From IMG/VR virus record IMGVR_UViG_3300035698_015309: DNA of 64,000 nucleotides. One strand, 5' to 3'. Positions 1-64,000 of this stretch are shown in pieces. The DNA comes from a virus (taxonomy: Duplodnaviria > Heunggongvirae > Uroviricota > Caudoviricetes). The position numbers and the translations under genes are program-made. How positions within the stretch are numbered: the first letter of the stretch is position 1; every line of letters begins with the position of its first letter. The notes beneath the pieces were generated by a model, which saw only the letters and a list, made by a program, of their open reading frames with translations, was not told the DNA's origin and did not search any database.

Positions 1-256
1 AGGTTCTGGTGTGCCCAGATGTTCTGGGGGTGAACACATTGGTACTAACGATCACCCACGAGGCGTAAAACGAGTGCTGAGAGAGCGATTCCGTCTTCGA
101 CGGACCAGTTCCTTGGGATTCGGACGGAAGGAGCAACCGTCATCCGAGCCCTTACCGTTGGGCCGGAAGTTTACTACCGAGGTACTTGGGTCACCAAGAT
201 TCGGCACAGCTTCAAACTTGATGCCTGTTACATTCTAGCAGGTTTTAAGGAACGGT
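1..256 (+). mobile_element. Copy A of the tnpB 3'-end / omega-RNA scaffold + right-end (RE) module, truncated by the window edge. Ends ...AGGTTTTAAGGAACGGT at 256.
   Basis: Close nt similarity to tnpB 3' ends at 8940-9212 and 51530-51812 and to mini-elements at 18540-18802 and 35826-36100(-). ORF 11..238 is in the same frame as the TnpB C-terminus and stops at TAG inside the terminal hairpin CCTGTTACATTCTAGCAGG. Confidence 0.6.
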
Positions 257-343
257 AGGGTTTGTCCGTGAGGATTTCCACCCGATCTACCCCGTCAGCG
301 AAGTGCAACACCTGGATCCGGTCGATAGAAATGGTCTGACTCA

Positions 344-1360
344 TTACGCCTCCATCGCAGCCGTCAGGTATTCGATGAGCTTGTCCCGCCCCCAGGCGTG
401 GATCAGGGCATCGTCATTCCCGACCTCGTAGGTGACCTTGTCACGTTTCCCGAGCTTCCCGAAGACCGCCGTCTGCCGTTTCAGGGGGAAGCGGGTACCC
501 TTCCTCATGTGAATGGAATAGACCCGCTTACGGGGGCCGAGGAGATATCCGGTTTTGCCGTGGGTGAAGGTGAACCAAGGCTCCGTTTTGTTCGAATCCT
601 TCCAGTAGCAGTTCTGCGTTTCTTCCGGCTCGCTGAAGGCGTAGCCTTTACCCCGCAACTCATCGAAGACGCCCTTCCAGAACTCCAGGTTCTTGCGCCG
701 CCGAGGGTCTTCGGGGATGGGGATGTCCTTGGTCTCAGTGTGGCTGACGAGAGGACTCCAGGCGACGTTCTCACCGAGGCCGCTGACATAGAACCCGACC
801 CGCACGCTGAGACACTCGGGCACATGAGGCGGCAGGCGGGTGCCTGGGGAGAAGGGGCACGCCCTCTCCAGGTCACGCCAGCGGTCCCGGAACTTGTCCA
901 CCAGCTCTTGGTCCGTGGTCTCGGGGATCTTCGTCTCGGACACATCCTGCAGGAAGTTGACCCCGTTATGGCCCGCCGTCCGCTCCTCCTCGGGGAGGGC
1001 CTCCCACCCCACAGTAGTCCCGTGCGGGAAGCCCTGCTCGTCGCAGACGGCGTCCCAGGCGAAGGTCTTCGCCCAGTGCTTCGCAGCCGTGCTGTAACGG
1101 TCGTTCCGGTCAGCGATGTGGACGTTGAGGATCGTGTTCGCCCAGTCAAGCCCCTCCTGAGGGAACTCGGACAGGGGGAGCTTCGGGGTAAGGGACGCTG
1201 TGAGCAAATGGACAACCCCCGCATCTGCGATGGTCAGCACCGGACGCCCGCACTCCTCGCAGAAAAACCACTGGGAGGATCGATCTGGGCCGATGTGGGC
1301 ACCCCCGGATCGGTAGTTGAAGTGCCCGCAGGGACACAGGGGGAGGCTTGATTCCAGCAT
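344..1360 (-). CDS. hypothetical protein with N-terminal CxC...CxxC zinc-ribbon (338 aa)
   Basis: Long ORF, last gene of a minus-strand operon running 3221->344. No recognisable catalytic motif. Confidence 0.5.
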   Translation of the reverse strand: MLESSLPLCPCGHFNYRSGGAHIGPDRSSQWFFCEECGRPVLTIADAGVVHLLTASLTPKLPLSEFPQEGLDWANTILNVHIADRNDRYSTAAKHWAKTFAWDAVCDEQGFPHGTTVGWEALPEEERTAGHNGVNFLQDVSETKIPETTDQELVDKFRDRWRDLERACPFSPGTRLPPHVPECLSVRVGFYVSGLGENVAWSPLVSHTETKDIPIPEDPRRRKNLEFWKGVFDELRGKGYAFSEPEETQNCYWKDSNKTEPWFTFTHGKTGYLLGPRKRVYSIHMRKGTRFPLKRQTAVFGKLGKRDKVTYEVGNDDALIHAWGRDKLIEYLTAAMEA

Positions 1361-1363
1361 GGG

Positions 1364-1588
1364 TTATCCTCCAAAGTGGTGGGCGACCGAGAGCACAACG
1401 CCGATGGCGGCGAGGATGAACCCGCTTACCACGATCAGCATTGCGGTGAGGTGCTTGCCGAAGCCCTTCAGCACGTCGGCGCTGCTCATGTCCCGGTCGA
1501 TGCGGAAGTTCTTCTTGAAGTTCAGGACAGCGAAAACGAAACCGATAAACACGATGCTGAGGCCAGCAATGATCAGCGCAGTTCCCAT
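1364..1588 (-). CDS. small membrane protein (two TM helices)
   Basis: Internal Met start MGTALIIAGLSIVFIGF... hydrophobic segments. Tightly packed after the upstream gene. Confidence 0.4.
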   Translation of the reverse strand: MGTALIIAGLSIVFIGFVFAVLNFKKNFRIDRDMSSADVLKGFGKHLTAMLIVVSGFILAAIGVVLSVAHHFGG

Positions 1589-1598
1589 GACGTTCCTC

Positions 1599-1883
1599 CT
1601 AGAAGCGGACGGTGCAGCCCTTGGCCACCGCTCCGCAGCAAACGGTGAAATTGACCTTCTCGCCCGCAACGTTCATACCCGCCATCTTAAAGGCGGCGTC
1701 GTCCGACCCGGAGCAGCCTCCGAACCAGTGCGGGGAGAGCTGGTGTGTGCTGAGTACAGTCACGTCAGACATCCCCGAGGAGGTCGCCGCCTTGACGGCG
1801 TCATCCTCGCCCACCATGTAGCCGCAGCCACCCACAGCCAGCCCGAACGCCAGCAGACACAGGATCACCAAGATCTTCCTCAT
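1599..1883 (-). CDS. putative lipoprotein
   Basis: MRKILVILCLLAFGLAVGGCGY: signal peptide plus lipobox-like LAVGGC. Confidence 0.45.
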   Translation of the reverse strand: MRKILVILCLLAFGLAVGGCGYMVGEDDAVKAATSSGMSDVTVLSTHQLSPHWFGGCSGSDDAAFKMAGMNVAGEKVNFTVCCGAVAKGCTVRF

Positions 1884-1894
1884 CTCGTCCTCCT

Positions 1895-2206
1895 CTATGA
1901 GTGGAGACCAGCATCGCAGGGCTTTCCTGGTGCTGCTCCACAAATGTGACAGTAACAGCCCTCTTCCGAGGGCGGCTTCGTGTGATCGACCTCGCTATTG
2001 CAAGGCTGCTTGAACCGATTGACTCCGCAGTAGAGGCAGTACGTGTTCGTTTCCGGGTGGCTGATGGCCTCTAGCCTATACTCCAGGTGCTTCACCATCC
2101 GATGCAGGATGGCCTCGTTCCGGTAGCTCCTAATGTAAAGGAACAGGAACACGAAGAAACCCACCTCGAAAGCTATCATCACGATGCGGTGTACGGTGTC
2201 GTTCAT
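1895..2206 (-). CDS. membrane / Cys-rich (zinc-ribbon) small protein
   Basis: Start MNDTVHRIVMIAFEVGFFVF preceded by GGGGACGGG RBS. C-terminal CLYCG...CYCHICG. Confidence 0.4.
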   Translation of the reverse strand: MNDTVHRIVMIAFEVGFFVFLFLYIRSYRNEAILHRMVKHLEYRLEAISHPETNTYCLYCGVNRFKQPCNSEVDHTKPPSEEGCYCHICGAAPGKPCDAGLHS

Positions 2207-2901
2207 CCCGTCCCCTTCATTTCCAGTGTGTCCCACTCCGGGGGCATTTCCGGGTCGTCCACACACCAGACAGTGTCAAAATCCACACTTTCAGGGGTGC
2301 CAGGACCGTGGTCAGTCGGGATTTGCCATCCCAACAGCAAACCGTACCCTGTCCGTTCTGGGTAACCCTCAGGCCAAGGACTGAAGAAGTGGGGGCCTGT
2401 GGTCTCTGTCATTTGCCAAATGGAACCATCGGACAGGCGCACCTTGCAGACAACCCCGACGTTGACGTGCCTCAGCACATCCAAGCTGGCACAGGGATAT
2501 TCCTGGCACAGCGTTTCATAGTCCACAGGGGTGATCTGACACTCTATGAGAGTCCCATCGGCACACTCAGACTCAGGCCAGCCTATCTCCCCCTCAGCGT
2601 AAGCGTCTTGATCGACCTCCCCCCCGTACCACGGAGGGGTGATGTCTGCGGGGTCGATCTCCATGTTGTGATTCCTACTCACACAACAGGGCTTACCCTT
2701 GAGCTGCTGGAAGAGATTGTTCCACCTTTCGATGTTTTCCTGCCGCTGGGTGGCCCAAACAGGGGCTTTGTCGGCGTCAGCCTTAGCGTCAGCCTTGGCC
2801 TTAGCGTCAGCTTCGGCCTGTTCCCTTTGCAGCAGCGCAATCTGCTCTTCACAGGTCTTGATCAGGGACTGACACTCTCCGATGGTCTGGGGAGCCCTCA
2901 C
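2203..2901 (-). CDS. hypothetical protein with AKADAKADA low-complexity/coiled-coil N-terminus (232 aa)
   Basis: ORF with GTGA start/stop overlap with the upstream bL12-like gene. Confidence 0.45.
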   Translation of the reverse strand: MRAPQTIGECQSLIKTCEEQIALLQREQAEADAKAKADAKADADKAPVWATQRQENIERWNNLFQQLKGKPCCVSRNHNMEIDPADITPPWYGGEVDQDAYAEGEIGWPESECADGTLIECQITPVDYETLCQEYPCASLDVLRHVNVGVVCKVRLSDGSIWQMTETTGPHFFSPWPEGYPERTGYGLLLGWQIPTDHGPGTPESVDFDTVWCVDDPEMPPEWDTLEMKGTG

Positions 2902-3221
2902 TTGACGCTTCCCAGGGCGGCGTCAATACACTCCAACCCGAGGGCGAGGGTGTTGACCAGCCGGGTACCGAGGCGTGCGCTGACAGTCTCCAGGCGCATT
3001 AGGGCGTGCCTCATTTCCAGAGGCGGGTCGTAGGACACAAACGTGCTCCAAGCCTGCAACGCCCGAGCCACCTCGGTGGCCTTGTCCGGGTCCACGTCGA
3101 CCCAACCCCGCTCGGAGGCTTCCTTGGTCTCCTTGAGACCCATCTGTGTGGCCCCCCTGAGCGCCTTGATGAAGGGGAGCTTGGCATCGAACTTGAAATG
3201 GATACGGGTCTGGGTATTCAT
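2898..3221 (-). CDS. ribosomal protein bL12 (L7/L12) C-terminal-domain-like protein
   Basis: FDAKLPFIKALRGATQMGLKETKEASE...ALQ resembles the bL12 CTD (KAVRGATGLGLKEAKDLVE). GGAGG RBS. Minus-orientation GATCATC/GAGTAGAC motif upstream at 3262-3300. Confidence 0.55.
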   Translation of the reverse strand: MNTQTRIHFKFDAKLPFIKALRGATQMGLKETKEASERGWVDVDPDKATEVARALQAWSTFVSYDPPLEMRHALMRLETVSARLGTRLVNTLALGLECIDAALGSVK

Positions 3222-3263
3222 CGGGTACTCCTTCCCTTCGGGTCATTTGTCCCGTTACAAGGT

Positions 3264-3740
3264 CTACTCCGTGGCCGAGTCAGATGATCCCGTTTCGACT
3301 TTGACCATATAGCCATCCCGGATCTCCCACTGTGGATCCACGCAGAGACCCGCCACATGATCCTCTAAACAAAAATGACACAGGGGGGTTCGTCCGCAAA
3401 GATCACAGGACTCAAGAACACAACTGGGAGCCAGCAATTGGGAGCATTGGCAACACCGCTGCGGGGCACCTCTGTCAATGACGTCAGCAAGCTCTCGGAT
3501 CGAACAACCGCCCCAATGGCGACGTACCCACTTCCCCCAACCTGTCCGTTTGCTGGCTTTCTTATACAACTGACAGACATAAAAGCTGATCACCTGAGGC
3601 TGTTCTAGAGTGTCCCTGTACAAGGTAGCGAGAACATCGAACGCTTCCTCGCTGTCTGCTGCCCAGACGTAGCCAAGTACCCGAGGGTGTGCCTCTGCTG
3701 TTTGGTAAAAACCAGTCCAGAAGTTTGGTTTTTCAGGCAT
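3264..3740 (-). CDS. Cys-rich hypothetical protein
   Basis: Start MPEKPNFW. Minus-orientation motif at 3775-3810. Divergent from the HNH gene. Confidence 0.45.
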   Translation of the reverse strand: MPEKPNFWTGFYQTAEAHPRVLGYVWAADSEEAFDVLATLYRDTLEQPQVISFYVCQLYKKASKRTGWGKWVRRHWGGCSIRELADVIDRGAPQRCCQCSQLLAPSCVLESCDLCGRTPLCHFCLEDHVAGLCVDPQWEIRDGYMVKVETGSSDSATE

Positions 3741-3865
3741 GCTCGTGCTCCCACCCTGCAAAACGGTAACTCTCCACTCTGTCTACTCTGAAGCGTCCCC
3801 AGATGATCCCGGTGAAAGGCCTATAAAGGACGGAAGCTGTAAACCAGTCCGGGGAGGCTTAACAA

Positions 3866-5097
3866 TGGCCAAAAACAAACCACAAAGACACTCGTTAGTG
3901 GGGCAACGTTTTGGTAAACTCTTGGCCCTGGAGAGGATTCCCGAAGGGCAAACCAAATATCGCTGTCTATGTGACTGCGGGAAAGAAGTTACCGTTGCCA
4001 GAGGCAGCCTTCAGCAAGGCGTAACACGTAGTTGCGGCTGTCTTCGTTCCCCCGATCTCATAGGACAAAAATTCCATCGGTTAACAGTCCTGGCCCTAAC
4101 CCGAAAAATGAAACAGGGTCGGAAGTTGCCCCACTACATCTGTCGATGCGACTGCGGAAACGAGCACATCGTAGACAGAACCGACCTCACCAAAGGGCGA
4201 GTAAAAAGCTGTGGCTGCCTACGGGGGTCTCATTATGGTACTGCCCGACCCATATGCAAGGGAGATCATTTCGGACGGTTGACAGTAGTTGCACAGGCTG
4301 GGAAGGGGGAGCATCTTTGCAACTGCTCTTGCGGAGGAACAAAAATCGTCCCCTATGTCCGTTTGAGAGCAGGTTCCGTGCAAAGCTGTGGGTGCCTACG
4401 AGGTTCGCCCCTGCCTTGGGGACAGGCGGCGCAGAATGCTGTTTTTCTGAGGAATCGAAAAAACGCACAGCTAAGAGGGTTGTCCTTTACCTTGATCCGA
4501 AACGACACACTGCCTCTTTTCAAACAAAACTGCTACTACTGTGGTGCGCCCCCGACAATGATTTACAAACACCCCAGAGGAAACTGCATCTACAATGGAT
4601 TGGATCGGGTGGACAACACCGAGGGTTACACACCCTCAAACGTGGTGCCCTGCTGCTGGAAGTGCAATAGAGCCAAGAGAGAGGCAACTAGAGAAGACTT
4701 TCTGAACTGGGTGATGTTACTACATGACCCAATACCACCCATCTCTGCCTCAGGTCTGGCCCGTGTAGTGGTCACCCCCAAAGACAAACAAATTTACCGG
4801 AAATATCAAGGAGACGCTACTCGACGAGGCATCTCCTTTAGTCTTGATCTCACTCCTTTTGCAGCCCTGATTCAGTCCAACTGTGGGTACTGTGGAACAC
4901 CCCCTGCATCTCGGTACAGAAAACATGTTTACACAGGGATAGACCGAGTCGACAATGTTTTGGGCTATGCCGCAGATAACTGTGTGCCTGCCTGCATCAG
5001 GTGCAATCGGGCAAAGAACACCGATGAATTAGCTGACTTCCTGGCTTGGGCAAAACGGATCCAGACCTTTCAAACCACCGCAATTTCCACCAAATAG
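3866..5097 (+). CDS. HNH endonuclease-like protein: four N-terminal ~45-aa Cys-rich repeats (GxxFGxL..Y.C.CDCG...SCGCL) plus two C-terminal HNH motifs (DRVDN..GY...N..P.C..CNRAK)
   Basis: Start MAKNKPQRH after a GGGGAGG RBS. Tandem internal repeats visible in the translation. HNH signature occurs twice. Confidence 0.6.
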
Positions 5098-6617
5098 CGG
5101 AACACCTGAGCATCCTGGTTGAAGGTAACCAACTCGTCATGCACAAAGCCCCCCTGACTTTGTTTCCCGCAGGCAAAGATGAAGTCCTTAGTCGGCCACC
5201 CTGCCGGGCGATGCCTGTCCCAGCAAGCCGAGCCCCGTATGTCCGCTAACCCGAGGGCAACTTCCTGAAGGTACATGAAAGCATTGCGAGAGGCGTTGCC
5301 TGACCCGTAGTAGGCTCCTCTAGCGCTGGTGTAGTTCATCGACTTAAGTGCCCCATTCGTACCATCCGTAGGCGAACCCCCGACGAGCTTGTGTCCTGTG
5401 GCGTTCCAAGCGGGGGCGTGGTAAATGCCTCGTCCGAAGGCTGCTCCCGCCTTGTGGACACCCCGAGGAAGATTCTCAGGCATCAGGAGTCCCTGCTTGC
5501 TGATACCCAACAAGTTTTCGGTGCGTGTGCCATGCCACGCCATGATCCGTCCTGTTGCCCCCGGCTTTTTGGCGGTTTGAGTGGCATAGGTACTAAAGCG
5601 GCTGTCTGTACCGTTGCGTGTGAACTTGAACACCCTGGCAACCCGCAACACCGAACGGCCTCCTCGCCACCAGTTTTGATTCCGCTGTGACTGTGCCGTG
5701 TTGAAGATCTCCACGACTTTGCGGAAGTCCTGGGTGCTTGGTTCACAAATTTCAATGGAGCAGCCGAGGCCATCGTACCATATCTGTTCTTTGCCCGCTG
5801 TGCTGGACGTGTGTGCTGCAGCTTGAAACACCTCCTTGGTCAGGTGGGCATCCCGAAGAAGCTGGAGGAATTTGCGCTGTTCCTGCAACCGAGCATAGCT
5901 GGAGAGCACCACTAGATGCAGGTTGTCCTGCCCCCGCTGATCACGTCTGATCTCTCTCGGAACATTGGACATGAAACGGTTGGTCAGGTCAATGACCCCA
6001 TCTCGGGGCACACCCTTTACGAGGGGCAGCGTCTGTTCCCGGTTTCGGGAACTCTCCCGCCCGAACTCCTGTTCTAAGGTGGTCTCGATCTCATCGAGGA
6101 TGGAGCCTCCGATGTCTAATTGCCTATCTGATAAATTACCGATGGGGTTGTCCGCCGTTGCCCCGGCCTGAGCGGAAAGACCAGCCCGAACTACCCGACT
6201 CGTCTCGTTGTAGATGACGCTCAGAAGTTGCCCGACTTCGGGGTTAAGGGAAGAAGTTACGGGGGCGGGTGTTAAAGCGACGGGCACAGCCGTCCCATTG
6301 GCAGCGGCTTTATTCATCTCCTCTTGATCAGAACGAGTTTCCAGCCGGGTGTACCCTTTACGTTCCTTCCCCTGCACCTTTTTGGAAAGCAGCGACTGTG
6401 CCTGCCCCAAGCTGATGCCCCGTTTGCTGCCCTTGTCAGATCCGGCTTTGCCAGTCGGACCCCATCGACACTCGAAGTTCGCCATCCCCCCTCCGAGATC
6501 CTCCACCCACCCCTTCCAGAATTTGTTACTGCCGAGGGTCACACAGCCGGTCTTAGCCCCCGTCAAATCTGTGAAATTCAGGGTCACACTCTCAACAATT
6601 GTCCCGGCCATCGTCAA
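5070..6617 (-). CDS. WGR-domain + PARP-like ADP-ribosyltransferase catalytic domain protein (515 aa)
   Basis: N-terminal KFWKGWVE...FECRWGPTG (WGR). C-terminal AWHGTRTENLLGISKQGLLMP / GRGIYHA / YLQEVALG / HDELVTF align with the PARP1 H-G-S, GKGIYFA and YNEY catalytic blocks (H-Y-E). Minus-orientation motif plus hairpin upstream at 6645-6690. Confidence 0.8.
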   Translation of the reverse strand: MTMAGTIVESVTLNFTDLTGAKTGCVTLGSNKFWKGWVEDLGGGMANFECRWGPTGKAGSDKGSKRGISLGQAQSLLSKKVQGKERKGYTRLETRSDQEEMNKAAANGTAVPVALTPAPVTSSLNPEVGQLLSVIYNETSRVVRAGLSAQAGATADNPIGNLSDRQLDIGGSILDEIETTLEQEFGRESSRNREQTLPLVKGVPRDGVIDLTNRFMSNVPREIRRDQRGQDNLHLVVLSSYARLQEQRKFLQLLRDAHLTKEVFQAAAHTSSTAGKEQIWYDGLGCSIEICEPSTQDFRKVVEIFNTAQSQRNQNWWRGGRSVLRVARVFKFTRNGTDSRFSTYATQTAKKPGATGRIMAWHGTRTENLLGISKQGLLMPENLPRGVHKAGAAFGRGIYHAPAWNATGHKLVGGSPTDGTNGALKSMNYTSARGAYYGSGNASRNAFMYLQEVALGLADIRGSACWDRHRPAGWPTKDFIFACGKQSQGGFVHDELVTFNQDAQVFRYLVEIAVV

Positions 6618-6683
6618 TCCTCCTGGTGGGCGTCAGTGCCCCTCACCTTAACTACTCTGCAGGTTGCCCAGATGATCCCTGGA

Positions 6684-6938
6684 TTAATCCAGGAGCAGAT
6701 CCGCCAGGGTGCGGAGCCAACCGTGAACTGTGTCGAACCCAAAGGCGTGCCCCTCACCCCAGGCGACGTCAAACGCTCTGTCTGCCTTGGGGTGTCCCGT
6801 CAGTCCGACATCCCTCAGGGCGTCCTGCTTGAACAAGGTCTTGAGCCGAAAAGACTCATCCTGGTAAGCACGGAAGATGCTGGGGCTGCGTCGGAGTGTC
6901 AGAAAAGGCTTGTGGTTGATGTACTTGTCGAAATCCAT
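6684..6938 (-). CDS. hypothetical small protein
   Basis: Start MDFDKYINH after an AAAAAGGAG RBS. Full minus-orientation motif plus leader hairpin at 6950-7010. Confidence 0.35.
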   Translation of the reverse strand: MDFDKYINHKPFLTLRRSPSIFRAYQDESFRLKTLFKQDALRDVGLTGHPKADRAFDVAWGEGHAFGFDTVHGWLRTLADLLLD

Positions 6939-7180
6939 TGGGTGCTCCTTTTTCGGGGTCATTTGCCCCTCACCCTTGTCTACTCTGTGGGTCGGGGAGA
7001 TGATCCCTGAAAGTCAGAAGGCACAACCCCTCTTTCAAGGAGGTGCCGTTCAAGAGTGGCATAGTCCACATGAGGAAGGGGACGGCGGAACGCATCACGA
7101 ATACGCCTTCCCTCAGGTGTCCTGATAGGGATGTTTTGAAGGTTTGGCCCCTTTTTCCGGTCCCCTGTTTTTCCCATCAC

Positions 7181-7717
7181 CTAGTCCTTTTCGTTTTCCG
7201 GAAGAGCGTGAGCCGTGGCCCTACAAATGTCCCGCAGGATCCCTCGGAGCACTTTGGCTTTGTTGTCTGCTTGTAAGGCCCTGTTCAGGGCCTTTTCCTG
7301 TCGATCCTTTTCCTGTACCCTGTCTGCTGTGGCCTTTGCCCGAATTGCCCGCTTTTCCGCTGACCTTATAGCTTCCACCACTATTGTTAGCGCCACATCG
7401 AGTGGTTCAGAGGGAAAGGGAACAGCGCACTGGACATGCTCATAGTCCCAACCCTCGTACTCGTAACTTCCACGAGTAGTGAGCAACTCCAGAGCAGCCT
7501 CAGCGTCCCCTTCTGACGCCTTCTGCGCCAGTTCAAAATGTTTCCTTCTGGTCTCCCAAATCTTGAGGGACTGCCTGTCATTTTGCAGTGCTCTTAGGTA
7601 GGGGTTGTGCTGGGCGTCCACAGCGAATTCCAGAGAACGTGTTTGGAGGTCGGAACGGGTCTCCTCGGAAAGGCTCGAAGGCTCTGGCCCTGGGTCGGGG
7701 TCCTTGACAGTACCCAA
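7181..7717 (-). CDS. hypothetical protein. TTG start overlaps the LE palindrome of the adjacent tnpB element.
   Basis: 178-aa ORF. The 5' end coincides with GGGTCCTTGACAGTACCC, so the true start is uncertain. Confidence 0.35.
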   Translation of the reverse strand: MGTVKDPDPGPEPSSLSEETRSDLQTRSLEFAVDAQHNPYLRALQNDRQSLKIWETRRKHFELAQKASEGDAEAALELLTTRGSYEYEGWDYEHVQCAVPFPSEPLDVALTIVVEAIRSAEKRAIRAKATADRVQEKDRQEKALNRALQADNKAKVLRGILRDICRATAHALPENEKD

Positions 7718-9212
7718 TTTAGTTGCTAAAATCTAACTATTCCTGCTTGAAACAAGAAGCAGAGGTCAGTAAATGAAGTGTCGCATCTTCCGACTTCACA
7801 AGGACACCAACCGATCTAAGATCGATAAGTTGGAAGCCCTGCACAAAGCATATGTCAAGTACGTCCGTATCTGCGTACAGACGATGCTCAACCAGCAAAC
7901 CCTCAACCTCCCGAAAGCCGCCAAACAAACGTTCTTCCCACGGGCTACTGATCTTACGTCTCAAATCGAAAAGATCGCACGAGACCATGCAATTCAAATC
8001 GTAAGTGCTTGGGCCAAAGCTACTTACGCTCGTAAATTAAAGCCGACTATCACCAATCTCAAGCATGACGGTACCCTCACCGATCAGGACGCCAAAGCAC
8101 TCTGTGTCATCGGGTTGAAGTCCATCAGCAAGCCATGGGAGTTCATCACCCAAGACCATCTCGATGCTTATCACACCCTGTTGGACACCTACGGAGGCAA
8201 CAAGCCTATCGTAAGGGACAACCTACCCATGAGGTTGTCAGAAATGACGGCTCGATTGGAAGACACAACTAAAGCTCCTTTGGGGGGTTTTTGGCTGAGG
8301 GTGTCCTCGTTGGAAGCTCGGAAATCCGTCTGGTTGCCTCTTGTTGGGAATCCTTACATCCAGCAGGCTGATCAGGTTAACAAGGGGATATCAGCCCGTA
8401 AAACCAAGAAGGGGTTCTGGCGCTTTGAGGCAGTTAGCAAGGCTGAGTGGACCATTCCTGAAGCACAGGAAGATTGGCCTAAGTTGGGTGTGGATGTGGG
8501 CTTGAACGTGCTTGCAGCTACTTCAGATGGCGTGACCTATGGTGAACACGTCAAACCTAAGTTCGACAAGCTCTACGCTCGTGTCAGAAATCTCCGAGCA
8601 AACCGCCAACGACAGGACCTGAAGGACAACAGCCCAAAGTTGGATCACCTTGAAAGCAAGCTGAGTGGGTTGATCAAGACAGAAACGGGTCGTGTAGTAA
8701 ACACCCTTATCGTCCGCCATCCTGAGACAGTGTTCGTGGTCGAGGATCTCGACCTTCGAGGTTGCCGAGGCCAAAAGCGGTTTGCTTACAGGGCGTTACA
8801 GACCAACTTGGAGAGAAAAGCCCCAACAGAGAAGGTGAACCCGGCTTATACGTCGCAGGAGTGCCCCTCCTGCGGTTACATTCATCGAGGCAACCGAAGT
8901 TCAATAAGGTTCCATTGCCGCTCGTGCGGTAGGAAGGCTCACGCTGATTGGGTGGGAAGTTCTGGTGTGCTCAGACGTTCTGAAGACGAACACATCAAAG
9001 CTGGCGATCATCCAAGAGGTGTAAAACGAGTGCTAAGAGAGCGATTCCGTGTTAAACGGACCAGTTCCTTGGGATTCGGGCGGAAGGAGCAACCGTCATT
9101 CGAGCCCTTACCGTTGGGCCAGAGGCTTACTACCGTTGGATCAGAGTCATTTGGCAGCGGCACAGCTTCAAACTTGATGCCTGTTACATTCCAGCAGGTT
9201 TTAAGGAACGGT
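7697..9212 (+). mobile_element. tnpA-less tnpB element (IS607-derived): LE palindrome GGGTCCTTGACAGTACCC with TTGACA-17-TAAAAT, tnpB, RE ending GGAACGGT
   Basis: LE shared with mini-elements at 18449 and 36179(-). The sequence just upstream of the tnpB ATG matches the tnpA 3' end / tnpB junction of the IS607 copy at 50340-50376. RE identical to the other copies. Confidence 0.7.
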
Positions 9213-9281
9213 ACCAGTGTCCATCAGCGAACCGCCTGTTCACCACCTGGATCATTGCAGCCTGAGCCATCTCGTCCGTAG
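7773..9281 (+). CDS. tnpB: TnpB (RuvC-like RNA-guided nuclease). Stop codon lost (TAG->CAG in the RE hairpin) giving a ~23-aa read-through into the flank.
   Basis: RuvC-I LGVDVGLNV, RuvC-II VFVVEDLDL, YTSQECPSCG...CRSCG zinc finger, HAD RuvC-III. ~90% identical to the tnpB at 50373. Confidence 0.85.
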   Translation: MKCRIFRLHKDTNRSKIDKLEALHKAYVKYVRICVQTMLNQQTLNLPKAAKQTFFPRATDLTSQIEKIARDHAIQIVSAWAKATYARKLKPTITNLKHDGTLTDQDAKALCVIGLKSISKPWEFITQDHLDAYHTLLDTYGGNKPIVRDNLPMRLSEMTARLEDTTKAPLGGFWLRVSSLEARKSVWLPLVGNPYIQQADQVNKGISARKTKKGFWRFEAVSKAEWTIPEAQEDWPKLGVDVGLNVLAATSDGVTYGEHVKPKFDKLYARVRNLRANRQRQDLKDNSPKLDHLESKLSGLIKTETGRVVNTLIVRHPETVFVVEDLDLRGCRGQKRFAYRALQTNLERKAPTEKVNPAYTSQECPSCGYIHRGNRSSIRFHCRSCGRKAHADWVGSSGVLRRSEDEHIKAGDHPRGVKRVLRERFRVKRTSSLGFGRKEQPSFEPLPLGQRLTTVGSESFGSGTASNLMPVTFQQVLRNGTSVHQRTACSPPGSLQPEPSRP

Positions 9282-9371
9282 TGGCATCATAGTACAGGTC
9301 CCCGTGCTTTTCCCTGAAAACCAGTAGACGTCCGGTTACGGTCGATTTGTCGGTCATTGAGAACCTCCGTC

Positions 9372-9534
9372 GTGTGTACCGACCAGCTTATTAAACTACC
9401 ACTCAGTCGGTGGAATTGAACCACACCTTGGCTTTATCAGAGCCACGCTCGAACACGAGCTACGACCTTGTAGTAGGACTGGCTACCTACATCTTCGGTT
9501 TATCAGACCGCTGTTCTAGCCGGTCGGTACACAC
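9372..9534 (-). other. structured element bounded by a perfect 13-bp inverted repeat (GTGTGTACCGACC / GGTCGGTACACAC), immediately downstream of a minus-orientation promoter motif (9535-9565)
   Basis: Internal hairpins GCTCG-TGTT-CGAGC and GGCT-CTGATAA-AGCC, a T-loop-like GTGG-TTCAATT-CCAC, and a duplicated CTGATAA. Confidence 0.3.
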
Positions 9535-9603
9535 TGTCTACTCAGAGAGGTTCCGAGATGATCCCTTTTGCTCGGTACGGTAGAGAAACACAGGAGGAAG
9601 ACC

Positions 9604-9921
9604 ATGCCGGATATTCACATTCTCACAGCAACAGACCACACGCCGGAACAGGTTCAGGCGTTCCGGGACGAGGTCGCCAAAGCCTCGCAGGATCCTGACT
9701 ACATCGTGGTCACCAACTTCGACGTCACCCTACAGACTGTAGAACAGCAGGAGGGGATGGTCCCCCTGGTTACTGCGGAGGGAGCCGACGCTGACGAGTT
9801 GGAGGCCCTGATGAAGGATTTGGACAGGGCGAGGAAGGATCCCTCCTACATCGTCGTGACCCATCTGGACGTCTATGTTGTCCACCTTCCGGTCCTGCCG
9901 CCAGTACCCACCACGGACTAA
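9604..9921 (+). CDS. small protein with an internal duplication (DPDYIVVTNFDV / DPSYIVVTHLDV), immediately upstream of cas3
   Basis: Start MPDIHIL after an AGGAGGAAG RBS. 106 aa. Confidence 0.45.
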   Translation: MPDIHILTATDHTPEQVQAFRDEVAKASQDPDYIVVTNFDVTLQTVEQQEGMVPLVTAEGADADELEALMKDLDRARKDPSYIVVTHLDVYVVHLPVLPPVPTTD

Positions 9922-9956
9922 CTCGACACATCTGACGAGATCCCAGTCCCCCAATT

Positions 9957-9982
9957 GATCATCGCCGGTCTTCCCCGAGTAG
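9957..9982 (+). promoter_or_regulatory. GATCATC-N13-GAGTAG promoter-like motif in front of the cas operon
   Basis: tGATCATCgccggtcttccccGAGTAGctgtgtgtataggggggacagATG; same two-box motif as upstream of >25 other genes. Confidence 0.4.
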
Positions 9983-10004
9983 CTGTGTGTATAGGGGGGG
10001 ACAG

Positions 10005-12365
10005 ATGCCCAACTGGAACCGAATAGCCCACAGCGCCAGCAAAGTAACCGGCAAGGTCCAAACGATGGTGGAACATCTGTTGGGGGTTGAAGCGCTGACT
10101 CTCCGTTTCCTGGGCACCCACTTCCCACCCCAGCACGTCAGAGAGGTTTCTTTCGCCAGCCGGGGGCATGACATCGGCAAATACAGTCCCCTGTTCCCTG
10201 ATGTACTGAACGGGGTAGCCCGAGGGGTGCTGGATCATTCCTCACCTGGAGCCTGGGTTGCTTACGACCGAGGATCCCTCCTCGCTTCCCTGTTGATCGC
10301 CGGACACCATAGGGGTCTGCCGGATTTCTCACGCGTCTATTTGGGGTGTGTCCTACGCCCCTCTGCACAGCCGATGGGTAGCGGGACTCATCCTAACCCC
10401 GGTGTCTTCCATGTCTATCCGGGGCCAGCGAAAGACTTGTTGGTTCCCCTACGTGAGGATGGCATCGAGCTTCCTGAAATCAATATAAATGATGATGAGA
10501 CCTTCTTTTCTTTTTCTGAACTGGTGAAAGGCTGGCAGTTGTCCATTGCCAAGGGCTTGGATGTCCGAATGGCCTTTTCTGCGCTCGTTGACGCCGACTT
10601 CCTGGACACCGCCGAGCACTTCAAACCAGGGCGCACCTGTCCCAACCCCCCGTTGGACGCCGGTCTCGCCCTTGACGTTTTGAACAAATACATCGACGGC
10701 CTCAGTGCCAAGAGCAAACGCAGCGATGGTGCTTCCCCTGTGGTGCAACAGGAACGGGACCGTCTACGACAGGACTGCCTCAGAGCCGCCCAGGGGCCTC
10801 CAGGACGCATTTTGACCTGTACAGCCCCCACCGGTGTAGGCAAAACTCTAGCGCTGGTCTCGTTCGCCCTGGCGCACTGTCAGGCCCACCAACTTAAACG
10901 GGTGATCATCGCTGTACCCTACAAAAGCATCATTCAACAGACGGCGAAAACCCTGAAGGAGCTTTTCAAGGACCGGGCCTTCGGTCCCCACTTTGTGTTG
11001 GAGCATCACACGGACGCCACGCAGTGGGTCGAAGAGGAGGATCTCCAACAGGATGGTAGATCAAATGAGATTGACCGACGAGGGCTCACTGAAAACTGGG
11101 ATGCACCAATCATCCTCACCACGAACGTTCAACTATTGGAGTCCTTGTTTTCCAATCGGCCAGGGAGATGCCGGAAACTCCACAACATCCAGGACTGCGT
11201 GATCATTTTTGATGAGGGCCAGTCTTTGCCCAGCCACCTTATGCTCCCCACAATAGCAATGCTCGACCGACTCAGCCGTCAGTATCAGGTCACGGTGGTG
11301 TCTGCCACGGCCACCCAGCCTGCCTTCCAGAGCATCCTGCCTCAGGTAGAAACACTCGTGGGGGAACCGCTCCAGCCCTACGAGGAGATTGCCTCCGCCC
11401 CCGTAGCCTCGGCCAAGGCGATGGTCCGCAACAAGTTTCACTGGCCGCACAACGACGACGAGAGGTGGACCTGGGCGCAGTTGGCTGACCGGGTGTGTTC
11501 GGAAAGGATGTCAAACCTCGTGCTTCTCAACAGGAAGGACCATGCGGAAGCGGCCTGGAGGGAAATACAGACACGGTGGGGGGCGGATCGAGCTATCTAT
11601 TTGACTTCCAACCTGTGTCCAGCCCACCGGAAGGGGCTACTCAAAGAGGTGGTTCGTCGGTTGAAGACCGTTGGGGACTACTTCGTTCTGGCAGCTACTC
11701 CTTGTGTGAACTCAGGGACGGACTTCGACTTCAACAGGGGCTTCCCGGCCATGGGACCGTTGGATGGGACGGCACAAACCGCTGGGCGGGTAAACCGGGA
11801 GGGCTTGCGGGTACTAGGGGACATCTTCGTTTTCCGCCCGGACGTTGAATACAAGGACATGTTCCCGCATGACGAGTGGTTCCAGGCTGCTGCCCGGATC
11901 ACGGAGCGGTTCCTCCGGCGCTACGGACAACGTCTCGACCCGACGAACCCGGAAATCTTGACCCAGTACTATGAGGCCCTCTATCGGGAAGCAGGGCTAG
12001 ATCACCCGGCCACCAAAAAGATCATCGAGGCGTACCAGGAGGGTTCCTTCGAGAAGGTCAGTCGACGCTACCGGGTCATTCCCGACAAAGGGGTCCAGGT
12101 CGTCGTTCCCTACCTGGAAGGAGGGTGTGGGGAGCAGTACAGGAAACTCAACAAGGAGCGGCCCACCCGGAAAAGCTTCCGGATGTGGATGAACCGAGCG
12201 GCCCTGCTATCGGTCTCTGTTCTGTCACTGAAGAAGGATCACCCCCTCTGGCTCAGCCTTGACCCCGTCACGCTGAAAAGGAAGGACGGCTCCATCACCG
12301 AAACGGGCTGGTACATCTGCACTGACCCAAGAGCCTACCACCCGGAACTTGGGCTGGTGCAATGA
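10005..12365 (+). CDS. cas3: Cas3 (HD nuclease + SF2 helicase)
   Basis: HD motifs (HDIGKYSPLF, IAGHHRG). Walker A CTAPTGVGKT. DEAD-like IFDEGQS. Start ATG 10005 after a GGGGGGG RBS; the listed GTG at 9987 lies inside the promoter motif. Confidence 0.9.
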   Translation: MPNWNRIAHSASKVTGKVQTMVEHLLGVEALTLRFLGTHFPPQHVREVSFASRGHDIGKYSPLFPDVLNGVARGVLDHSSPGAWVAYDRGSLLASLLIAGHHRGLPDFSRVYLGCVLRPSAQPMGSGTHPNPGVFHVYPGPAKDLLVPLREDGIELPEININDDETFFSFSELVKGWQLSIAKGLDVRMAFSALVDADFLDTAEHFKPGRTCPNPPLDAGLALDVLNKYIDGLSAKSKRSDGASPVVQQERDRLRQDCLRAAQGPPGRILTCTAPTGVGKTLALVSFALAHCQAHQLKRVIIAVPYKSIIQQTAKTLKELFKDRAFGPHFVLEHHTDATQWVEEEDLQQDGRSNEIDRRGLTENWDAPIILTTNVQLLESLFSNRPGRCRKLHNIQDCVIIFDEGQSLPSHLMLPTIAMLDRLSRQYQVTVVSATATQPAFQSILPQVETLVGEPLQPYEEIASAPVASAKAMVRNKFHWPHNDDERWTWAQLADRVCSERMSNLVLLNRKDHAEAAWREIQTRWGADRAIYLTSNLCPAHRKGLLKEVVRRLKTVGDYFVLAATPCVNSGTDFDFNRGFPAMGPLDGTAQTAGRVNREGLRVLGDIFVFRPDVEYKDMFPHDEWFQAAARITERFLRRYGQRLDPTNPEILTQYYEALYREAGLDHPATKKIIEAYQEGSFEKVSRRYRVIPDKGVQVVVPYLEGGCGEQYRKLNKERPTRKSFRMWMNRAALLSVSVLSLKKDHPLWLSLDPVTLKRKDGSITETGWYICTDPRAYHPELGLVQ

Positions 12366-12459
12366 AAAAGTCTGCGGACAGGGGTTCCTTTTGCGACTTC
12401 ATTGAGTAGTAAGAAGTGCCGCCGAAGAAACTCGGCTGGATAAACAGACGGAGGGACAG

Positions 12460-13131
12460 ATGAAAAAAGGTATGCTGCACGGGTTGGAAGTGTGGGGGGA
12501 CAATGCCTGCTTCTCCCGCCCAGAGGTGACGGAGCGGACCACCTACCCCATCCCAACCCACTCAGCCTGTCGGGGGATCTTCGACGCTATCTACTGGAAA
12601 AGGTCCGCCAACTTCTACTGGCAGATCGTCGGGGTAGAGGTTGTGAACCCGATCCGGTACATGGGGATCATGCGGAACGAGATGAAAGACAAGGTCACCC
12701 GCCGCACTCTTCAGGTTGATCTTACAACCCAGAAGCACCGGACCCAAAAGCACACCAGGACTCTCCTGGACCCCCGGTACCGCATCTTCGCACGGGCGGT
12801 CTGCCGGAATCCTGATGGGAACACCAACGCCATCGACGCCCAATTCCGTCGTCGGGCGGAGAGGGGCCAATGTTTCCACCAGCCCTTCTTAGGTTGCAAG
12901 GAGTTTATGGCCAACTTCCAGCTTGTCCCGGTGGATGAGCATGATCCATCACAGGGACTCGCAGACCTTCAGGTGGACGTGGGGGTGATGGTCTACGACA
13001 CCTTCAATCTGCTGGTGCCCGATGGAGATCCTTCGGTCAGCGTGTTCCACGCACAGATCAAGGATGGGGCCGTGGCCTACCCGGAGTTCACTGATAGTGC
13101 CGCCGTGTTCCGGCCAGGGGGTGCAGCATGA
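12460..13131 (+). CDS. cas5: Cas5c (Cas5d) type I-C pre-crRNA endoribonuclease subunit
   Basis: 223 aa directly after cas3. GLEVWGDNACFSRPE...YWKR resembles Cas5d N-terminal blocks. ATGA overlap with cas8c. Confidence 0.8.
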   Translation: MKKGMLHGLEVWGDNACFSRPEVTERTTYPIPTHSACRGIFDAIYWKRSANFYWQIVGVEVVNPIRYMGIMRNEMKDKVTRRTLQVDLTTQKHRTQKHTRTLLDPRYRIFARAVCRNPDGNTNAIDAQFRRRAERGQCFHQPFLGCKEFMANFQLVPVDEHDPSQGLADLQVDVGVMVYDTFNLLVPDGDPSVSVFHAQIKDGAVAYPEFTDSAAVFRPGGAA

Positions 13132-14960
13132 GTGGTATCGGACAGAGCCTCCTCAACTATGCCGCACACTATATGCCCCAGCAGGCTCCGGTGGGGTACG
13201 AGTACCTGACCGTCGTGGAAACCGTAGTGTGCCTGACCCCGGACGGGAAGTACCAGGACTGTCACCTCAGGGACACCAAGACGGCCTCCCCGATCCTGAC
13301 ACCTCGGGTGCCCTCCAATTTGCTCAGGGCCACGCCCCCCAAGACTCACTTCTTCATCGGGTATGTCCCCCAGGTGTTCCCTCTCCTCGTGGCCGAACCG
13401 CACGACAACACCAAGAACGAGGTGAAGAGGGGCCTCTTCCTGGAGCAGATCAGAACGGTCATCAAGGAGGTTCCCTGCACTCGGAAGTACCTGACCCCCA
13501 TCCAGACCTTCCTGGAGGACGACGAGCAGGTCGCCCTTGTGGTTCAGGCTCTGACGAAGATGGAGGCAGACCTCAAGCGGGCTGTGATCTTCCAGACCGA
13601 GGGGAAGAAACTCGGCATCCCGTTCCAGGACAAGAAGGAATGGCGGGAGTGGTGGGCGACCTACCTTTCAGGAGCGGACAAAAAGAAGAAGACCAGCGAT
13701 AAGACGTTCCGCTGCGTCGTCACCGGGGACGAGATCACGAACCCCTGCCGCATCCATCCTGACGGCATTGCCTTCGGCACAACGAAGACGAAGCTGGTTG
13801 CCGCCAAGCAGACCTCCAGTCACCACTATGGCCAGGAGTCTGGCCTCGTTGCTCCGATGTCAGACCAGACGGCGAGCACAATGACCCAGGCTCTGGTTCA
13901 TGCCGCCCAAAACGCCGGGACGGCCTTTGGGGATCTTCGAATCCTTGTGTGGGCTTGTTCCAGGGGAGAAACCCTTACGGGGAAGGCTGGACTGCTGGCG
14001 GGCCAAGGGCCGGTTCTTGAAGGGGGCGAGTGGACCCAGATCCTGTCCGACGTTATGTCCGACCTCTTGAACTCGGGATTGACGGATGGGGAACTCCGGG
14101 GTGCCACCCGGAAGGTGAAGGAATACCTGGACACGGGCACCGGACCGGGAGGTGTCCTAGACATGGACTGCACCTTGGGCATCGTTTCTAGCAACGGTCC
14201 CCGGTTGGCTGTCCGGCACTGGGAGACTGGACCCCTGTCCGTCCTGTTCAAGAACATCTATCGATGGTATCAGGATATGACCATCAGCAACAACCGCAAT
14301 GACACGGGGATCGCCCGCCTTTCTGCACTCTGGCAGATCCTTTCCGCTGTCAACGGCCCAAGGGGCAAAGCTTCCGAACTGGAGCGTGAGATGCTCGTTC
14401 AGGTAGCCCTGCGGGGCCAGTCGGTCCCAATGAGCATTGTCAAAAAGGCCCTGGTGCAGTTCCGGTCACAGTTGCACCTGTCCATCAAACCGTCAACCAA
14501 CATGGGGATCGCTCCGGCATTGCCGGGAATCCTCAAAACCTTCATCAACAGGAGAGGGAACACCATGTGTGAAGCAGGATTGAACAAGGACCACCCGAGT
14601 GTGGCGTACCAGTGTGGGCGGTTGTTGTCCGTCCTGTCCGAACTCCAGAGCCTCGCCATCGGTGGGAGGAACCCCCCGATGGCCCTGGCTGCTCAGTTCT
14701 CGTCCGCAACGATGCAGAACCCGGCCCGTGCGCTGGCCCGGTTACTGCTCCGTTCCGAGAAGCACGTCAACAAGCTCGTCCGACAGGGAAAGGGATGGGC
14801 GGATCACAAACGGCAGGAGATCGTCGACCGCCTGCCCACAGACCTTCCGACCCGCCTCGGCATCGAGGATCAAGCTTTGTTTGCCATGGGGTTGCTCCAC
14901 CAGCGCTCGTCCTGGAAGAAGCAGGACAAGCCCGCAGGGACACCCCCGATTAAGGCATAG
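13128..14960 (+). CDS. cas8c: Cas8c (Csd1) large subunit
   Basis: 610 aa between cas5 and cas7 in canonical I-C order. Size typical. No closer motif recognised by eye. Confidence 0.75.
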   Translation: MSGIGQSLLNYAAHYMPQQAPVGYEYLTVVETVVCLTPDGKYQDCHLRDTKTASPILTPRVPSNLLRATPPKTHFFIGYVPQVFPLLVAEPHDNTKNEVKRGLFLEQIRTVIKEVPCTRKYLTPIQTFLEDDEQVALVVQALTKMEADLKRAVIFQTEGKKLGIPFQDKKEWREWWATYLSGADKKKKTSDKTFRCVVTGDEITNPCRIHPDGIAFGTTKTKLVAAKQTSSHHYGQESGLVAPMSDQTASTMTQALVHAAQNAGTAFGDLRILVWACSRGETLTGKAGLLAGQGPVLEGGEWTQILSDVMSDLLNSGLTDGELRGATRKVKEYLDTGTGPGGVLDMDCTLGIVSSNGPRLAVRHWETGPLSVLFKNIYRWYQDMTISNNRNDTGIARLSALWQILSAVNGPRGKASELEREMLVQVALRGQSVPMSIVKKALVQFRSQLHLSIKPSTNMGIAPALPGILKTFINRRGNTMCEAGLNKDHPSVAYQCGRLLSVLSELQSLAIGGRNPPMALAAQFSSATMQNPARALARLLLRSEKHVNKLVRQGKGWADHKRQEIVDRLPTDLPTRLGIEDQALFAMGLLHQRSSWKKQDKPAGTPPIKA

Positions 14961-15020
14961 TCTCTAATGGCCTAAGGTGGGCCTTAGAGTTGGATTAGGC
15001 ATAAAGTGAGGAGAAGTATC

Positions 15021-16031
15021 ATGAAGGATCTTTTGATGTGGCTGAAGAGTGGGACGGCGGCAATCGGATACAGGTTCGAGATCTTGTTCCTGTTCGATTG
15101 TCTGATGGGGAATCCCAACGGTGACCCCGACTTCGGCAACCTGCCCCGGACCATCCCGGACACGGGACACGGGTTCGTCACCGACGTCGCCATCAAGCGG
15201 CGTCTCCGCAACTACGTGAGTCTCCGCAAGGCAGGCAAGACCCCGTACCAGATTTTGCTGATGATGAACACCTGTACCAACAGGCTCATCGCCAAGGCCC
15301 ACGAGGACTCCCACGGGACCGTCCCGGCGAAGGCTACCAAGCAGGAGGAGCGGGCGGCGGGTGACCGGATGTGCCAGGACTATTGGGATGTCCGCACCTT
15401 CGGCGGTGTTCTCAACACAGGTGCCAAGGCGGGCCAGATTCGTGGACCCGTCCAGGTGGTGAGTGCCCGGTCCCTCGATCCGGTATCCATCCAGGAGATC
15501 ACCATCACCCGCATGACCGACACCAAGGGCTCCCCTGATCCCAAGAAGGTCAAGACCCCCAAGGATCAGGGTTTCTCCTCCGCCCAGTGGCAGGAGTATG
15601 AGGACGGGGCCGAGGCGGCGGCTCTCCGCACGATGGGAACCAAGGCGATCATCCCCTACGGTCTCTTCGCTGCCAACATCACGGTGAGCGCTTTCGTGGC
15701 GGAACAGACGGGCTTCTCGGCGGAGGATCTGGCCCTGATGATCGAGGGTCTGGAAAACATGTACGACCATGATCGGACCTCCAGCAAGGGTTTGATGACC
15801 TGTCGGGGCATCTACATCTTCAAGCACGTCGGGACGGCGGACGACCCCGAAGAGCGGGCACAGCAGGCCAAGCTCGGGTGCGCCCCGGCCCATAAGCTGC
15901 TGGACAACGGACGCATCGTGACTGTGGTCAAAAAGGACGGGGTAGAGGCCCCGATGTCCTTCGACGACTACACTGTCACCGTGGACGAGTCCAAGCTCCC
16001 GGAAGGTGTCGAGTTCCGGGCCATCCAGTAA
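15021..16031 (+). CDS. cas7: Cas7c (Csd2) backbone subunit
   Basis: MGNPNGDPDFGNLPR signature near the N-terminus. AGGAG RBS before ATG 15021. Last cas gene before the leader and array. Confidence 0.85.
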   Translation: MKDLLMWLKSGTAAIGYRFEILFLFDCLMGNPNGDPDFGNLPRTIPDTGHGFVTDVAIKRRLRNYVSLRKAGKTPYQILLMMNTCTNRLIAKAHEDSHGTVPAKATKQEERAAGDRMCQDYWDVRTFGGVLNTGAKAGQIRGPVQVVSARSLDPVSIQEITITRMTDTKGSPDPKKVKTPKDQGFSSAQWQEYEDGAEAAALRTMGTKAIIPYGLFAANITVSAFVAEQTGFSAEDLALMIEGLENMYDHDRTSSKGLMTCRGIYIFKHVGTADDPEERAQQAKLGCAPAHKLLDNGRIVTVVKKDGVEAPMSFDDYTVTVDESKLPEGVEFRAIQ

Positions 16032-16227
16032 GGCCCTTTGCGAGCGGTTCCGTGGCGACGAAAACCCCGGAGTCGCTCGCAACCCAGAAAACCCCGTGAT
16101 CTGGGGTCGTTATACCGCAGCCGTTCTTTGATAACCGAACCAAACGGCTTGAAAAGTGACGGTTGGGAAGGACCGCTCGCAAAGGGGGCGGGAAAGCTGC
16201 GTCCCACAACGGTTTGCGAGGGGCACT

Positions 16228-17418
16228 GTCGCATCCTCTAACAAAGGATGCGTGGATTGAAACAGAGAGTACGTGCAGGCGTCCAGCGGGCTCAAGCCAA
16301 CGGAAAGTCGCATCCTCTAACAAAGGATGCGTGGATTGAAACGTTACTGCCCGCATGACACCCCGGATGAGATCACCAGTCGCATCCTCTAACAAAGGAT
16401 GCGTGGATTGAAACACTGTGGACCTGGCGGGGAAGAAGCCGACCTATGGTGGTGTCGCATCCTCTAACAAAGGATGCGTGGATTGAAACTTTCAAACAGC
16501 GACCCAGTCGAGTGCGACTTGGTGGGTGTCGCATCCTCTAACAAAGGATGCGTGGATTGAAACAAGTGCCTCGCCGTCAAGGATCCAGAGGGGAAGCTGA
16601 AGTCGCATCCTCTAACAAAGGATGCGTGGATTGAAACAGGCCCACAGAACGGCTCCCACGGCCTGGGGACGCCGTGTCGCATCCTCTAACAAAGGATGCG
16701 TGGATTGAAACGCTCAGAGGACTGCTCGACGGGACAAGACGGTCTTCCTCGTCGCATCCTCTAACAAAGGATGCGTGGATTGAAACTCGAAGTTGGGCGA
16801 AATCCAGGAATGACGGTCACAAGTCGCATCCTCTAACAAAGGATGCGTGGATTGAAACAATCCGATGACACTTCCCTTTCCTGTCCGCCCTTGGAGCGTC
16901 GCATCCTCTAACAAAGGGTGCGTGGATTGAAACGAGATCCCCCTTGCGACTCCCGCCCTGAAGGCGCTGGCGAAGTCGCATCCTCTAACAAAGGGTGCGT
17001 GGATTGAAACGTAAGCGAACTCCACCCCTGGTCCGTGGGTGACCGGTCGCATCCTCTAACAAAGGGTGCGTGGATTGAAACGCAGTGAGCCAGCGCCCCA
17101 CGAGCCATGCCTGCCTTACTGTCGCATCCTCTGAAAAAAGGATGCGTGGATTGAAACTAAATCCGATTTACGGGGAACTGGCTGGTCGGCTCACGTCGCA
17201 TCCTCTAACAAGGGGTGCGTGGATTGAAACGCTGATTCGGACTGATCCCTGAGAAGGCGCAACCCTGCCGTCGTACCATCTAACAAGGGGATGCGTGGAT
17301 TGAAACGAAACCGCAGCGAGGCAGAAGGGGTCACTCCCTCACGGGTGTGTGGATTGAAACATTAGGGTAGTAAGTGTAGACAACCTCGTCGTTCCCATGA
17401 GGGGGCGTGGATTGAAAC
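16228..17418 (+). CRISPR. Type I-C CRISPR array: 15 well-conserved 36-37-nt repeats (GTCGCATCCTCTAACAAAGGATGCGTGGATTGAAAC) plus 2 degenerate terminal repeats. Spacers 35-43 nt. Leader at 16035-16227.
   Basis: Repeat starts 16228, 16307, 16379, 16454, 16528, 16602, 16676, 16751, 16823, 16898, 16975, 17046, 17121, 17195, 17270; degenerate ends at 17360 and 17418. Distal repeats carry GGATGC->GGGTGC/GGGGTGC variants. Repeat ends in the I-C-typical GTGGATTGAAAC. Confidence 0.95.
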
Positions 17419-17501
17419 ATCGGTGATCCAGTTATACTCCCGATCCAGGCACGCCCCTTCCCCTAGAACGGAGTAGACAAGGGGCCTGAAAGGAGGTTCA
17501 A

Positions 17502-18401
17502 ATGATGACGCTTTGGATGAAACTGGCGGTCTTAGCCGTCCTGGGGACAACGACCCCGGAGCAGACCACCCACCCTGCATATACCCCGTACTCTTACGAC
17601 CAGACCCTCACTGCAGTGGCGGAGACCATCACAGCGGAAGAGGCTGAGTTGATCCTCACCGTTGACGTGGAGGAGGAGATCAACTACTGGATGATCAAGG
17701 AGCACTTCGGGTTCGATGACACCGTAATAGAGGACATCCTACATGTGGCCTTGCACACGGCAGAGGAGCCGATGCTCATCGCCCACATTGTTTCCACGGA
17801 AAGCGGTGGGGACCGTGACGTCATCAACTACTGTAAGGTGTGGGGTGAGCCCTTCTACAACGAGAGCAAAGAACGCTGGGAGAAGAAGTGCGTCAAGCTC
17901 GGCTCCTGCTACACGAACTGCCGGAAAAAGCGGCATGTTTGGAGGAACCACCTCGACGTCGGTCTGTATCAGCTTCGGGACGTGGTCGAGCGGGTCGGTG
18001 GCCCTGAGGACTCCAAGCGGTTCTGCGGGTGGTCCTGGTTGCGAGACTTTGAACGGGACACGGGTCGGGATGTGTCCTCTGAGTGCGCCCTGGAGCGTTT
18101 CTGTGCCCGTGACGCAATGATCCACGCCGTACACACCCTCCGGGAGGAACAGCTTGCAGCGGCCCACAGGGGCGTTGGTAAGGCCAACTGCCGGGGTCTC
18201 CCTGACGAATGGAAGTGGATGGGCCTGTGGAACGGTTGCAAGAGCGCCAGGAACCATGCAGACCACACTGCTCCCCTGGTTGAGATGCGGGACTTCCACG
18301 TCCGTCTGACGATGTTGCGGTACCGTATTGATGAGATTGCCGAGAAATGGCCGCTCTTGGGCTACCTCATTGTGCCCCTGAAAGGACAAAAGGTAGTTTG
18401 A
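17502..18401 (+). CDS. secreted protein with lytic-transglycosylase (SLT)-like motifs
   Basis: Signal-like N-terminus MMTLWMKLAVLAVLG. IVSTESGG...DVGLYQL resembles the SLT ES...GLMQ. GAGTAGAC plus AGGAGG upstream. Confidence 0.45.
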   Translation: MMTLWMKLAVLAVLGTTTPEQTTHPAYTPYSYDQTLTAVAETITAEEAELILTVDVEEEINYWMIKEHFGFDDTVIEDILHVALHTAEEPMLIAHIVSTESGGDRDVINYCKVWGEPFYNESKERWEKKCVKLGSCYTNCRKKRHVWRNHLDVGLYQLRDVVERVGGPEDSKRFCGWSWLRDFERDTGRDVSSECALERFCARDAMIHAVHTLREEQLAAAHRGVGKANCRGLPDEWKWMGLWNGCKSARNHADHTAPLVEMRDFHVRLTMLRYRIDEIAEKWPLLGYLIVPLKGQKVV

Positions 18402-18430
18402 AGCAGGGCAGACGCAATATAAAGAGTCGA

Positions 18431-18816
18431 GTCGTATCCTTTGACAAAGGGTACTTGACAGTGCCCTTCATACCTGCTAAAGTCTAACTGTTCCTGCTTG
18501 AAACAGGGAGCTGTTGCGGCAGGAAAGCTCATGCTGATTGGGTAGGAGGTTCTGGTGTGCCCAGATGTTCTGGGGACGAACGCATCAAAACTAACGATCA
18601 TCCGAGAGGCATAAAACGAGTGCTAAGAGAGCGATTCCGTGTTAAACGGACCAGTTCCTTGGGATTCGGACGGAAGGAGCAACCGTCATTCGAGCCCTTA
18701 CCGTTGGGCCGGAAGTTTACTACCGAGGTACTTGGGACACCAAGATTCGGCACAGCTTCAAACTTGATGCCTGTTACATTTTAGCAGGTTTTAAGGAACG
18801 GTATGTGGATTGAAAC
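18431..18816 (+). repeat. Solitary CRISPR repeat split by a mini-element: 5' hairpin part GTCGTATCCTTTGACAAAGGGTAC (18431-18454) and 3' handle TGTGGATTGAAAC (18804-18816)
   Basis: The two halves reconstruct a repeat variant with the same hairpin. Insertion is at the stem-loop/handle junction. Confidence 0.65.
18449..18802 (+). mobile_element. Miniature omega-RNA-only element, copy B: LE palindrome GGGTACTTGACAGTGCCC (TTGACA-17-TAAAGT) fused by internal deletion to the tnpB 3' end/RE
   Basis: LE matches 7697 and 36179(-). Junction CTTGAAACAGGG|AGCTGTTGCGGCAGG identical to copy C. RE identical to the tnpB copies. ORF 18557..18784 is the in-frame remnant. Confidence 0.7.
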
Positions 18817-18934
18817 ACGATGTTGATGTTCCACCTTGATGACCTGACTCAGGAGTGGCCGCTCAGGGGGCTGGATCAACGCTCCTAAAAGTCGGGGCCT
18901 TGTGGTTGTGCGTTTTTGACGGTTAGGAGAACGG

Positions 18935-19201
18935 CTACGCAGCCACTTTCTTTTTAGCGACCTCTTCCTTACCGAACGTCAGGGAATGGGCCTCGATGAT
19001 CTCCACGATCCGGGTACCCTCAGCGATGCGGAGCACTTCCAGCTTCTCGGGGGTGGCTTCCTTCCGGGTCACGTTGAGGACACGCTTGGTGCCACCGTAA
19101 CCGGGGACCGAGATGGTCACCTCCTGATAATCCTCCGACCAGCGGTACGGACCCTTGGTGTAGGAATGACCCTTGGTGATTACGGGTGTAGACTTCGTCA
19201 T
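18935..19201 (-). CDS. hypothetical protein (88 aa)
   Basis: AGGAG RBS before the ATG. Confidence 0.45.
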   Translation of the reverse strand: MTKSTPVITKGHSYTKGPYRWSEDYQEVTISVPGYGGTKRVLNVTRKEATPEKLEVLRIAEGTRIVEIIEAHSLTFGKEEVAKKKVAA

Positions 19202-19445
19202 GATATCGCTCCTGTTCGGTTTTCAGTTCGTTCAGTACTCTTCTTCAAACTCGACGCTGAGGACTTCCTAGCGTGGCACTCGCATATTGGCCACAAGTTT
19301 AAGTCCAAGTTTCTTGAGGGCCAATATGCGCCTTTTCGTATTCCGCAAGGAAGCGGCGTGAACTATAGCCCCCCCAGTGAGGGGTCTTTACTCATCCTAG
19401 CTCTAAGTCCACTAGAAATACAATCGGCCATATTCTTCTCCTCAA

Positions 19446-19679
19446 CTACAGTGCCCTGGACGGAACGGGAAGCGTCTCTGCGCTGCCGTTTTCCTGCACA
19501 GGCACGCAATTGACACAGAGGATTACCCCGATGGAGTCCCCTTCCCGAATCTCACATTCAGCTTCGCCACACTCCTCATCATCAAACTCGTCGCTATTCC
19601 ACTCATGATGTCCGAAGTGGGGACAAGTGTTGGGGTAAGGACACCGAGGATCTGTAGCATGACTACAAATATATTTCAT
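19446..19679 (-). CDS. Cys/His-rich zinc-binding small protein
   Basis: Start MKYICSHATD after a GGAGG RBS. Multiple CxxC/HxxH. Confidence 0.4.
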   Translation of the reverse strand: MKYICSHATDPRCPYPNTCPHFGHHEWNSDEFDDEECGEAECEIREGDSIGVILCVNCVPVQENGSAETLPVPSRAL

Positions 19680-19730
19680 GTGGCCTCCGTGGGGTCTTCG
19701 GGAAGAGGTGTCCAGTGGGTCCACCCCTCA

Positions 19731-20315
19731 TCATTTGTTTTCTTCCGCCAGGAGCAACTCCTGGACCCGCTGGATTTCCTCGGTGGTGTGTATGGTGCCA
19801 CCGCTGTTCAGCCGCAGGTAGAACCGCAGCCGCTCTTTACGGGAAAGGTCCACAAACGAAACATGGACATTGGGTAACCGACGCACATCCCGCAGTGACA
19901 GGTCACGGAACCAGAACGCCTTCCCGTCGTCCATCTCCGCTGGGATCACCCCTTCTAGCCAACGGAGCGTCGCCCGGATCCTCTGTTGTCCGTCGATCAC
20001 CTCAGCCGCTGCGTCCAGCCAGGACACCCCCTCTGGAAGATTCTCGTCCGTCTCGTACCTCTGGATGTATATCGGCGGAACCGGACCACCTGTGATCAGG
20101 TGCCCTATGAAGCGGGACGCCTGCGAGTCCGTCCAGACCAGCCCCCTCTGATAGTCTGGGTTCAGGTCCCAAGGGACCTTGTTTTTCCGCCCAATCGCCC
20201 GAACCTCCTCCAGCAGGAAGTCTAGGGGAAAGTCTAACTGACCAGTTGGCAAGGGCCAGTCCTGGTAGCTACGCAGGGTCGAGTCCACTTCCGGCCTGTT
20301 TTTGACATTGCTTCC
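19731..20315 (-). CDS. DUF262 (ParB-like nuclease, GmrSD N-terminal-type) domain protein
   Basis: VIDGQQR motif. Start MGSNVKN. Full minus-orientation motif plus leader hairpin at 20350-20393. Confidence 0.55.
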   Translation of the reverse strand, partial: GSNVKNRPEVDSTLRSYQDWPLPTGQLDFPLDFLLEEVRAIGRKNKVPWDLNPDYQRGLVWTDSQASRFIGHLITGGPVPPIYIQRYETDENLPEGVSWLDAAAEVIDGQQRIRATLRWLEGVIPAEMDDGKAFWFRDLSLRDVRRLPNVHVSFVDLSRKERLRFYLRLNSGGTIHTTEEIQRVQELLLAEENK

Positions 20316-20542
20316 CATCGTTTCATTCTCCTCAGGGGTCATTTGCCCCTCACTTACTCTACTCAGCGGGGTCAGCAGATGATCCCATTGCACGTAAGGA
20401 TCTAAGGAAGGTGTGTCCGAAACGGCCCTTGAGCAAAGACCCCCAGAACTTTTGTTGATCATCTCAGATTCCGTTGGAGTAGTGTGGGTAGCCTGAGGAA
20501 GGCTCACTAACATCGGGGTGGACCCCCGAGAAGGAGAATGGG

Positions 20543-22456
20543 ATGGGGTTTCTTATCTGGATCCTGATGCTTACGGGCATCGGAGCGGTCGGTCTCGGCG
20601 TCTGGCTCATCGCAAGACGCAAAATCTGGATGCTGAAGACGTGGCGAAAGGTCACCCGCAAGGTCACGGACAAGGTCCAGATGATGGACCAACGGGTGAC
20701 ACAGACAGACTTCGACGCTCAGGTGCAGGTCGAGATGGACGCTGCGGAGGCGAACGTACCGAAGGGCTTGGGCTTGTTGAGCATCCCGCTCTTCCTGTAC
20801 GCCCTGTTGGCCATTTTCTTCAGTTCCATGATGGTGGACGTGCCGCAATCCGGGTTCATGGAACTGGAGCGGAACTTCGGTGGGGCTTCGATGCCCGCAG
20901 GCCAGATCATCGCTACACAAGGCGAGAACGGCCCCCAGGCAGCGCTGCTGTCCCCCGGTCTCAAGTGGGTCATGCCCTTCATGTACTCCACGAATGAACG
21001 GGAGCCTGTGGTTATCCCGGACGGGATGATCGGCGTGATCACCACCAAGGCGGGCAAGTCCATGCCGGAGGGAATGATCTACGGCCCCAAGTTCACGGAC
21101 TTCGACGGTTTCCTCGACGCCCAGGTCTTCCTGGATCATGAGGACGGGTACAAGGGCCAACAGGTGACAGTGGCCCTGCCGGGAACGTGGAAGTTCCACT
21201 CAGGGGTGTACTCGATGACAGAGGCACCTATGACCAACGTGGAGATGGGCCATGTGATGGTCGTGAAGGCCAACTACGGCGATGTGCCCGAGGAGCGGGC
21301 AACCATCGAGATCACGGATCTCGTGGAGAAGGAGATTGCCCTGTCCAAGGATGAACTGGAAGCGGCATATCTGGAGGCGGAAGACGCCGAGCAGCGACGG
21401 CTGCTGGCTGCGGGGGTGGCGGAGAAGGACATCAGGATCGACCGCAAGAGCTTGAAGGTGCGAAAGACCAAGATCGTGCTGGTGGAGGTCAAACGGAAGA
21501 TCCCCGACCCGCTGGTCGATGTGGGTGAGGCGGGCATCTGGCGTGATGCGCTGGTCCCCAACAAGTATCCAATGCATCCGTTCGCCCACGAGATGACGGA
21601 TATCAATACGATGCGCCTGCGAATCTCCTACACTCCGCCTGGTGAGGAAGGGGAAGACGACGGGCGGGTCATCGTCCGTAGCAAGGATGGGTACGAGTTC
21701 CCGATGGACATACGCATTGTGTACCATGTGGAACCAATGAACGCCCCTTGGGTCCGTGCAATGGTAGGTGACGACGAGAAGATCGGGGATGTCGTGATGA
21801 CCCCTACGGTCCTCTCAATCTCCCGTGTGCTGGCAGGTCGGTCCAACGTGCTGGACTTCTTCGCAGACCTGGAGGTCCGGCAGAAGGACGCTAAGGATCT
21901 CATCGCCAAGAAGTGCGCCGTGTACGGTGTGACGGTCGATGAGGTACTCATCGGGCGTGTGGGCGACGAGGCTTCCCTGGGTGAACTGATGAAAACCCAG
22001 CGGGACCGTGAGATCGCCGTGCAGCAGCAGGTCACCTTCGCCGTACAGCAGAAGGCAGCGGAACAGCAGAAGCGGCTGAACAAGACGATGCAGGAGGCGG
22101 AGGAGGAGAAGAAGCTCGCCGCCGCTGCGTATCAGGCCCAGGTCGCCGTACAAAACAAGAAGAAGACCATCACCGACGCTGAGGCCGCTGCCGAGAAGGT
22201 GACGATTGCAGCCACGGCTGAAGCCGAGCGGATCTTCAAGATCAAGAAGGCGGAAGCGGACGGCTACACCCTGAAGGTTGCCGCCCTTGGTCCCCAGGGG
22301 GTGGCAATGCTGGAAGCCTTCCTGATCATCTCCGAGGGCAAGATCAAGATCACCCCGAACGTCGCAGTCAGCGGCGGAGGTGCCAACGGGGGCAACAACG
22401 CCTTCGAGGCACTGATGGCCATGATGCTCCAAGAGAAGGCCGGACCCGCCAATTAG
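20543..22456 (+). CDS. SPFH/band-7 flotillin-like membrane protein (637 aa)
   Basis: N-terminal TM segment. Long Ala/Glu/Gln/Lys coiled-coil tail typical of flotillins. GATCATC-N13-GAGTAG at 20457-20482. Confidence 0.7.
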   Translation: MGFLIWILMLTGIGAVGLGVWLIARRKIWMLKTWRKVTRKVTDKVQMMDQRVTQTDFDAQVQVEMDAAEANVPKGLGLLSIPLFLYALLAIFFSSMMVDVPQSGFMELERNFGGASMPAGQIIATQGENGPQAALLSPGLKWVMPFMYSTNEREPVVIPDGMIGVITTKAGKSMPEGMIYGPKFTDFDGFLDAQVFLDHEDGYKGQQVTVALPGTWKFHSGVYSMTEAPMTNVEMGHVMVVKANYGDVPEERATIEITDLVEKEIALSKDELEAAYLEAEDAEQRRLLAAGVAEKDIRIDRKSLKVRKTKIVLVEVKRKIPDPLVDVGEAGIWRDALVPNKYPMHPFAHEMTDINTMRLRISYTPPGEEGEDDGRVIVRSKDGYEFPMDIRIVYHVEPMNAPWVRAMVGDDEKIGDVVMTPTVLSISRVLAGRSNVLDFFADLEVRQKDAKDLIAKKCAVYGVTVDEVLIGRVGDEASLGELMKTQRDREIAVQQQVTFAVQQKAAEQQKRLNKTMQEAEEEKKLAAAAYQAQVAVQNKKKTITDAEAAAEKVTIAATAEAERIFKIKKAEADGYTLKVAALGPQGVAMLEAFLIISEGKIKITPNVAVSGGGANGGNNAFEALMAMMLQEKAGPAN

Positions 22457-22514
22457 TCCCCTGCTGCCCCCTTCCCTACGGGGAGGGGGCGGTCCCTGGT
22501 CAAGGAGACCCCTC

Positions 22515-23078
22515 ATGAGCCTCACACTAGAAGACCTCCAAGATCACAAGAAGGTCAGTTGGGATACCTTCCGTTCGGTGCCGCTCGGGTTGCACGAAGG
22601 GGAGGAACTGGAGATCCGGTTCCTGCTGAACAAGGCTGGGGAGCACAAAATCGGCCTGTTTGACCCACGGCGCCACTGGTGGTCGGTGTGCTCATCCACT
22701 ACGGAGGAAGCGGACGCAGTTGTCAGCTTCAACGCCATCCTTGGTGCCGTCCCTACCCCGCTGCAAAGGAAAACCATCACCTTCCAGTCTGAGGGGGACA
22801 GCAAACCGGATTTCGAAAAGGGTGAGGATGAGGTCGTCAACTACCACCTCACCCTGTACGGCATGTTCGTTGGCAATCTCCGAGTCGGCAAATTCCAGGG
22901 TCAGGTAGAGCACTACGACACGATACTCTTCCCCGAATCAGCGCAGGACGATGCCGCCTATCAGATGCAGTACGGACAGCTTGTGCTCGCCTGTTACGAG
23001 TTCGTGCGGGGCCTCTACGACGCCCACGCTGCCGCTGCCCTTAGCCCCGTGGGATCATCTCCGGCACCCACAGAGTAG
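22515..23078 (+). CDS. hypothetical protein. C-terminal ...GSSPAPTE* is encoded by the intergenic motif.
   Basis: AAGGAG RBS. Stop codon is the TAG of GAGTAG. Confidence 0.45.
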   Translation: MSLTLEDLQDHKKVSWDTFRSVPLGLHEGEELEIRFLLNKAGEHKIGLFDPRRHWWSVCSSTTEEADAVVSFNAILGAVPTPLQRKTITFQSEGDSKPDFEKGEDEVVNYHLTLYGMFVGNLRVGKFQGQVEHYDTILFPESAQDDAAYQMQYGQLVLACYEFVRGLYDAHAAAALSPVGSSPAPTE

Positions 23079-23100
23079 ACAGGGTGTATGGAGGTGGCAA

Positions 23101-23301
23101 ATGACCACAGAACAGAGTCAGGCACTTCAAGGCGTACAGGGAAAAGTCATCAAAGACATAAAAGTCGGGGAGATGACCTCTTGGTGTGACAGCGGCGAGG
23201 TCCAGATCCGGTGCAGCGACGGAACGATCATTCGGATCAGTACCATTGCCGATGCCGAGGACAACAGAGCCTTCCTCGCACTGTCCGTCACCGTGCGGTA
23301 G
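23101..23301 (+). CDS. hypothetical small protein
   Basis: Full motif plus GGAGG upstream. Confidence 0.35.
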   Translation: MTTEQSQALQGVQGKVIKDIKVGEMTSWCDSGEVQIRCSDGTIIRISTIADAEDNRAFLALSVTVR

Positions 23302-23751
23302 TTGGGACTCCGACAACCACCGGGGGTTATCATCGAAGCCCCACGTCCGTCCCTGTGCCTGCACCCGGACGATCATCCTTTATGGGAAACAATGGAACGG
23401 CTGGCTTGGGTTCTTGCGAACAGTCACGGTCTACCCCTCCATTTTGTAGAACCCAAACGTAGACCCCTGTCCGATGGAGCAGCGGGAGTATGCTATTGCC
23501 ACGAGAGGCGTATTGCAATCCGGCTCCGGTGTAAGGATCGTGTAGAAGACGGCGGGGGGTGGTGGTCGAAGCCAGACCCCTGGGATCAGATCGTATTGAC
23601 GGTTGCCCATGAGGTTGCCCACCTCCGACATCCCAATCACGGAGCAGACTTCAAGGACCTGGAACAACGCCTGTACCGAGAAGCTCAGGAACTGCTAGGG
23701 TGTTGGGATCATCCCCGGCACCCACAGAGTAGACAGGGTGAGGGGGAATGA
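23302..23751 (+). CDS. SprT/Wss1-like putative zinc metallopeptidase (HEVAHLRHPNHGADF)
   Basis: HExxH...H motif. Start uncertain (TTG 23302 or ATG ~23389). Confidence 0.4.
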   Translation: MGLRQPPGVIIEAPRPSLCLHPDDHPLWETMERLAWVLANSHGLPLHFVEPKRRPLSDGAAGVCYCHERRIAIRLRCKDRVEDGGGWWSKPDPWDQIVLTVAHEVAHLRHPNHGADFKDLEQRLYREAQELLGCWDHPRHPQSRQGEGE

Positions 23752-23770
23752 CCCCCGAGGAGGATCTTAA

Positions 23771-24346
23771 ATGAGTGGCTACCCCACACGATATACTGCA
23801 GAAGGTTGTGACAGCCAATGTGTGTACCGTTCCTGTATGTGGCCGGGTGAGGACAAGGGGATCCTTGCCCAGGGCCGGGGCTACACTCGTTATCACAAGA
23901 AACCGCTCCCCGTCTGTATGCAGAGACATCTTCATGGGTGCCCCTATCTGAAACCCAAACCAGACGTTGAGAACGCCCGATGTTGTTACGCACCCAATTA
24001 CAAACGTAAGGGCAAGGCTCCCTCAGGATGGCGTACCTGTGAGACCTGCGGAACAATGGTCCCCCTTCAGGTGGCCAAAGCACTTAACAACCTCCCAAAA
24101 CGGGATGGCGTTCCTTGCCTACATGAACAGGTAGAACCGTCCATCATAACTGGTTGGTTTGAGTGCCCCTCTTGTCGTTACAAGCATAAGGGTGTTTTCG
24201 ATCATCGGCCTCTCCCCTTTGAGAAACCGAACAAAACACTGCAAGAACTGTATGACACCCTGGAGGTGCGACTTAACCAAACCGCAGAGAGTGAAATGAC
24301 TCTTGAAGGCGGATCGGCGGGATCATCTCCCCGACCCACAGAGTAG
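23771..24346 (+). CDS. Cys-rich hypothetical protein ending ...GSSPRPTE*
   Basis: Full motif plus leader hairpin plus GGAGG upstream. Confidence 0.45.
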   Translation: MSGYPTRYTAEGCDSQCVYRSCMWPGEDKGILAQGRGYTRYHKKPLPVCMQRHLHGCPYLKPKPDVENARCCYAPNYKRKGKAPSGWRTCETCGTMVPLQVAKALNNLPKRDGVPCLHEQVEPSIITGWFECPSCRYKHKGVFDHRPLPFEKPNKTLQELYDTLEVRLNQTAESEMTLEGGSAGSSPRPTE

Positions 24347-24382
24347 TTAAGGTGAGGGGCAAATGACCCCTGGGAGGATGCG

Positions 24383-24637
24383 ATGACCCTGGAGCAACTG
24401 TTTGACAAGCATGGGAACTGCCCGACCATGGGCGACCCCTACCGGAACAGCAACCCAACCACGGATCTGCTGTTCGATGAGTACGGGGATGTGCTGCCCA
24501 CGGCCCTGGCCTTCCTGAGGCGGCTTGTTCAGGAACGGAAGGTGAAGCCGATGTGCGACGCCATCACGATCCTGATGGCTGACCGCTTCGCCTGCAACAC
24601 GAAGTGCAACTATAACGCCATCACAATGTGGCGCTAG
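24383..24637 (+). CDS. hypothetical small protein
   Basis: Motif, leader hairpin (with MTPGRMR mini-uORF), GGAGG. Confidence 0.4.
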   Translation: MTLEQLFDKHGNCPTMGDPYRNSNPTTDLLFDEYGDVLPTALAFLRRLVQERKVKPMCDAITILMADRFACNTKCNYNAITMWR

Positions 24638-24646
24638 GAGACCCAA

Positions 24647-24745
24647 TGACGTTCCACAGTGGCATGACCCTGTTGTGCGCTGGGATGGCGGTTGCGGGCT
24701 TCGCCACCCTGATCATCGGCAACTACCTGGAGAAGGGAGGCTGAT
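24647..24745 (+). CDS. 32-aa hydrophobic peptide
   Basis: AGGAG RBS. Single TM-like segment. Unlisted ORF found by reading the sequence. Confidence 0.3.
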
Positions 24746-24970
24746 ATGACCTGTGTCTTTTGTGGACGGCTGCGTGAGATGGTTCGTCAGCGTAAACTCA
24801 AGGAACTGGAGCAGCGGGGGCGGACCCCGGACAGGGACTTCGAGGACTACGTCGACAACGAGATGAAGGAGTTGGCCGAGAAGCTCACCTCCATCCTGGA
24901 CCCGGACGGGCCGTGGGTCCGCATGGCGGATCTGCCCAACGGGAGCGCCGACGACGGCGGTGACTACTAG
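24746..24970 (+). CDS. hypothetical small protein
   Basis: GGGAGG RBS. Confidence 0.4.
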   Translation: MTCVFCGRLREMVRQRKLKELEQRGRTPDRDFEDYVDNEMKELAEKLTSILDPDGPWVRMADLPNGSADDGGDY

Positions 24971-25006
24971 GGACATGTGGTCAACTTCTCAAAACCAGGA
25001 GTCCTG

Positions 25007-25774
25007 ATGAACAAGACAGGAATCGGCTACCTGGACTACTCGTGGAACCCCCTCACGGGATGTTCCCCGGTGTCTGCCGGGTGCCAGAACTGCTGGGCCA
25101 AGAAGAGGGCCACCGAGAACGCTGCAACGGGGTCGAAGTGGTACGACCCGAAGGACCCCTTCAAGCCTACGCTGCACCGGGACAGGCTGGACGAGCCCTC
25201 CCACCGCAAGACGCCGTCAGTAATCGGTGTGGGCTTCATGGGGGACATCTGCCACCCGGATCTCCCGGAGGACGCCCTGGCGTGTGTGCTCCAGTCCTGC
25301 AGGATCGCAAACCAGCACACCTACCTGTGGCTGACGAAACGAGCAGACAGGCTGGGAGAGGCCCTCCTCGGGGTGGACCCGGTCCCGAACGTATGGCTCG
25401 GTGTGTCCGTGGAAAATATGGCGGGCGCTATTGAGCGCCTGCCTATCCTTGCACAACTGGCGGAACGTGGATGGCACACCTGGGTCTCGATGGAGCCGCT
25501 GATCGGGTCGGTGACCCTCGCCCCGTCCCCACACCACAACTGGGATCTTGTCGAGTGGGTGATCGTGGGTTGCGAGTCTGGGGACGACCGGAGGCCGATG
25601 GACCCCGCTTGGGTGACCCAGCTTCATGGCGAATGCGACCACTTTGGCATCCCCTTCTTCCTCAAGCAGATGGAGGTGGGGGGCAAAGTCCAGGCGCACC
25701 CGACACCCTACCTCAACGGTGTACAGCACACCGAGATCCCCGACGCAATCCAGAAGCACCTGGGAACGTCCTAA
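25007..25774 (+). CDS. Phage Gp37/Gp68-family (DUF5131) protein
   Basis: MNKTGIGYLDYSWNPLTGCSPVSAGCQNCWA matches the family N-terminal Cys signature. AGGAG RBS. Confidence 0.7.
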   Translation: MNKTGIGYLDYSWNPLTGCSPVSAGCQNCWAKKRATENAATGSKWYDPKDPFKPTLHRDRLDEPSHRKTPSVIGVGFMGDICHPDLPEDALACVLQSCRIANQHTYLWLTKRADRLGEALLGVDPVPNVWLGVSVENMAGAIERLPILAQLAERGWHTWVSMEPLIGSVTLAPSPHHNWDLVEWVIVGCESGDDRRPMDPAWVTQLHGECDHFGIPFFLKQMEVGGKVQAHPTPYLNGVQHTEIPDAIQKHLGTS

Positions 25775-26274
25775 TGAGCGCCCCGGTCTATCTCTCAGCG
25801 TATTGCGACGCTAGTTATTACTATGTGACTGGGCAGGCCGGGTGGGGCGCATGGCTACGGGACAGCAAGACACGGGTCTTGGTGGCAGCACCGATCCCGT
25901 CATCGGTGGATTGGCTCAAGGGCAACACACAGGTGGAGTTGTTCGCTGTCTACCAGACTGTCCTCTGCGCCTTAAAACATCTGGACAGCGAGACCGGGAC
26001 GCATCTCGTTGTGAAGACGGACAACAAAGGGGTCGTTGGGTGGTTTAAAAAGGGGATGGGGTGCGGGGATCGGGAGACGCAGGTAGTAACCGAGACCCTC
26101 GCCGCCGTTGAGGCTGCGGGCGTGACTCTGATTGTGAAGTGGGTGGAAAGCCACCAGCCGAGGAATCGCAACGTGCAGGCATACCTGAACACACGGGTTG
26201 ATGAGTTGGCCCGCCGAGCAATGATCCAGGGTGAGCGAGTGTTCTGGAAGAAGCCTATCCGGGAAGCGGTCTGA
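25775..26274 (+). CDS. RNase H-like protein
   Basis: YCDASYYYVTGQAGWGAWL...ELFAVYQ resembles RNase HI DGS/E blocks. ATG overlaps the upstream stop. Confidence 0.5.
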
Positions 26275-26379
26275 TGAAGGACGATCATCAACGGATACCT
26301 GAGAAGGAAGAGATCATCCTGGTGTCCGGTTGAGTAGTACAGGTGAGGGGCAAAGGACCCCTGACAAAGGAGCCCAACG

Positions 26380-26649
26380 ATGACGACATCACTGAACCCC
26401 GTTGACTGGGACGACGACCATGTGGTCGTTATTTCCTTCCTCCACAACCATGGAAGCAACTCCCGGTACCTGACTGCCAACGAACAATGGTATGTGTTTT
26501 GCCGTGGTAACGGATTCGGAAACTGTACTTCCGAACAACTGGAACACAGCGGTTGGAACTGGTCACACGTCAGGGATTCAGACGATACAGGATATGCAAG
26601 GATGGCCAACTGTGTGCGAGAACTGGTGCCCGAGGCGGAACAGAAATAA
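26380..26649 (+). CDS. hypothetical small protein
   Basis: Motif plus hairpin plus AAAGGAG upstream. Confidence 0.4.
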   Translation: MTTSLNPVDWDDDHVVVISFLHNHGSNSRYLTANEQWYVFCRGNGFGNCTSEQLEHSGWNWSHVRDSDDTGYARMANCVRELVPEAEQK

Positions 26650-26666
26650 ACGAAAAGGAGAGAGAG

Positions 26667-27323
26667 ATGTCCAAAGACAAAGTGAACTGGAAGCTCCGGT
26701 ACAAGGAAACGGCTCAGGCACTTGCTGCCCTGAAACGGGCGGCGTTGATCCAGGGGACGCAGGACCATCTGATCGAGTTGGAACGGACCAAAATCCGGGA
26801 GGCTGCTGTATCCCTTTCCCAGGAGGCTGACAAGGCAAGGGCAATGGGGAAGACCCTCCAGACGACAGTCCTGGATGCTCTCAAGGGCATGGCGACACAG
26901 AGCGACACGTTGGGGACCTTAGCCAACTCTCTTGCCACCGACCAGTTCGGCAACAAAGGGTCGGCAGATGCCGTTAAGGAAGCCCTGATGACTATCGGGG
27001 TCCTTACAGAGGAACGAGACCAGGCGACCGCTCAGGTTGAGGATCTGACCGAGGCTCTCCGGGAGGAGACCAGGGCACGGGTAACCCTGTCCGTGGAACT
27101 GAAGGATCTCTACCGTAAGGGCGTGCTCGGTACGGACACGGCGAAGATCCTGAACAGACACTTCGGTTCAGCCCTGCGGGCGAGTAATCGTCATCTTCAG
27201 GCGCTCTGGCCTTCCACCGAAACACAGGAAGGACTCCGTCACCTGTTCAATTGGGCCAAGGGTGCCTTGGCCCGTCAGGCAGACCACGAAAAGGGTTTGT
27301 CTGAAGAGGAGACTACCACATGA
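26667..27323 (+). CDS. coiled-coil protein
   Basis: Start MSKDKVNW after AAAAGGAGAGAGAG. Confidence 0.45.
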   Translation: MSKDKVNWKLRYKETAQALAALKRAALIQGTQDHLIELERTKIREAAVSLSQEADKARAMGKTLQTTVLDALKGMATQSDTLGTLANSLATDQFGNKGSADAVKEALMTIGVLTEERDQATAQVEDLTEALREETRARVTLSVELKDLYRKGVLGTDTAKILNRHFGSALRASNRHLQALWPSTETQEGLRHLFNWAKGALARQADHEKGLSEEETTT

Positions 27324-27631
27324 AAGTCTTGGCCGTGTTCCAGCATGTCACCTATGCACACCTTCAAGCGGCTAACTTCCTCGGTGTTGCCGCAACACCC
27401 GAAGCGGCCAAAGCCATCATGCAGAAAGACATCGACGCATTGGTGGCTGACGGTGCCACTCTGCACAAGGTAACTGCTGAGGCCACTCCCAACAAGGCCA
27501 TATGGGCGGAGCGGCATGAGCAGCAACTTGGTCTGGACCCCAGCGATTTACTCGTCCTGAACGCCGATGACCACAACGTGTGTCACGTTGCCCAAGAGTT
27601 TGAGTTAGAAGGTTGGGTACCTGACGCTTAA
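27320..27631 (+). CDS. hypothetical small protein
   Basis: ATGA-coupled to the upstream gene. Confidence 0.4.
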   Translation: MKVLAVFQHVTYAHLQAANFLGVAATPEAAKAIMQKDIDALVADGATLHKVTAEATPNKAIWAERHEQQLGLDPSDLLVLNADDHNVCHVAQEFELEGWVPDA

Positions 27632-27704
27632 GAAGGAAGGGATCATCTCACCACCCTGTTGAGTAGTCCAAGTGAGGGGCAAACGTCCCCTGGGAGGCTC
27701 ACCG

Positions 27705-28094
27705 ATGGACATGCAAAAGTTTGTAGGGAAACCCTGCACCGTGTACGAGTGGGTGGGAGAGATGGAGTGGCAGCAGGAGGGATGGAGCCAGGGGGGGCCT
27801 CTCCCCGTCCCGTGGACTGTCACCACGGCGGAAGAAGGCGGTCAGCAAGCCCCAGAAGTGCGGAAGGCTGTCGGGGTCATCCGGGAGTGTTCCCTCATGG
27901 GGGACAACCCCCGACTGCTGTGCATGGTGGAGTTGTCCGATGGCACCCTCTGGCGAGGGGACTCTCAGGATCACAACTTTGACATTGAGTTAGAGAAGGG
28001 AGCGGACGGGAGTCTGACGCTGACGTGGGGAAGCCCCGATGGAAGCGACACGCTGTGGAAGGACCTGTGGGTACACATCCCCGCTGCCTACTAG
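27705..28094 (+). CDS. hypothetical protein
   Basis: Motif plus hairpin plus GGGAGG upstream. Confidence 0.4.
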   Translation: MDMQKFVGKPCTVYEWVGEMEWQQEGWSQGGPLPVPWTVTTAEEGGQQAPEVRKAVGVIRECSLMGDNPRLLCMVELSDGTLWRGDSQDHNFDIELEKGADGSLTLTWGSPDGSDTLWKDLWVHIPAAY

Positions 28095-28180
28095 GAGCAC
28101 GACAAAAAGGGATCATCTCACCGACCTGCTGAGTAGTTAAAGTGAGGGGGCAAATGACCCCTGACAAGGAGACCAACGCA

Positions 28181-28813
28181 ATGAGCAACCCTCAGATAGA
28201 TACCCTGGTCAAACGGATCGCCGCCGCTCGGGACGCTTATTACAACGGCTCCCCCATCATGACGGATGTGGTTTACGACGCCCTGGAAGATCAGCTTCGA
28301 GCGCTCGACCCCAAGCACCCGGAACTCCTCAAGGTCGGTGCAGCCCCCGCCCCGGTCAAGGGTGCATGGCCGAAGGTCCGGCACAGCATCCCAATGTCCA
28401 GCCTGAACAAGGCCCAGGTCGAAACGGATCTGGCTGCGTGGTTCGCCTCGGTGAGCAACGCCGATGTCGCTGTGATGGACAAACTTGATGGTATCTCGTG
28501 TTTTGATGGGGCTACCCCACTGCATCTGGCTAATGGGGAAACTGTCCCCCTTCAAGAGGTCGTAGAAAAGGGACTGATGCCCCAAGTTTTAACCTGGGAT
28601 CCTGAAAGGGGGGTCACCACTGAACAAGTCGTGGCCGTCAAAGACAACGGCATCAAGGATAACTGGGTTCGGGTTACCTTTGAAACGGATCCCCTGCATC
28701 TGGGATCCTCTGTTGTGGTGACTGAAGACCATCTCTTCTATGTCAAGGATAAAGGGTGGGTTGAAGCTAAAGATCTCACGGGTGAAGACGTGCTTGACTG
28801 TACCGAACAACCC
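28181..28813 (+). CDS. ligA: NAD-dependent DNA ligase N-terminal fragment (adenylation-domain start through the KxDG lysine) fused to an N-terminal split-intein half (IntN, 28499-28813)
   Basis: MSNPQIDTLVKRIAAARDAYY...VMDKLDGIS then CFDGATPLHLANGE... (Hint block A). Stops after ~105 aa of intein. An alternative start at 28154 is in frame. Confidence 0.75.
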
Positions 28814-29837
28814 TGATAGTTTAGACCCCAGGATACCCCATCTAGCGGGTGTCCTGGGGGGCCTTATGTTATTAGGGGACGCTTGGTTTGTTGAACATTT
28901 CAGGAAAACCAGAAAACGGGGTAACACGATAGCTGGTCGTCAATGGACCTTGCGAGTAAAGCAAGAAAAACCTGTCCTGACAAAAATTTGTGACCGCTGT
29001 GGACATAAAGAGATCACCTTATCGAGTCCATTATCTCGGGTTCGGCACGTGGTTAAACAAGCTGTAGAACAGGAACAGAAGTGGGGTCTGCATCTTTGCC
29101 CCAAATGTGCTCGTAAGGAGGCACGCAAAAAGGCAGCTATTACGAGAGCAACGCCCGGATGGAGTGAGAACTTTGGTCGTCAAGTAGCTTTGGGTCTGGC
29201 TTTAATACCGTCAGACAAAAATGCAGAACGATATGAAAGAGCACGTCAAACCCGTATTGCCACCTATTCCCGCATGACACCGAAGGAACGACGCAGAGGT
29301 GTCGTCAAGCAATGGCAAACAATGACGGAGGAGGCTAAACAACGGAGAGCAAAAAAAATAGGCGAGGGTGCCAAAAAAGTTTGGGCCTCATTAACGCCAG
29401 AACAAAGAAACCAACGGGTTGCTCGGATGATCAAGGGGCTCCCTCGATCAAAGATATCGGATGATTTTCGACAACATCTGATAGATGCGAGATTGTATGC
29501 AGGCTTTGTAAGTGAACAAGTCATTTCAGGTTTCACCGTTGATGAGGCTAATGAGACCTTGAAAGTGATCCTTGAGTTCTTTGGGGACTACTATCATTGT
29601 AACCCGAGTAACCCCAAATTCTCAGACCCTGAGTTCTACAACACAACAATCCGAATGACATCGGCCCAAAAATGGCAGTATGATCGCCGTCGTTTAGCGG
29701 GACTCAGAAAAGTAGGGTACCGTATTCTAGTGGTATGGGAAAGTGACTGGCGTAAAAACCCTGAAGATGTGTTGAGCAGAGTGCGGACATTTCTGAATCA
29801 GTTTAAAACGGGATCATCTGCGGACCCCACAGAGTAG
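28740..29837 (+). CDS. free-standing endonuclease between the ligA halves; C-terminal Vsr/DUF559-like nuclease domain. Start uncertain (overlaps the IntN end).
   Basis: FFGDYYHCNP...QKWQYDRRRLAGLRKVGYRILVVWESDW. Frame differs from both ligA halves. Ends in the ...GSSADPTE* motif. Confidence 0.55.
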   Translation: MSRIKGGLKLKISRVKTCLTVPNNPDSLDPRIPHLAGVLGGLMLLGDAWFVEHFRKTRKRGNTIAGRQWTLRVKQEKPVLTKICDRCGHKEITLSSPLSRVRHVVKQAVEQEQKWGLHLCPKCARKEARKKAAITRATPGWSENFGRQVALGLALIPSDKNAERYERARQTRIATYSRMTPKERRRGVVKQWQTMTEEAKQRRAKKIGEGAKKVWASLTPEQRNQRVARMIKGLPRSKISDDFRQHLIDARLYAGFVSEQVISGFTVDEANETLKVILEFFGDYYHCNPSNPKFSDPEFYNTTIRMTSAQKWQYDRRRLAGLRKVGYRILVVWESDWRKNPEDVLSRVRTFLNQFKTGSSADPTE

Positions 29838-29868
29838 ACCTAGTGACGGTCATCAAACGAGGTCTACA

Positions 29869-31734
29869 ATGCGAGTTGCATCCGTTGAGAAAGTACCGGG
29901 ACCCAGAAGAGCCTTTGATCTGACAATCCGCAATACGTCCTGTTACTTTGTGGGGCCTGGAATTTTAGCACACAACTGTGGGATGAGATACGAAAACAGG
30001 AAGCTAGTGCAGGCGCTGACACGGGGCGACGGGACGATAGGCGAGGATATCACCCGGAACGTCCTGCTGATGAAGGGTGCAGTCAAGGTACTGCCCCCGA
30101 CGTTACCGGATGGCACCCCCACCCCAGACGATGTGTGGGTGCGGGCCGAGGTTGTGGTGACCCACGATGACTTCGTCACCCACTTCAAGGGCGAATCCAA
30201 CCCCCGTAACACGGCGAGCGGCACTGCGAAACGTCAAACTGACAACAGCAAATGTGCCTTCCTGACGGTTATCTGCTATCAACTCCTGCCCGGTGGTCGC
30301 CCGATGGCGTCCAAGAGCGCCGAGTTGAAGGCCCTGGCCACGATGGGCTTCCAGGTACCCCGCTGGGGTGAGTACAAGGGACTGGCAGCAGTGGAGGCCC
30401 TCTACCAGGACTACATCGCCACCGTCAGGAAGAGCCTGGGTTACGATATCGACGGGCTGGTGATCGAGGTGGCTGACGCCAACGCCCGTGCGATGCTTGG
30501 GGAACTGAACAACCGCCCCAAGGGTGCCTGCGCTTATAAGTTTCCTCATGAGTCCAAGCCGACCACGCTGCGGAGCATCCGTTGGCAGGTAGGCAACAGC
30601 GGGCGCATCACCCCGGTGGCCGAATTTGACGTTGTGAACCTCGCAGGGGCGAACGTCAAACAGGCGAGCCTTCACAACATCAGCAACATCGAAGGGCTGT
30701 GGGGCAAAGCCACTGTTCCGGTACCCGGCGACGCAATTCTCGTTTCTCGCAGAAATGATGTTATCCCCTATGTAGAGGAAGTCCTGAACAAGTTCGGTAC
30801 AGGCACGGGACTCCGCACCCCGACCCAGTGCCCCTCCTGCCAGGGAGCCTTGGTGCGGGACGGCGAGTACCTTGTGTGCCGCAGCGAGGAGTGCCCCGCC
30901 CAGGCAACCGGGGCCATCAGACGCTGGGTCAAGAAGCTCGGTGTCCTACACGTTGGCGAGACCCTGATCGACGCAATGGTGGATGCGTTCCCTTTCACCC
31001 TCACCGAGGAAGTGTTTGAAGTCACCTTCGGCGTAAAGAAGGATGACGTGAAGACCCTCCCGGCAGCGGATCAGGAACGGATACGCAACGCCCCAATGGA
31101 CATCGCTGACCTCTACAACCTGGACCTGGACGAGGTCGCCTCCCTGGAGTTGAGCGGACGGCGTGTCGGCGGCTCGGCGGACAAAGCCCTCAGGAACCTT
31201 AACGCCAAGAAGACGCTGCCCCTGCACGTCCTGATAGGGAGCCTGGGTATCCCCCTGATCGGGCGCAGCATGGCCAAGGTGGTTGTGGACGCTGGATACA
31301 CCACCCTGAACCTGCTCTTCAAGGCCAAGGTGCATGTTCCCATCGTCACCAGGGGCAAGACCCTCCCGGCAGTTGCCAGCATCCCTGGAATGGGGGACAC
31401 GAAAGCGCTGGCCTTCGTGACGGGATTTGCTGCCAAGGCCGGGCTGATCGTCAAGTTGCGGGCCACGCAAGACCTTGGCGGAGCCGACATCACCATCCAG
31501 GACATCTCCGGGCCGTTGCTCGGGATGACCTTTTGCCTGACTGGCACCCGTGAACCCGCCCTGCTCGATGCTATCGAAAAGGCGGGTGGCACAATGAAGG
31601 GCAGCGTGTCCAAGAAACTATCCTACCTGATCGCCCTGGACCCGGACAGTACCTCGGGCAAAGCGAAAAAGGCCAAGCAGTACGGCGTGAAGGTGATCGG
31701 CTTGGACGAGGCGTACAAGCTGGCGGGGGTGTGA
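29869..31734 (+). CDS. ligA: C-terminal split-intein half (IntC, 36 aa, ...FVGPGILAHN) fused to the remainder of NAD-dependent DNA ligase
   Basis: Own motif plus RBS plus ATG. HN|CGMRYENRKLVQALTRGDGTIGEDIT continues LigA. C4 zinc finger CPSCQ...CRSEECPAQ and a C-terminal BRCT region present. Confidence 0.8.
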   Translation: MRVASVEKVPGPRRAFDLTIRNTSCYFVGPGILAHNCGMRYENRKLVQALTRGDGTIGEDITRNVLLMKGAVKVLPPTLPDGTPTPDDVWVRAEVVVTHDDFVTHFKGESNPRNTASGTAKRQTDNSKCAFLTVICYQLLPGGRPMASKSAELKALATMGFQVPRWGEYKGLAAVEALYQDYIATVRKSLGYDIDGLVIEVADANARAMLGELNNRPKGACAYKFPHESKPTTLRSIRWQVGNSGRITPVAEFDVVNLAGANVKQASLHNISNIEGLWGKATVPVPGDAILVSRRNDVIPYVEEVLNKFGTGTGLRTPTQCPSCQGALVRDGEYLVCRSEECPAQATGAIRRWVKKLGVLHVGETLIDAMVDAFPFTLTEEVFEVTFGVKKDDVKTLPAADQERIRNAPMDIADLYNLDLDEVASLELSGRRVGGSADKALRNLNAKKTLPLHVLIGSLGIPLIGRSMAKVVVDAGYTTLNLLFKAKVHVPIVTRGKTLPAVASIPGMGDTKALAFVTGFAAKAGLIVKLRATQDLGGADITIQDISGPLLGMTFCLTGTREPALLDAIEKAGGTMKGSVSKKLSYLIALDPDSTSGKAKKAKQYGVKVIGLDEAYKLAGV

Positions 31735-32357
31735 CGATGGGTGAGGTCGTACCAGGACCAGGGACGCTTCAGTTTGCGCTGGACAGCATAAATGATCCGG
31801 TGTTGCAAAAGGTTAAGGACCAGCAGCCCCTCACCCCTGAAGACCAAAATCATCTGAGGGAAAAGATGGGGCTTCCTGGTCCTGAGCATGTGCCTTGGGG
31901 TCATGGCCCCTGGAAACGGGACGACCCGGATATGCTCGCCCTTGATTATTTGAAGGACACTACGGTTTTTGGCTCCTGTGATAAGGAGACAGATGAATAC
32001 CTGGAGAACACAATCTGGGAGTGGTACCGAGGTGTGAGACTCGCATTCCAAGAGTGTGGGTGCCAAAACTGCATGCAGATTGGAGAGGCAAAAACGATGA
32101 CAGCGCCCGCTGCAATTGCCCGTGGTGAAAGGCACTACGCAGCCGTAATGAACAAACGCCTGCCACGGGGGTGGAGAAAACAGCCTAAAGTGCTGGCCCT
32201 CATTGCCAAGTTTGACCAGGAACTGAAGGCAGCAGGCAACGATCTCATGCGGACGGCACGGGGGGACAACTACGCTGGGGATACAGCACCTGAGGCAACC
32301 GGGCCAATCGGAAAGGAATGGACCCTTCGGGAATGGCCTCGGGAGTACAGTTGGTGA
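31731..32357 (+). CDS. hypothetical protein; paralogue of the gene at 33031 (VPGPGTLQFA..., CGCQNC)
   Basis: ATGA-coupled to ligA. Confidence 0.45.
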   Translation: MTMGEVVPGPGTLQFALDSINDPVLQKVKDQQPLTPEDQNHLREKMGLPGPEHVPWGHGPWKRDDPDMLALDYLKDTTVFGSCDKETDEYLENTIWEWYRGVRLAFQECGCQNCMQIGEAKTMTAPAAIARGERHYAAVMNKRLPRGWRKQPKVLALIAKFDQELKAAGNDLMRTARGDNYAGDTAPEATGPIGKEWTLREWPREYSW

Positions 32358-32968
32358 TGAACACTGAGGCTACAAACGTCACCAGCCAGTGGTTGGGACA
32401 GAACTGGCAGACCTTTCAGGAAGCGGGACATTACGGTCTCCGTACCTGGGCGGTGCCCATCCCTTCAAGTGATGTGGAGGACGTGATCCAGGACACGGCC
32501 ATACAATTCATTCATGTCGATGCTCTTCGCTTCTTCATTCACCGGGAAGGGGAGGAACTGAAAAGCTCTCTGACCTTAGACCGACTAGGTCTGTTTATAG
32601 CCCGTAAGGCCATCAAGTGGCTCCAACGAGCCGGTCAAGACGTAGTTCCCCGTAGCAGCCTGGGGGCACAGACAAAATGGGAGTGGCAAGGCAAAACCAC
32701 AGCACCACAGCCGCCCACATCGTATGAAGTGGACCCGTCGAACAGCCAATGGACAGCGGGTTGTCAAATGGAGCTTGTGGAGTCCGTTTGCACTCAGATC
32801 TTTCCGGACAACGCTGAACGGTACGTGGCTATCATCAAACGAAGGGTTGAAGGTTACAGCCAGACTGAGATAGCCGCAGAGTTCGGTTCTACTAAGGGTC
32901 GGATCGGTCGTGTTCTCCAGCGTGTTCGTCGGGAGTTTCAGCCCTTCCGGGAGGCCCTTTGCAGTTGA
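32357..32968 (+). CDS. sigma-70-family-like protein (region-4 HTH: YSQTEIAAEFGSTKGRIGRVLQRVRREF)
   Basis: C-terminal r4.2-type HTH. ATGA overlap with the upstream gene. Confidence 0.45.
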   Translation: MNTEATNVTSQWLGQNWQTFQEAGHYGLRTWAVPIPSSDVEDVIQDTAIQFIHVDALRFFIHREGEELKSSLTLDRLGLFIARKAIKWLQRAGQDVVPRSSLGAQTKWEWQGKTTAPQPPTSYEVDPSNSQWTAGCQMELVESVCTQIFPDNAERYVAIIKRRVEGYSQTEIAAEFGSTKGRIGRVLQRVRREFQPFREALCS

Positions 32969-33030
32969 CGGGATCATCTGTGGCGGCGGCAGAGTAGTGT
33001 GGATGAGGCACTAGACTTAGAGGATGACTG

Positions 33031-33654
33031 ATGGACAATGTCATACCAGGGCCGGGCACGCTTCAGTTTGCCTTTAACCAGATGAAGGATCCGCTGGATC
33101 GGAAGTTCATTGACCACCCGGAACTCGTCACGGACGAGGAAATAAAGGAGATGGCCGCTCGGTTGCCTGGAGGTAAAGGCCATCACACTTGGCCCGAAGG
33201 TCCCTGGCAGCGGGAAGGGCTTGACCTGTTTGATATGATCATCGCAAACTTCAGTGATGACATCCTCAAAAACCCCATCAACCCAGACAACCTCGATGAT
33301 GAGGATGCCTTGGAATACACGATCAGTCAGTGGTACTTGGATGTTCGCTTTGTCTTTCGTCCTTGTGGTTGTGGGAACTGCGGGGATGCCGGGGATGCCG
33401 TAACGTGTATTGTCCCCGAGGCTATTACTCGGGGAGAACGAAGATTTGCTCCCATCATGAACAAATACCACACAAAGGGATGGCGCAAACACCCCAGAGT
33501 ACTTGCCTTCATTCGACAATTTGACGGCGAATTGGAGGCAGCGGACTGGGACCTGATGAAAACCAAACGATGGCATGAATACGCCTGCTCATCGGCACCA
33601 CTTTTGACGCACCGTTGGGCCAATTGGTCTCTCCAAGAATGGCCCCGGCAATGA
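33031..33654 (+). CDS. hypothetical protein; paralogue of 31731 (IPGPGTLQFA..., CGCGNC)
   Basis: Motif at 32964-32990. ~40% aa identity to 31731 by eye. Confidence 0.45.
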   Translation: MDNVIPGPGTLQFAFNQMKDPLDRKFIDHPELVTDEEIKEMAARLPGGKGHHTWPEGPWQREGLDLFDMIIANFSDDILKNPINPDNLDDEDALEYTISQWYLDVRFVFRPCGCGNCGDAGDAVTCIVPEAITRGERRFAPIMNKYHTKGWRKHPRVLAFIRQFDGELEAADWDLMKTKRWHEYACSSAPLLTHRWANWSLQEWPRQ

Positions 33655-33682
33655 CACAGTTACAGGACAAGGAGACAAGCCA

Positions 33683-33925
33683 ATGATGATCACAGGACAG
33701 CATAAGGTTCTCATGGCCGACATGACCTGGAAGGCAGCTCAGGATGTGACGGTGGGAGACCTGTTGAGTGTTCCTTGGCTGATTGGTGCTATCGGTGCTG
33801 ATGGGTCTACGGAGGCACCGGCCCGGTTCCCTCTGGACCAGGGTCATCTCAAGGTGTCCCCTGGGGGGACGGTGGTCCGAATCCTGCAGATCAGTAGGAC
33901 ACTGGACAAGAAACGGGGAGACTGA
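33683..33925 (+). CDS. small protein with Hint-block-A-like N-terminus (ITGQHKVLMADMTWKAAQDVTVGDLL)
   Basis: ORF plus AAGGAGA RBS. Confidence 0.3.
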   Translation: MMITGQHKVLMADMTWKAAQDVTVGDLLSVPWLIGAIGADGSTEAPARFPLDQGHLKVSPGGTVVRILQISRTLDKKRGD

Positions 33926-33927
33926 TC

Positions 33928-34209
33928 GTGCGTAAAACGAACAAGACCCAGGACGGGCGGGTGACCTACTGGGTCGAGCACACGGACCCTGAGGAGCGTG
34001 GCAACTCCTGGTCGGTGGCTGGCCGTGGTGTTTTCCAGTTTTCCCATGAGGACGGCACAACCTTCTCTGCCTCAACGGTCAGCAAACTGGCATATGGGAA
34101 AACGGAAGCCCACGCTATCAAGGGCCTGGAGCGACGGTTCCTGAAGTCCCTGACTCGGGTCGCCGCCCTCATCAACGGAGCACAGGAACAAACGGGAGAG
34201 ACGACATGA
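33928..34209 (+). CDS. hypothetical small protein
   Basis: Coupled ORF. Confidence 0.3.
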   Translation: MRKTNKTQDGRVTYWVEHTDPEERGNSWSVAGRGVFQFSHEDGTTFSASTVSKLAYGKTEAHAIKGLERRFLKSLTRVAALINGAQEQTGETT

Positions 34210-34700
34210 GCCAGGAAAAGTGGACGCCGGAAACAGTCAAAACCTTCCGAGAGAAACGTGGCCTCAATCAACATGCCCTCGGTGTCCTCATGGGGTACGT
34301 GGGTCAGCGTTCTACCACGATGGCACACAGTGAGCAGAGGCTCCCGGACGGGACACCCCGCCGCTCCCTGACGATTGCGGACAGGGTTCGCCTGGACTAC
34401 CTCCAGCAGTTGCCCCTCCCTGAGTTGTATGCACTACTGAGGGACAACGATGCTGATCCCAAGGACAATGCCAAGTGGGTCCAGATCAGCATCTGGGAGT
34501 ATGAGTTCCGTGAGCGGGGCGAAGTCAAAGCGGAGTGTTGCCCCATTATGCAGGACGACGGGTCGCTGATGTGGGGTGTGCGGGTACTGCCCATGACATT
34601 CCCCTTCGAGGAAATACGCCTGTATCGCATACTACGGAGCGCCAAGTGCTCCGTTCAGGGGACGGCAGAGGAAACCTCGGATCATCCTGTGTGCCTGTAG
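34206..34700 (+). CDS. XRE-type HTH domain protein
   Basis: TFREKRGLNQHALGVLMGYVGQRSTTMAHSEQ is a typical HTH_XRE. Confidence 0.5.
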   Translation: MSQEKWTPETVKTFREKRGLNQHALGVLMGYVGQRSTTMAHSEQRLPDGTPRRSLTIADRVRLDYLQQLPLPELYALLRDNDADPKDNAKWVQISIWEYEFRERGEVKAECCPIMQDDGSLMWGVRVLPMTFPFEEIRLYRILRSAKCSVQGTAEETSDHPVCL

Positions 34701-34754
34701 GAGTAGATCAAGTAACTGGGGGATGTGAGGCCCCGCTGAAACAAGGAGACGACC

Positions 34755-35021
34755 ATGTGGATGGAACTGGCAATAGCGGGAGTGTGGGTGCTTTTTGGTT
34801 TCATCGTTTTCGCTTTCAACAGGATGATCCTGCCCCCTGTGACACAGTTTCTCGACAGTCTGTGTCGCAACCCGGTTTATCACAAGTATTCCGTTGAACG
34901 AATCCTCCTGGTATGGCCAATGTACATAATCAACATGTGCCTGACCTTCCTGATGCTGGTGACACCGCTCTACGGCTTTTGGTTGACAACCCAAACACTA
35001 TGGCCCCTGCTAGGGACCTGA
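34755..35021 (+). CDS. small membrane protein
   Basis: Two hydrophobic helices. Motif plus AAGGAG upstream. Confidence 0.4.
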   Translation: MWMELAIAGVWVLFGFIVFAFNRMILPPVTQFLDSLCRNPVYHKYSVERILLVWPMYIINMCLTFLMLVTPLYGFWLTTQTLWPLLGT

Positions 35022-35033
35022 GGAGAATAAAGG

Positions 35034-35501
35034 ATGACGGACCAGACCGAAAGGGACCAGGTTTTCTACGCTAAACTACAACGGAACCGGCGGGAACGGC
35101 TCGACCTCTACAAGAAGGGTGAGTACCTAAAAGGGCTGGCCTTTTGGCTGAGCCTCAGCGCATCCGCTCTGCTAATCATCACTGCCTTCGTAGTGGTGTG
35201 GGGCCTCGGCAAGGCAGTGGACACCCTCGAAGCGATGGACCCCCTGGTCGTCACCAAGGTCGAGACCGTGGTGGAGGAGAAGGTGATCAAGGTGCCCTGC
35301 CCGCCGCCCCCCGTAAGCAACACCGGAGGCGCTGTGGACGGGAAACTCCAGGTCGTTGGGGTTGGGAGCGCCACCCGGTGTGAGATGCACACGGACACGG
35401 GGTGGGTCGTGGTTCCAGCCTCAGCCTGTCCGGCACTCCTCCAGGGAATGCTACCCCCACAGCCGTCCACTCAGGGTGGTGGCACCGCAGCGGGGGGTTA
35501 G
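35034..35501 (+). CDS. membrane-anchored protein
   Basis: TM segment LAFWLSLSASALLIITAFVVVWGL. Confidence 0.4.
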   Translation: MTDQTERDQVFYAKLQRNRRERLDLYKKGEYLKGLAFWLSLSASALLIITAFVVVWGLGKAVDTLEAMDPLVVTKVETVVEEKVIKVPCPPPPVSNTGGAVDGKLQVVGVGSATRCEMHTDTGWVVVPASACPALLQGMLPPQPSTQGGGTAAGG

Positions 35502-35505
35502 TCCG

Positions 35506-35769
35506 ATGGCTTCAAAGCGAGATCCCCTCTGGTACGAGTTCATTGTACGGACACTCCCAAAATGGTTCGACCCGAAGGTCCACAGTGCCAACATGACGGT
35601 CCCCATCTGTGGCCTCTGTGGGTGCAGCGGACGCCTTGATCAGCCGGTACCGGGGTGGGATGCCCGTCTCAAGGGCTTCTGCATCTGTCCCAACGGACGA
35701 GCGTTGAAGCGTCAGGTTCGGAAGGCGGAACTGAAACGCCTGAAAGCGGAAGAGGAAGCAGATGACTGA
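35506..35769 (+). CDS. Cys-rich small protein
   Basis: MASKRDPLWYEF...CGLCGCSG...CICPNG. Confidence 0.35.
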   Translation: MASKRDPLWYEFIVRTLPKWFDPKVHSANMTVPICGLCGCSGRLDQPVPGWDARLKGFCICPNGRALKRQVRKAELKRLKAEEEADD

Positions 35770-35825
35770 ATCAATGACACGAACCGATGCTGCTGCTATC
35801 CTTGACTGCCCCGAGGAGGTACTCA

Positions 35826-36179
35826 ACCGTTCCTTAAAACCTGCTAAAATGTAACAGGCATCAAGTTTGAAGCTGTGCCGAATCTTGGTGACCCAAGTAC
35901 CTCGGTAGTAAACCTCCGGCCCAACGGTAAGGGCTCGATTGACGACCGCTCTAATCGCCCGAATCCTAAGGAACTGGTCCGTCGAAGACGGAATCGCTCT
36001 CTCAGCACTCGTTTTACGCCTCGTGGATGATCGCCAGCTTTGGTGTGTTCATTCCCAGAACATCTGGGCACACCAGAACCTCCTACCCAATCAGCATAAG
36101 CCTTCCTGCCACAACAGCTCCCTGTTTCAAGCAGGAATAGTTAGACTTTAGTAAGTTTGAGGGGTACTGTCAAGTACCC
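35826..36179 (-). mobile_element. Miniature omega-RNA-only element, copy C (minus strand): LE palindrome GGGTACTTGACAGTACCC at 36162-36179, RE at 35826
   Basis: Reverse complement is near-identical to copy B including the deletion junction. ORF 35844..36071(-) is the remnant frame. Confidence 0.7.
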
Positions 36180-36196
36180 TCCACCATGGGGATTGT

Positions 36197-36523
36197 GTGG
36201 GGGCAGATTCTGAGGCTGACTCTGTTGCTGAGGAGCTTGGTTTGTACCGTGTCACACACCCGCCTGAAAACCCGAAAAACCGAGCCTACTGTGTAGCTGA
36301 TGAAACCCATCCCCTCAAACCCTATACCGTCCGTGACCATGACATTGTAGACGCCTCTCAAATTCTAGTGGCGTGCTCGAAAGCAATGCATGAGATACAG
36401 CGCTCAGGTACATGGGCAACCGTCAGGTATGCTCAAAAACGGAAACGCCCCGTCCTGGTCGTTTGGCCGGATGGCACTGTCGGCACCTTGTGGTATGGTG
36501 CTGTTGGGACTAAGCTACATTAG
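36197..36523 (+). CDS. hypothetical protein (start uncertain)
   Basis: ORF abutting the LE of copy C. Confidence 0.3.
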   Translation: MGADSEADSVAEELGLYRVTHPPENPKNRAYCVADETHPLKPYTVRDHDIVDASQILVACSKAMHEIQRSGTWATVRYAQKRKRPVLVVWPDGTVGTLWYGAVGTKLH

Positions 36524-36543
36524 GGAAATCCGAGGAGCGCAAC

Positions 36544-36897
36544 ATGTCCGTTTACATATACCAACCTGATGCCTTTGAAAAACTCATTGAGGTAGAAGGC
36601 GAGGATTACCGACGTCTTGGCACCCAGGAGCGGATGGGGCACTGTTCCTTTGACGCCTTCAAGGACGTTTGGGAGGCCGGATACACCTCTTTGAAGGGTA
36701 CTGACAAGCTCAGACCTTGCCTCCATGTAAAGGGTGGCAGTGCCATCTACGGCTGGTGGGGATGGAACCGTTATGCAGTGGCTGCAAAGGGTGAAATAAT
36801 TTTTCTGACGGGCCTGGCTCGTACAGGCGAGGACATTACGAAGGCTACCGCCGTTGGATTCAGACTGGACAAGGAAGCCTTCAAAAACCAAACGTAG
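36544..36897 (+). CDS. hypothetical protein
   Basis: GAGGAG RBS. Confidence 0.4.
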   Translation: MSVYIYQPDAFEKLIEVEGEDYRRLGTQERMGHCSFDAFKDVWEAGYTSLKGTDKLRPCLHVKGGSAIYGWWGWNRYAVAAKGEIIFLTGLARTGEDITKATAVGFRLDKEAFKNQT

Positions 36898-36998
36898 TCC
36901 TGAAGCGTAAATCCAGGGGCACCTCCCATCTGGAAAAGTTCGAAGCCTAGACAACCCCACCATCGCCGGTATCATACGAATAACAGAGGAGGCATTGA

Positions 36999-37091
36999 CA
37001 TGCCCCTGTTCCTTTATTTCGCTGGTTCCTTCCTTGTGGCCTTCGGGGCCGAAATGATCCACACGGCCCAGACCATTATTGACGAGGAGTA
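36999..37091 (+). CDS. 30-aa hydrophobic peptide (MPLFLYFAGSFLVAFGAEMIHTAQTIIDEE)
   Basis: GAGGAGG RBS. Not in the ORF track (<60 aa). Confidence 0.25.
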
Positions 37092-37099
37092 GGCCCTAA

Positions 37100-37297
37100 A
37101 TGCTAGAGAAGACGGGCTTCTGCACATGCTGCGGGGCCACTCAAAAAATGAGCGCTCTCCGGCAAACCCGTGTCCGGGGCGTCCCGGTGATAGAGTGCCT
37201 AGATCGAGATGCCTGTGAACGACGCTGCAAGGACGGGCGGTTAAAACGTCTCATCGGGTTGTCCGTAAGGTCTCACACGGGGTCGCTTTTCGGCTGA
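37100..37297 (+). CDS. zinc-ribbon small protein
   Basis: CTCCG...C..C. Confidence 0.35.
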   Translation: MLEKTGFCTCCGATQKMSALRQTRVRGVPVIECLDRDACERRCKDGRLKRLIGLSVRSHTGSLFG

Positions 37298-37326
37298 ATG
37301 GAGTAGACCAAGTCAGGAGGTGTTCC

Positions 37327-37932
37327 ATGTCCGTCAAATTCACCAAGAAAGGCATTGCCATCGAAAAGGGTACCACTCCCCCCTCGTGGGAGGACACCGA
37401 CCAGCAGTATCAGGAGTACGTGGGCCACCAGCTTCTCAAAGCTCGACTGGAGCACCTGAAAATCTTGGAGGAAATCGCAGGGGTGCTGCCCGTGTTCGAG
37501 GAACGGCACCTCCTCAATATGGAGGCGCATCAGGCAGCGATGATTTACCTGAACCTCCCGGATCCAGGCCCCCTTTTCCCGAGCTACCAACGAAACTTTA
37601 TCACCATGAACACCACGGTAATGGACCCTGCAATTTCCTGTGCCGGGGTGATGCCCCATGTCAGGGTACTTCTTGGGTGGCTCGCTTTTCCTGAGACAAT
37701 CCGAGAAGGCGTCTGCTACCACCTCTTGACGGCGGGACGTGCTCTTTACCCTTTTGGATACGACTCAGGCCGTTCGGGTTTCACCCTCCTCCAGGAGCGT
37801 GTGGGACACTGCGTCGCTGCCGGTCTCGCTGCCTGTGAAAAACTCGGTTTTGATGGTACAAGGACGCCCCGGAAATCGGTGGTTGAACAACTCGTCCAGA
37901 CTGCGGCCCTTCTCACGGAGGACACCGAATGA
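37327..37932 (+). CDS. hypothetical protein
   Basis: GAGTAGAC plus AGGAGG upstream. Confidence 0.4.
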   Translation: MSVKFTKKGIAIEKGTTPPSWEDTDQQYQEYVGHQLLKARLEHLKILEEIAGVLPVFEERHLLNMEAHQAAMIYLNLPDPGPLFPSYQRNFITMNTTVMDPAISCAGVMPHVRVLLGWLAFPETIREGVCYHLLTAGRALYPFGYDSGRSGFTLLQERVGHCVAAGLAACEKLGFDGTRTPRKSVVEQLVQTAALLTEDTE

Positions 37933-38696
37933 GCACCGCAATCATCGTACTCGGTCATGGTGGTGGGATCCCCGTCCCTGGGATGGGCAACACGAACTTC
38001 GCCATCGTCCCGAATGCCCCCAGAGGGATCCCCGGACCAGAGTTGCTCCAAAGCCATCCCTTCTGGTTGGTCGACTGCGGACCAGAGACCCTCGCCACCC
38101 TGGTCGGGTTGCGTGCCCTGAAGAACCTGAAGGGGATCTTCATCACGCACGTACACTACGATCACACTGGGGGCCTACTCGGGCTGGCCTACACCTTCAA
38201 ATACATGTTGAAGCGCAAGATCCCTCTCGTGATCCCCAGCAAGCTCCAAGTGCTGCTGGAACAAACGATGGTGGAGTTGACACGGACATCAGGTGGCCCA
38301 GCTAACGTGTGGTTGGACTACTGGCAGGGCTGCTTCCTGGGGAATGGTGCTGACCTGGAGGTGGAGGGTTTCACGGCGGAGTTCTTCCCCGAGGATCACA
38401 ACATCGAAGATTTCCCTGTCTATGGGGTCAAGATCCGGGTGCCCTCCTTGCGTAAGGTTTACTTCACAGGCGACACCGTTAACCCCTCGGACAAGGACGC
38501 AGACATCATCTTCCAGGACTGTCAGGTCTACGGGGACGATTCCAAGTACGACGTCCACTGTTCCTACCAAAAAATCCTCCAGGCGTTCCCCGAAGGATGC
38601 CGGGAACACGTCATCCTCTGTCACTGCCCCCCGCAACCGCAGTTCGAGGAGGACGGTTTCAAGCACGCCACGCAGTGGAGAGTGTTTTACGTCTGA
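37929..38696 (+). CDS. metallo-beta-lactamase-fold hydrolase (RNase Z-like)
   Basis: FITHVHYDHTGG (HxHxDH). Stop is 8 nt before the solitary CRISPR repeat. Confidence 0.6.
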   Translation: MSTAIIVLGHGGGIPVPGMGNTNFAIVPNAPRGIPGPELLQSHPFWLVDCGPETLATLVGLRALKNLKGIFITHVHYDHTGGLLGLAYTFKYMLKRKIPLVIPSKLQVLLEQTMVELTRTSGGPANVWLDYWQGCFLGNGADLEVEGFTAEFFPEDHNIEDFPVYGVKIRVPSLRKVYFTGDTVNPSDKDADIIFQDCQVYGDDSKYDVHCSYQKILQAFPEGCREHVILCHCPPQPQFEEDGFKHATQWRVFYV

Positions 38697-38704
38697 GTGC
38701 CTAA

Positions 38705-38740
38705 GTCGCATCTTTTGGCAAAAGGTGCGTGGATTGAAAC
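38705..38740 (+). repeat. Solitary CRISPR repeat GTCGCATCTTTTGGCAAAAGGTGCGTGGATTGAAAC
   Basis: Identical 5' GTCGCATC and 3' GCGTGGATTGAAAC. Stem-loop sequence differs from the array repeat but stays self-complementary. No second repeat within 200 nt. Confidence 0.8.
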
Positions 38741-38743
38741 GGC

Positions 38744-39336
38744 GTGACCCCTGACAGATAGATGATCGCCTGACCGCTCACGGGGTCATAGGAACCCTTA
38801 ACGGTCAGGGACGCCTCCGCCGGGCGGGACACCACGGGGATCTTGGGCCAGTCCCGGATGAGGATCCCAACCAGCCGCTCGGACTCCTGGACGATTCTGT
38901 GGGGCGGGATGAGCAGCGTGAGGGTGTCCCCATCGAAAGCAACGGGATGGAACCCCCGCTTCCACAACCACTCTAACAGGACGATCAACTCGGGGTGCTC
39001 CTCGGCCAGGATCTGGATGCCCTTCACCAAGGGGCGGAAGGCGTTGTCCGGTAAACCGAACGCCGAGTCAGGGATCGAGACCTCGGTGAGGCCCTCTGTC
39101 CAAGCACCCCACTGGGGATTCACGGGAACGGTACGGGGAGCGCCACGCTTGCCCCACAGCGCCCCCAGAGCCTCCTGTTCCTGTGCCTGCTCCTCTTCGG
39201 TCAACTGGACCCACAGGAGGCGCTCACGGGACACGAAGCCCTGGTCCTCATCCGGGGTCCAGGGCAGTCCTTCGGGAAGTGCCCTGCCTACGAGGATCAT
39301 GAGGGCCAGGTCACGGTGCTGTTCTAAAAGTGTCAT
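38744..39336 (-). CDS. hypothetical protein. The listed ORF runs on to 38701 because the CRISPR repeat is open in this frame.
   Basis: 198-aa ORF (211 aa as listed). The last ~12 aa (...PFQSTHLLPKDAT) are encoded by the repeat. Confidence 0.35.
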
Positions 39337-39485
39337 GCAGCTACTTTACCCGGATCATGTTGCTCGGAGGTAGAAGTTTGAACTGTTCCCGAAAAGCTAG
39401 GCAAACGTGCTCCATAAGCCGCCACTGAAAACCGCTTGACACACCATGGGTGTCTATGTACCATTAGGGAGAGCAAGGGAGAACT

Positions 39486-39671
39486 ATGGAGCCCATCCTT
39501 CTGACTATCAACGAGGTTGCCCGTTTGTTCGGGATGCACCCAAATTCGATCCGTAAACTCATGGGCGATGGCAGACTACCCTTTCTTAAGATCGATAAGT
39601 CGCTGCGGTTCGAAACTGATGCCGTGATGCTATTTATTGAGAAACTCAGGAAACAGAGAGCGAAGGATTGA
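39486..39671 (+). CDS. MerR/excisionase-type HTH protein (IS607 TnpA N-terminal-domain-like)
   Basis: INEVARLFGMHPNSIRKLMGDGRLPFLKIDKSLRF. GGGAGAA RBS. Confidence 0.55.
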   Translation: MEPILLTINEVARLFGMHPNSIRKLMGDGRLPFLKIDKSLRFETDAVMLFIEKLRKQRAKD

Positions 39672-41067
39672 CGTCTTGAAAGTCACTCGCATTCTTCAGG
39701 CAGATGTTCCGCCTGCTTTGTTGCAGGTGTGTCGAGCTACCAGATTTCTTCGTGCAGATGTCTGGCGTCGGTACGGTGCCCTGAAGAACGTGGGTAAAAG
39801 TGCCTTGGCTATCCGTAAAGAAATTGTAGCAGGTGGCATCTACGTCACTCTCGCCATAGACGGGACCATACGTAACGAAACAACCAAAGATGTCGTGAAC
39901 GACATCCTGTTCTACAAAGCAGCAGCGAAAGGAAAGGTTCGCAAAGCCATTTGGCAGCGCACCGACAATGAAATGGAACGCAAACGACTCTACACGCTTC
40001 TGCGATCAGACGCATGGATGGAGGATCCCTTCCTTCACCGCCAAATGCGTAAACACTTCAAGCACGGCGTCTCACACACGAAAAATCAGTTTATCGTGAG
40101 GTCCGACAAATTCAAAATAGAGCACGTTAATGGGTATCTGACGATCGTCATCCAAATTGCCCGTAAATACGGTGACGACATAGTTCTAACGACAACGTCA
40201 AACGGCACGAGTGTGGATCTGAGTAGCTGTAACCTACGCATCATTGTGAAGGGTGGTACAACTGAGATCCACTACAGCGTGGATAAAAGCAGTGGGCGTC
40301 CGCATGGTAGCCGGACGCTGGGCGTTGATAAAGGCTACACCGAAGCATTTGTTGATTCGGATGGTGAGCATCAGGGTGAGCAGTTCGGTGCTGTGATGAC
40401 TGAGTACAGCGACAAGGTCAGCAAGACGGGTTCCGCTAGAAACAAGTTGTACGCCCTAGAAAAAAAGCATCGTCAAAGCGGAAACTCCAGAAAAGCTGAC
40501 AACATCAGGGCACACAACCTTGGGTGTAAAAAGATTGATGCTCGTAAACGATTGGCTCAAACACGACTACGGGGTGTAGCCTTTAAGGCTGCTCATGCCA
40601 TCGTGGATAAGGCAGCGGTGGTCGTGTCAGAAGACTTAACCTCTCCGATCGCAAAAAAGCGACCTTGGAAAAGGTTTAATAGAAGAATGAGTGGCTGGGC
40701 AAAGGGAGCACTTGCTGAGGCCCTCGATTCAGTTTGTACGCAGCGTGAAGCCAGCCATGAGTTGGTAAACTGTGCTTACACATCGCAAATGGACTCTGTA
40801 ACGGGTTTGCTGCAAGGCAAGCGTGTTGGAGACAAATTTTACCGTATTAACGGGGATGTTATTCAGGCCGATCACAATGCTGCGCTGAACGTGTTAGCCC
40901 GGTTGTCTGACAAGGACATCGGGTGTTTCACCCCTTATCAAGAGGTAAAACGCATCTTGTTGGCACGTTCTCCGGCGGAACTGACCGTCAAAAGGCACGA
41001 GTTGCAGTCGAGAGGCTCTCAACCGTGTGCGGATAAACCCTCACGATCAGGAGTGATCAATGCTTGA
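39637..41067 (+). CDS. TnpB-like RuvC nuclease lacking the zinc finger (start uncertain)
   Basis: RuvC-I LGVDKGYTE, RuvC-II VVVSEDLTS, YTSQ then no CxxC, RuvC-III IQADHNAALNV. Confidence 0.6.
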   Translation: MRNSGNRERRIDVLKVTRILQADVPPALLQVCRATRFLRADVWRRYGALKNVGKSALAIRKEIVAGGIYVTLAIDGTIRNETTKDVVNDILFYKAAAKGKVRKAIWQRTDNEMERKRLYTLLRSDAWMEDPFLHRQMRKHFKHGVSHTKNQFIVRSDKFKIEHVNGYLTIVIQIARKYGDDIVLTTTSNGTSVDLSSCNLRIIVKGGTTEIHYSVDKSSGRPHGSRTLGVDKGYTEAFVDSDGEHQGEQFGAVMTEYSDKVSKTGSARNKLYALEKKHRQSGNSRKADNIRAHNLGCKKIDARKRLAQTRLRGVAFKAAHAIVDKAAVVVSEDLTSPIAKKRPWKRFNRRMSGWAKGALAEALDSVCTQREASHELVNCAYTSQMDSVTGLLQGKRVGDKFYRINGDVIQADHNAALNVLARLSDKDIGCFTPYQEVKRILLARSPAELTVKRHELQSRGSQPCADKPSRSGVINA

Positions 41068-41371
41068 GGAACAGCAGATGGTTGCCGTTCTCGTCGCTGC
41101 TGGTACGTCCGCCTACGGGGACGACAGCAAACTGACTGATACCGCTCGTGACTGGCTCTCCGCAAGGTTTTCCCCCGAGGACACACAGTTCTGGTTGGAA
41201 GCTGGCTGCTGGGATGTCAAGGTCGCCAGGGCCTTCAAGGACGCTGACCTGGACTCCGAGGACGTAGAGTTCGAAACTGCCAAGCCCACCAAGAGCACGA
41301 TTGCCCATAAGGTCTGCGCCGGGGAGATATCCCTGAACGCCGCCATCCGCATCGCCAAGAGCCGCCAGTAG
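41060..41371 (+). CDS. hypothetical protein
   Basis: ATGA-coupled to the tnpB-like gene. AGGAG RBS. Confidence 0.4.
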   Translation: MLEEQQMVAVLVAAGTSAYGDDSKLTDTARDWLSARFSPEDTQFWLEAGCWDVKVARAFKDADLDSEDVEFETAKPTKSTIAHKVCAGEISLNAAIRIAKSRQ

Positions 41372-41417
41372 ATCATCGACCTAGCTGTGCGAGTAGATCC
41401 CTGTAGGAGGTTCCGCT

Positions 41418-42026
41418 TTGTCTGTTATGCCCGCCACCATCGGGAAAGCCGTCCCTATTGGAGCGCATCCCTATGCAACTGTCGTAGCGGAATACATCCT
41501 CCAGGTGTTTCCTGTGGCCCTCCAAAACCATTGCTGGTGGTGGGGCCAGTCGGAGGGAAAGGAAACGATTCTTATTGTGACCCTGTGTCAAACACCACAT
41601 ATCAGCCTTGGGTTCCAGTTTCGCAAAGACAGTTTGCGTGTTCGATTGGTCCTACAACAAAAGCCCCTTCACACCTTTGAACTGCAGCACTATCTGGATG
41701 AGTCCCTCATTGGTTGGTTGTCCTTAGCGGCGGACACCCTGGACGAGCACCTCATGTTGATGCAGACCAAAAAAACGGCTCATCCTGTTTTTCAAAACAT
41801 GTCAAGAATTTCTTTGTGGTGTGTGGACCTAATGGAGACCGTGCGAGTCAATCCCGGTACCTACTTCACCTGGAACTCAGATTATCGGATCATTAATCCG
41901 ATCCTGGCGGAGGACCCAACGGCTCGCCTTGATGACATCGATGAGCAGTGTCTTAGCCTAACCACGTCTGAGGAGTTTTACGCACTGGTTCGCAAAGGGC
42001 AGTTCCGAGGACCTATGCTTTATTAA
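41418..42026 (+). CDS. hypothetical protein
   Basis: Motif plus AGGAGG upstream. Confidence 0.4.
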   Translation: MSVMPATIGKAVPIGAHPYATVVAEYILQVFPVALQNHCWWWGQSEGKETILIVTLCQTPHISLGFQFRKDSLRVRLVLQQKPLHTFELQHYLDESLIGWLSLAADTLDEHLMLMQTKKTAHPVFQNMSRISLWCVDLMETVRVNPGTYFTWNSDYRIINPILAEDPTARLDDIDEQCLSLTTSEEFYALVRKGQFRGPMLY

Positions 42027-42095
42027 TTCCTGGGCTGTTCCTTTCAGGAGCCCGTTGAGTAGAGCAGTTGTGGCCTTTTAGCAGGAGAAAAAGAG

Positions 42096-44366
42096 ATGAG
42101 CTATCCGACCCGTTCCGATGTGTCCCAGTGCTGTGCCGATTTTAAAGCGTGGCTTCGCAGGCAGGGGCTTGGGGGAAAACCCGCCAGGGACTACGCCCGA
42201 TGTGTCCGGGCAGTAGAGAAACACACCTCTGGTTATTATTTCACCGCCGAAAATGTCGAGAAAGTGCTCAAGGTCAACACCCGTGTCTATCGGACAGCGT
42301 GGGCGGGCAAAAACGGTTTCATGGCCTACTGGGCGCAGCGGGAGAAAGAGGTGACCCAGGCCTGTGGTGTCCTGGACGTTCTGGCAGCAATGTCGGGTGG
42401 TGGGGCACCAAAGCCGACCAAGGGGTCACCTATGAAGGTAGAACCCATCTCCCAGAAGGAGTTCGAGAAGATTTGTGGGGCACCGAAGCCGTCGCGTCAG
42501 CTTCCTGACTTCTCCCAGTTGGCAGAAGGCCACGTGGATGCCGTCAAAACGGATGACCAGGGTCACCTCCACGTCACTATGTGCATCGCTCGTAACAGTA
42601 ACCTCGCCAAAATGGTGCTGGAGGGCCTCCCCCTGAGGTTGGTCCCGGCGGACCCGACCAAGCAGCCCCGATACACGGATGAGGATCTCCAGCAGGCACT
42701 GGAAGAGGACCGGGGGAAGGAGGGTCGTGCGGGTCGTGACTCCGCCCGGAACATCCTGAAAGAGATCATCGGCAGGTTGTTGGGGAAGACCAAGACGGAA
42801 GTCAACGACATCGCTCGGTACTCCCACGCTAAGGACAACGAACTCAAGGACTTCATCCTGGAGTTGGTGCAGGCGCAGGCGTCCTACAGGAACGGACTGA
42901 ACCTCGTCTACGAGACCCTGCTCGGGGCTGTCCCGGAGGATCTGGGGGACGGGGCGGGACGGAAGGCCCAGGCGATCCTGAAAGCGCTCCCTCAGAAGGA
43001 TCTCATCGAGGAGATCCTCGGGGATAAGCCTTCGGACGAATCGGGTCTGCTCACCTTCACCAACAGCCTCCTCATGGGGCTGGCCAGGGTGTTCGACACG
43101 TCGGACGTGGACACGGGGATCGCTTGGAAGCCCGAGATGACGTCGGAACGGATCATCGAAAGCATCCACAGGATACGGACAAAACAGGAGAACGGCCTCG
43201 TTGTAGCGGCCCTGCGGCGGGTGGCCGAGAAGACCCTGGGCCTCAAACTCCCCCCCGGTTTGAGCCCTGAAATGTTGGAGCAGCACATCCAGCACAAGGT
43301 GTCTGACTTGCAGGGGCTGTCCACCGGGGGTCGCCGGTGGGAACAGACCCTCTGGACTGTGTACCGGATGGTGGTAGAGTCTGCCCCTCCCGGTACGGCT
43401 TCCCCCGAGGGGATCATTGGAGCAGTCCAGGACAAGGTCAAAGCCATCCAGTCCGAGGCAGTCCAGTGGCGGGCCGCTCTTCTGAACATCATCCCGATGT
43501 TGGGAGGGGAACCCAACGGGGATGCGACCCCGCAGAGGGCGTTGGAGATCATCGGTGCCCTGCTCAAGGAACGGGATCTCAAAACGTTGCAAGCCGGGAC
43601 GGGGACACCCACAGGAGCACCTGTCATGTGGGAACAGGCGCTTCGTTCCATTGCCGGTTTGATCGGGGGGGACGACTGGACTAACGCTGAAACCCCTGAG
43701 GAGATCCGGGACGAGACCGTAGCTCTGGTGCGATCCCTGGAGCAGCGGGAACGGTTGTGTGTCCTGTCCAAACTGGCAGGGATGATGGGCGACTCCTATA
43801 TGGAGGTCGTGGACGATGCCGTTGGACCTGAGGGTGTGGGAGGTTCCCACCAGGATGTGGAACATGATGTCCTGGTGGCCCTTGTGAAGGCTGTCTCGCA
43901 GGACCGCACGGCACCCGAGGAGAAACCCTCGGGCCTCCCCTACAACCTGTTCAAGCTGGTCACCCTGCTTGGCAGTCCGCTGGTGGGGGACATCGCTTCG
44001 GCACCCAAGGAGGCGGGAACCACCGACGAGGCCAAGACCGAGTACATCGTCAACCTCATCGTTGAGCAGTGGAAGGAGATGGCTGGATGGCGACAGGCCA
44101 TGCTCGACCTGCGCCTCACGGACCTCAAGTACTATTGCCCCACTTTGTCGGAACAGGAGGTGGCAGTTGTCAGCCTCGTTGATGCCAAGAGGACCTTGAG
44201 CGAGGGCATCCGTAAACTCTTCCTGAGGAAGACCGCATCGCCAGTTTCCGCCGATCATGTCATTCTCGCAATGGCTGCTCGGTATGGTGAGAGGACGCAC
44301 CTGGAGGTGCCCAAGTCTGCGGTGGACGATCTGTTGGGCACCCTCCAGGTACTGCTCAAAACTTGA
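42096..44366 (+). CDS. large hypothetical protein (756 aa) with an N-terminal ~90-aa ...GFMAYW domain shared with the gene at 61552
   Basis: GAGTAGA plus AGGAGAAAAAGAG upstream. Confidence 0.5.
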   Translation: MSYPTRSDVSQCCADFKAWLRRQGLGGKPARDYARCVRAVEKHTSGYYFTAENVEKVLKVNTRVYRTAWAGKNGFMAYWAQREKEVTQACGVLDVLAAMSGGGAPKPTKGSPMKVEPISQKEFEKICGAPKPSRQLPDFSQLAEGHVDAVKTDDQGHLHVTMCIARNSNLAKMVLEGLPLRLVPADPTKQPRYTDEDLQQALEEDRGKEGRAGRDSARNILKEIIGRLLGKTKTEVNDIARYSHAKDNELKDFILELVQAQASYRNGLNLVYETLLGAVPEDLGDGAGRKAQAILKALPQKDLIEEILGDKPSDESGLLTFTNSLLMGLARVFDTSDVDTGIAWKPEMTSERIIESIHRIRTKQENGLVVAALRRVAEKTLGLKLPPGLSPEMLEQHIQHKVSDLQGLSTGGRRWEQTLWTVYRMVVESAPPGTASPEGIIGAVQDKVKAIQSEAVQWRAALLNIIPMLGGEPNGDATPQRALEIIGALLKERDLKTLQAGTGTPTGAPVMWEQALRSIAGLIGGDDWTNAETPEEIRDETVALVRSLEQRERLCVLSKLAGMMGDSYMEVVDDAVGPEGVGGSHQDVEHDVLVALVKAVSQDRTAPEEKPSGLPYNLFKLVTLLGSPLVGDIASAPKEAGTTDEAKTEYIVNLIVEQWKEMAGWRQAMLDLRLTDLKYYCPTLSEQEVAVVSLVDAKRTLSEGIRKLFLRKTASPVSADHVILAMAARYGERTHLEVPKSAVDDLLGTLQVLLKT

Positions 44367-44384
44367 ACCAATGGGAGCAACACC

Positions 44385-44597
44385 ATGAGCGACAACAAGC
44401 CTTTCGAGAGTAAGTTCAACAACTGCATGGTCCTCTGCCGGAAGATCATCGACAACACCGGGGACGCCGTCGTGGTGTCCCTGGACGGCTACCTCCTCGC
44501 TCCCTTGGAGGACGTCCCCATGGAGGTTCTGCAGAGCCTCTTCCCCAACTGTAACACCCCCCGGATCCCCGGACAGAACAACAAGACGACGGTTTGA
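44385..44597 (+). CDS. hypothetical small protein
   Basis: RBS-like GGGAGCAA. Confidence 0.35.
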   Translation: MSDNKPFESKFNNCMVLCRKIIDNTGDAVVVSLDGYLLAPLEDVPMEVLQSLFPNCNTPRIPGQNNKTTV

Positions 44598-44968
44598 GCC
44601 TCCTCGAAACACTCCAGAACGTAGACTGCGCCACGCCGTGCCTGAAGTGTGGTCGCCACCTTGAATGGAACAGGCACGCCCACCATGTGGAGGGCAATGA
44701 CTTGGTCCTGGGTTGCCCCGACTGTAGTAAAGGGACGGAAGGCCTCCCCTGCCATCACCGTACTGTTCTGGGGGCAACTCCGCCGAGAGATCCTCGGAAG
44801 ATCATCCTCGGACATTCGGGAGTAGACCCTGTGAGGAGGAAGGATGGGCAGGTTGCTTCAGTTCGAAGATGGTGTACTCCGCAGGAAACTCCAAGAGTTG
44901 CTCATCAGCGTCGACCGGCTCGACTTCAAATTCCTCCGTTTCTTCACCATTTGTGTCGGGTGTGGTAA
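44594..44968 (+). CDS. zinc-ribbon protein (TTG start). 3' extent doubtful (overlaps the next gene and its motif).
   Basis: CLKCGRH...CPDCSKG. Confidence 0.3.
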   Translation: MSLLETLQNVDCATPCLKCGRHLEWNRHAHHVEGNDLVLGCPDCSKGTEGLPCHHRTVLGATPPRDPRKIILGHSGVDPVRRKDGQVASVRRWCTPQETPRVAHQRRPARLQIPPFLHHLCRVW

Positions 44969-45059
44969 ACCCATCAGACCTCGCAGGGGTCCACGGGGCA
45001 GCGAGTCGTTGCTGTGCCCGGACTGTGCCGAGAAGGAGCCACCCGATGCCCTTAAATGA
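44844..45059 (+). CDS. zinc-ribbon small protein
   Basis: Motif at 44801-44830 plus GAGGAGGAAGG. CVGCGK...CPDCAEK. Confidence 0.4.
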   Translation: MGRLLQFEDGVLRRKLQELLISVDRLDFKFLRFFTICVGCGKPIRPRRGPRGSESLLCPDCAEKEPPDALK

Positions 45060-45237
45060 AACCCGTCAGGTCATGGTGGCCACCTATTCTTGTGGTCATT
45101 CAGCACAGTTTACGGGGGCTTATCCGTTGGTGGGTGACCCCACCACCTGTATGCACTGCCTGAAAGAGGTCGTTGTGACTGAACTCCACAAGGAGTTCGT
45201 TCCTCGGCCACCCAAGGTGTTCTGGAGGAACACATGA
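45046..45237 (+). CDS. hypothetical small protein
   Basis: Overlapping start. CGH...CMHC. Confidence 0.35.
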   Translation: MPLNETRQVMVATYSCGHSAQFTGAYPLVGDPTTCMHCLKEVVVTELHKEFVPRPPKVFWRNT

Positions 45238-45545
45238 AAACCGCAGACGGCGTCGAGATCGTGTTGGGGGAAACCACAGGCTACATAATAAGCGAGGACG
45301 AGAAGACCCTCTTGTCGTTCGTTCTCCGGCCCTCCACAGGTGGGGAAAAGGTTGCCCGTGTTGCGACCCCCGATGGGAAGGGCAGCATCGGGACCATTTC
45401 AGTGTACTCTGACCCCAAGCCCCTGCTCCTGGCCCACATCGCCAAGATGGACGGGTGCATCACTGAAACGTCCACAAAGCTGACCGGCTTCCAAAAACGA
45501 AAGAGCGTCTTCGCCCGGCTGTTGGCGGAAACGACGCAGTCATGA
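45234..45545 (+). CDS. hypothetical protein
   Basis: ATGA coupling. Confidence 0.4.
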   Translation: MKTADGVEIVLGETTGYIISEDEKTLLSFVLRPSTGGEKVARVATPDGKGSIGTISVYSDPKPLLLAHIAKMDGCITETSTKLTGFQKRKSVFARLLAETTQS

Positions 45546-45790
45546 GCCTTTCGAACCCAATGAGCGTCATGCTCATCCTTACGGCCAATTACGGCGGCAA
45601 ATGGACGTACAATCGCAAGCAGACTCAATGGGACTGCGATGACGGACGATACGTCCAACAACGTCCGGGTGAGGACAATGATCACCCGGACGTGTGGCAC
45701 CTCCACAGGGACGGGGACGACCCAGTACTGCTAGTAGCACCTACGATAGAGGGGCTGAGACGGGCTGTTCATCGGCTTGACGGAGGTTGA
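45542..45790 (+). CDS. hypothetical small protein
   Basis: ATGA coupling. Confidence 0.35.
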   Translation: MSLSNPMSVMLILTANYGGKWTYNRKQTQWDCDDGRYVQQRPGEDNDHPDVWHLHRDGDDPVLLVAPTIEGLRRAVHRLDGG

Positions 45791-46151
45791 AATGGACGAG
45801 TTCCTGGCACTGTGTGTGGAGTACCTGGAGGAGAACAAGGCTGCTGGGATCAACCCCCAGAAGCCCGTGATGTTCGTGGACCGGGGTGATGCCGTTGGGA
45901 TGTACCATAAAGGCACCCTGAGGCAGATCCTGGAGCAGGCGCTGGCCAAGGAAATGCACACCGCAGTCAGGGCAGCGACCTTCACCAAGCGGGAGGACGA
46001 TGCCTGGGTGGTGGCGCTTCTCCCCCATTTCCCCCTTACGGGTTGGGAACACAGGATCTACCCCACGAACTCCAACGGAGTCCCTGATCTGAACGACGTC
46101 TTCATCCCCAATGACTTGATCCAGGAGGCCGTAGATGCGTTGGAAAAGTAA
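45777..46151 (+). CDS. hypothetical protein
   Basis: Coupled ORF. Confidence 0.4.
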   Translation: MTEVEMDEFLALCVEYLEENKAAGINPQKPVMFVDRGDAVGMYHKGTLRQILEQALAKEMHTAVRAATFTKREDDAWVVALLPHFPLTGWEHRIYPTNSNGVPDLNDVFIPNDLIQEAVDALEK

Positions 46152-46356
46152 AGCGTCACAGAACCCCCACGAACCGTTCAAGCTGGTCTTCGTCTGGAGT
46201 GCTAGGGAGTGTCTCGCCTGCGGTGGGAACTTCTTGTTGGAACGGATGTACATCCACACCCAGGTGAACGAGGGCGGTGGCATCTCTGAGACATGCTACT
46301 GCAAAGGGTGCGGGAACATCCCTGATCGTCTCGTCCTGGCCAAAGGGGACGACTAA
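46135..46356 (+). CDS. zinc-ribbon small protein
   Basis: CLACGGNF...CYCKGCGN. Confidence 0.35.
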   Translation: MRWKSKASQNPHEPFKLVFVWSARECLACGGNFLLERMYIHTQVNEGGGISETCYCKGCGNIPDRLVLAKGDD

Positions 46357-46778
46357 TGGCCTTCTGGATCACGGACATGCTCAATGGTTCGGCAACAAAG
46401 GACGAGATGCTCTCTCGTGGGGTGATCATCCTCCAAAAAGGGCAGTTGACACACCCCTATGATGGTGGCAGTCACCACTATCAGGTAGGGAACACCCGGA
46501 TCAACAAACATGGGAATCTTCAGTTTTGGGTGACACCCTACAGGAGTTCCTTCCAAACACCCCTCATCGTCACCTTAGGTTTATGTGCGGGCCTGAGTAT
46601 GGGATGGCTCAATGGCAAAGCACCTGACTGGTGGACCCTTGGCCTTTGTATTGGGCTGGTGCTGGCGACCAGCGGTCTGGAAAAAGGCATCTACTGGGGG
46701 ATCATTGGGCGGCACAAGAAGGAATGGTTGGACAAGTTCCTTCGGGATAATGGGTTCCCACCCCCTTCGGAGGAGTAA
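46356..46778 (+). CDS. membrane protein
   Basis: TM helices in the C-terminal half. Confidence 0.4.
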   Translation: MAFWITDMLNGSATKDEMLSRGVIILQKGQLTHPYDGGSHHYQVGNTRINKHGNLQFWVTPYRSSFQTPLIVTLGLCAGLSMGWLNGKAPDWWTLGLCIGLVLATSGLEKGIYWGIIGRHKKEWLDKFLRDNGFPPPSEE

Positions 46779-47036
46779 ATGAGAAAACTCACCAAGCAAA
46801 TGGTGGAGACCACGGTTATCACCGAAATCAAATGTGACCTGTGCGGTAAAGACATCGGACCCACAGCGGAAGATGAGTTGGATGCTCAGGAAGCCATCAC
46901 CATCTGTTTTACCGGGGGCTATAGCTCGGTCTTCGGGGACATGGAGACCTTCAGGGCCGATCTGTGTCAGCATTGCCTGCATAAAAGACTCGGGGACGTG
47001 CTACGTCCCGTAGAGCAGGAGGAGGAAGAGGACTGA
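46779..47036 (+). CDS. zinc-ribbon small protein
   Basis: CDLCGKD...CQHC. Confidence 0.4.
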   Translation: MRKLTKQMVETTVITEIKCDLCGKDIGPTAEDELDAQEAITICFTGGYSSVFGDMETFRADLCQHCLHKRLGDVLRPVEQEEEED

Positions 47037-47464
47037 TGGCTACCTGGATTGGGGTGTCACCCTGGATGGTGGAGGAACGGGGGCTAACCCCTTTGAACCT
47101 GGGGCTGCAGTCCCTCAACAGGGGGCACGCCACCCTCGACGGGACCAAGTTCACGGTGTACGACGCTGAGATGAAGGAGGGAGCGTTAAGACTCCTGGTC
47201 ATCCCCTGGACCTCTCCCTTCCGTGGCATAATCTTCATTACGGTAGGGGTCCTCATCGGGACGGTCCTGGGGGCCATTGCCAAACTGAACATAAACTGGT
47301 GGTGGCCCGTGCTGACCTGGGTGATGTGTTCCCTTCTTTCCCTCGGGTCTGAGTTCGGGGCTGACTGGTGGTTCCGAGGCCGACACGTCAAGGAACGGAG
47401 AGCCAAGCTGTTGTTCCAGAACGACGGGATGGCCCTGATTGATCAGGAGGAAACCGATGGGTGA
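47036..47464 (+). CDS. membrane protein
   Basis: TM helices. Confidence 0.4.
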   Translation: MATWIGVSPWMVEERGLTPLNLGLQSLNRGHATLDGTKFTVYDAEMKEGALRLLVIPWTSPFRGIIFITVGVLIGTVLGAIAKLNINWWWPVLTWVMCSLLSLGSEFGADWWFRGRHVKERRAKLLFQNDGMALIDQEETDG

Positions 47465-47666
47465 CCTGATTGAAGCGCTCCAGATCCTCAAAGAGTACGG
47501 GAACCCACAGTCTCCCACGTGTTGCGGACACGACATTCTCTACGTCGGTATCGATCCCGAAGATGTGTCCGAGGATGACACAGCAAAACTGAACAAACTG
47601 GGCTTCCATGCTGCTGAGATTGGTAGTGAGTGCTGCTTCAAATCTTTCCGGTTCGGGTCGTATTGA
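47457..47666 (+). CDS. hypothetical small protein
   Basis: Coupled ATG MGDLIEALQ. Confidence 0.35.
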   Translation: MGDLIEALQILKEYGNPQSPTCCGHDILYVGIDPEDVSEDDTAKLNKLGFHAAEIGSECCFKSFRFGSY

Positions 47667-47682
47667 CAGAAGGAGAACTAGA

Positions 47683-48093
47683 ATGGCACAGAGGAGCTTC
47701 TACAAGGTCGTTTCCGTAGCAGGCGAAGGCAAACTCTATTCCGCCGCCGTCCGATGTCGGGGCTGGCGGAAACGGTACATCCCGAACCGTTGGGCTGAGG
47801 CCGAGACTGGTCTCTTTGTGTTCAGAACTCTTTATGATGCCAAAGTCTTCTGTAGCAGTGAGAAATTCAAGGATGACACCGAGATCTGGCAGTGTCAGAC
47901 CGAGAAGTCCATCCGGGTAAAGACCCACATCCTGGGTTACGTCGTAAAGGGAAGACCCAAGGATTTCAAAGCCTTCTGGGATGTTATGCGAAAGCCCCTC
48001 AAATGGGGTTGGAACTGGTCCTTCCCTTTCCTGCGTACCACGCCCAAGGGGACGGCGATGTACAAGCGAGTCAAGCTCCTCGAACGGGTTTAG
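47683..48093 (+). CDS. hypothetical protein
   Basis: AGAAGGAGAA RBS. Confidence 0.4.
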   Translation: MAQRSFYKVVSVAGEGKLYSAAVRCRGWRKRYIPNRWAEAETGLFVFRTLYDAKVFCSSEKFKDDTEIWQCQTEKSIRVKTHILGYVVKGRPKDFKAFWDVMRKPLKWGWNWSFPFLRTTPKGTAMYKRVKLLERV

Positions 48094-48096
48094 AGC

Positions 48097-48610
48097 TATG
48101 TTGATGAGGGAGCGGCAGCACGAAGCAATCCTGTGGCCTAACGAACGCTATCCCGAGAGCCATGTTGTTCGTGAGGGTGGCGGCAGGTTCTGTGTCCCGA
48201 TGGAGCAAGGAGATCATGGGAGGCTTTTCGTTTCCGTCCGTCCCGTACAACCCAAAGGTGACCTGATGAGGACCATCGACGTGCACAACAAACACCCCGT
48301 CCGCATCACCCTCACGGATAAGGGGCGGGTGCGTCTCCGTCAGGGCAAAGCTGACATTATATACGCCCCGTCAACGGCACGGGCTTGGGCCTGTCAGTTG
48401 TTGCAACTGGCTGCACTTGAAGCCCCCAACCGGGATGGTGAGCGGGTGATCCGGCGGGGGACGTGGGACGGTTCAGTGAATGTCCACACCAAACGGTGGG
48501 AAATGGTAACCCGTAGTAATAGCCTCCGGTTCACGGGAGTCGGATACGACACGATCTGGATGGTACAGGAAGCGATCAAGACAGCCTGCACCCAGGCTGT
48601 AAGGAGATGA
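48097..48610 (+). CDS. hypothetical protein
   Basis: ORF. Confidence 0.4.
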
Positions 48611-48906
48611 CGATGAGTAGGGAACGACCGACCGATGCTGAAATTCAAGAGGCTTTCAACGTACTGGGCGCAGCCGCTCTCGTTACGATGCCCACACCTT
48701 GCACGGTCAACCCCCTGACGGAGACAGGTCGAACACTGATGACAGCAATCCAGGGGATGCAGGAAGAACTGGAAGCTCGCCGTTTCGTAATGGCTGAACT
48801 TAGTGGTTGGGACAGGTGCCTCAGTGACTCAAAGCTGGCTACCAGGTTCGTGGTTGCCCAGAACAGGCTCAGGAAAGTCCACAACGAGCACCTCCCACCG
48901 GACTAG
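48607..48906 (+). CDS. hypothetical protein
   Basis: ATGA coupling. Confidence 0.35.
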   Translation: MTMSRERPTDAEIQEAFNVLGAAALVTMPTPCTVNPLTETGRTLMTAIQGMQEELEARRFVMAELSGWDRCLSDSKLATRFVVAQNRLRKVHNEHLPPD

Positions 48907-48952
48907 AGAGATTATCGGTGCCTCTGTCTGAGTAGACAGGGTAGGAGGCTTC

Positions 48953-49291
48953 ATGGCTGCACAAGAAACAAGGTACATCACCGTTCGGTACTGTACAGGT
49001 CACTCCTGGGGCCACTCAGCCTGGGTCCTCGTCGTCCTGGAAATCACGCCGGGATCAACCCTCAAGAAGGAGATGGAACTACTCCGGGACAGAATTGGCC
49101 AGGAGTGCAACTGGTCAGATCAGTACCGGGGAACCACGGTCGAGGCTGTTCTCGATGCGTACCTCACGGAGGAGTGGCTCCAGCGTCAGATCGAGGCGGG
49201 GGACAAAACCATCAGGAAAGCCACCGCCCAGGTCACCCACTTCCGGGGTATCCTGGAGCAGCAATACCCACCCAAGGACTCTGACGAGTAG
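48953..49291 (+). CDS. hypothetical protein
   Basis: GATTATC...GAGTAGAC plus AGGAGG upstream. Confidence 0.4.
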   Translation: MAAQETRYITVRYCTGHSWGHSAWVLVVLEITPGSTLKKEMELLRDRIGQECNWSDQYRGTTVEAVLDAYLTEEWLQRQIEAGDKTIRKATAQVTHFRGILEQQYPPKDSDE

Positions 49292-49310
49292 ACGGGATAG
49301 GAGGAACACA

Positions 49311-49460
49311 ATGGCCCACGAGTATGAATCCAAGCGAGCGACGGTCAAGGTCCTGCGTGCCGACAACTTCCTGGTTATCGTGACCGAAGACGGCGACATC
49401 TACTATTGCAAGCGCACGGGTACGCTCAAACACGTCGTCGGGGGCACCAAGGGTGCATGA
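49311..49460 (+). CDS. hypothetical 49-aa protein
   Basis: GAGTAGAC plus AGGAGG upstream. Confidence 0.3.
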   Translation: MAHEYESKRATVKVLRADNFLVIVTEDGDIYYCKRTGTLKHVVGGTKGA

Positions 49461-49538
49461 GCAGCAACCAAAAACCTACCTGACTCTCCTTTTTTCTCGG
49501 TGATCCTTTTATAACCTCCACGTTGGTATAGTGGAGGC

Positions 49539-49745
49539 ATGAAACGAACCATGATCGTCCGAGTGACCACAACCGAATTTGAAACGTCTGATGGACGGGT
49601 GATCCCACACCCCATTCCGTTTGATCCCGATGAGGTGCCTACCGTCGAAGAGTTCCAACAACAGTACAACAGGTGGCGCAAGGTCTTTGAAGATCAAGGA
49701 CTGGTGTTTCCCATACCTGATGCGGGAGATGAGGATGCTGACTGA
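49539..49745 (+). CDS. hypothetical small protein. 3' end overlaps the tnpA start and may be truncated by, or part of, the IS607 element.
   Basis: Hairpin CCTCCAC-N9-GTGGAGG embeds the RBS. Confidence 0.3.
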   Translation: MKRTMIVRVTTTEFETSDGRVIPHPIPFDPDEVPTVEEFQQQYNRWRKVFEDQGLVFPIPDAGDEDAD

Positions 49746-50376
49746 TCGTCTCCTAGCTCTCACCAAAGCAGCCGAAGCTCTTGGTGTTCACCGGAATACG
49801 CTTCGGGACTGGGCTGATGAAGACAAGATCCCTCACGTTCGCACCGTGGGTGGGCATCGCCGTTTCAAGCAATCAGACATTGACAGGTTGCTGGGCAATC
49901 TCCCAATCGATAAACAGCAAACGGAACGAGTTGTTATCTACTGCCGTGTGTCCAGCCACGATCAGAAAAAGTCAGGCGATCTTGAACGTCAGGCTGGACG
50001 GGTCACGATACACAGCATCACGAAGCAGTACAAGTTGGTCGAAGTGCTTCAAGACGTTGGGTCGGGCATGTCAGACACACGCCCAAAACTCCGAAAGTTG
50101 TTCAAACTGGTCAATGCCCATGAAATAGATAGGGTGGTTGTTGAACACAAAGACCGCCTGACTCGCTTCGGGTTCAATCTGGTCAATGCTTACTTCAACA
50201 GTCATGGTGTCACCATCGAGTGGACACAAGAAGTCCTTGGCAAAGGCTATCAGGAAGAGTTGGTCGAAGACATTTTGACGCTCATGTCGTCGTTCTCCGC
50301 TAAGATTTATGGCAAACGTTCGGCAGAACGACGTAAGGCCAAGAAAGCAGCAGAAGCGGCAGAGACAGTCAAATGA
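49720..50376 (+). CDS. tnpA: IS607 TnpA: MerR-like HTH fused to a serine-recombinase catalytic domain (start ATG 49720-49735)
   Basis: LTKAAEALGVHRNTLRDWADEDKIPHVRTVGGHRRF then VVIYCRVSSHDQ (catalytic Ser) ...RQ. Confidence 0.8.
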   Translation: MREMRMLTDRLLALTKAAEALGVHRNTLRDWADEDKIPHVRTVGGHRRFKQSDIDRLLGNLPIDKQQTERVVIYCRVSSHDQKKSGDLERQAGRVTIHSITKQYKLVEVLQDVGSGMSDTRPKLRKLFKLVNAHEIDRVVVEHKDRLTRFGFNLVNAYFNSHGVTIEWTQEVLGKGYQEELVEDILTLMSSFSAKIYGKRSAERRKAKKAAEAAETVK

Positions 50377-51797
50377 AATGTCGCATCTTCCGACTTCATA
50401 AAGATACCAATCAGTCCAAAATCGACAAGTTGGAAGTCCTACACAATGCCTACGTCAAGTACGTCCGTATCTGCGTACAAACGATGCTTGACCAGCGGGT
50501 CTATAATCTCCCGAAAGCCGCCAAACAAACGTTCTTCCCACGGGCCACCAACCTTACGTCTCAGATCGAAAAGAACGCACGAGACCATGCAATACAAATC
50601 GTGAGCGCTTGGGCGAAAGCTACTTATGCTCGTAAGTTGAAGCCAACCATTACCAACCTTAAGCATGACGGTACCCTTACCGATCAGGATGCCAAAGCAC
50701 TCTATGTCATCGGATTGAAGTCCATCAGTAAACCGTGGAAAGTTATTACTCAAGACCATCTCGACGCCTACCACACCCTGTTGGACACCTACGGAGGTAA
50801 TAAGCCTATCGTAAGAAACAACCTACCCATGAGGTTGTCGGAGATGACGGCTCGATTGGAAGATACATCGAAGGCCCCTCTCGGGGATTTCTGGCTGAGA
50901 GTATCCTCGTTAGAAGCTCGTAAGTCCGTCTGGTTACCCCTCGTTGGGAATCCTTACATCCAACAGGCTGATCAGGTCAGTAAAGGCATTTCGGTCCGCA
51001 AGACCAAGCGAGGCTTCTGGCGCTTTGAAGCTGTCAGCAAGGCCGAGTGGGCCGTTCCTGAAGCACAGGAGGGTTGGCCTAAGTTGGGCGTTGACGTTGG
51101 TCTGAACGTCCTTGCAGCTACCTCAGATGGAGTGACCTATGGTGAGCACGTCAAGCCCAAATTCGATAAGCTCTATGCTCGTGTCAGAAATCTCCGAGCA
51201 AATCGCCAACGACAGGATTTGAAAGACAACAGTCCAAGGTTAGATCACCTTGAGAGCAAGTTGAGTGGGTTGATCAAGACAGAAACGGGTCGTGTGGTGA
51301 ATACCCTCATCGCCCGTCATCCCGAGACGGTGTTCGTAGTCGAAGATCTTGATCTTCGAGGTTGCCGGGGTCAAAAGCGGTTCGCTTACAGGGCGTTACA
51401 GATCAACTTGGAAAGGAAGGCTCCAACAAAGAAAGTGAACCCTGCTTACACGTCGCAGGAGTGTCCTTCTTGTGGTTATGTTCATCGAGGAAACCGAAGT
51501 TCAATAAGGTTCCGTTGCCGCTGTTGTGGCAGGAAGGCTCACGCTGATTGGGTAGGAAGTGCTGGTGTGCTCAGACGTTCTGGGAACGAACACATTGGAA
51601 CTGGTGATCACCCACGAGGCGTAAAACGAGTGCTGAGAGAGCGATTCCGTCTTCGACGGACCAGTTCCTTGGGATTCGGGCGAAAAGAGCAACCGTCATT
51701 CGAGCCCTTACCGTTGGGCCGGAGGCTTACTACCGTTGGATCAGATTCGTCTGGCAGCGGCACAGCTTCAAACTTGATGCCTAGTAGATTCAAGTAG
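50373..51797 (+). CDS. tnpB: TnpB (RuvC + zinc finger), intact stop
   Basis: ~90% identical to 7773..9281. CPSCGYVHRGN...CRCCGRKAHADW. Confidence 0.85.
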   Translation: MKCRIFRLHKDTNQSKIDKLEVLHNAYVKYVRICVQTMLDQRVYNLPKAAKQTFFPRATNLTSQIEKNARDHAIQIVSAWAKATYARKLKPTITNLKHDGTLTDQDAKALYVIGLKSISKPWKVITQDHLDAYHTLLDTYGGNKPIVRNNLPMRLSEMTARLEDTSKAPLGDFWLRVSSLEARKSVWLPLVGNPYIQQADQVSKGISVRKTKRGFWRFEAVSKAEWAVPEAQEGWPKLGVDVGLNVLAATSDGVTYGEHVKPKFDKLYARVRNLRANRQRQDLKDNSPRLDHLESKLSGLIKTETGRVVNTLIARHPETVFVVEDLDLRGCRGQKRFAYRALQINLERKAPTKKVNPAYTSQECPSCGYVHRGNRSSIRFRCRCCGRKAHADWVGSAGVLRRSGNEHIGTGDHPRGVKRVLRERFRLRRTSSLGFGRKEQPSFEPLPLGRRLTTVGSDSSGSGTASNLMPSRFK

Positions 51798-52008
51798 GTT
51801 TTGAGGAACGGTTTACGCCACCCTCTCCATCTGTGTAAGAGACTTGGTGCAAACCCTGGACCCGAATGCTTTCATCCTGCATCACGACATCAAACACCCG
51901 CTGATCAGGGCTCTCCTGGCCAGCGGACTTTTCGAGGACACGGGTAAGGTCGCAAGCTACGGGTTCGTCTTTGATCGGCCCGTGTGGAAACTACTTAAGG
52001 AGGACTGA

Positions 52009-52261
52009 AATGCCACTTCTCGTCGCCATCGTTATCATCCTCGTCGCAGTCGGGGCATACTTCTTCGTCCGTTGGATCCTGGGCCTACGTGCGGACGCAA
52101 AGGGCGCACGCCAAGCCACGGACCTGATCATGCGGGACGCCGTCGCTGATGTCCACAAGGCCCTGGAGGACATGCGGTCCACTGCCGGGGACGTGAAGGT
52201 CGACAAAGCCGTCCGGGTGCTCAACATCTTGGTCCAGGAATACAACCGCCGCCAGAGGTAG
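52009..52261 (+). CDS. small membrane protein
   Basis: MPLLVAIVIILVAVGAYFFV. Confidence 0.35.
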
Positions 52262-52332
52262 CTGCCGGGATCATCCTGGCCAGTGGCTGAGTAGAGTGTG
52301 TGAGGGACAAAGACCCGGACAAGGAGCATCCA

Positions 52333-52755
52333 ATGAGCCACATGCTACGACACCCCAAGGAACTGCTACGACAGTACAAGGAACTCGGATGGCTCATTCC
52401 CCGACGTGTCCTAGCGGTCTTCACGGACAAGAAGAACGGGACGGGCAAGTACCGCACGGTGATGCTCCTTGATGGACACACCCATATCATCCCCATCCCT
52501 GCAATGGGGGATGCGAACTTCAGGCGGGAACTGAGGGACGCCCTTGAGTTCAGGCACCTGACCTTCATCGTGGACTTTGGGTGGATACATATGCCATCCG
52601 TCGAAGCGGTCTATCATGATCCCAAGATAAGATCCGACGTCATTTTACTCCGGGGCCAGACTCATCCCGTCAAGGTGCCCACGATCGCCGTGGACAGACT
52701 GGAAACAGCCCTGGCCAAGCACGCCTCCCGCAAAGAGCCCGGCCCATGCCCCTAA
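52333..52755 (+). CDS. hypothetical protein
   Basis: Motif plus hairpin plus AAGGAG upstream. Confidence 0.4.
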   Translation: MSHMLRHPKELLRQYKELGWLIPRRVLAVFTDKKNGTGKYRTVMLLDGHTHIIPIPAMGDANFRRELRDALEFRHLTFIVDFGWIHMPSVEAVYHDPKIRSDVILLRGQTHPVKVPTIAVDRLETALAKHASRKEPGPCP

Positions 52756-53189
52756 GCATCTCGATAACGCCTTACAGCACGGCTCAGGCCGTCTGGGACG
52801 CCTACATCAAGAGCATCTCGGAGGACGCCGGGGTTGACCTAACGGAGTGCTCCATGGAGGCGGTCAGCGCCGAGGGCGACGACGTCAGTGTCCCCGTTCA
52901 GGACATGCTCGGCTTCATCGAAAGGATGGGGGCCTGGGGCTGGGTAGAAGAAGCCACCAACGAGATCCACATCTGGTTCGAGGAAGGATGCTCCCCCAGG
53001 CGGAAGCTCCAGGTGCTCGGACACGAGCTTGGGCACGTGCTCACGGACAACCCCTTCGAGCCCGGAGGCCAGACCGAGGATCAGCGTGTTGTGGAGGACG
53101 AACAGCGGGCCGACTTGGTCAGCGACCTGATCCTCCAGATCGTGGAAACTGCTGGTCTACTGGAACCGGAGGTTACTGATGAGGGCTGA
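52746..53189 (+). CDS. putative zinc metallopeptidase (HELGHVL, ImmA/IrrE/DUF955-like)
   Basis: HExxH motif VLGHELGHVLTDNPF. Confidence 0.45.
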   Translation: MPLSISITPYSTAQAVWDAYIKSISEDAGVDLTECSMEAVSAEGDDVSVPVQDMLGFIERMGAWGWVEEATNEIHIWFEEGCSPRRKLQVLGHELGHVLTDNPFEPGGQTEDQRVVEDEQRADLVSDLILQIVETAGLLEPEVTDEG

Positions 53190-53373
53190 CGAGCTTCCCA
53201 ACCCCATTCGGCACCACTATTCGGTGGAACAGCTTACTCGTTGTGTGCGGATCGTGCGTAGTCCTACCAAGGACCGAAGAATCACCATCCACTTCCCGGA
53301 CGAAACCCACCTGTGGCTTTGCTCGAACTTGACGGGATGGGTGTGCAAAGCCAGGCACAAAGGAGAGGTCACA

Positions 53374-53960
53374 TGTTAGACTCAGGTGCTGCTTCCTCAT
53401 CAGGTTCGGGTTTGGCCTTACTTTTGGCGGTCCTTAGTACAGCCGGAATCCTGGCTATCGTGCTTGGGGTCCGAGCAGCCCGCAATCGCATCAAGGCCCG
53501 TCGAGTCCCTGAGTGGGTCGGACGCTTCAGGGACATTTTCAACCAACAGGACCTGTTCAAGCAGTCTGTCATGCCTGCCCACTTCGTCTTCCTCCGTGAC
53601 GACATGTTGCAGGTCCGGCTCACCTACTATCGGAATGGTGTACTTGTGTTCTGGGCGCACTCGGGCCTTTGTGTTAGCATCGCTGACACACCCGAGCATT
53701 CACCCCCGAAAACGATCTCGGATCTGAACAGGTCCCACTGGATGCTCGTAGCCGACAGTGTAGCTCAGACGTGGGAGAATGGACCTTGGAACCCCGCTGT
53801 AGAACAAGCCTTGGTCGCTGTGGAGTGTGCCATTGTGGAGGTCTTAAACCGACGACGGCTGGATGCCGAGGAACGCCGGACCACCAAGAAGGACTCCCTT
53901 CAGACTCGACATGAAGCCTGGACAGTTCCCGACGACGGTTCGCACCCACTTTCCCGCTAG
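53374..53960 (+). CDS. membrane-anchored hypothetical protein
   Basis: N-terminal TM LALLLAVLSTAGILAIVLGV. Confidence 0.4.
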
Positions 53961-53966
53961 GGCAAC

Positions 53967-54176
53967 ATGCCCGGACACGACTGCCACTTCCTGACCTATA
54001 GGGTAGAACTCAACTACGACACGAAACGCTGGGAGGTGAAGCACGCTTCAGGTTACGTTGTAGCCGACACCCGGACCCGCAACGAGGCCCTCCTGATCCG
54101 GCGACGGTTGCGGGCCATCCAGGTTGACATCACAGACACCTTGCAAAGAGGGTCATCCGAGGCATCCTTAGAGTAG
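53967..54176 (+). CDS. hypothetical small protein
   Basis: ORF. Confidence 0.35.
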   Translation: MPGHDCHFLTYRVELNYDTKRWEVKHASGYVVADTRTRNEALLIRRRLRAIQVDITDTLQRGSSEASLE

Positions 54177-54224
54177 ATGTAGTAGGGGTACCCGGAAAAA
54201 CAGGCCCGAACCCAAGGAGTGATT

Positions 54225-54440
54225 ATGACAGACGCAACAAAGAAGACCCGCATCGTGATCAGTACAGGCGGTCTGCACTGCGGAAAGTACGAACCATCTG
54301 AGGAGACACTCAGGAAACTTAAGGGAGTCATCGTGGATGCAGTGGGGAAACAACTGAGGGGTGAGGCTGGTCCCAGCGAACCCTGGCCCTTTGACCCGGT
54401 CCTTCCCATCAAGGGATCATCTGAGGACTCCGCAGAGTAG
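54225..54440 (+). CDS. hypothetical small protein
   Basis: GAGTAGA plus AAGGAG upstream. Confidence 0.35.
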   Translation: MTDATKKTRIVISTGGLHCGKYEPSEETLRKLKGVIVDAVGKQLRGEAGPSEPWPFDPVLPIKGSSEDSAE

Positions 54441-54479
54441 CTCAAGTGACCGTAGAGAAAAAAACGGAGGACGACTTAG

Positions 54480-54671
54480 GTGGGAACTGCCAACCAAGCG
54501 ATACCGAAGATTGAGGATCTCGCCACGGAGTTGTGGGTCTTAGCACAACTTCTACCCGGTGAGGGTATCGAGGATGGTATAGGACGTCTGACTGAGCACC
54601 TCCTTAAAACGGGGTTGGTCGGATTGCAAGACGACTGTGGGGATCCAAAAAAGGAAGGGCTGATCCGATGA
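54480..54671 (+). CDS. hypothetical small protein (GTG start)
   Basis: Motif at 54415-54442 plus ACGGAGG. Confidence 0.3.
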   Translation: MGTANQAIPKIEDLATELWVLAQLLPGEGIEDGIGRLTEHLLKTGLVGLQDDCGDPKKEGLIR

Positions 54672-55012
54672 TCACCTGTTGCGAGCAATGGGCCAAACTC
54701 CGCAGGGACTTCCATGTGACCCTGAGGGTGCTCCATACCCTGGGAGCCAACACCCCCAGGCACACGACGCAGTTGTACCAGATCCTCCAGCGGACACGGG
54801 GACAGGGGTACATCGACCTCGTGACCAGTGAGCGGTGTCCGTGCAACGAGTGCCCCGACCCAGCGCTTGTCAGGGAGTTCGTTTCCCGTATGCTGACCCG
54901 GCACCCAGAGGGTGTAAAGAACCACGCCGCTGTGGATGCACTGGCCACTGAGATCCTGGGGGACATCGACAAGGAGCGGCTTGCGGCTCTGCATCGTGCG
55001 GAGGGGGGCTGA
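54668..55012 (+). CDS. hypothetical protein
   Basis: ATGA coupling. Confidence 0.4.
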   Translation: MITCCEQWAKLRRDFHVTLRVLHTLGANTPRHTTQLYQILQRTRGQGYIDLVTSERCPCNECPDPALVREFVSRMLTRHPEGVKNHAAVDALATEILGDIDKERLAALHRAEGG

Positions 55013-55014
55013 CA

Positions 55015-55313
55015 TGGGCTTCAAATGCGGCAACGACCCAATGGGGACACTGACAATCCACGCCGAGGGAGGAGACCTTTCATTCAAGGTGACCTTTGAC
55101 GGCGGAGGTGCTGGGGAAAATAAGAGTGTGATACTGGACGCAGCGCTTTCACAGTCCTGGATGAAAGTCCCGATCACGCTCGTCCTACGTGACGAGACCG
55201 TGGTGGACCGGGAACCCCGGCACATCTACTACGACGCTCTTTCAATGTTCGACTGCGCCTACTATATCGACCCCGCCCGTGACTGGTGGGGTGTCGTTGG
55301 AGTAGAGCGATGA
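55015..55313 (+). CDS. hypothetical protein
   Basis: ORF. Confidence 0.35.
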
Positions 55314-55358
55314 TGTCTAGTGTTGTGTTCAATGTGTAACTGACCGAAGGAGGTCCCA

Positions 55359-55994
55359 ATGTATCTTTTCGTACTGGCCGCTATTTCCACCGGGTGTGGG
55401 TTCCTCATAGAGCGAATCTGTGGGTGGACGGAACCTTGCGTAAGCACCGCCGCAAAAATGTGCGCTCCAGACGCTGTGTCGTGGTCCTCCGTCCCGCTTA
55501 CGTTGTCCATGATCTTTTTCTTCATTGCTCTCGTTCTGGTCATCATAGCCCTTATGACCAGCCTGATCGAACGGTCGGAACAAGTCTTTGGCAAAGAGTC
55601 CCTTCGTTGTATGCTGGCCAAGTTCGGTCACCGGCACTCCAGATGGTTGGTTCTGTCGGACATCCTCAAAAACTACGTGGGGGAGAAATACCCGACACTA
55701 GAGAAGGAGATCTTCGCCTCTCTGTCACAAAAGGATCTCACAGGGTTAGCTGCGGACTTCCCTGAACTTCAGTCTGCCACCACCCTTTTGGAGTTCTGCA
55801 AACGCCTCCAGGGACTCTACGACGAGATGTGGGCGCTGGCTGAGGAAATCGAGGATACGAAACAGGCCATGCGCTACCGCACCCAGGACCTGTGGGTACC
55901 CTTCTCCTCCTTCATCCCCAAACTGGATGAAGACGAGTTCGACTTCATCCTTCCGGCCAACCCTCTGGTCTCGGACAAGCCCGTCGAGGAGTAG
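55359..55994 (+). CDS. membrane protein
   Basis: Two N-terminal TM helices. AAGGAGG RBS. Confidence 0.4.
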   Translation: MYLFVLAAISTGCGFLIERICGWTEPCVSTAAKMCAPDAVSWSSVPLTLSMIFFFIALVLVIIALMTSLIERSEQVFGKESLRCMLAKFGHRHSRWLVLSDILKNYVGEKYPTLEKEIFASLSQKDLTGLAADFPELQSATTLLEFCKRLQGLYDEMWALAEEIEDTKQAMRYRTQDLWVPFSSFIPKLDEDEFDFILPANPLVSDKPVEE

Positions 55995-55999
55995 CCCCG

Positions 56000-56251
56000 A
56001 TGCCTAGCTGGGAACAGATGCAGCAGATGCCGGGGTTCGGGACGTGCAAAGCCTGCGGACAGAAGCGCCGGGGTCGGTGTCTTGACGGCAACAAGCCGGT
56101 GAGGGGTCGCTACAAGAATGGGGTGGCATATGTCCTCGGCGGCTGCACCGCAGGGTGGATCCCTCGGTACAAGAACCGGAAACGAGGGGTGTCCACCACG
56201 TCCGTGGGCGGCGGCTGGTCAATGAGCCGACCGCATGTCAGGGGAACATAA
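56000..56251 (+). CDS. Cys-rich small protein
   Basis: FGTCKACGQKRRGRC. Confidence 0.35.
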   Translation: MPSWEQMQQMPGFGTCKACGQKRRGRCLDGNKPVRGRYKNGVAYVLGGCTAGWIPRYKNRKRGVSTTSVGGGWSMSRPHVRGT

Positions 56252-56339
56252 AGAACTAACACTGTCGATCACCTTAAGTGGGTGTCCTATGGGATCATCT
56301 CGTCAGGCGGCAGAGTAGTCTGGGTAGGAGGACACCACA

Positions 56340-57053
56340 ATGCCCAGAAAGACGAAAGACGGCCTGAGCAAGCAAGCCAACCTGATCTCATCACACTGCC
56401 TGGTAGCCGTACTCAGCGGGAACCCCGAAGAGATCCACAACGTGGGGACCATCCAGGATCTCGAAGAACGACGGGTCGTCATTGCCCATCTAACGGAAAT
56501 ACTGGACATCATGGCCCCGAACTTCCTGGGGCGTACAAAGGTCACTTCCGCCATTCAGACGGCCCTTGGTCACCTCCGCAACATGATACCCAAGGGGCGA
56601 GACGAGTATGAGTACAGGGGGCTCAAGGTCTACAGGATGACCTTCGCTCAGCCCCGTCTCTGCGACGGTGAGTCCGTCACGGGCGGCTGGGGCGTGTCCA
56701 AGGACAGGATCAACCCGATCCCCGGTGCCGGGTGGTTCAGGACCGTAACGAGCGCCTACAGGGCCATCGACACCCTGCTCATAACCGGGGACTCGCCCGA
56801 GTTCCACAAGCTCTACAACCCGAAGCCGGTGTGCGTGAGCACCCTGGTGGAGGCCCTGGAGGCCCTGGTCGATTACGGCATCATGCCGTCCCCTGTCCTG
56901 GAGGATCTACAGGACGACGCCAAGTGTGCCCTGGACGAGTACCACGGGCGAGTCTGCCGCTGCGAAGCGTGCGGAAAGCTGCTCTATACCATCGAGGACC
57001 ACGCTCCCGACTGCCCCCAGAAGAACACGATGGTGACCAAGGGGTCTTGCTGA
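56340..57053 (+). CDS. hypothetical protein with a C-terminal CRCEACGK...C zinc-binding motif
   Basis: Motif at 56291-56318 plus GTAGGAGG. Confidence 0.45.
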   Translation: MPRKTKDGLSKQANLISSHCLVAVLSGNPEEIHNVGTIQDLEERRVVIAHLTEILDIMAPNFLGRTKVTSAIQTALGHLRNMIPKGRDEYEYRGLKVYRMTFAQPRLCDGESVTGGWGVSKDRINPIPGAGWFRTVTSAYRAIDTLLITGDSPEFHKLYNPKPVCVSTLVEALEALVDYGIMPSPVLEDLQDDAKCALDEYHGRVCRCEACGKLLYTIEDHAPDCPQKNTMVTKGSC

Positions 57054-57382
57054 TGAGCCGCTTCCCCCAGCAAGCCAAGGAGATACAGATGACTAACAAT
57101 GCTCTGGCCGATTCGCTAAAACGTCTAGCGCACGACCTCGCTCTAACGGGGTCTGTGTTTCTCCTGACGGTGGTTCATTTCATGCACGCTGAAATGACGG
57201 CTGCGTGGGAAGCGCACGTAGCTTTCAAGACCCTTTTCTCAGTCTTCTTCCTGGCCGGGGTCGTCCTGTACCTCATTGGGAAAAGAGAAGTCAACCCCCG
57301 GCCCTTCCTATCCCTCATCGGATCACTCGCCGTCATCGTCGCCTGTGTTATCGTTTTCAGTGCGCTCAAGATAGCTGGTTAG
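57053..57382 (+). CDS. membrane protein
   Basis: TGATG coupling. Three hydrophobic helices. Confidence 0.35.
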   Translation: MSRFPQQAKEIQMTNNALADSLKRLAHDLALTGSVFLLTVVHFMHAEMTAAWEAHVAFKTLFSVFFLAGVVLYLIGKREVNPRPFLSLIGSLAVIVACVIVFSALKIAG

Positions 57383-57415
57383 GAATGCACAAGAGGCAAA
57401 CAAGGGAGGAACCAG

Positions 57416-57727
57416 ATGAACGCCGCCGACTGTGACCACATTGGCTACTTGATAGTGGAGTACGCCAATGGACTGTCGGAAGACTTGAAGGAGGCCCTCT
57501 TTGCAATGGACCCCCGAATCGAAGAGAACTTCGAGGGCTACAACTACGTCCAAGCCCGAAGAGAGCAAGTCCGAGCCCTGTTCAAAACCAAAATAGTGGA
57601 GCGGTTTGGGGAGGCATGGTCGGTAATGAATGCCTGCACCAAGGAAATAAGGGTCAAAGTGTTGGCGGAAGCTGGCAGAGAAGTTTATGGAGAAGACTAC
57701 GACCCCAAATTACACGGGAACGGCTGA
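57416..57727 (+). CDS. hypothetical protein
   Basis: AAGGGAGGAACCAG RBS. Confidence 0.4.
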   Translation: MNAADCDHIGYLIVEYANGLSEDLKEALFAMDPRIEENFEGYNYVQARREQVRALFKTKIVERFGEAWSVMNACTKEIRVKVLAEAGREVYGEDYDPKLHGNG

Positions 57728-57743
57728 GGGAAGGAGCAACAGC

Positions 57744-57956
57744 ATGAGCCGCAAACGAAAGCCAAAGTGTGAGAGACTGCCCCCGAACCTGGATAAGCCG
57801 AAGGACGGGCGGGTGAAGCCCCCGGAATTGGAGCCGTGTCCGAAGTGCAAAGGCAGTGGCCGGGTGGTAGATCCATATGGTTGGACCTATAAGGAGCGCT
57901 TCACCACCTGTCCCCTGTGTGCAGGGGGTAAGTATGTAATGGACCCAGGGGACTGA
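57744..57956 (+). CDS. zinc-ribbon small protein
   Basis: CPKCKGSG...CPLCAGG. AAGGAGCAA RBS. Confidence 0.35.
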   Translation: MSRKRKPKCERLPPNLDKPKDGRVKPPELEPCPKCKGSGRVVDPYGWTYKERFTTCPLCAGGKYVMDPGD

Positions 57957-57997
57957 CCCATGAGCGATCTCGCCAAGTCGCCCTTGAAGGATAAGTC

Positions 57998-58324
57998 ATG
58001 AGGTGGCCCTGGCAATGGTTCAGGCGAGAGCCCTGCGAAGTTCACAGCTACGGGCTTGAGAAACGACTCGCCCTGGCCCCCCGAACGTCACTAGCCCCAG
58101 CCTGGACCAGGAGGTACCCCCACACAAGGCACTTCCTGGTCTGGTTTGACCAGTCCATCTGTCAACGGTGCGGACACCGACCCTTTGCTGTGGTGCGGAA
58201 GGTGGCGGCAGCAAATGCCCTAGAATATGCTGGGTACATACATTCCCGCAGGTACCAGAGGGCTGGCTGGTTGGACCTGGGCAAACAGCCCAAAGATCAT
58301 CCGAGTCCCCGCCTGAGTAGATGA
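57998..58324 (+). CDS. hypothetical protein
   Basis: ORF. Confidence 0.3.
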   Translation: MRWPWQWFRREPCEVHSYGLEKRLALAPRTSLAPAWTRRYPHTRHFLVWFDQSICQRCGHRPFAVVRKVAAANALEYAGYIHSRRYQRAGWLDLGKQPKDHPSPRLSR

Positions 58325-58340
58325 ACCAGGAGGTTGGCGG

Positions 58341-58559
58341 ATGGATCCTCTGACGATCAAGATTGTAAACGCTGGGATGGGTGTCGATCATGACATGCCC
58401 TGTCCGGTCTGTAAGGAGAACGTGGCTGTTCTGAACATCAACTCGGGGGTGTTCCAGCCTTGCTGGCCTTGCCAGGAGAAGGGCTGGAATACGATTCAAG
58501 TCCCCAAGCGGCTCCGCAAACTGTTCCGTTTCCTCAATGACAAGGGGGTGCTGAAATGA
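58341..58559 (+). CDS. zinc-binding small protein
   Basis: Motif at 58300-58326 plus AGGAGG. CPVCKEN...CWPCQEKG. Confidence 0.35.
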   Translation: MDPLTIKIVNAGMGVDHDMPCPVCKENVAVLNINSGVFQPCWPCQEKGWNTIQVPKRLRKLFRFLNDKGVLK

Positions 58560-58870
58560 ACGTCGAAGCAACACAAGCAAGAGAACGTGCCGCCACCGCC
58601 AAGCGGGATCTCAAGGCGGCACAGCACGCCCTGGCTCACATCGTTCGGTCCTGCCAGCACGACTACACCGACCCGGTCTACAAGCCGATCGTCCAGGAAG
58701 CCTATACCATCCCTGGCGATGCGCCCGGCACGATGGGCGTCGACTTTCGAGGCCCCTGTCACGTCCCCCGGAAAGAGACCCCCCAGTGGATGCAGACCTG
58801 CCGAATCTGTGGCACCACCCGGACGACTATTCGGACCAAGGATGAAGTGAAGAAGATTCCACAGTTCTAG
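58556..58870 (+). CDS. hypothetical protein
   Basis: ATGA coupling. Confidence 0.4.
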   Translation: MNVEATQARERAATAKRDLKAAQHALAHIVRSCQHDYTDPVYKPIVQEAYTIPGDAPGTMGVDFRGPCHVPRKETPQWMQTCRICGTTRTTIRTKDEVKKIPQF

Positions 58871-58880
58871 GAGACGTTTC

Positions 58881-59420
58881 ATGCCACACAGCAAAGTCGA
58901 ACCCTTCAAGGATCTGGTGGGCACCGTATCTGACTCGGTAGTCGCCAAAAAAGCTGGGGTCACCAGAGCCGCTGTAGCCCTTTATCGGAGGACACGGGGA
59001 ATCCCCGCACACAAGCAACCCATCGACTGGAGCGTCATCCCTTTAGGAAAGGTGACGGACGTTCAGATTGCAGCAGAGTACGGGATATCCATTCAAGCAA
59101 TAGGTCTTCAACGGCAACAAAGGGGCATCCCAAGAGCATCTAAAAGTTCCTTTGCCAACCTTACGGACGAAGACCTTTTCGACCAACACTACCTAGAGGT
59201 AGCTCGAAAAACAGGAAGCCATTGGTCTGCAGTACATGCGGAACGCCGACGAAGGAGGGGTCCAGCATACCACAGGGTAAACTGGAGTCAGCAGGCTGTC
59301 TTTTTAGGAACGATGACTGACTCTACGTTGGCTCGAAAACTGGGGATCTCGACCGCAGCCGTCTGCTGGCAAAGGAAGCAAAGAGGCATCCTTGCCTACA
59401 CGAAACGAACTAAGTCTTGA
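58881..59420 (+). CDS. DNA-binding protein with three HTH-like repeats (GVTRAAVALYRRTRGIP / GISIQAIGLQRQQRGIP / GISTAAVCWQRKQRGIL)
   Basis: Internal triplication visible in the translation. Confidence 0.45.
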   Translation: MPHSKVEPFKDLVGTVSDSVVAKKAGVTRAAVALYRRTRGIPAHKQPIDWSVIPLGKVTDVQIAAEYGISIQAIGLQRQQRGIPRASKSSFANLTDEDLFDQHYLEVARKTGSHWSAVHAERRRRRGPAYHRVNWSQQAVFLGTMTDSTLARKLGISTAAVCWQRKQRGILAYTKRTKS

Positions 59421-59778
59421 GTTCCTTGCTGTCCGCAGGAAGCACATCAGTTACCGGACTAGGAACCGGGGTCTTCCACGTCAGCGTGTAGCCGTCCTCT
59501 GACTGTGCCAACCGGCTACGCAGTTCAACCCTGTTCTCTACAAGTCTACGGAAAAGACTGTCATCACTTTTGGCTGCGTCATTCAAGGTGCTGACGTCGT
59601 CCAGGAGATCCCAGCACTGTTCCGCCCGGTTCTTCCAGGCATCCAGTGCCCGAAATAATGTCCCCACGTGCTCAGGACCGAACCCGCAGTCCTCCCCGCT
59701 CGCTACGGCTGTGTCATACTCCTCCCGTACCCTCTCAACCGTCCAGGGCCTCTGAGTCCCGCTTTCACTTTCACACAT
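59410..59778 (-). CDS. hypothetical protein
   Basis: Start MCESESG after a GAGGAGG RBS. Confidence 0.4.
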   Translation of the reverse strand: MCESESGTQRPWTVERVREEYDTAVASGEDCGFGPEHVGTLFRALDAWKNRAEQCWDLLDDVSTLNDAAKSDDSLFRRLVENRVELRSRLAQSEDGYTLTWKTPVPSPVTDVLPADSKELKT

Positions 59779-59788
59779 CGGATCCTCC

Positions 59789-60313
59789 TCAGTCAGTTTG
59801 TGAGTCCGGTCGTTCCGGCAAGTCCCCAAACAGAAGGGACCGCACGGCCTGGACCCCAGATTCTGTACCATCCCAGGTGTCGGGCAGTTCCATCCACGAC
59901 TTCACCCCGACCTTGAGCGTGTCGCTGGAAGCGTCCCACAGAGGCCCTGGGACGGCCCGTATGACGCCGATGCCGCAGACCATAGACCACTCCACGGATC
60001 CGTCATCCAGGCGCACAGCGTCCGGCTGCTGGGACACGGCCACGATAACGAGGTTGGCTTCAGCAGCCTCATGGGCCACATCAGCCAGCGCCTGCACCCG
60101 TTCCTTGATTGTGACATTCCTAAAGAAAGCCCACGCCTTCCGGGGATTGGCGTCCCTCAACGAAGACGAAAACAGCGGGAAGATCACTCGGTCAGGCTTA
60201 ATAATCTGGAGGACATTCTCACCCTCACAGCCCAAGACCAATGCATCGGAATTCGGGGCCTTCCTAAAGATCGGCAGTTCGTTTTCCCTCATCTGGTACA
60301 CAAAGTAGCGCAT
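59789..60313 (-). CDS. hypothetical protein
   Basis: AAGGAGAGG RBS. ATGA overlap with the upstream gene. Confidence 0.45.
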   Translation of the reverse strand: MRYFVYQMRENELPIFRKAPNSDALVLGCEGENVLQIIKPDRVIFPLFSSSLRDANPRKAWAFFRNVTIKERVQALADVAHEAAEANLVIVAVSQQPDAVRLDDGSVEWSMVCGIGVIRAVPGPLWDASSDTLKVGVKSWMELPDTWDGTESGVQAVRSLLFGDLPERPDSQTD

Positions 60314-61380
60314 CAGTCCTCTCCTTGTTTTTCACAGGGCCACCACTTCGCTTTACCGTGCGGATCGACCAGGTGCGAAAACCCCATTGCCTTCCCCTTG
60401 AGGGGGGCAATGTTTAGGTGTTCGAAGTGCCCCAACTCAAGAGGACGCCCTTCGATCCGGGCATCCTCCTCTATCTCTCCCAGGAAGCACTCAAGGCAGA
60501 GGCTGTTCCGGGGGTACTGGTCGCTCACCAGCTTCCAGATTGTGGCGGGGAGGCTGTAGTCGACCCGCTTGATGCAGCCGCACTTCGGGCAGGATGGGTG
60601 ACCTTCCGGGTTATAATTGGAGATCGTCCACATGGCGTTCTTGGGCACATTAACAAAGGGCAACGTGTAGAACTCTCCCATCCCGGTAGATTCGAAAACG
60701 CTACCCTCCACGTTAAGGCCCAGCCGAGCGAACACCTCGAACGTCAGCAGACTCCGATAGAAACGCCGAAGCTGGTAGGAGGCATCCCGGCCAGGGTCAA
60801 TGACCGGCCCATCGTTGGCGTCAAAAACCTTGGTCTCCTCCACCTTGAGTCTGCCTCCCTGAAGTGCCGGGGCGTCCAGGGTAGCGTCCATGCCGGGCAA
60901 CAGAAGAGAAGGACTGTCCACGTAGTCGAACAGGAAACTGATGGCGTAACGGACCATCGGAAGCCAGGTGTCAATCAGCATCTCCCGGATCATCGTGTCG
61001 TACCCTGTCAACAGGCCGCTGGTGGCCAGCATGTGGGCCTGTCCGATAAGGAATTCGTAGGTGGCGAGCGCCTGTGAAGGAACGTAAAAATGGAGTCCCT
61101 CCGGGAGGTGCCTGACGATGTCCCACCCCTGAATAAGATCCAGGATCTGGGGGGTGTACTTAACCACGGTATGGGCGTCTGCCTCCGTGGCATAACCCTC
61201 CGGGACGTCCTCCACCTTCTCTGTACCAACCCCGGCCAGCCTGATCCTCATGGGTTCCAGTCGTGTCCCCTCCTGGGTGTACAGGGGACTCATCCCATCT
61301 ACAAGGTAAAGCTGGGGGAAGATGTCCCATTTGCCCTTGAGGTTACGGATCCGTTTGCGTGCTCGTTGTTTGGACATCAT
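60313..61380 (-). CDS. hypothetical protein (355 aa)
   Basis: Start MMSKQRARKR after a GGAGG RBS. Confidence 0.45.
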   Translation of the reverse strand: MMSKQRARKRIRNLKGKWDIFPQLYLVDGMSPLYTQEGTRLEPMRIRLAGVGTEKVEDVPEGYATEADAHTVVKYTPQILDLIQGWDIVRHLPEGLHFYVPSQALATYEFLIGQAHMLATSGLLTGYDTMIREMLIDTWLPMVRYAISFLFDYVDSPSLLLPGMDATLDAPALQGGRLKVEETKVFDANDGPVIDPGRDASYQLRRFYRSLLTFEVFARLGLNVEGSVFESTGMGEFYTLPFVNVPKNAMWTISNYNPEGHPSCPKCGCIKRVDYSLPATIWKLVSDQYPRNSLCLECFLGEIEEDARIEGRPLELGHFEHLNIAPLKGKAMGFSHLVDPHGKAKWWPCEKQGED

Positions 61381-61551
61381 CAGATTCCTCCGCAACAGAC
61401 TGTGCATCTGCCATCCAGGGTTGTGGTGCGAGCGGACTGTTCGTCCACCCGCCCGATTACCCTACCCACAGAATCTGTGTCTTTCCAGGCCTTTTTGCTC
61501 TCGTTGGAGTAGATCAGAGAGAATGACCAGAACACCAGGGGCGAAAACGGC

Positions 61552-62988
61552 ATGAGCTTCCCTACCAAAGCCGAGATCCAAAAGCACCTCCCGGAGTACG
61601 TCCGGTGGGTGGAAGCGACCCACAATCTCTCACAGAAAACGGTCCGGTACTATGTCCAGTGTATCCTAGACCTGATCCAAGACCTGTTAGACGTACCCGC
61701 ACACCAGTTCGAAGAAAGGGTGACAACCCGTCTGCAGACCATCCTGACCTTCCAGTCATCCTTTTGGAATGGGCCAGCCGGATTCATGGCCTATTGGCGG
61801 AGGACGGAGGCGTCTCCCTCTCTGAGTCAGAACAATGGAGGAGTTATGAGCTTCCCTACCAAAGCCGAAGTCAAAAAGCACCTTCCGGAATACATCCGGT
61901 GGACCGCTCATAACCGGGGATTGCAGGGGGAGACGATCAAGCACCATCTCCTGTACATCCAGCGATTGATCGATGTGTCCCCAGAACGGTTCACGGAAGA
62001 GTGGGTTGCCCTCAAACAATCGGGGCAGTCTAACTTTGACACAAGCCATTGGTTAGGACAGTCCGGGTTCATGGCCTACTGGAACGAAGCCAAGGGACCG
62101 ATAGGCCGGTTGACCACCGAAGACGTCATCAACCTCTTCCCTGAATACCGGACCTGGGTCGACAGACATCATGATCTGAGGGGCCTCAGTTTGGTCAATT
62201 TCTGTCGGTACATCCAAAACGTGATTGGGAAGAGGGGCGTCAGCCAGATGGTCATCGCTCTAGCTTTAAAAACCCAGCCAGAGTGGTACACCGACGCCTG
62301 GGAAGGCCCCAAAGGCTTCCTGACCTTCCTCAAGGAGTACAGCGCCTCAGAGACCCCAACGGAGGACACCTACAATCCGATAGTGACATCAGAAGACAAC
62401 TTCTCCCCAAATAAAAAGTTCTATGATGAACAGAACAATCCCTGGGAAACAGCGATGCATCGTGTGGCCCGTTCCTTAAGGATCTATGATAGTGAGAACA
62501 TGTCCGCAGAAGTCGTGGCGGACAAGATCCAGGATGTCGTCCAGATCGTGACGAACCGGCCCAACCCGTGGAAGGAAGCGCTCTTGTCCGTGACCAATGC
62601 CTTCGGCTACCCCCCAGAGGGTGACCCCGGACGACCGGCCCGGCAGTTCGCTGGCATGTTCATCCGTCACCTCAAGGGGTCACCGTCGCTGATGCGGGGG
62701 CGTACCTCCCGTGACTGGTTGGCGGCGTTCCGCAAACTGTCAGTCCTGCTGGATGGTGATGATCTGGTGAAGCCCGGAGCGGACCCTGACGACTGTTACA
62801 CCCTGATGGCGAAACTGATCCGGCTGCGGGATGCGGACACCCAGGCCAAGGTGTCGGGCTTCAAGGAAATGCTGACTCAGGCCCTCGCCGCTCGGTACAT
62901 TGAGAAAGAGAAAAACACCCTCCCGAGTACCCCCGTGGACGACCTACTCAGGAAATTGTCCCAGATCCCGACGACTCCCGAAGCCTGA
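61552..62988 (+). CDS. hypothetical protein with a tandemly duplicated N-terminal (S)FPTKAE..KHLPEY(V/I)RW...GFMAYW domain
   Basis: GAGTAGA upstream. The duplication is obvious in the translation. Confidence 0.5.
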   Translation: MSFPTKAEIQKHLPEYVRWVEATHNLSQKTVRYYVQCILDLIQDLLDVPAHQFEERVTTRLQTILTFQSSFWNGPAGFMAYWRRTEASPSLSQNNGGVMSFPTKAEVKKHLPEYIRWTAHNRGLQGETIKHHLLYIQRLIDVSPERFTEEWVALKQSGQSNFDTSHWLGQSGFMAYWNEAKGPIGRLTTEDVINLFPEYRTWVDRHHDLRGLSLVNFCRYIQNVIGKRGVSQMVIALALKTQPEWYTDAWEGPKGFLTFLKEYSASETPTEDTYNPIVTSEDNFSPNKKFYDEQNNPWETAMHRVARSLRIYDSENMSAEVVADKIQDVVQIVTNRPNPWKEALLSVTNAFGYPPEGDPGRPARQFAGMFIRHLKGSPSLMRGRTSRDWLAAFRKLSVLLDGDDLVKPGADPDDCYTLMAKLIRLRDADTQAKVSGFKEMLTQALAARYIEKEKNTLPSTPVDDLLRKLSQIPTTPEA

Positions 62989-63454
62989 TCGTCCGCCCGG
63001 ACCAGCGAGGTTCCTTTCTGTTCGGGTTTTTGCACTCAAAGTGATGGAGATCCTCAAGGAACATCCATCCTTCGGCAGTTGTGAGGTAGTCGAAGTTCAG
63101 CAGCCTCACAGCCTCAGTTTTTGCACACAGGTCTACTGCCAGGACGGAATGGGAACCGTACCGTTTGTGCCACACGTTGATCTCACAGGGGAGATCCTTG
63201 GTGCCCATGAACGAGGGCCACACAGGCTCCTCCACGAACTCCAGTCCGAAACGGTCCAGGGCAGCCTGGATGCCATTAGCGGTTCCGTAACGGCAGCCTG
63301 TGAGATCAACCAGTTCCTCGTACTCCTCGGGGGACACGACCTGCCCCGTCCAGTAGGTGTGGGCGTTGGTCACGGTGATTAGTTGGCAGTCTTGACCAAC
63401 AGCGTTCTCCTGCCGGAACTTTTTCCAGAGGGCCTTCGTGATCCGCTTAGACAT
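62948..63454 (-). CDS. hypothetical protein
   Basis: Start MSKRITK after an AGGAG RBS. Confidence 0.4.
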   Translation of the reverse strand: MSKRITKALWKKFRQENAVGQDCQLITVTNAHTYWTGQVVSPEEYEELVDLTGCRYGTANGIQAALDRFGLEFVEEPVWPSFMGTKDLPCEINVWHKRYGSHSVLAVDLCAKTEAVRLLNFDYLTTAEGWMFLEDLHHFECKNPNRKEPRWSGRTIRLRESSGSGTIS

Positions 63455-63520
63455 CAATTGCTCCTAAGAAAACATTTGACAAGGAGGGACAATTCGTGTG
63501 TTCTTTAGGTGCTTATCGCT

Positions 63521-63557
63521 GTCGCATCTTCTGAAAAGAATATGCGTGGATTGAAAC
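63521..63557 (+). repeat. Solitary CRISPR repeat GTCGCATCTTCTGAAAAGAATATGCGTGGATTGAAAC (37 nt, GAAA tetraloop variant)
   Basis: Conserved termini. Divergent but still self-complementary stem. Intergenic between two minus-strand genes. Confidence 0.8.
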
Positions 63558-63560
63558 GGC

Positions 63561-63790
63561 CTAGAGGACATAGGGTTCTCCCGCCGGGGGTAGGATCTCG
63601 TACAGGTAGTGAACGTCCGGTTTGCCGTCCGTTTTGGAAGCGCAGGATGCCAGGACTCGGAACTCCAAGGGGGTAGGCTTCCGCATGAGCACCACCCGCC
63701 AGGCAAACAGCGCTTCGGCCTCTTCTGTTTCATACACGATCTTCCACAGATCTTTACCAAGCTCCATCGCTGCTAGTGGTGTCTTCATCG
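63561..63790 (-). CDS. hypothetical small protein
   Basis: Start MKTPLAAMELGKD after a GGAGGGG RBS and a minus-orientation GGAGTAGAC. Confidence 0.4.
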
Positions 63791-63916
63791 GTCCCCTCCG
63801 TTCTGTAAGTCTACTCCGTAACACCGGGCAAGGGCACAATCGGAGACCCTCAGAGATCATCAAGGGTGCGATTGGAGTAGAGCTTGTGTGGATGGAACTT
63901 GAAGGAGAGTTGACTA

Positions 63917-64000
63917 ATGGCAACGCATATTTTCTACCACTCCGCAGACCTGGACGGGCATTGCGGCGGGGCCGTCTGTTCAAAGGCCCTTCCTGGCTCT
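63917..64000 (+). CDS. 5' end of a gene running off the window. DHH-phosphoesterase-like N-terminus (HIFYHSADLDGHCGGAV).
   Basis: Motif at 63873-63899 plus GGAGAG RBS. Confidence 0.3.
   Translation, partial: MATHIFYHSADLDGHCGGAVCSKALPGS

What the first reader, a model, noticed from the sequence alone, without database searches (positions are those of the whole stretch)
23053..23110. Pervasive two-box motif GGGATCATCT-N12/13-GAGTAGAC upstream of more than 30 genes on both strands
Full copies occur at about 9960, 20457, 23055, 23710, 24321, 26305, 27645, 28114, 29812, 32964, 34684, 41386, 44801, 48912, 52270, 54415, 56291, 58300 and 63873 on the plus strand, and at 3262-3300, 3775-3810, 6645-6690, 6965-7010, 9535-9565 and 20350-20393 on the minus strand. 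Half-sites (GAGTAGA only) occur before several more genes (17470, 37298, 42053, 49289, 54172, 61503). The motif always sits 10-60 nt before a GGAGG RBS, in the orientation of the downstream gene, including in front of cas3. It does not resemble sigma70 -35/-10 boxes. It looks like a promoter class read by an element-encoded factor (a sigma-like gene is at 32357) or an RNA-level processing signal.
Basis: seen in the sequence. Interest (0 to 1): 0.7.

Follow-up and report, generated by a model that had tools for sequence, protein, structure and literature searches.

The report
Huge-phage promoter class with its own sigma
A 528-kb Antarctic "huge" phage places the same two-box DNA signal (GGGATCATC, 13 bases, GAGTAG) in front of about half of its transcription units, and this is most likely a phage-specific promoter read by a very divergent sigma factor that the phage itself encodes.

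Summary
The window holds 26 copies of GATCATC(≤1 mismatch)-N13/14-GAGTAG, where about 0 are expected. All 26 lie in intergenic DNA or on the last bases of the upstream gene, and all point towards the downstream gene. Twenty-five precede an RBS and start codon; one precedes a tRNA gene. About eight more genes have only the GAGTAG box.

The window comes from the published 528-kb Ace Lake huge phage. The strict motif recurs many times in other Antarctic phage contigs. It occurs only at chance level in 596 Gb of bacterial and archaeal genomes.

Canonical TTGACA-N17-TAnnnT promoters occur only on the IS elements. The two boxes show no RNA pairing. A separate conserved 5'-leader hairpin follows about a third of the copies.

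Verdict: a new phage sigma/promoter pair, that is, a new member of a known kind. No transcript data exist.

The parts
3264..3289 (-). motif copy (GATCATC-N13-GAGTAG) upstream of ORF 2898-3221(-)
3783..3808 (-). motif copy upstream of ORF 3264-3740(-)
6652..6677 (-). motif copy followed by a leader hairpin, upstream of the 513-aa ORF 5070-6611(-)
6980..7005 (-). motif copy followed by the hairpin GAGGGGCAAATGACCCC (6955-6971), upstream of ORF 6684-6962(-)
9538..9563 (-). motif copy upstream of tRNA-Ile(GAT) 9400-9471(-); the only copy with no RBS after it
9957..9982 (+). motif copy (TTGATCATC) upstream of cas3 10005-12365; divergent partner of the copy at 9538-9563(-)
20359..20384 (-). motif copy plus hairpin (20335-20351), upstream of ORF 19731-20342(-); back-to-back with the copy at 20457
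20457..20482 (+). motif copy upstream of the SPFH-domain gene 20543-22456
23053..23078 (+). motif copy at the finding's coordinates, upstream of ORF 23101-23301; its TAG is the stop codon of ORF 22515-23078
23707..23732 (+). motif copy plus hairpin GGGGGAATGACCCCC, upstream of ORF 23771-24346; right border of a strain-specific 1.2-kb indel
24321..24346 (+). motif copy plus hairpin (24354-24370), upstream of ORF 24383-24637
26312..26337 (+). motif copy plus hairpin (26345-26361), upstream of ORF 26380-26649
27641..27666 (+). motif copy plus hairpin (27674-27690), upstream of ORF 27705-28094
28111..28136 (+). motif copy plus hairpin (28145-28161), upstream of ORF 28154/28181-28816
29812..29837 (+). 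motif copy heading the operon NAD-ligase (29869-31734), ORF 31737-32357, sigma (32357-32968)
32357..32968 (+). divergent ECF-type sigma factor (203 aa; alternative start at 32318); candidate reader of the motif
32972..32997 (+). motif copy directly after the sigma gene, upstream of ORF 33031-33654
34680..34706 (+). motif copy with the only N14 spacer, upstream of ORF 34755-35021
41371..41396 (+). motif copy upstream of ORF 41418-42026
44800..44825 (+). motif copy heading a 4-kb run of small ORFs (44844-48906)
48910..48935 (+). motif copy (GATTATC variant) upstream of ORF 48953-49291
52269..52294 (+). motif copy plus a weaker hairpin, upstream of ORF 52333-52755
54151..54176 (+). motif copy (GGTCATC variant) upstream of ORF 54225-54440
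54415..54440 (+). motif copy upstream of the small ORF 54480-54671
56293..56318 (+). motif copy upstream of ORF 56340-57053
58295..58320 (+). motif copy upstream of ORF 58341-58559
63855..63880 (+). motif copy upstream of an ORF that starts near 63917 and runs off the window; divergent from the GAGTAG-only site at 63811-63816(-)
37301..37308 (+). example of a GAGTAG-only site, upstream of ORF 37327-37932. Others: 12404, 17471, 42057, 49286, 55300, 61507 (+) and 63816 (-)

Best explanation
The motif is a phage-specific promoter.

Proposed mechanism (inferred):
- GGGATCATC acts as a -35-like box and GAGTAG(A) as a -10-like box.
- The 29-30 bp from the first conserved G to the last conserved A matches the footprint of a two-domain (sigma2 + sigma4) sigma factor.
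- Host core RNA polymerase is directed to these sites by the phage's own divergent ECF-type sigma factor (ORF 32357-32968). Its sigma4 domain reads the upstream box and its sigma2 domain reads GAGTAG.
- Transcription would start about 6-8 nt downstream, at the conserved GTG(A).
- The mRNA then begins either directly with the Shine-Dalgarno sequence or with a short G/C hairpin (GGGG-CAAATGA-CCCC) that probably protects the 5' end or binds a phage factor.
- The sigma gene itself lies behind such a promoter, giving positive feedback.

Shown: the anatomy, position, orientation, statistics and phylogenetic distribution of the motif, the sigma fold of the ORF, and the pairing of sigma lineages with motif variants.

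For: - Statistics: 26 sites against about 0 expected.
- Position: all sites are intergenic or on the last ≤26 nt of the upstream ORF, all are co-oriented with the downstream gene, and they lie 16-60 nt before the start codon. Twenty-two of 52 intergenic gaps ≥20 nt carry the motif.
- Divergent pairs: back-to-back copies at 20359-20384(-)/20457-20482(+) are 72 bp apart, and 9538-9563(-)/9957-9982(+) form a second pair. They leave no room for other promoters, and no sigma70-type site was found in the 20-40 kb stretch that holds the first pair.
- One copy precedes tRNA-Ile and has no RBS, so the signal is not tied to translation.
- Selection on the boxes: in a 95%-identical relative the two boxes are 100% conserved, 6 of 12 spacer bases differ, and the flanks do not align at all.
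- Conservation elsewhere: 40 further unique sites with the same consensus in 19 stretches (14 contigs) from IMG/VR, and 23 metagenome stretches.
- Element specificity: only 3 single, chance-level hits of the strict 19-base pattern in 596 Gb from 185,579 species genomes.
- Internal contrast: perfect TTGACA-N17-TAnnnT promoters occur 4 times against 0.56 expected, and all four are on IS/TnpB elements. Sigma70-type sites overall are not enriched: 8 found against 6.9 expected.
- Pairing of sigma lineage with motif:
  - A relative at 40% identity (L027) has GATCATCT-N12-GAGTAG 20 nt before its own gene.
  - Relatives at about 30% identity (L028, L029, L031) have TGCTTAG-N14-[GC]AGTAG, 7 times in 20.6 kb against 0 expected.
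  - A relative at 23-25% identity, on a 418-kb contig (L035), has GGCTTAC-N14-GCGTAGAT, 9 times in 20.6 kb.
  - The latter two motifs were recovered as the top dyads by an unbiased enumeration.
  - The motifs are mutually exclusive between lineages. The core GTAG(A) and the geometry are kept.
- In all four lineages the sigma gene lies 0-3 genes downstream of a cognate motif.
Against: - There are no transcript 5' ends and no binding data. The phage is uncultured and the host is unknown.
- The sigma scores below the curated family threshold: 24.1 bits against a cut-off of 42.9.
- The boxes lack the AAC/CGT signatures typical of ECF promoters.
- The motif is so frequent (one per 2.5 kb) that the sigma gene lying behind a copy is weak evidence for autoregulation.
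- If all units, including the sigma's own, depend on this sigma, the source of the first sigma molecules is unexplained.
- Only 64 of 528 kb were seen. Another sigma or a phage RNA polymerase may be encoded elsewhere.
- Two further sigma relatives (L032, L037) showed no recognisable equivalent motif.
- I could not show that the other motif-bearing IMG/VR contigs encode the sigma, because only parts of them are held.
Confidence: 0.6

Rival explanations
1. The motif is a promoter, but it is read by something other than ORF 32357-32968. Candidates are another phage-encoded sigma, a phage-encoded RNA polymerase located in the 464 kb not seen here, or an alternative sigma factor of the unknown host.
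For: - All the positional evidence for a promoter applies equally.
- Only 12% of the genome was examined.
- Jumbo phages often encode their own polymerases (general knowledge).
- The sigma scores below curated thresholds.
- Having the sigma gene behind its own promoter type creates a start-up problem.
- The sigma was not found on the other motif-bearing contigs as far as they are held.
Against: - Three sigma lineages go with three motif variants of the same geometry.
- A variable spacer between two short boxes is typical of sigma recognition, not of single-subunit polymerases.
- No polymerase subunit was found among about 95 window ORFs scanned.
- The strict motif is absent from 185,579 species genomes.
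Confidence: 0.22
2. Sigma appropriation of the T4 middle-promoter type. The upstream box GGGATCATC is the site of a phage activator that replaces -35 recognition, while host sigma reads the downstream box. ORF 32357-32968 would then be that activator (a sigma4/LuxR-like HTH protein), not a true sigma.
For: - The geometry resembles a T4 MotA box: a 9-nt box, about 12-13 nt, then the -10 element (established knowledge of T4).
- The upstream box varies between lineages while the downstream box is kept.
Against: - The downstream box GAGTAG does not fit TAnnnT. The IS elements in the same genome do carry canonical TTGACA/TAnnnT promoters.
- HMM and Foldseek alignments span both sigma2 and sigma4, and the N-terminus has a DxEDxxQ motif like region 2.
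- The box is not palindromic.
Confidence: 0.08
3. The motif acts at the RNA level as a processing, stability or translation signal in polycistronic transcripts.
For: - Many copies sit between co-directional genes just before an RBS.
- A conserved hairpin with compensatory changes follows about a third of the copies.
Against: - The two boxes are not complementary to each other, and the spacer between them is free to vary.
- Divergent back-to-back pairs would each need a further promoter in the 72 bp between them, and none was found.
- One copy precedes a tRNA gene.
- The hairpin is a separate, optional element downstream of the boxes. Half of the copies run straight into the RBS.
Confidence: 0.04
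4. The motif is a selfish or recombinational repeat (a MITE-like or cassette-junction sequence) that has spread through the genome and has no regulatory role.
For: - Some copies share identical spacers and leaders, for example 6978-7007(-) and 24319-24348(+), and 23051 and 23705.
- A roughly 70-nt cassette aligns between contigs.
- A strain-specific indel ends exactly at a copy.
Against: - Orientation is perfect with respect to genes (26 of 26) and the distance to the start codon is fixed.
- Only the boxes are conserved, not the spacers.
- Equivalent but different motifs occupy the same position in related phages.
- Spread as promoter-plus-gene modules is compatible with the promoter reading.
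Confidence: 0.04

Closest known systems
ECF (group 4) sigma factors and their two-box promoters (e.g. E. coli sigmaE GGAACTT-N16-TCTGA; B. subtilis SigW; M. tuberculosis SigH)
   Same: The protein is about 200 aa with only sigma2- and sigma4-like domains. The promoter has two short boxes at a fixed distance spanning about 29 bp. The sigma gene lies behind its own promoter type. The promoter bears no resemblance to housekeeping promoters.
   Different: The protein scores below the curated family threshold and has only 7 full-length relatives among 1.84 billion representative proteins. The boxes (GGGATCATC / GAGTAG) lack the usual AAC and CGT signatures. It is encoded by a phage and appears to drive a large share of the genome rather than a small stress regulon. 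No anti-sigma partner was identified.
Phage-encoded sigma factors with private promoters (B. subtilis SPO1 gp28 and gp33/34; coliphage phiEco32 gp36, an ECF-like sigma; T4 gp55)
   Same: A phage supplies its own sigma that redirects host core polymerase to a phage-only consensus present before many genes.
   Different: Those phages have 40-170 kb genomes and use the sigma for middle or late classes after host-sigma-dependent early transcription. Here no early host-type promoters were seen in the 64 kb apart from those on IS elements. The consensus is unrelated. This comparison rests on my knowledge of those systems, not on a test made here.
T4 middle promoters (MotA box at -30 plus a sigma70 -10 element; AsiA/MotA sigma appropriation)
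   Same: A 9-nt upstream box, a spacer of about 12-13 nt and a downstream box. The upstream box differs between related phages.
   Different: The downstream box is not TAnnnT. No MotA or AsiA homologue was detected among the window ORFs scanned. The candidate factor has a sigma2-like N-terminal domain.
PeSL cassettes of T4-type phages and lambdoid 'morons' (mobile promoter/stem-loop units flanking small accessory genes)
   Same: Near-identical promoter-plus-stem-loop units are repeated before many small ORFs of unknown function. A strain-specific three-gene indel is bounded by a copy.
   Different: Here the stem-loop lies downstream of the promoter in the 5' leader and is not a terminator upstream of it. 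Recombination at the cassettes was not shown.

Membership tests
sigma70 family, group 4 (ECF) sigma factor (protein 32357-32968) | Two-domain architecture: sigma2 and sigma4 only, about 170-220 aa | tested here: met
sigma70 family, group 4 (ECF) sigma factor (protein 32357-32968) | Score above the curated family cut-off (TIGR02937 42.9 bits; Pfam Sigma70_r4_2 25.7 bits) | tested here: not met
   The scores are 24.1 bits and 19.3 bits. Six of 8 relatives hit TIGR02937 at E≤0.01, best 3.9e-9. It is a divergent outlier, not a curated member.
sigma70 family, group 4 (ECF) sigma factor (protein 32357-32968) | Binds core RNA polymerase and confers promoter specificity | not testable with these tools
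   This needs biochemistry.
ECF-type promoter | Two conserved boxes at a fixed spacing, total span about 28-30 bp, with non-conserved spacer sequence | tested here: met
   Twenty-five of 26 sites have exactly N13 between GATCATC and GAGTAG. The conserved columns span -22 to +6. Spacer information content is low.
ECF-type promoter | Typical sequence signatures: AAC in the -35 box and CGT/GTC in the -10 box | tested here: not met
   The consensus is GGGATCATC / GAGTAGA.
ECF-type promoter | The sigma gene is itself preceded by the cognate promoter (autoregulation) | tested here: inconclusive
   True in the window (motif 29812 heads the ligase-ORF-sigma operon) and in L027, L029 and L035. The motif is frequent enough for this to happen by chance.
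Housekeeping sigma70 promoter (TTGACA-N17-TATAAT) | Match to the two consensus hexamers at 16-18 nt spacing | tested here: not met
   The motif has no such match. Sigma70-type sites are not enriched, 8 against 6.9 expected. The four perfect TTGACA-N17-TAnnnT sites are all on IS elements.
T4-type middle promoter (MotA/AsiA) | Downstream sigma70 -10 element TAnnnT, and MotA and AsiA homologues encoded by the phage | tested here: not met
   The downstream box is GAGTAG. No MotA or AsiA family hit appeared in the Pfam, PHROGs or NCBIfam scans of window ORFs. Only 64 of 528 kb were seen.
Single-subunit (T7-like) phage RNA polymerase promoter | One contiguous conserved block of about 20 bp running into the start site, and a phage RNAP gene | tested here: not met
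   Two boxes are separated by a 12-13-nt spacer with little conservation. No RNAP domain was found among the window ORFs. The rest of the genome was not examined.
Known RNA families (Rfam 15) | Match at the gathering threshold over the motif or the leader hairpin | tested here: not met
   The only Rfam hit in the window is the tRNA at 9406-9466(-).

The most novel reading that the evidence does not exclude
A clade of 400-530-kb phages may run a largely self-contained gene-expression module made of three parts:
- a private, fast-evolving ECF-like sigma whose sigma4 domain and upstream promoter box co-diverge between phage lineages;
- a promoter placed before almost every transcription unit, including tRNA and CRISPR-Cas genes;
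- a conserved 5'-leader hairpin (loop CRRAYGA) that is the binding site of a further phage factor, acting in antitermination or in control of translation or stability.

Because even the sigma gene depends on this promoter, the sigma would have to be delivered with the virion or made from an as yet unseen host-type promoter.
Probability: 0.15. Interest if true: 0.65.

Novelty: new member of a known kind. Interest (0 to 1): 0.45.

Why it matters
Huge phages are known almost only from metagenomes, and most of their genes have no recognisable function. A genome-wide promoter consensus with a candidate cognate sigma offers several uses:
- It gives a first handle on how such a genome is transcribed.
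- It defines transcription units for hundreds of ORFans.
- It shows that the phage's CRISPR-Cas genes and a tRNA are under phage-type control.
- It provides three natural sigma/promoter pairs of identical geometry that could be tested as orthogonal expression parts.
- It gives a sequence tag that recognises fragments of this phage group in metagenomes.

The kind of system, a phage sigma with private promoters, is well known, so the conceptual surprise is moderate.

Tried and rejected
- Megablast of 24 kb of the window against the phage and plasmid collections found no match.
- The search for homologous proteins with the sigma returned only the sigma itself.
I therefore could not test whether the other motif-bearing contigs encode the sigma.
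- The paralogues flanking the sigma gene (31737-32357 and 33031-33654) are not sigma-like by hhalign.
- The proteins next to the sigma gene in related phages are not conserved, so no candidate anti-sigma emerged.
- Overall 5'-leader folding energy after the motif is no lower than that of random 40-mers. Only a subset has the specific hairpin.
- GATC is not depleted in the window, 409 observed against 427 expected, so there is no sign that the GATC inside the box is special with respect to restriction or methylation.
- I considered a mini-ORF starting at the ATG in the hairpin loop. The ATG is not conserved (loops CAAAGGA, CAAACGT, CGGACGA), so I rejected it.
- A second upstream box for the GAGTAG-only sites showed no convincing consensus beyond two similar sites at 12404 and 37301.
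- No equivalent motif was found around the sigma relatives in L032 and L037.
- A literature search for the box sequences returned only unrelated primer matches. The two papers that describe this phage do not mention a sigma factor or a promoter.
Full report
**1. The observation**

At the coordinates given, the sequence reads GGGATCATCT-CCGGCACCCACA-GAGTAGAC-AGGGTGTAT-GGAGG-TGGCAA-ATG.
- The exact pattern GGGATCATCT-N10-15-GAGTAGAC occurs 6 times against 0.00 expected in dinucleotide-preserving shuffles.
- GAGTAGAC alone occurs 13 times against 1.4 expected.
- Allowing one mismatch in GATCATC gives 26 sites, 25 with exactly 13 nt between GATCATC and GAGTAG and one with 14.
- A weight matrix from the 25 N13 sites shows conserved columns GG-GATCATC-t, weaker C at -5 and -2, then GAGTAG-a-N4-GTGa. 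The score distribution is bimodal: 25 sites at ≥16 bits, none in 50 Markov-shuffled windows. The matrix was built from those same 25 sites, so this control is partly circular.

Its 'half-site' at 54172 is a full site with one mismatch.

**2. Position**

I used my own rough gene call.
- All 26 sites lie in intergenic DNA or on the last ≤26 nt of the upstream ORF, although about 85% of the window is coding.
- All 26 point towards the next gene.
- The distance from the end of GAGTAG to the start codon is 16-60 nt (with the ligase and 54480 starts read).
- Twenty-two of 52 intergenic gaps of ≥20 nt carry the full motif, and 6 more carry only [GC]AGTAG.
- Two intergenic regions hold back-to-back divergent copies: 20359-20384(-)/20457-20482(+), 72 bp apart, and 9538-9563(-)/9957-9982(+).
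- The copy at 9538-9563(-) has no RBS after it. Instead tRNA-Ile(GAT) at 9400-9471(-) follows 66 nt later.
- In about six cases the TAG inside GAGTAG is the stop codon of the upstream ORF. That is roughly what one expects for a motif that contains a stop codon, so I do not regard it as a finding.

**3. Source**

The 756-aa protein of the window is encoded on JGI contig Ga0208769_1000001 (528,260 bp, sample 3300025697).
- This is the '~528 kb huge phage' of Ace Lake, Antarctica, described by Panwar et al. 2020 (PMC7416419).
[quoted passage not shown] - They do not mention a sigma factor or promoters.
- The host is unknown.

**4. Distribution**

The strict 19-base pattern GGGATCATCT-N12-GAGTAG-N5-GTG matches 10 of the window's 26 sites.
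- In IMG/VR it is found in 19 stretches from 14 contigs. Each stretch has further relaxed copies.
- These stretches share almost no nucleotide similarity with the window apart from an IS-type repeat and one 95%-identical 5.5-kb contig.
- From them I collected 40 additional unique sites with the same consensus, the same GTG after 5 nt, and an RBS and ATG downstream.
- In 596 Gb of genomes from 185,579 bacterial and archaeal species the pattern occurs 3 times, once per contig. That is the chance level: about 4 are expected for 19 specified bases, by my arithmetic.
- In JGI metagenomes it occurs in 23 stretches, mostly from one sample that holds a 77-98% identical relative of the phage.
- The motif is therefore specific to this phage group. 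The caveat is that a host using a degenerate version would not be detected by a 19-base pattern.

**5. Selection on the boxes**

Upstream of the ligase gene, the window and the 95%-identical relative align only over the 42-nt promoter region. Within it both boxes are identical, while 6 of the 12 spacer bases differ.

**6. Not a housekeeping promoter**

- Sigma70-type sites are not enriched in 20-40 kb: 8 found against 6.9 expected.
- Perfect TTGACA-N16-18-TAnnnT sites occur 4 times against 0.56 expected.
- All four lie on IS/TnpB-associated sequences (7704, 18455, 36145-, 39436).
- Transposable elements in this genome therefore carry canonical promoters, while the phage's own genes carry the GATCATC/GAGTAG motif.

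**7. Candidate reader**

ORF 32357-32968 shows the following:
- It gives a weak Sigma70_r4_2 hit.
- It matches TIGR02937 (sigma70-ECF) at E=2.3e-5 across residues 39-194, below the curated cut-off.
- A full HMMER search of 1.84 billion representative proteins finds only seven full-length relatives.
- Six of the eight family members hit TIGR02937, best E=3.9e-9.
- The family profile finds ECF SigE, SigR and SigH as the best PDB sequences at E≈1e-3.
- An AlphaFold2 model (pLDDT 77.6) gives only sigma factors or sigma-containing RNAP complexes among the top 50 Foldseek PDB hits. ECF types come first and the alignments run over about 195 columns. E-values (≥4e-3) and TM-scores are weak, as expected for two flexibly linked domains.

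I conclude that it is a highly divergent ECF-type sigma. The sigma4 part is solid and the sigma2 part is reasonably supported. No RNA polymerase subunit or other sigma was detected among about 95 window ORFs.

**8. Link between sigma and motif**

In the window the sigma gene is third in an operon (NAD-ligase, ORF, sigma) headed by the motif at 29812. I looked up the genomic contexts of the sigma relatives.

| Lineage (loci) | Identity to window sigma | Motif | Copies seen |
|---|---|---|---|
| P0002 (L027) | 40% | GATCATCT-N12-GAGTAG | 1, 20 nt before its own start codon |
| P0003/P0004 (L028, L029, L031) | about 30% | cTGCTTAG-N14-[GC]AGTAG | 7 on the gene strand in 20.6 kb of L029, 0 expected; one heads an RNA-ligase-sigma operon |
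| P0007 (L035, on a 417,917-bp contig with the NAD-ligase nearby) | 23-25% | GGCTTAC-N14-GCGTAGAT | 9 in 20.6 kb, again followed by leader hairpins and an RBS |

- An unbiased enumeration of gapped dyads returns the L029 and L035 motifs as the top dyads in those loci.
- The three motifs are mutually exclusive between lineages.
- They share their geometry and the downstream core GTAG(A). The upstream box differs.
- This is what one expects if a conserved sigma2 reads the downstream box and a diverging sigma4 reads the upstream box (inference).

Weak points:
- Two more distant relatives (L032, L037) showed no recognisable motif.
- The held parts of the other IMG/VR contigs do not include a sigma gene.
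- The motif is frequent enough that finding the sigma gene behind a copy is weak evidence for autoregulation.

**9. Downstream anatomy**

After GAGTAG-N5-GT(G/A) the leaders fall into two types.
- In one type the RBS follows at once, for example GTAGGAGG.
- In the other, a hairpin of the type GGGG-CAAATGA-CCCC begins 8-9 nt after GAGTAG. There are six close copies of GAGGGGCAAATGACCCC in the window, all directly after a motif, against 0.35 expected, plus looser variants.
- The 418-kb relative has hairpins at the same place with different stems and a similar loop: GGGCA-CGGACGA-TGCCC and GGCCA-CGGACGA-TGGCC.
- On twelve such sequences, 4 of 5 stem pairs show changes on both sides and 93% of cells pair, against 38-70% for slid controls.
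- The caveat is that these sequences were chosen because they form the hairpin.
- If transcription starts at the conserved GTG, the hairpin lies 2-4 nt from the 5' end. That is the position of known 5'-terminal stabilising stem-loops (established knowledge for ompA-type leaders; inference here).
- The conserved loop suggests protein binding.
- This is the only RNA-level element. The two boxes themselves are not complementary (GGGATCATC against GTCTACTC), and Rfam finds nothing there.

**10. Mechanism proposed**

Host core polymerase plus the phage ECF-like sigma recognises GGGATCATC (-35-like) and GAGTAGA (-10-like). It initiates 6-8 nt downstream and transcribes one to about fifteen genes. 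The sigma is itself made from such a unit.
- The main rival is a different reader encoded in the unseen 464 kb, or a host alternative sigma (0.22).
- Next come a T4 MotA-like activator model (0.08), an RNA-level signal (0.04) and a non-regulatory repeat (0.04).

**11. Comparison with known systems and novelty**

The system works like known phage sigma/promoter pairs (SPO1 gp28, phiEco32 gp36) and like ECF sigma regulons.
- As a family member, the protein fails the curated ECF thresholds and the boxes lack the AAC/CGT signatures. I call it ECF-like rather than a curated member.
- The repeated promoter-plus-stem-loop units before small ORFs, and a strain-specific three-gene indel that ends exactly at a motif copy, recall the PeSL cassettes of T4-type phages and 'morons'.
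- I found no description of this motif or of this sigma in the searchable literature.
- Novelty: a new member of a known kind.
- Interest is moderate. It gives a usable transcription map and three natural orthogonal sigma/promoter pairs for an uncultured huge-phage clade, but the principle is familiar.

Noticed in passing
window 9400-9471 (-): A tRNA-Ile(GAT) gene lies 66 nt downstream of the motif copy at 9538-9563(-). A small ORF with an RBS follows it near 9357(-). It is the only tRNA in the window.
   Followed up: yes
window 7704-7732, 18455-18483, 36145-36173(-), 39436-39464: Perfect sigma70-type promoters (TTGACA-N17-TAAAAT, TAAAGT or TACCAT) occur 4 times against 0.56 expected. All four lie on IS/TnpB-associated sequences and none lies before an ordinary phage gene.
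   Followed up: partly
window 1-256, 7697-7760, 8925-9212, 18447-18809, 35825-36180, 51308-51813: A repeated element of about 220-350 nt is shared at 82-100% identity with other Antarctic phage contigs (L001, L005, L017, L049, L053, L055). It is probably the ends or omega-RNA regions of the IS605/IS607-type TnpB elements at 7773-9281, 39676-41067 and 50373-51797. Some copies (18447-18809, 35825-36180) have no adjacent tnpB.
   Followed up: partly
window 6955-6971(-), 20335-20351(-), 23741-23755, 24354-24370, 26345-26361, 27674-27690, 28145-28161; L035 1253-1273, 4452-4472, 6058-6078, 7267-7287: A conserved 5'-leader hairpin (GGGG-CAAATGA-CCCC) begins 8-9 nt after the motif. The 418-kb relative has different stems with a similar loop (CGGACGA or CGAACGA), so the loop consensus is CRRAYGA. 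Four of 5 stem pairs show compensatory changes.
   Followed up: partly
window 22498-23703 versus L045 3456-3469: A related strain (contig Ga0307992_1008397) lacks three genes present in the window. The right border of the indel coincides with the start of the motif copy at 23705. This suggests gain or loss of promoter-plus-gene modules.
   Followed up: no
window 12381-12409 and 37279-37306: Two GAGTAG-only sites share a different upstream sequence, GGGGTTCCTTTTGCGAC and GGGGTCGCTTTTCGGCT. They lie before the cas5-cas8c-cas7 operon and before ORF 37327. They may represent a second promoter class with the same downstream box.
   Followed up: partly
window 31737-32357 and 33031-33654: Two paralogous ORFs (43% identical, 206 and 207 aa, no family hits) flank the sigma gene. 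They are not sigma-like by profile comparison.
   Followed up: partly
window 37929-38696: This ORF has metallo-beta-lactamase-fold hits, including the anti-Pycsar Apyc1 family (precomputed Pfam; PHROG 392). It is a likely counter-defence cyclic-nucleotide phosphodiesterase.
   Followed up: no
window 9987-17011: A type I-C CRISPR-Cas locus comprises Cas3, Cas5, Cas8c/Csd1, Cas7 and an array with repeat GTCGCATCC...GGATGCGTGGATTGAAAC at about 16528-17011. No cas1, cas2 or cas4 is present, as already published. cas3 has a full motif copy, and the cas5 operon has only the GAGTAG box.
   Followed up: partly
L029 (ERZ23486368 scaffold_82) 10001-10633 and 15416-16054: A related phage contig carries two paralogous copies of the sigma (about 40% identical to each other) 5 kb apart. 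One lies behind an RNA ligase and a DNA methyltransferase. Only one motif class was seen there.
   Followed up: no

Follow-up and report, generated by a model that had tools for sequence, protein, structure and literature searches.

A lineage-specific leader module on a subset of promoters in a huge phage from Ace Lake

Introduction

Our knowledge of huge phages comes almost wholly from metagenomes, and how these phages regulate their genes is essentially unexplored. The DNA analysed here, a stretch of 64,000 nt (hereafter the window), is a piece of a 528-kb "huge phage" from Ace Lake, Antarctica. Between a promoter and the Shine-Dalgarno (SD) sequence of a small gene starting at 24383, it carries a short G/C-rich block that recurs in front of other genes. 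A preliminary description of the sequence took this block for a conserved leader hairpin, attached to at least 10 genes, that might control stability, processing or translation and that sequesters an SD-like GAGGGG sequence. We asked what the block is, to what its position is fixed, and whether it is best read as an RNA hairpin, a DNA site, a coding element or a relic.

The block and its promoter

The repeated promoter of the window has the form GGGATCATC-N13-GAGTAG. GATCATC-N13-GAGTAG is found in 24 exact copies and two copies with one mismatch, every one of which faces either an SD and start codon or a tRNA gene (two copies drive tRNA genes); sigma-70 consensus sites showed no excess over expectation. 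This promoter is common to a wider phage family. Approximately 40% of the window's phage-specific promoters are followed by the block, and at the focal site three features lie in succession:

24319..24346, plus strand: focal promoter, with GGGATCATCT (-35-like), a 12-13 nt spacer and GAGTAG (-10-like)
24352..24372, plus strand: focal leader block GTGAGGGGCAAATGACCCCTG, model match of 28.7 bits, E 0.0004
24374..24385, plus strand: genuine SD GGAGG (24374-24378) and ATG (24383), start of an 84-aa ORF (24383-24637)

The spacer ttaag separates the focal GAGTAG (24341-24346) from the block, and the 84-aa ORF is also called as a gene in L002. The TAG of the focal GAGTAG also terminates the upstream ORF 23771-24346.

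Across the window, the block GTGAGGGG-CAAAnGA-CCCC(TG) occurs in 10-11 copies, compared with none expected. All are attached to promoters and oriented in the sense of the downstream gene, with the real SD following 1-7 nt after the block. A 21-mer search allowing up to three mismatches gave five matches, compared with 0.00 in 100 shuffles. We also built a structure-plus-sequence model without promoter columns and used it for an unfiltered scan of both strands of the window. The top 10 matches (E 0.0004-0.19) were exactly the promoter-attached copies, starting at 23738, 24352, 26343, 27672, 28142 and 52300 on the plus strand and at 20353, 6973, 6646 and 3258 on the minus strand; the sole comparable match away from a promoter was at 29080 on the minus strand (E 0.3). 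Besides the focal block, the copies and one doubtful candidate are as follows:

3239..3258, minus strand: diverged copy GTAACGGGACAAATGACCCG, CGGG/CCCG stem and 8-nt loop, E 0.1; before a 107-aa ORF starting at 3221
6626..6646, minus strand: diverged copy GTGAGGGGCACTGACGCCCAC, re-registered GGGC/GCCC stem, -9.5 kcal/mol, E 0.19; before a PARP-like gene (start 6611)
6954..6973, minus strand: copy GTGAGGGGCAAATGACCCCG, 6-nt offset from GAGTAG; before an 84-aa ORF starting at 6938
9994..10010, plus strand: doubtful relic GGGGGGGACAGATGCCC after the cas3 promoter, E 5.6, which is chance level; its ATG is likely the cas3 start
20333..20353, minus strand: canonical copy before a DUF262/GmrSD_N gene (start 20318), with an identical block at the diverged orthologous locus L015
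23093..23108, plus strand: displaced degenerate copy GGTGGCAAATGACCAC, GTGG/CCAC stem with a G-C to U-A change, E 0.43; its loop ATG is the called start of a 66-aa gene (23101-23301)
23738..23757, plus strand: variant copy GTGAGGGGGAATGACCCCCG, GGGGG-AATGA-CCCCC with a 5-bp G/C stem and 5-nt loop, E 0.002; before a 191-aa ORF at 23771
26343..26363, plus strand: copy GTGAGGGGCAAAGGACCCCTG, loop AGG instead of ATG, -12 kcal/mol; before an 89-aa ORF at 26380
27672..27692, plus strand: copy GTGAGGGGCAAACGTCCCCTG, loop ACG; before a 129-aa ORF at 27705
28142..28163, plus strand: copy GTGAGGGGGCAAATGACCCCTG, -13.6 kcal/mol, z -2.5; before the ligA N-fragment (28181-28816), with the loop ATG in frame
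52300..52318, plus strand: degenerate copy GTGAGGGACAAAGACCCGG, 3-bp stem, E 0.15; before a 140-aa ORF at 52333

The original figure of at least 10 genes thus holds when the four degenerate copies (6646, 3258, 52300 and 23093) are counted together with the six canonical ones and the close variant at 23738, and the claimed spacing after GAGTAG was borne out at 5 nt, or 6 nt in one case. The copies are clustered, with 13 of 14 lying within ~34 kb, and they concentrate in an ORFan-rich region.

Distribution among relatives

The block census covers ~84 kb of the 528-kb phage, plus the loci of its relatives. IMG/VR scans and one metagenome scan yielded 34 unique copies in total, in this phage and close relatives; the last IMG/VR scan added none, and the window flanks contained three more that were orthologous to copies already known. 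All 27 of the unique copies at family loci are promoter-attached. Within 450 kb of related loci, model matches with E <0.1 were likewise all promoter-attached copies, bar one promoter palindrome, and the model also matches promoter palindromes at L084:680-700 and L056:1618-1638. We considered whether the block is an inverted -35 box, as its reverse complement GGGGTCATTTG resembles GGGATCATCT; this was rejected, as in an alignment of the two the invariant A of GATCATC falls on the most variable position of the block.

Outside this lineage, the block is wholly absent from distant phages with the same promoter, and a search of GTDB genomes returned a single match at chance level. No Rfam covariance model matched at gathering thresholds across the window, none touched a block in 23000-28300 at up to E=5, and a literature search for the motif strings returned nothing relevant. 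Even among close relatives its presence varies: orthologous genes may have or lack the block (ligA has a short leader in L018), and about half of the family's promoters are without any leader hairpin. The block is a lineage-specific leader module on a subset of the promoters of this Ace Lake huge phage.

Conservation and position

Pairwise identity among copies is 0.76 within the block, compared with 0.43 in the promoter spacer plus the 5 nt (N5) between GAGTAG and the block and 0.41 in the 3' flank; the information profile shows the same contrast. In orthologous pairs the block is identical while the N5 and spacer have diverged. These comparisons indicate purifying selection on the block when set against its flanks. 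It had been proposed that the stem is conserved and the loop varies, but such variation is confined to loop position 5 (T/G/C/A); loop positions A3, G6 and A7 are conserved like the stem.

The distance from block to promoter has a standard deviation of 1.2 nt. In contrast, the distance from block to start codon ranges from 9 to 35 nt (standard deviation 4.7 nt). The block is therefore placed relative to the promoter rather than the start codon, which argues against translational control through SD masking as its main role.

The same geometry suggests how such a block could have arisen. Its GAGGGG arm (+8 to +13 after GAGTAG) falls in the "SD slot" of short-leader promoters and its loop ATG (+16 to +18) in their "start-codon slot", as expected if the block were a fossil initiation region: a former short-leader SD (GAGGGG), ATG and codons ACC-CCn, copied with a mobile promoter cassette and having little function of its own, perhaps beyond providing homology for modular recombination. 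The ATG is still the real start at 23093 and perhaps at 9994, identical spacers in the cassettes 24319/7007 and 23051/23705 suggest recent cassette duplication, copies cluster where ORFans are frequent, and one end of a 1.2-kb indel between the window and its relative L015 coincides exactly with cassette 23705. However, the left end (22497) of that indel, the only one analysed, lies at no cassette. The ATG is itself the least conserved part of the block, and its loss does not track harmful frames. Moreover, among paralogues and orthologues alike the block has been kept far better than the adjacent N5, spacer and 3' flank, which is not expected of a neutral relic. We consider the fossil explanation decidedly unlikely.

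A parallel is provided by the PeSLs (promoter-early stem-loops) of T4-like phages, which are composite terminator/promoter motifs (PMC4122927). In both cases a promoter and a stem-loop form a short, conserved cassette that recurs ahead of small ORFan genes where the genome is plastic, and near-identical cassette copies could mediate modular recombination, as for PeSLs (PMC4122927). The block differs from PeSLs in that its hairpin lies downstream of the promoter, in the leader and without a U-tract, 1-7 nt before the SD.

The loop ATG

We examined the loop ATG in ~31 copies. The focal loop ATG (24363) opens the reading frame MTPGRMR*, whose TGA overlaps the real ATG at 24383, as described initially; the in-frame loop ATGs ahead of the ligA fragment, the DUF262 gene and the gene at 6938, and the AGG and ACG variants, were also confirmed on the sequence. 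Overall, eight copies have the loop ATG in the gene's own frame; in seven its reading frame ends ahead of the start or overlaps it, in seven it enters the gene in a different frame, and eight to nine have no loop ATG. These counts agree with the earlier judgement that the peptide is not the conserved unit.

A short regulatory peptide (MTP...), translationally coupled to the main gene, would account for the SD-like GAGGGG 3-5 nt ahead of the ATG, for the ATGA stop-start overlap in three copies (24346, 23732 and L029) and for the three copies that encode MTP*. Against this, the frame relation is random (8/7/7), the ATG is missing from 8-9 of ~31 copies with T as the most variable position, the frame differs even between orthologues (window 20353 and L015), and the ATGA overlaps are at chance expectation. 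With frames random and the ATG often lost, irrespective of whether the frame would be harmful, we rejected the leader peptide as most improbable.

Predicted transcription start

Promoters with short leaders offer a means to locate the 5' end of the transcripts. In none of 39 such promoters does the SD begin before +8 after GAGTAG; 13 have it at +8 and eight at +9. A conserved GTG occupies +6 to +8, and the stem of the block begins at +9. Since the SD never precedes +8, we infer that transcription starts at approximately +6 to +8, upstream of the stem, leaving the hairpin 1-3 nt from the mRNA 5' end. This answers, indirectly, the question of whether the hairpin lies inside the transcript, and the block probably constitutes the first bases of those mRNAs.

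Together, the window presents one phage-specific promoter type, a sharply defined predicted transcription start and two leader architectures: an SD at the very 5' end, or the conserved hairpin and then the SD.

Predicted folding

The proposed hairpin was predicted in all 33 variants folded, at -2.5 to -13.4 kcal/mol, and in every copy at -5 to -13.6 kcal/mol with the SD unpaired. The stem comprises 4-6 G-C pairs, closed by a 7-nt CAAAnGA loop or by an AAAU tetraloop with a bulged A. The latter form is predicted for the focal block (AGGGGC/G-CCCCU with an inner C-G pair and a bulged A; -8.5 kcal/mol), where the genuine SD is likewise unpaired. Per-copy folding z-scores are mostly unremarkable (-0.5 to -2.5): shuffles, being equally rich in G/C, fold almost as well, which leaves the thermodynamic significance of each copy weak. 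At promoters outside the family, 5' hairpins have a mean z of -0.6, with z < -1.5 in 24% of 34 long-leader promoters, such that enrichment is modest. Of the suggested sequestration, one part stands: the SD-like GAGGGG arm is paired in the predicted fold, but the genuine SD is left free.

Covariation is weak, with hardly any change in the core G-C pairs and only three double changes. The covariation score of 0.070 beat the shuffles (2/500) but was equalled by controls slid by +2 or +3, and RNAalifold retained only three pairs with a covariation term of -0.06. Individual variants nevertheless preserve pairing: GTGG/CCAC, GGGA/TCCC and GGGA/TCCU, and a register shift to GGGGG-AAATGA-CCCCC. Loop length also varies, to 4 nt (L030:757), 5 nt (23738), 8 nt (28142 and 3258) and 13 nt (L021:55). 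Hairpins of unrelated sequence occupy the same slot at other promoters, for example CAGCA-TCG-TGCTG at L024:4057. The two strands fold equally well (sense -7.28 kcal/mol versus antisense -7.52 kcal/mol; G-U counts of 24 versus 27), and this comparison therefore does not separate an RNA hairpin from a DNA inverted repeat.

A possible signal in DNA

This equality of strands bears on a different explanation, namely that the block, at approximately +3 to +23 of the promoter, is read on double-stranded DNA as an operator or initial-transcribed-region signal. It could bind a repressor that shuts off a promoter subclass or could influence promoter escape. Operators of the lac type are dyad-symmetric and centred near +11, and the block has a comparable geometry, with dyad symmetry AGGGG-N7-CCCCT over these positions. 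Its distance to the -10 is strictly fixed, its link to promoters is exclusive, its stem positions are nearly invariant rather than covarying, conservation extends to its centre, and no strand asymmetry favours RNA. However, the arms are very short for an operator (4-5 bp of G/C), the conserved centre is asymmetric, and half-site spacing is not fixed, being altered in ~6 of 34 copies (loops of 4, 5, 8 and 13 nt). The G-C to A-T or T-A double changes and the register shifts preserve pairing and not half-site sequence, and the slot can be filled by unrelated hairpins. The same block also follows a different, sigma-70-like promoter in L075. On this evidence a DNA-level element appears quite unlikely.

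A possible tag or operator in RNA

If the hairpin, and especially its loop C-A-A-A-n-G-A, were bound by a phage RNA-binding protein, the block could exert class-specific control over transcripts through antitermination loading as for lambda N/boxB, translational shut-off as for T4 RegA, or selective stabilisation. Such control would provide the phage, most of whose genes depend on one kind of promoter, with temporal classes. At loop positions A3, G6 and A7 conservation matches that of the stem, while the adjoining N5 and the promoter spacer are near random. The block marks only ~40% of the window's promoters, clustered within ~34 kb, and orthologous genes carry or lack it. Furthermore, with most genes under one promoter type, control by class would call for a further element.

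The nut-site boxB of phages lambda and P22 is a promoter-proximal hairpin of ~15-17 nt with a 5-bp G/C stem and a conserved A-rich loop that is bound by N. The block resembles it as a small promoter-proximal hairpin with a conserved A-rich loop at selected phage promoters. However, boxB has a GNRA-like pentaloop, whereas the block has a 7-nt CAAAnGA loop, and nut sites number two per genome compared with more than 10 copies of the block per 64 kb. We rejected a nut-like site, as none of the 11 copies has, within 80 nt, a boxA CGCTCTTTA-like element (up to two mismatches) in a consistent place, and intrinsic terminator-like sites are not enriched (19 versus 16.5 ± 3.9 expected). Together with the persistence of copies with 4-, 5-, 8- and 13-nt loops and the lack of a candidate binding protein, these results make a protein-bound RNA tag unlikely. 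We likewise view as unlikely its broader form, a regulon with the hairpin as its RNA (or DNA) operator, in which a phage-encoded factor reads loop and stem on ~40% of local transcripts. If true, a huge phage otherwise served by a single phage-specific promoter would gain a gene class, temporal or functional, under a boxB/N-like or RegA-like system with no sequence relation to those known.

A proposed 5'-terminal stem-loop

Judged from sequence alone, the block looks like an ordinary 5'-end leader element. The reading that we tentatively prefer, at slightly less than an even chance, is that it forms a stem-loop at the very 5' end of the mRNA, shielding that end and insulating the leader. Transcription would start ~6-8 nt after GAGTAG, at the conserved GTG, to give an mRNA beginning 5'-(G)UGAGGGGCAAAUGACCCCU. 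Over its first ~20 nt, a G-C stem of 4-6 bp would close a 7-nt A-rich loop, leaving at most ~3 unpaired 5' nucleotides and, 1-7 nt further on, a single-stranded genuine SD. Such a stem-loop may hinder 5'-end-dependent decay by RppH plus RNase E or by the 5' exonuclease RNase J. The fold would also shut away the SD-like GAGGGG and the loop AUG, such that ribosomes would start at the true SD. The conserved loop suggests that a trans-acting factor may read the hairpin as well. The sequences show the repeat, its constant spacing from the promoter, its conservation beyond that of the flanks, its ability to fold and the random frame of its ATG; its existence as an RNA structure and its effect on stability or translation are inferred, as is the transcription start.

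In the leader of phage T7 gene 10, a 5'-terminal stabilising stem-loop is fused to a phage-specific promoter, and the hairpin of the present block is tied to a phage-specific promoter in the same manner. Stabilisation by 5'-terminal stem-loops is further documented for the ompA and papA mRNAs and the aprE leader (PMC3997798). As in those 5' UTRs (PMC3997798), the block would form a small G/C-rich hairpin a few nucleotides from the predicted mRNA 5' end, placed relative to the transcription start rather than the start codon and directly followed by a strong unpaired ribosome-binding site. Two points temper this likeness. RppH requires at least 2-3 unpaired 5' nucleotides (PMC3997798), and a start at +6 would leave three, which is borderline for protection. 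A generic stabiliser would need no conserved loop, which counts against the stabilising stem-loop. In contrast to ompA, papA, aprE and T7 gene 10, one sequence is repeated here at many promoters, with a conserved loop and a shorter stem (4-6 bp).

Stabilisers of a second kind resemble an SD, as does the polypurine stabiliser of phage SP82 in Bacillus subtilis. The STAB-SD of B. thuringiensis cryIIIA is another SD-like 5' stabiliser (PMC3997798). Like these, the block has an SD-like purine run near the 5' end that is unused for the downstream gene, namely GAGGGG at +8 to +13, with the ATG after it in random frame. However, those elements bind the 30S subunit and must be accessible, whereas the minimum-energy and centroid folds both predict GAGGGG to be paired, as the 5' arm of the hairpin.

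Should the hairpin stabilise or tag transcripts, the genes that it marks would form a co-regulated set, mostly of ORFans, with a PARP-like protein, a DUF262 nuclease and a split ligA fragment among them, and the hairpin would supply expression design with a compact 5' module. Should it be no more than an ordinary 5' stem-loop, its value would lie mainly in annotation, as a guide to transcription starts and operon boundaries in this phage family. Lastly, the copy in L075, an unrelated IMG/VR contig, is the same 21-nt block placed 4 nt after the sigma-70-like -10; as an isolated copy in an unrelated phage contig, it hints at horizontal spread of the block.

Putative promoters of the huge phage

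The window corresponds to ~323.8-387.8 kb of JGI contig Ga0208769_1000001 (528,260 bp), the "huge phage" of Ace Lake, Antarctica, which has been described as IMG/VR's largest DTR contig (PMC8116208); genes in the window are mostly ORFans. The bipartite promoter motif, GGGATCATC-N13-GAGTAG, occurs in the window as 24 exact and two one-mismatch copies. Each is directed at a Shine-Dalgarno sequence (SD) and start codon 16-60 nt downstream, and almost all transcription units, plus- and minus-strand alike, are preceded by a copy, for example:

24319-24346, 29810-29837 and 56291-56318, plus strand: promoter sites
20386-20359 and 9565-9538, minus strand: promoter sites

One copy drives a tRNA-Ile (GAT) gene 66 nt downstream (9400-9471, minus strand), and a second tRNA-driving copy is present in the relative L061. 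Neither sigma-70 consensus sites nor intrinsic terminators were enriched. Given the start-directed copies, the tRNA-driving copies and these null results, we infer that the motif is the promoter of a putative phage-specific transcription specificity factor. This promoter also recurs across a broader group of phage contigs in IMG/VR.

Two further features of the promoter were observed. At 9 of 25 promoters, GAGTAG supplies the stop codon (its TAG) for an upstream open frame of at least 60 codons, whose last nine codons are promoter-encoded and always read G-S-S-x-x-x-x-E-stop:

23078, 24346, 29837, 54176 and 54440, plus strand: promoters with TAG as upstream stop
9538, 6980, 3783 and 3264, minus strand: promoters with TAG as upstream stop

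The -35 box and C-rich spacer (GGGATCATCTCCCC) also form an inverted repeat (L084:680-700 and L056:1618-1638, both minus strand; window promoters, e.g., 24319-24334). Its reverse complement (GGGGAGATGATCCC) is similar to the leader block, a likeness that may reflect common origin or coincidence.

Occurrence and position of the leader block

The preliminary description of the focal locus agrees with the sequence, which reads:

24341-24346, plus strand: GAGTAG, the focal promoter end, followed by ttaag
24352-24372, plus strand: focal block GTGAGGGGCAAATGACCCCTG
24374-24378, plus strand: GGAGG (SD)
24383, plus strand: ATG, start of an 84-aa ORF

The block is repeated far beyond chance. Allowing up to three mismatches, the 21-mer matched five times in the window, compared to 0.00 in 100 shuffles; a looser stem-only pattern gave 11 matches against 3.8 expected. 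We built a covariance model from the block alone, omitting the promoter columns, and scanned both strands of the window without filtering. The ten top matches (E 0.0004-0.19) were at 23738, 24352, 26343, 27672, 28142 and 52300 on the plus strand and 20353, 6973, 6646 and 3258 on the minus strand, followed by a degenerate copy at 23093 (E 0.43); the sole comparable match without a promoter in front was at 29080 (minus strand, E 0.3). The block is present at 11 of ~26 window promoters; of 14 copies seen on the 528-kb contig, all but one fall within a ~34-kb stretch.

Nearly all copies begin 5 nt past GAGTAG. The offset of the GGG core from GAGTAG has a standard deviation of 1.2 nt, compared to 4.7 nt for the distance to the start codon (9-35 nt). 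In 39 promoters lacking a long leader, the SD never starts before +8, counted from the GAGTAG end; it is at +8 in 13 promoters and at +9 in 8, with start codons at +16 to +30. This sharp boundary, together with a GTG/GTA conserved at +6 to +8, places the putative transcription start site (TSS) at about +6 to +8. The abrupt SD onset also implies that mRNAs from short-leader promoters would be nearly leaderless, their SD forming the extreme 5' end. Where the block is present, such a TSS would put the hairpin (A at +9) 1-3 nt inside the mRNA 5' end; the suggestion that it is transcribed, which a TSS downstream of it would contradict, is thus indirectly favored.

The 5' arm GAGGGG fills the SD slot of short leaders, and the loop ATG (+16 to +18) fills their start-codon slot. 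Such coincidence, and the identity of some cassettes, would suit a fossil ribosome-binding site carried with a mobile promoter cassette; we consider this quite improbable, since conservation is selective for the block alone.

Conservation and folding of the block

Scans of a metagenome collection and IMG/VR yielded 34 unique copies from this phage and close relatives, 75-98% identical where alignable. Information content is high in the -35 and -10 boxes, GTGA-GGGG and loop positions A3, G6 and A7, and low in the 13-nt spacer, the 5 nt between GAGTAG and block (N5) and loop position 5, the T of ATG. The earlier view of a conserved stem with a varying loop therefore holds for position 5, but the loop overall is as constrained as the stem. 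Copies share a mean pairwise identity of 0.76 across the block, falling to 0.43 in spacer plus N5 and to 0.41 in the 8 nt past the 3' arm. In orthologous pairs (e.g., the DUF262 gene of the window vs L015, and three L115/L024 pairs), the block is identical and N5, spacer and downstream leader have diverged. These comparisons indicate that the block is under purifying selection.

With ViennaRNA, every copy is predicted to adopt the same fold, comprising an A-U pair, four G-C pairs, an inner C-G pair with a bulged A, and an AAAU loop (-5 to -13.6 kcal/mol), with the genuine SD unpaired. RNAalifold retains three invariant G-C pairs. In the six-pair structure, 83% of cells pair and double changes occur at three pairs (U-A once, A-U twice, G-U once). 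Formal covariation is weak: the score of 0.070 exceeded shuffles (2/500) but was level with controls slid by +2/+3. Qualitatively, selection on pairing is favored by pairing-preserving stem variants (GTGG/CCAC, GGGA/TCCC and GGGA/TCCU, the last kept in both orthologues), a register-shifted variant (GGGGG-AAATGA-CCCCC), loop lengths of 4, 5, 8 and 13 nt, and unrelated small hairpins that fill the slot at about one quarter of long-leader promoters lacking the block. The two strands, sense and antisense, are predicted to fold equally well, and therefore sequence does not separate RNA from DNA. A DNA operator or initial-transcribed-region element (+3 to +23) would explain the invariant arms and fixed promoter distance, but appears rather unlikely given the variable arm spacing and the changes that preserve pairing.

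Of ~31 copies, eight have the loop ATG in the gene's frame; in seven its frame stops before or overlaps the start (three as ATGA overlaps), in seven it enters the gene in another frame, and 8-9 copies lack the ATG. Its loss is not correlated with harmful frames, and its frame differs between orthologues. We therefore rejected a leader peptide as scarcely credible, upholding the peptide part of the original proposal that the conserved unit is the hairpin and not the peptide. The loop ATG is the real start only at 23093 (a called 66-aa gene) and perhaps at 9994 (cas3).

Distribution and proposed function

In more distant phages that share this promoter (IMG/VR 3300037047 and 3300014205), none of ~45 promoters had a copy of the block, and the ligA orthologue in L018 carries a short leader, GTGAGGAGG-ATG, in place of the hairpin leader. 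These observations indicate that the block is a lineage-specific, exchangeable leader module and not a gene-specific signal. An identical 21-nt block (AGTGAGGGGCAAATGACCCCT) occurs in the unrelated viral contig IMGVR_UViG_3300027697_000084 (L075:4788-4808, minus strand), which shows no protein homology to the window. There it lies 4 nt past a sigma-70-like TTGACA-N18-TAGGAT promoter, and downstream of it come a second hairpin (GGGCAAAAGCCC), AAGGAGG (SD) and ATG. This suggests that placement with respect to the TSS is important, independent of promoter type.

The best-supported reading, in which our confidence falls slightly short of even, takes the block as a 5'-terminal mRNA stem-loop like those of ompA, aprE and T7 gene 10, known stabilizer hairpins that it resembles functionally. 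It would slow 5'-end-dependent decay; RppH requires at least 2-3 unpaired nucleotides (PMC3997798). It would also shut away the 5'-terminal SD-like sequence and AUG, leaving the true SD just downstream as the site of initiation. A protein-recognized RNA tag would account for the conserved loop and the restriction to a promoter subclass, but is unlikely in that we found no boxA, terminator excess or candidate protein. A nut site was rejected on the first two grounds. The block is also distinct from the promoter-early stem-loops (PeSLs) of T4-like phages, which are terminator/promoter composites (PMC4122927). The block matched no Rfam family and no indexed paper contained the motif strings; a hairpin-defined regulon in a huge phage is a possibility and the main remaining novelty.

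Other loci in the window

The NAD-dependent ligase gene, uninterrupted in a related contig (L018/L039), is fractured:

28181-28816: N-extein and intein N-part, after KLDG|ISC
28740-29837: free-standing DUF559/MTES_1575-type endonuclease ORF
29869-31734: intein C-part (…GILAHN|C) and remaining ligA, under its own promoter

Type I-C CRISPR-Cas genes (Cas3, Csd1/Cas8c and neighbors) and an array with repeat GTCGCATCCTCTAACAAAGGATGCGTGGATTGAAAC occupy 9987-16082 and 16528-17011; this system was already reported for the phage (PMC7416419). A doubtful relic of the block lies behind the cas3 promoter. Several TnpB (IS605 OrfB/Cas12f-like) genes are present (7773-9281, 39637-41067 and 49621-51797), one paired with a serine resolvase (IS607-like). 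Repeats of ~300 bp with 84-92% identity (1-256, 8927-9212, 18447-18802, 35825-36180 and 51520-51813) are probably element ends or omega-RNA regions, and further copies of the elements or repeats lie just outside the window. Three genes possibly serve counter-defense:

5070-6611, minus strand: PARP-like protein (WGR + PARP_reg + PARP), hairpin leader
37929-38696, plus strand: anti-Pycsar Apyc1-like metallo-hydrolase
19731-20318, minus strand: DUF262/GmrSD_N protein, hairpin leader

A 1.2-kb segment (22498-23703) containing an ORF (22515-23078), a promoter and the 66-aa gene is missing from a related contig (L015:3456-3469). On the right, the segment ends where the promoter cassette begins (23705), and to its left lies a G/C-rich 3' hairpin (~22470-22497) after the SPFH gene.

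Follow-up and report, generated by a model that had tools for sequence, protein, structure and literature searches.

A ligA gene fractured by a putative naturally split intein and a free-standing Vsr-like endonuclease gene in a large phage-like genome

The window analyzed here, a stretch of 64,000 nucleotides of a large, phage-like genome, contains the gene for DNA ligase, ligA, in two pieces with a third gene between them, all on the plus strand. ORF A (28181–28816, +) encodes the 106-amino acid LigA N-terminus (28181–28498) followed by a 105-amino acid N-terminal intein half (IntN; 28499–28819, including the stops); ORF C (29869–31734, +) encodes a 36-amino acid C-terminal intein half (IntC; 29869–29976), then Cys+1 and the remaining LigA (29977–31734; 585 amino acids from Cys+1). 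The gene in between (28866–29837, +) encodes a protein of 323 amino acids. ORF A, this gene, and ORF C lie in three different frames (2, 0, and 1, respectively), as a first reading based on sequence only (hereafter, the sequence-only reading) had stated. The insert as a whole (IntN, endonuclease gene, and IntC; 28499–29976, +) measures 1,478 nt, a length not divisible by three, and its GC content is low (0.45–0.50 vs ∼0.62 in the flanks), with the drop coinciding exactly with the insert. Downstream of the C-terminal half of ligA lies an unrelated ORF of 208 amino acids.

Both parts of LigA fit one ligase profile without a gap at the junction. The N-extein comprises domain Ia and the adenylation motif KLDG and ends in KLDGIS; the C-extein comprises the remaining nucleotidyltransferase domain, followed by the OB, Zn finger, HhH, and BRCT domains. 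Residues 5–106 of ORF A align with positions 2–115 of the NCBIfam profile NF005932, and residues 37–615 of ORF C with positions 116–660. Thus, the profile passes from ORF A directly into ORF C, and the break point proposed earlier, KLDG-IS, could be placed precisely after KLDGIS, between profile positions 115 and 116. Against other profiles, the N-extein matched positions 1–109 of TIGR00575 and 8–119 of PHROG 3869, the latter continuing at position 122 on the other side of the break. When the exteins were joined in silico, residues 5–685 aligned with positions 2–660 (of 664) of NF005932 in a single stretch (E = 6e-106). Pfam recognized DNA_ligase_aden (7e-32), OB (1e-18), and BRCT (3e-7), and more weakly Nlig-Ia (in the N-extein) and HHH_5; KLDG and CPSC...C..EEC are readable in the sequence. 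The end-to-end alignments score slightly below the NCBI equivalog cut-offs (355.4 vs 369 for NF005932 and 404.9 vs 444.45 for TIGR00575), which is not surprising for a phage LigA that has diverged. Judged from its domain set (Ia, nucleotidyltransferase with KxDG, OB, Zn finger, HhH, and BRCT), the predicted product is an NAD-dependent DNA ligase.

The sequence immediately following KLDGIS opens with CFDG (its cysteine being C107 of ORF A), contains TEDH, and terminates in two consecutive in-frame stop codons, TGA TAG (28814–28819), which bears out the suggestion of a Hint block A half of ∼105 residues with a stop at 28816. Likewise, IntC (MRVASVEK...FVGPGILAHN) has its own start codon, preceded by a GAGG ribosome-binding site (29859–29862, +) 6 nt upstream of the ATG as read from the sequence, and its junction reads ILAHN followed by the cysteine with which LigA resumes, just as had been proposed. 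Both halves exceeded the cut-offs of curated intein profiles, a check to which the original claim had been tied: TIGR01445 (intein_Nterm) scored 28.0 bits (cut-off 24.5) over residues 107–188, corresponding to all 83 model positions, and TIGR01443 (intein_Cterm) scored 19.1 bits on IntC (cut-off 15.6). Pfam Hint stayed below its gathering score (19.9 vs 29.7). When a profile of the fused halves was used, the best match was the split DnaE intein of Npu (4kl6; E = 8e-12), covering the whole HINT domain (positions 5–134 of 135), followed by a RecA mini-intein (4e-9), NrdJ-1 (1e-4), and gp41-1 (2e-4). AF2 modeling of the fused halves from the single sequence gave no usable structure (pLDDT 38.8). 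The class-1 residues C1, T75-x-x-H78, D122, H140-N141, and C+1 (C142) are invariant in seven alleles. The block-F histidine present in most alleles (THCYF) is replaced by serine in the window and in the related contig L002 (NTSCYF), whose IntC is 83% identical; this change could slow splicing, and the residue is not invariant in this family. IntN is acidic (net charge −12, pI 4.3) and IntC basic (+3, pI 10.0). By their residues, profile matches, separate ORFs, and consecutive exteins, the two halves are classified as a putative naturally split class-1 (HINT) intein. Taken together, the profile, intein-model, and GC evidence at ligA is far beyond chance.

The gene between the halves had been assigned to positions 28740–29837. 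Its end was confirmed, its start was not: although the ORF is open back to 28740, overlapping IntN, the ATG at 28866 is most likely the start, as all 17 homologs begin with MLxGxxW at this codon and the public gene call is also 323 amino acids. The 77 nt by which the longer ORF would overlap IntN are hence unlikely to be coding. The protein has two parts: an N-terminal region, modeled as a β-hairpin with CxxC...CxxC plus some ten helices, and, toward the C terminus, a nuclease domain. For the latter, a DUF559/Vsr-like fold had been suggested. The Pfam match to DUF559 (PF04480) is marginal, with 21.0 bits against a cut-off of 20.6, and PF18741 fell below its cut-off (27.3 vs 38.2); the predicted fold agrees with the suggestion. 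A confident AF2 model (pLDDT 88.4), compared by Foldseek, matched the homing endonuclease I-Bth0305I (3r3p; TM 0.77, probability 1.00), 3hrl (0.82), and Vsr itself (1cw0; 0.61), albeit with E-values of only ∼3e-3; a HMMER sequence search did not reach 3r3p. Residues D226, E237, D241, H244, and D273 are invariant in 17 of 17 homologs, and D226, E237, H244, and D273 are spaced as D51, position 62, H69, and D97 of Vsr, the sequence alignment with Vsr spanning residues 281–340. The protein is thus predicted to belong to the Vsr-like/EDxHD family (I-Bth0305I type), and to be a putative homing endonuclease. Every full-length homolog with a placeable locus (17 in total) resides in ligA, at the same site as in the window.

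Two kinds of candidate control elements accompany the insert. A 13-bp stem-loop (28826–28859, +; minimum free energy −29.8 kcal/mol, z = −3.8) occupies the 49-nt spacer upstream of the endonuclease gene, its 3′ arm extending into a G-rich, Shine–Dalgarno-like stretch; similar hairpins with the Shine–Dalgarno sequence in the 3′ arm are found in two relatives (L003 and L015). The second element is a bipartite motif specific for this genome (GGGATCATCY-N12-GAGTAG), of which the window contains 17 copies where none is expected, and whose orientation follows that of the genes. One copy (GGGATCATCT-N12-GAGTAG; 28109–28136, +) precedes the N-terminal half of ligA. Another (29810–29837, +) is embedded in the last codons of the endonuclease gene, whose stop codon is the TAG of the motif; the distance to the downstream IntC ATG is 59 nt from the motif start and 31 nt from its end. 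L002 has the motif at the equivalent place, and so does L008, where it deviates by one base. Of the earlier claim that ORF C has its own promoter motif, the part referring to a motif stands in the form of this promoter-like element with a putative promoter function, but not as a convincing sigma-70 site, for which scanning upstream of ORF C yielded only chance-level matches.

The arrangement is not confined to one assembly. At least 24 contigs carry ORF A in identical form, stop included; 16 of these contigs are 0.2–1 Mb long. The 12.3-kb ENA contig L007 is 99.98% identical to the window with 0 gaps over 12,309 nt. The split ligA is not an assembly artifact. Beyond these, the three-ORF architecture was found at the same ligA site in L002, L003, L004-6, L008, L009/10, L013, L014, L015, and L016, which represent about nine diverged lineages with ligase identities down to 35–39%. 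The distances between the ORFs differ from lineage to lineage (+49 to +55 nt, −7 nt, or fused at one side; +31 to −29 nt at the other), the endonuclease gene and IntC being separated by 31 nt in the window and overlapping by 4–29 nt in L003, L014, and L015; in each lineage, IntC begins with an ATG of its own, located at the canonical split point. With dN of 0.12–0.47 and saturated dS, all parts are under purifying selection. Variations on the theme exist: P0012 carries IntN fused in frame to the endonuclease, and in L004-6, a TnsA-like nuclease gene breaks ligA a second time after the OB domain, leaving only ∼10 extra residues on each side and no intein.

The best reading of these observations, to which a probability of roughly 0.85 is assigned, is a split intein plus a separate gene for a Vsr-like homing endonuclease. 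According to this reading, a selfish element 1,478 nt in length would reside in ligA three residues past the adenylation lysine motif (KLDG-IS/C), in frame-register, with the free-standing endonuclease gene between the intein halves, that is, at the canonical position for endonuclease insertion. The N-extein with IntN would be expressed from the promoter-like motif at 28109, and IntC with the C-extein from the second copy inside the endonuclease 3′ end. Neither fragment would be able to ligate by itself, since one holds the lysine and the other the remainder of the nucleotidyltransferase domain. Acidic IntN and basic IntC would associate to form the HINT domain, and trans-splicing would join ...KLDGIS to CGMRYENR..., resulting in a scarless LigA of 691 amino acids. 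Translation of the endonuclease is probably weak, given that the hairpin covers its ribosome-binding site. The enzyme would be expected to cut intein-less ligA alleles in coinfecting relatives; the cut allele, when repaired from the element-bearing genome, would then acquire the whole module along with some of the extein sequence around it.

An allele of this intein-less type exists. In the related contig L001, the insert is precisely absent, with a native cysteine at +1, and the candidate substrate reads ...AAACTTGACGGAATTTCG before and TGCGCTATGCACTATTTTGAC... after the insertion point. Downstream of this point, intein-bearing alleles share CG[ML]RYENR, whereas the empty allele has CAMHYFDR. 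Divergence steps at the insert site: dS is 0.83 for the N-extein versus 0.23 for the C-extein, and nucleotide identity is 79% versus 95%. A relic scenario, in which splicing still operates, has to be weighed as well: the element would be fixed and passed on vertically, and its endonuclease, having lost the ability to home into ligA, would be kept for another purpose, for example, for excluding or recombining with coinfecting relatives. The divergence of the intein and endonuclease between lineages (52–63%) parallels that of the ligase (53–62%), a pattern that prolonged vertical co-inheritance explains no worse than active homing does; 17 of 17 placeable full-length homologs sit in ligA at a single site; and the divergence step fits nuclease genes as reported markers of recombination boundaries (PMC10448857). 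On the other hand, the intein-less allele occurs in a close relative with 95% nucleotide identity across the adjoining 3.9 kb, and its flanking codons differ, so that homing targets are available in nature; furthermore, the catalytic residues of the nuclease are invariant, and the low GC content suggests that amelioration of the insert toward the host genome is incomplete. A mere relic is thus unlikely, although it retains some weight.

Considerably less probable are intein halves that do not splice but serve as a dimerization module, or cleave without ligating, leaving LigA as a noncovalent two-chain enzyme or one that does not work. Fracture without splicing is known, from the SbcD-like locus (PMC2677866) and, as reported, from NrdA of Aeh1 (PMC3045599); the second, intein-less ligA break in L004-6 and the serine in place of the block-F histidine would also agree with it. 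Yet all residues on which the four splicing steps depend (C1, TxxH, the block-F aspartate, HN, and C+1) are invariant although the alleles differ at 31–49% of positions, which is unexpected if selection acted on binding only. Moreover, the ligase is broken within the nucleotidyltransferase fold, with the catalytic lysine three residues away, and not at a domain boundary; therefore, a retained HINT lump of 141 residues would probably be disruptive.

Two further explanations, a pseudogene with frameshifts and an ordinary contiguous intein with a nested endonuclease that was distorted by assembly or sequencing errors, are effectively refuted: indel errors could in principle yield three frames within 3.5 kb, and the middle ORF is indeed open from 28866 upstream to 28740, overlapping IntN, but ORF A recurs exactly with its stop, the comparison with L007 revealed no gap, IntN ends in a double stop, nine diverged lineages keep the three ORFs with differing spacers and overlaps, every part is under purifying selection, and no LigA with a contiguous intein was found in a search of 5.8 billion proteins. 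The preference of the sequence-only reading for a split intein with a separate endonuclease over a frameshifted pseudogene was therefore justified, and the indel errors that it had named as a way to overturn the claim were not encountered.

The ligA arrangement adds one more case to the “fractured genes” described by Dassa et al (2009; NAR 37:2560; PMC2677866), who had already reported the arrangement, the name, the Vsr-like endonuclease family, and one DNA ligase locus, from Lake Gatun. Their loci and the window share the order, on one strand, of N-extein with IntN, spacer, endonuclease gene, and IntC with C-extein, as well as a Vsr-like endonuclease, control elements carried with its gene, and phage genes of DNA metabolism as hosts. 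The dimensions agree: spacers of 27–51 nt (49 nt in the window), IntN of 88–105 and IntC of 33–54 amino acids (105 and 36), and a hairpin upstream of the endonuclease start in 15 of 16 loci (present in the window). In 15 of those loci, the 3′ end of the endonuclease gene overlaps the IntC ORF, whereas the window has the 31-nt gap; as such overlap is frequent but not defining, the gap does not exclude membership. Their ligase locus is one partial read assembly with a ligase similar to that of Felix 01 and a gene for a 5′-3′ exonuclease downstream. The downstream control element also differs, being the repeated motif of the host genome in the window and not a T4-type late promoter (PMC2677866).

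Among characterized enzymes, the closest counterpart of the middle protein is I-Bth0305I, an EDxHD/Vsr-like homing endonuclease (PMC3239194; PDB 3R3P). Both agree in the predicted C-terminal fold and in conserved acidic, histidine, and aspartate residues, and both are bipartite with an N-terminal DNA-binding region, which is putative in the window protein. In contrast, I-Bth0305I is encoded by a group I intron in recA, whereas the protein in the window has a free-standing gene, flanked by the halves of the split intein in ligA; HMMER does not find 3r3p because the sequences are too dissimilar, and the N-terminal region of the window protein has CxxC...CxxC and a long helical array. For the intein, the DnaE inteins of Npu and Ssp provide the reference: the Npu halves (102 and 36 amino acids, split at the same point) show the same charge asymmetry (−11/+3), and Cys1 and Cys+1 are present in both. 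The DnaE halves are encoded at distant loci without an endonuclease gene between them, whereas only ∼1 kb separates those in the window, which share a strand. Further differences concern the host protein, the insertion site, and the block-F histidine (serine in the window). Aeh1 nrdA (PMC3045599) and the SbcD-like locus (PMC2677866) also have a nuclease gene splitting an essential phage gene of DNA metabolism into ORFs on the same strand, but no intein, and the second ligA break in L004-6 is of the same kind. The break in the window is flanked by a complete split intein, and covalent repair, beyond subunit assembly, is therefore to be expected.

The element may go beyond a parasite that its host tolerates. 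It is conceivable, albeit rather improbable, that the module has long been inherited stably as a part of ligA throughout a clade of very large phages and is exploited for control. As the C-terminal half has its own copy of the motif, the two halves could follow different expression schedules. If this were true, active ligase would appear only when both halves are present, which would amount to a natural split-intein AND gate, and the endonuclease would act mainly against intein-less competitors during coinfection. Fusions of the P0012 type, and likewise the relatives with a second, intein-less ligA break, would then be living intermediates of endonuclease entry into inteins.

Three open reading frames (ORFs) on the same strand, lying in three different frames as the sequence-only reading had it (frames 2, 0, and 1), span positions 28181-31734. 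ORF A (28181-28816, +) encodes 106 residues of an NAD-dependent DNA ligase, terminating in the adenylation motif (...VMDKLDGIS), and continues into 105 residues of an N-terminal intein half (IntN; CFDGATPLHLANGE...VVVTEDHLFYV...CTEQP) before two consecutive stop codons, TGA TAG. ORF C (29869-31734, +) begins at GAGG-N6-ATG; its first 36 residues, MRVASVEKVPGPRRAFDLTIRNTSCYFVGPGILAHN, are the C-terminal intein half (IntC), directly followed by CGMRYENRKLVQALTRGDG... and the remainder of LigA. Between them, 49 nt past the stop of ORF A, lies an endonuclease gene (323 aa). This middle ORF stays open back to 28740, where its start had previously been placed, but a start equivalent to the ATG at 28866, together with MLxGxxW, was present in 17/17 full-length homologues, and in a public record of the identical protein (P0001) the gene is called with this start and length. 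The gene was therefore placed at 28866-29837 (+); the ATG at 28740 was rejected by homology. Base composition likewise marks the insert, GC being ∼0.62 in both ligase parts versus 0.45-0.50 from ∼28500 to 29980.

That the locus is a frameshifted pseudogene, already considered the poorer explanation, or an artefact is contradicted on several grounds. The insert comprises 1,478 nt, so that no single reading frame can cross it. The exact 211-aa ORF A, including its stop, was found on at least 24 contigs, 16 of them of 0.2-1 Mb (e.g., JGI Ga0208769_1000001; 528,260 bp), and on contigs carrying it gene calls of 211, 323, and 621 aa succeed one another. An ENA contig (L007) matched the window over 12,309 nt with two mismatches and no gaps. 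The three-ORF plan recurs at exactly the same ligase position in diverged relatives (loci L002, L003, L004-6, L008, L009/10, L013, L014, L015, and L016), whose ligase identity goes down to 35-39%. Among relatives, the spacer between IntN and the endonuclease gene is +49 to +55 nt or −7 nt, or the two are fused, and that between the endonuclease gene and IntC ranges from +31 to −29 nt. At nonsynonymous sites, divergence was 0.12-0.47 for IntN, IntC, and the endonuclease while synonymous sites were saturated, which makes dS of intein and endonuclease usable only qualitatively (dN << dS) and indicates that all three are under purifying selection. A pseudogene label for the ligA halves would be wrong in annotation.

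The relatives also vary in other respects. In one relative (L004/L005/L006; e.g., L005, 3645-7784), IntN runs in-frame into the endonuclease to form a 530-aa ORF (P0012). Its ligA has a further break, where a TnsA-like nuclease gene separates the OB domain from the Zn finger; as only ∼10 extra residues are found on each side of this second break, it contains no intein. The C-terminal ligase domains of L003 and L015 are also encoded on a separate ORF. In L094 (2724-3130), a short contig whose ORF A and endonuclease gene are identical, the next called gene starts ∼140 nt later than the expected IntC; this may reflect gene calling close to where the contig ends, or a variant.

Judged by curated LigA profiles, the two outer ORFs can be treated as one protein. 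NF005932 aligned with residues 5-106 of ORF A on model positions 2-115 and with residues 37-615 of ORF C on positions 116-660, the latter being, as had been claimed, the exact continuation of LigA. Splicing in silico resulted in one unbroken alignment (residues 5-685 on 2-660 of 664; E 6e-106), and PHROG 3869 broke off at position 119 in ORF A and resumed at 122 in ORF C.

The assignment of the intein halves held up as well, both exceeding the NCBI curated cut-offs: TIGR01445 (N-terminal splicing region) scored 28.0 bits (cut-off 24.5) with the full model covered, and TIGR01443 (C-terminal region) 19.1 bits (cut-off 15.6). A profile of the fused halves, built from seven loci, aligned across the entire domain with inteins of solved structure, namely the split intein Npu DnaE (positions 5-134 of 135, E 8e-12), RecA mini-inteins, NrdJ-1, and gp41-1. 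Npu DnaE is broken at the same point, into 102 + 36 residues compared with 105 + 36 here, and its net charge is essentially equal to that of the present halves (IntN −12, IntC +3). Cys1, Thr75-x-x-His78, block-F Asp122, His140-Asn141, and Cys+1, the full set of residues that class-1 splicing requires, are invariant across alleles 51-69% identical to the intein of the window. When the fused intein was searched against the PDB with phmmer, designed PPR proteins were the top matches, which is spurious (a 17-residue repeat match to EVVEKGLMPQVLTW); real inteins ranked below them and were later confirmed by the profile. A single-sequence structure model of the fused intein was unusable (pLDDT 38.8). 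No contiguous LigA intein was recovered with the fused query, which reaches relatives sharing 5-residue words and returned only seven N-fragments of 196-244 aa.

Two polypeptides would be synthesized from the locus, the IntN and IntC moieties of which would associate electrostatically, fold into a HINT domain, and trans-splice LigN to LigC, yielding a LigA of 691 residues. The nucleotidyltransferase domain is divided between the fragments, one contributing the catalytic lysine and the other the remainder, so that ligase function depends on reassembly. The endonuclease, in turn, would cut intein-less alleles and thereby spread or maintain the module.

Pfam recognized only the C-terminal 45 residues of the endonuclease, DUF559 scoring barely over its cut-off (21.0 versus 20.6) and MTES_1575 under its own, and HMMER against the PDB found Vsr weakly. 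Among the 17 homologues, D226, E237, G240, D241, H244, C245-N-P, D273, R276, and W291-E292 are invariant, with a spacing that matches D51, position 62, H69, and D97 of Vsr; an N-terminal CxxC...CxxC is conserved as well. The alignment-based AlphaFold model (pLDDT 88.4) resembled the catalytic domain of I-Bth0305I (PDB 3r3p; TM 0.77, probability 1.0), the DUF559 protein 3hrl (TM 0.82), and Vsr (TM 0.61). Conserved residues and modeled fold together support the Vsr-like nuclease domain proposed earlier and place the protein in the Vsr-like/EDxHD family, its cleavage activity being predicted. This endonuclease family was itself a prediction (Dassa et al, 2009; PMC2677866), and I-Bth0305I, which belongs to the EDxHD family, was shown to be a site-specific homing endonuclease (PMC3239194). 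The present protein is a candidate new member of this sparsely characterized family, one for which the putative target sequence is known.

This putative target is seen in L001, an IMG/VR relative with uninterrupted ligA, from which the element is precisely absent (...AAACTTGACGGAATTTCG|TGCGCTATGCAC...). Because Cys+1 is native there (KLDGIS|CAMHYFDRK), excision would be scarless. At the DNA level, L001 and the window share 95% identity across the 3.9 kb that follow the insertion point and only 79% upstream of it, and dS between the two is 0.83 for the N-extein versus 0.23 for the C-extein. The eight codons past the junction read CAMHYFDR in the empty allele and CG[ML]RYENR in the intein-bearing window and L002, which may reflect co-conversion of flanks, a lost target of the endonuclease, or co-adaptation between extein and intein. 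Divergence of intein and endonuclease between intein-bearing lineages is about that of the ligase, so that long vertical co-inheritance is no less likely than recent homing. A cellular origin was rejected, as no GTDB species genome from an isolate contained the element and only scraps from metagenome-assembled genomes were retrieved. Immediately upstream of its intact ligA, L001 carries a GIY-YIG endonuclease gene (341-1237) terminating in a GGGATCATCT-N12-GAGTAG motif, and a similar gene is present in L002 (3310-4200); different endonucleases thus occupy adjoining slots around ligA in related genomes.

A 13-bp stem-loop (28826-28859; −29.8 kcal/mol, z = −3.8) occupies the spacer between IntN and the endonuclease gene and continues into a G-rich stretch preceding its ATG. 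In the corresponding hairpins of L003 and L015, the Shine-Dalgarno sequence lies inside the 3′ arm. Hairpins preceding the endonuclease were found in 15/16 fractured loci and linked to repressed translation of endonuclease genes in phages (Dassa et al, 2009; PMC2677866). For ORF C, a promoter, RBS, and ATG had been proposed; RBS and ATG were borne out, whereas sigma-70 promoters and intrinsic terminators were at or below chance between 27900 and 32000, and the GTGACG-16-TACAAT site, which overlaps the IntC ATG, was rejected as promoter. Instead, a bipartite motif, GGGATCATCY-N12-GAGTAG, is present in 17 copies in the window (none expected; e.g., 3264-3291 (−), 23051-23078 (+), 56291-56318 (+)), co-oriented with genes and usually followed 35-50 nt further on by an RBS and start codon. 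Often a small GGGG-caaatga-CCCC hairpin, RBS, and ATG follow, and several copies provide, with their TAG, the stop codon of the ORF preceding them. One copy (28109-28136, +) precedes ORF A; another (29810-29837, +) lies within the 3′-terminal codons of the endonuclease gene, its TAG serving as stop codon, with 31 nt between its end and the IntC ATG. L002 has the motif at the 3′ end of the endonuclease gene as well, and L008 has it there as a one-base variant. The motif probably acts as a promoter or gene-junction signal specific to this genome; as a promoter, it would provide the downstream half with its own transcription. A one-mismatch copy at 28702 (GGGATCCTCT) could be a promoter of the endonuclease gene, but the match in its second box (GAAGAC) is poor. 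The product of 32318-32968 (+) weakly matched a sigma-70 region-4 HTH (E 9e-4); it may be a sigma-like factor encoded by the genome itself and a candidate for reading the motif. The flanking ORFs 31731-32357 and 33031-33654 look paralogous, both containing ...PGPGTLQFA....

No phage structural genes were found among the window ORFs scanned. Relatives of the ligA locus occur in IMG/VR and identical sequence resides on ∼0.5-Mb contigs; the source is most likely a very large phage. A type I-C CRISPR-Cas module lies at 9987-17011, comprising cas3 (9987-12365), cas5 (12460-13131), cas8c/Csd1 (13128-14960), cas7 (15006-16031), and an array (16528-17011) with the 36-nt repeat GTCGCATCCTCTAACAAAGGATGCGTGGATTGAAAC; adaptation genes were not seen among the ORFs scanned. 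Three TnpB-like genes (Cas12f1-like TNB, OrfB_IS605) are located at 7773-9281, 39637-41067, and 49621-51797; ahead of the third, an IS607-type serine recombinase carrying a MerR-like HTH is encoded. A PARP-like protein (5070-6617, −) contains WGR, PARP regulatory, and PARP catalytic domains; by eye only, the N-terminus encoded at 6991-8550 of L014, near the fractured ligA of the 436-kb contig that contains L014, resembles it. The region also contains other free-standing nucleases; a free-standing 452-aa HNH/endonuclease VII-like protein (3739-5097, +) matched several PHROG endonuclease families and is a candidate for another homing endonuclease.

The arrangement itself is already known: fractured genes as described by Dassa et al (2009) share gene order, spacer length, intein fragment sizes, hairpin, and Vsr-like endonuclease, and, as here, control elements travel with the endonuclease. 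Among the eight host enzymes listed there is a DNA ligase, represented by one Lake Gatun locus (PMC2677866), a partial assembly adjoining a 5′-3′ exonuclease gene. Work on the topic continues, one example being inteins of actinobacteriophages whose endonucleases are out-of-frame or Vsr-like; no LigA split intein was described in the later literature searched. Megablast of 27500-32500 against the phage collection gave no match, hence no annotated close relative is contained therein. The present locus is unusually well supported and adds to the one partial ligase locus of 2009 a complete LigA fractured gene with matching alleles. Its candidate new split intein, which resembles DnaE in size and charge and has Cys1/Cys+1 as well as a native S|CG junction, is a possible orthogonal tool for protein ligation. 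Moreover, the alleles available for this one gene, comprising ∼9 diverged lineages with the intein, a read-through fusion of IntN to the endonuclease, and a precise empty site, allow a direct test of the proposal that split inteins arise through endonuclease invasion.
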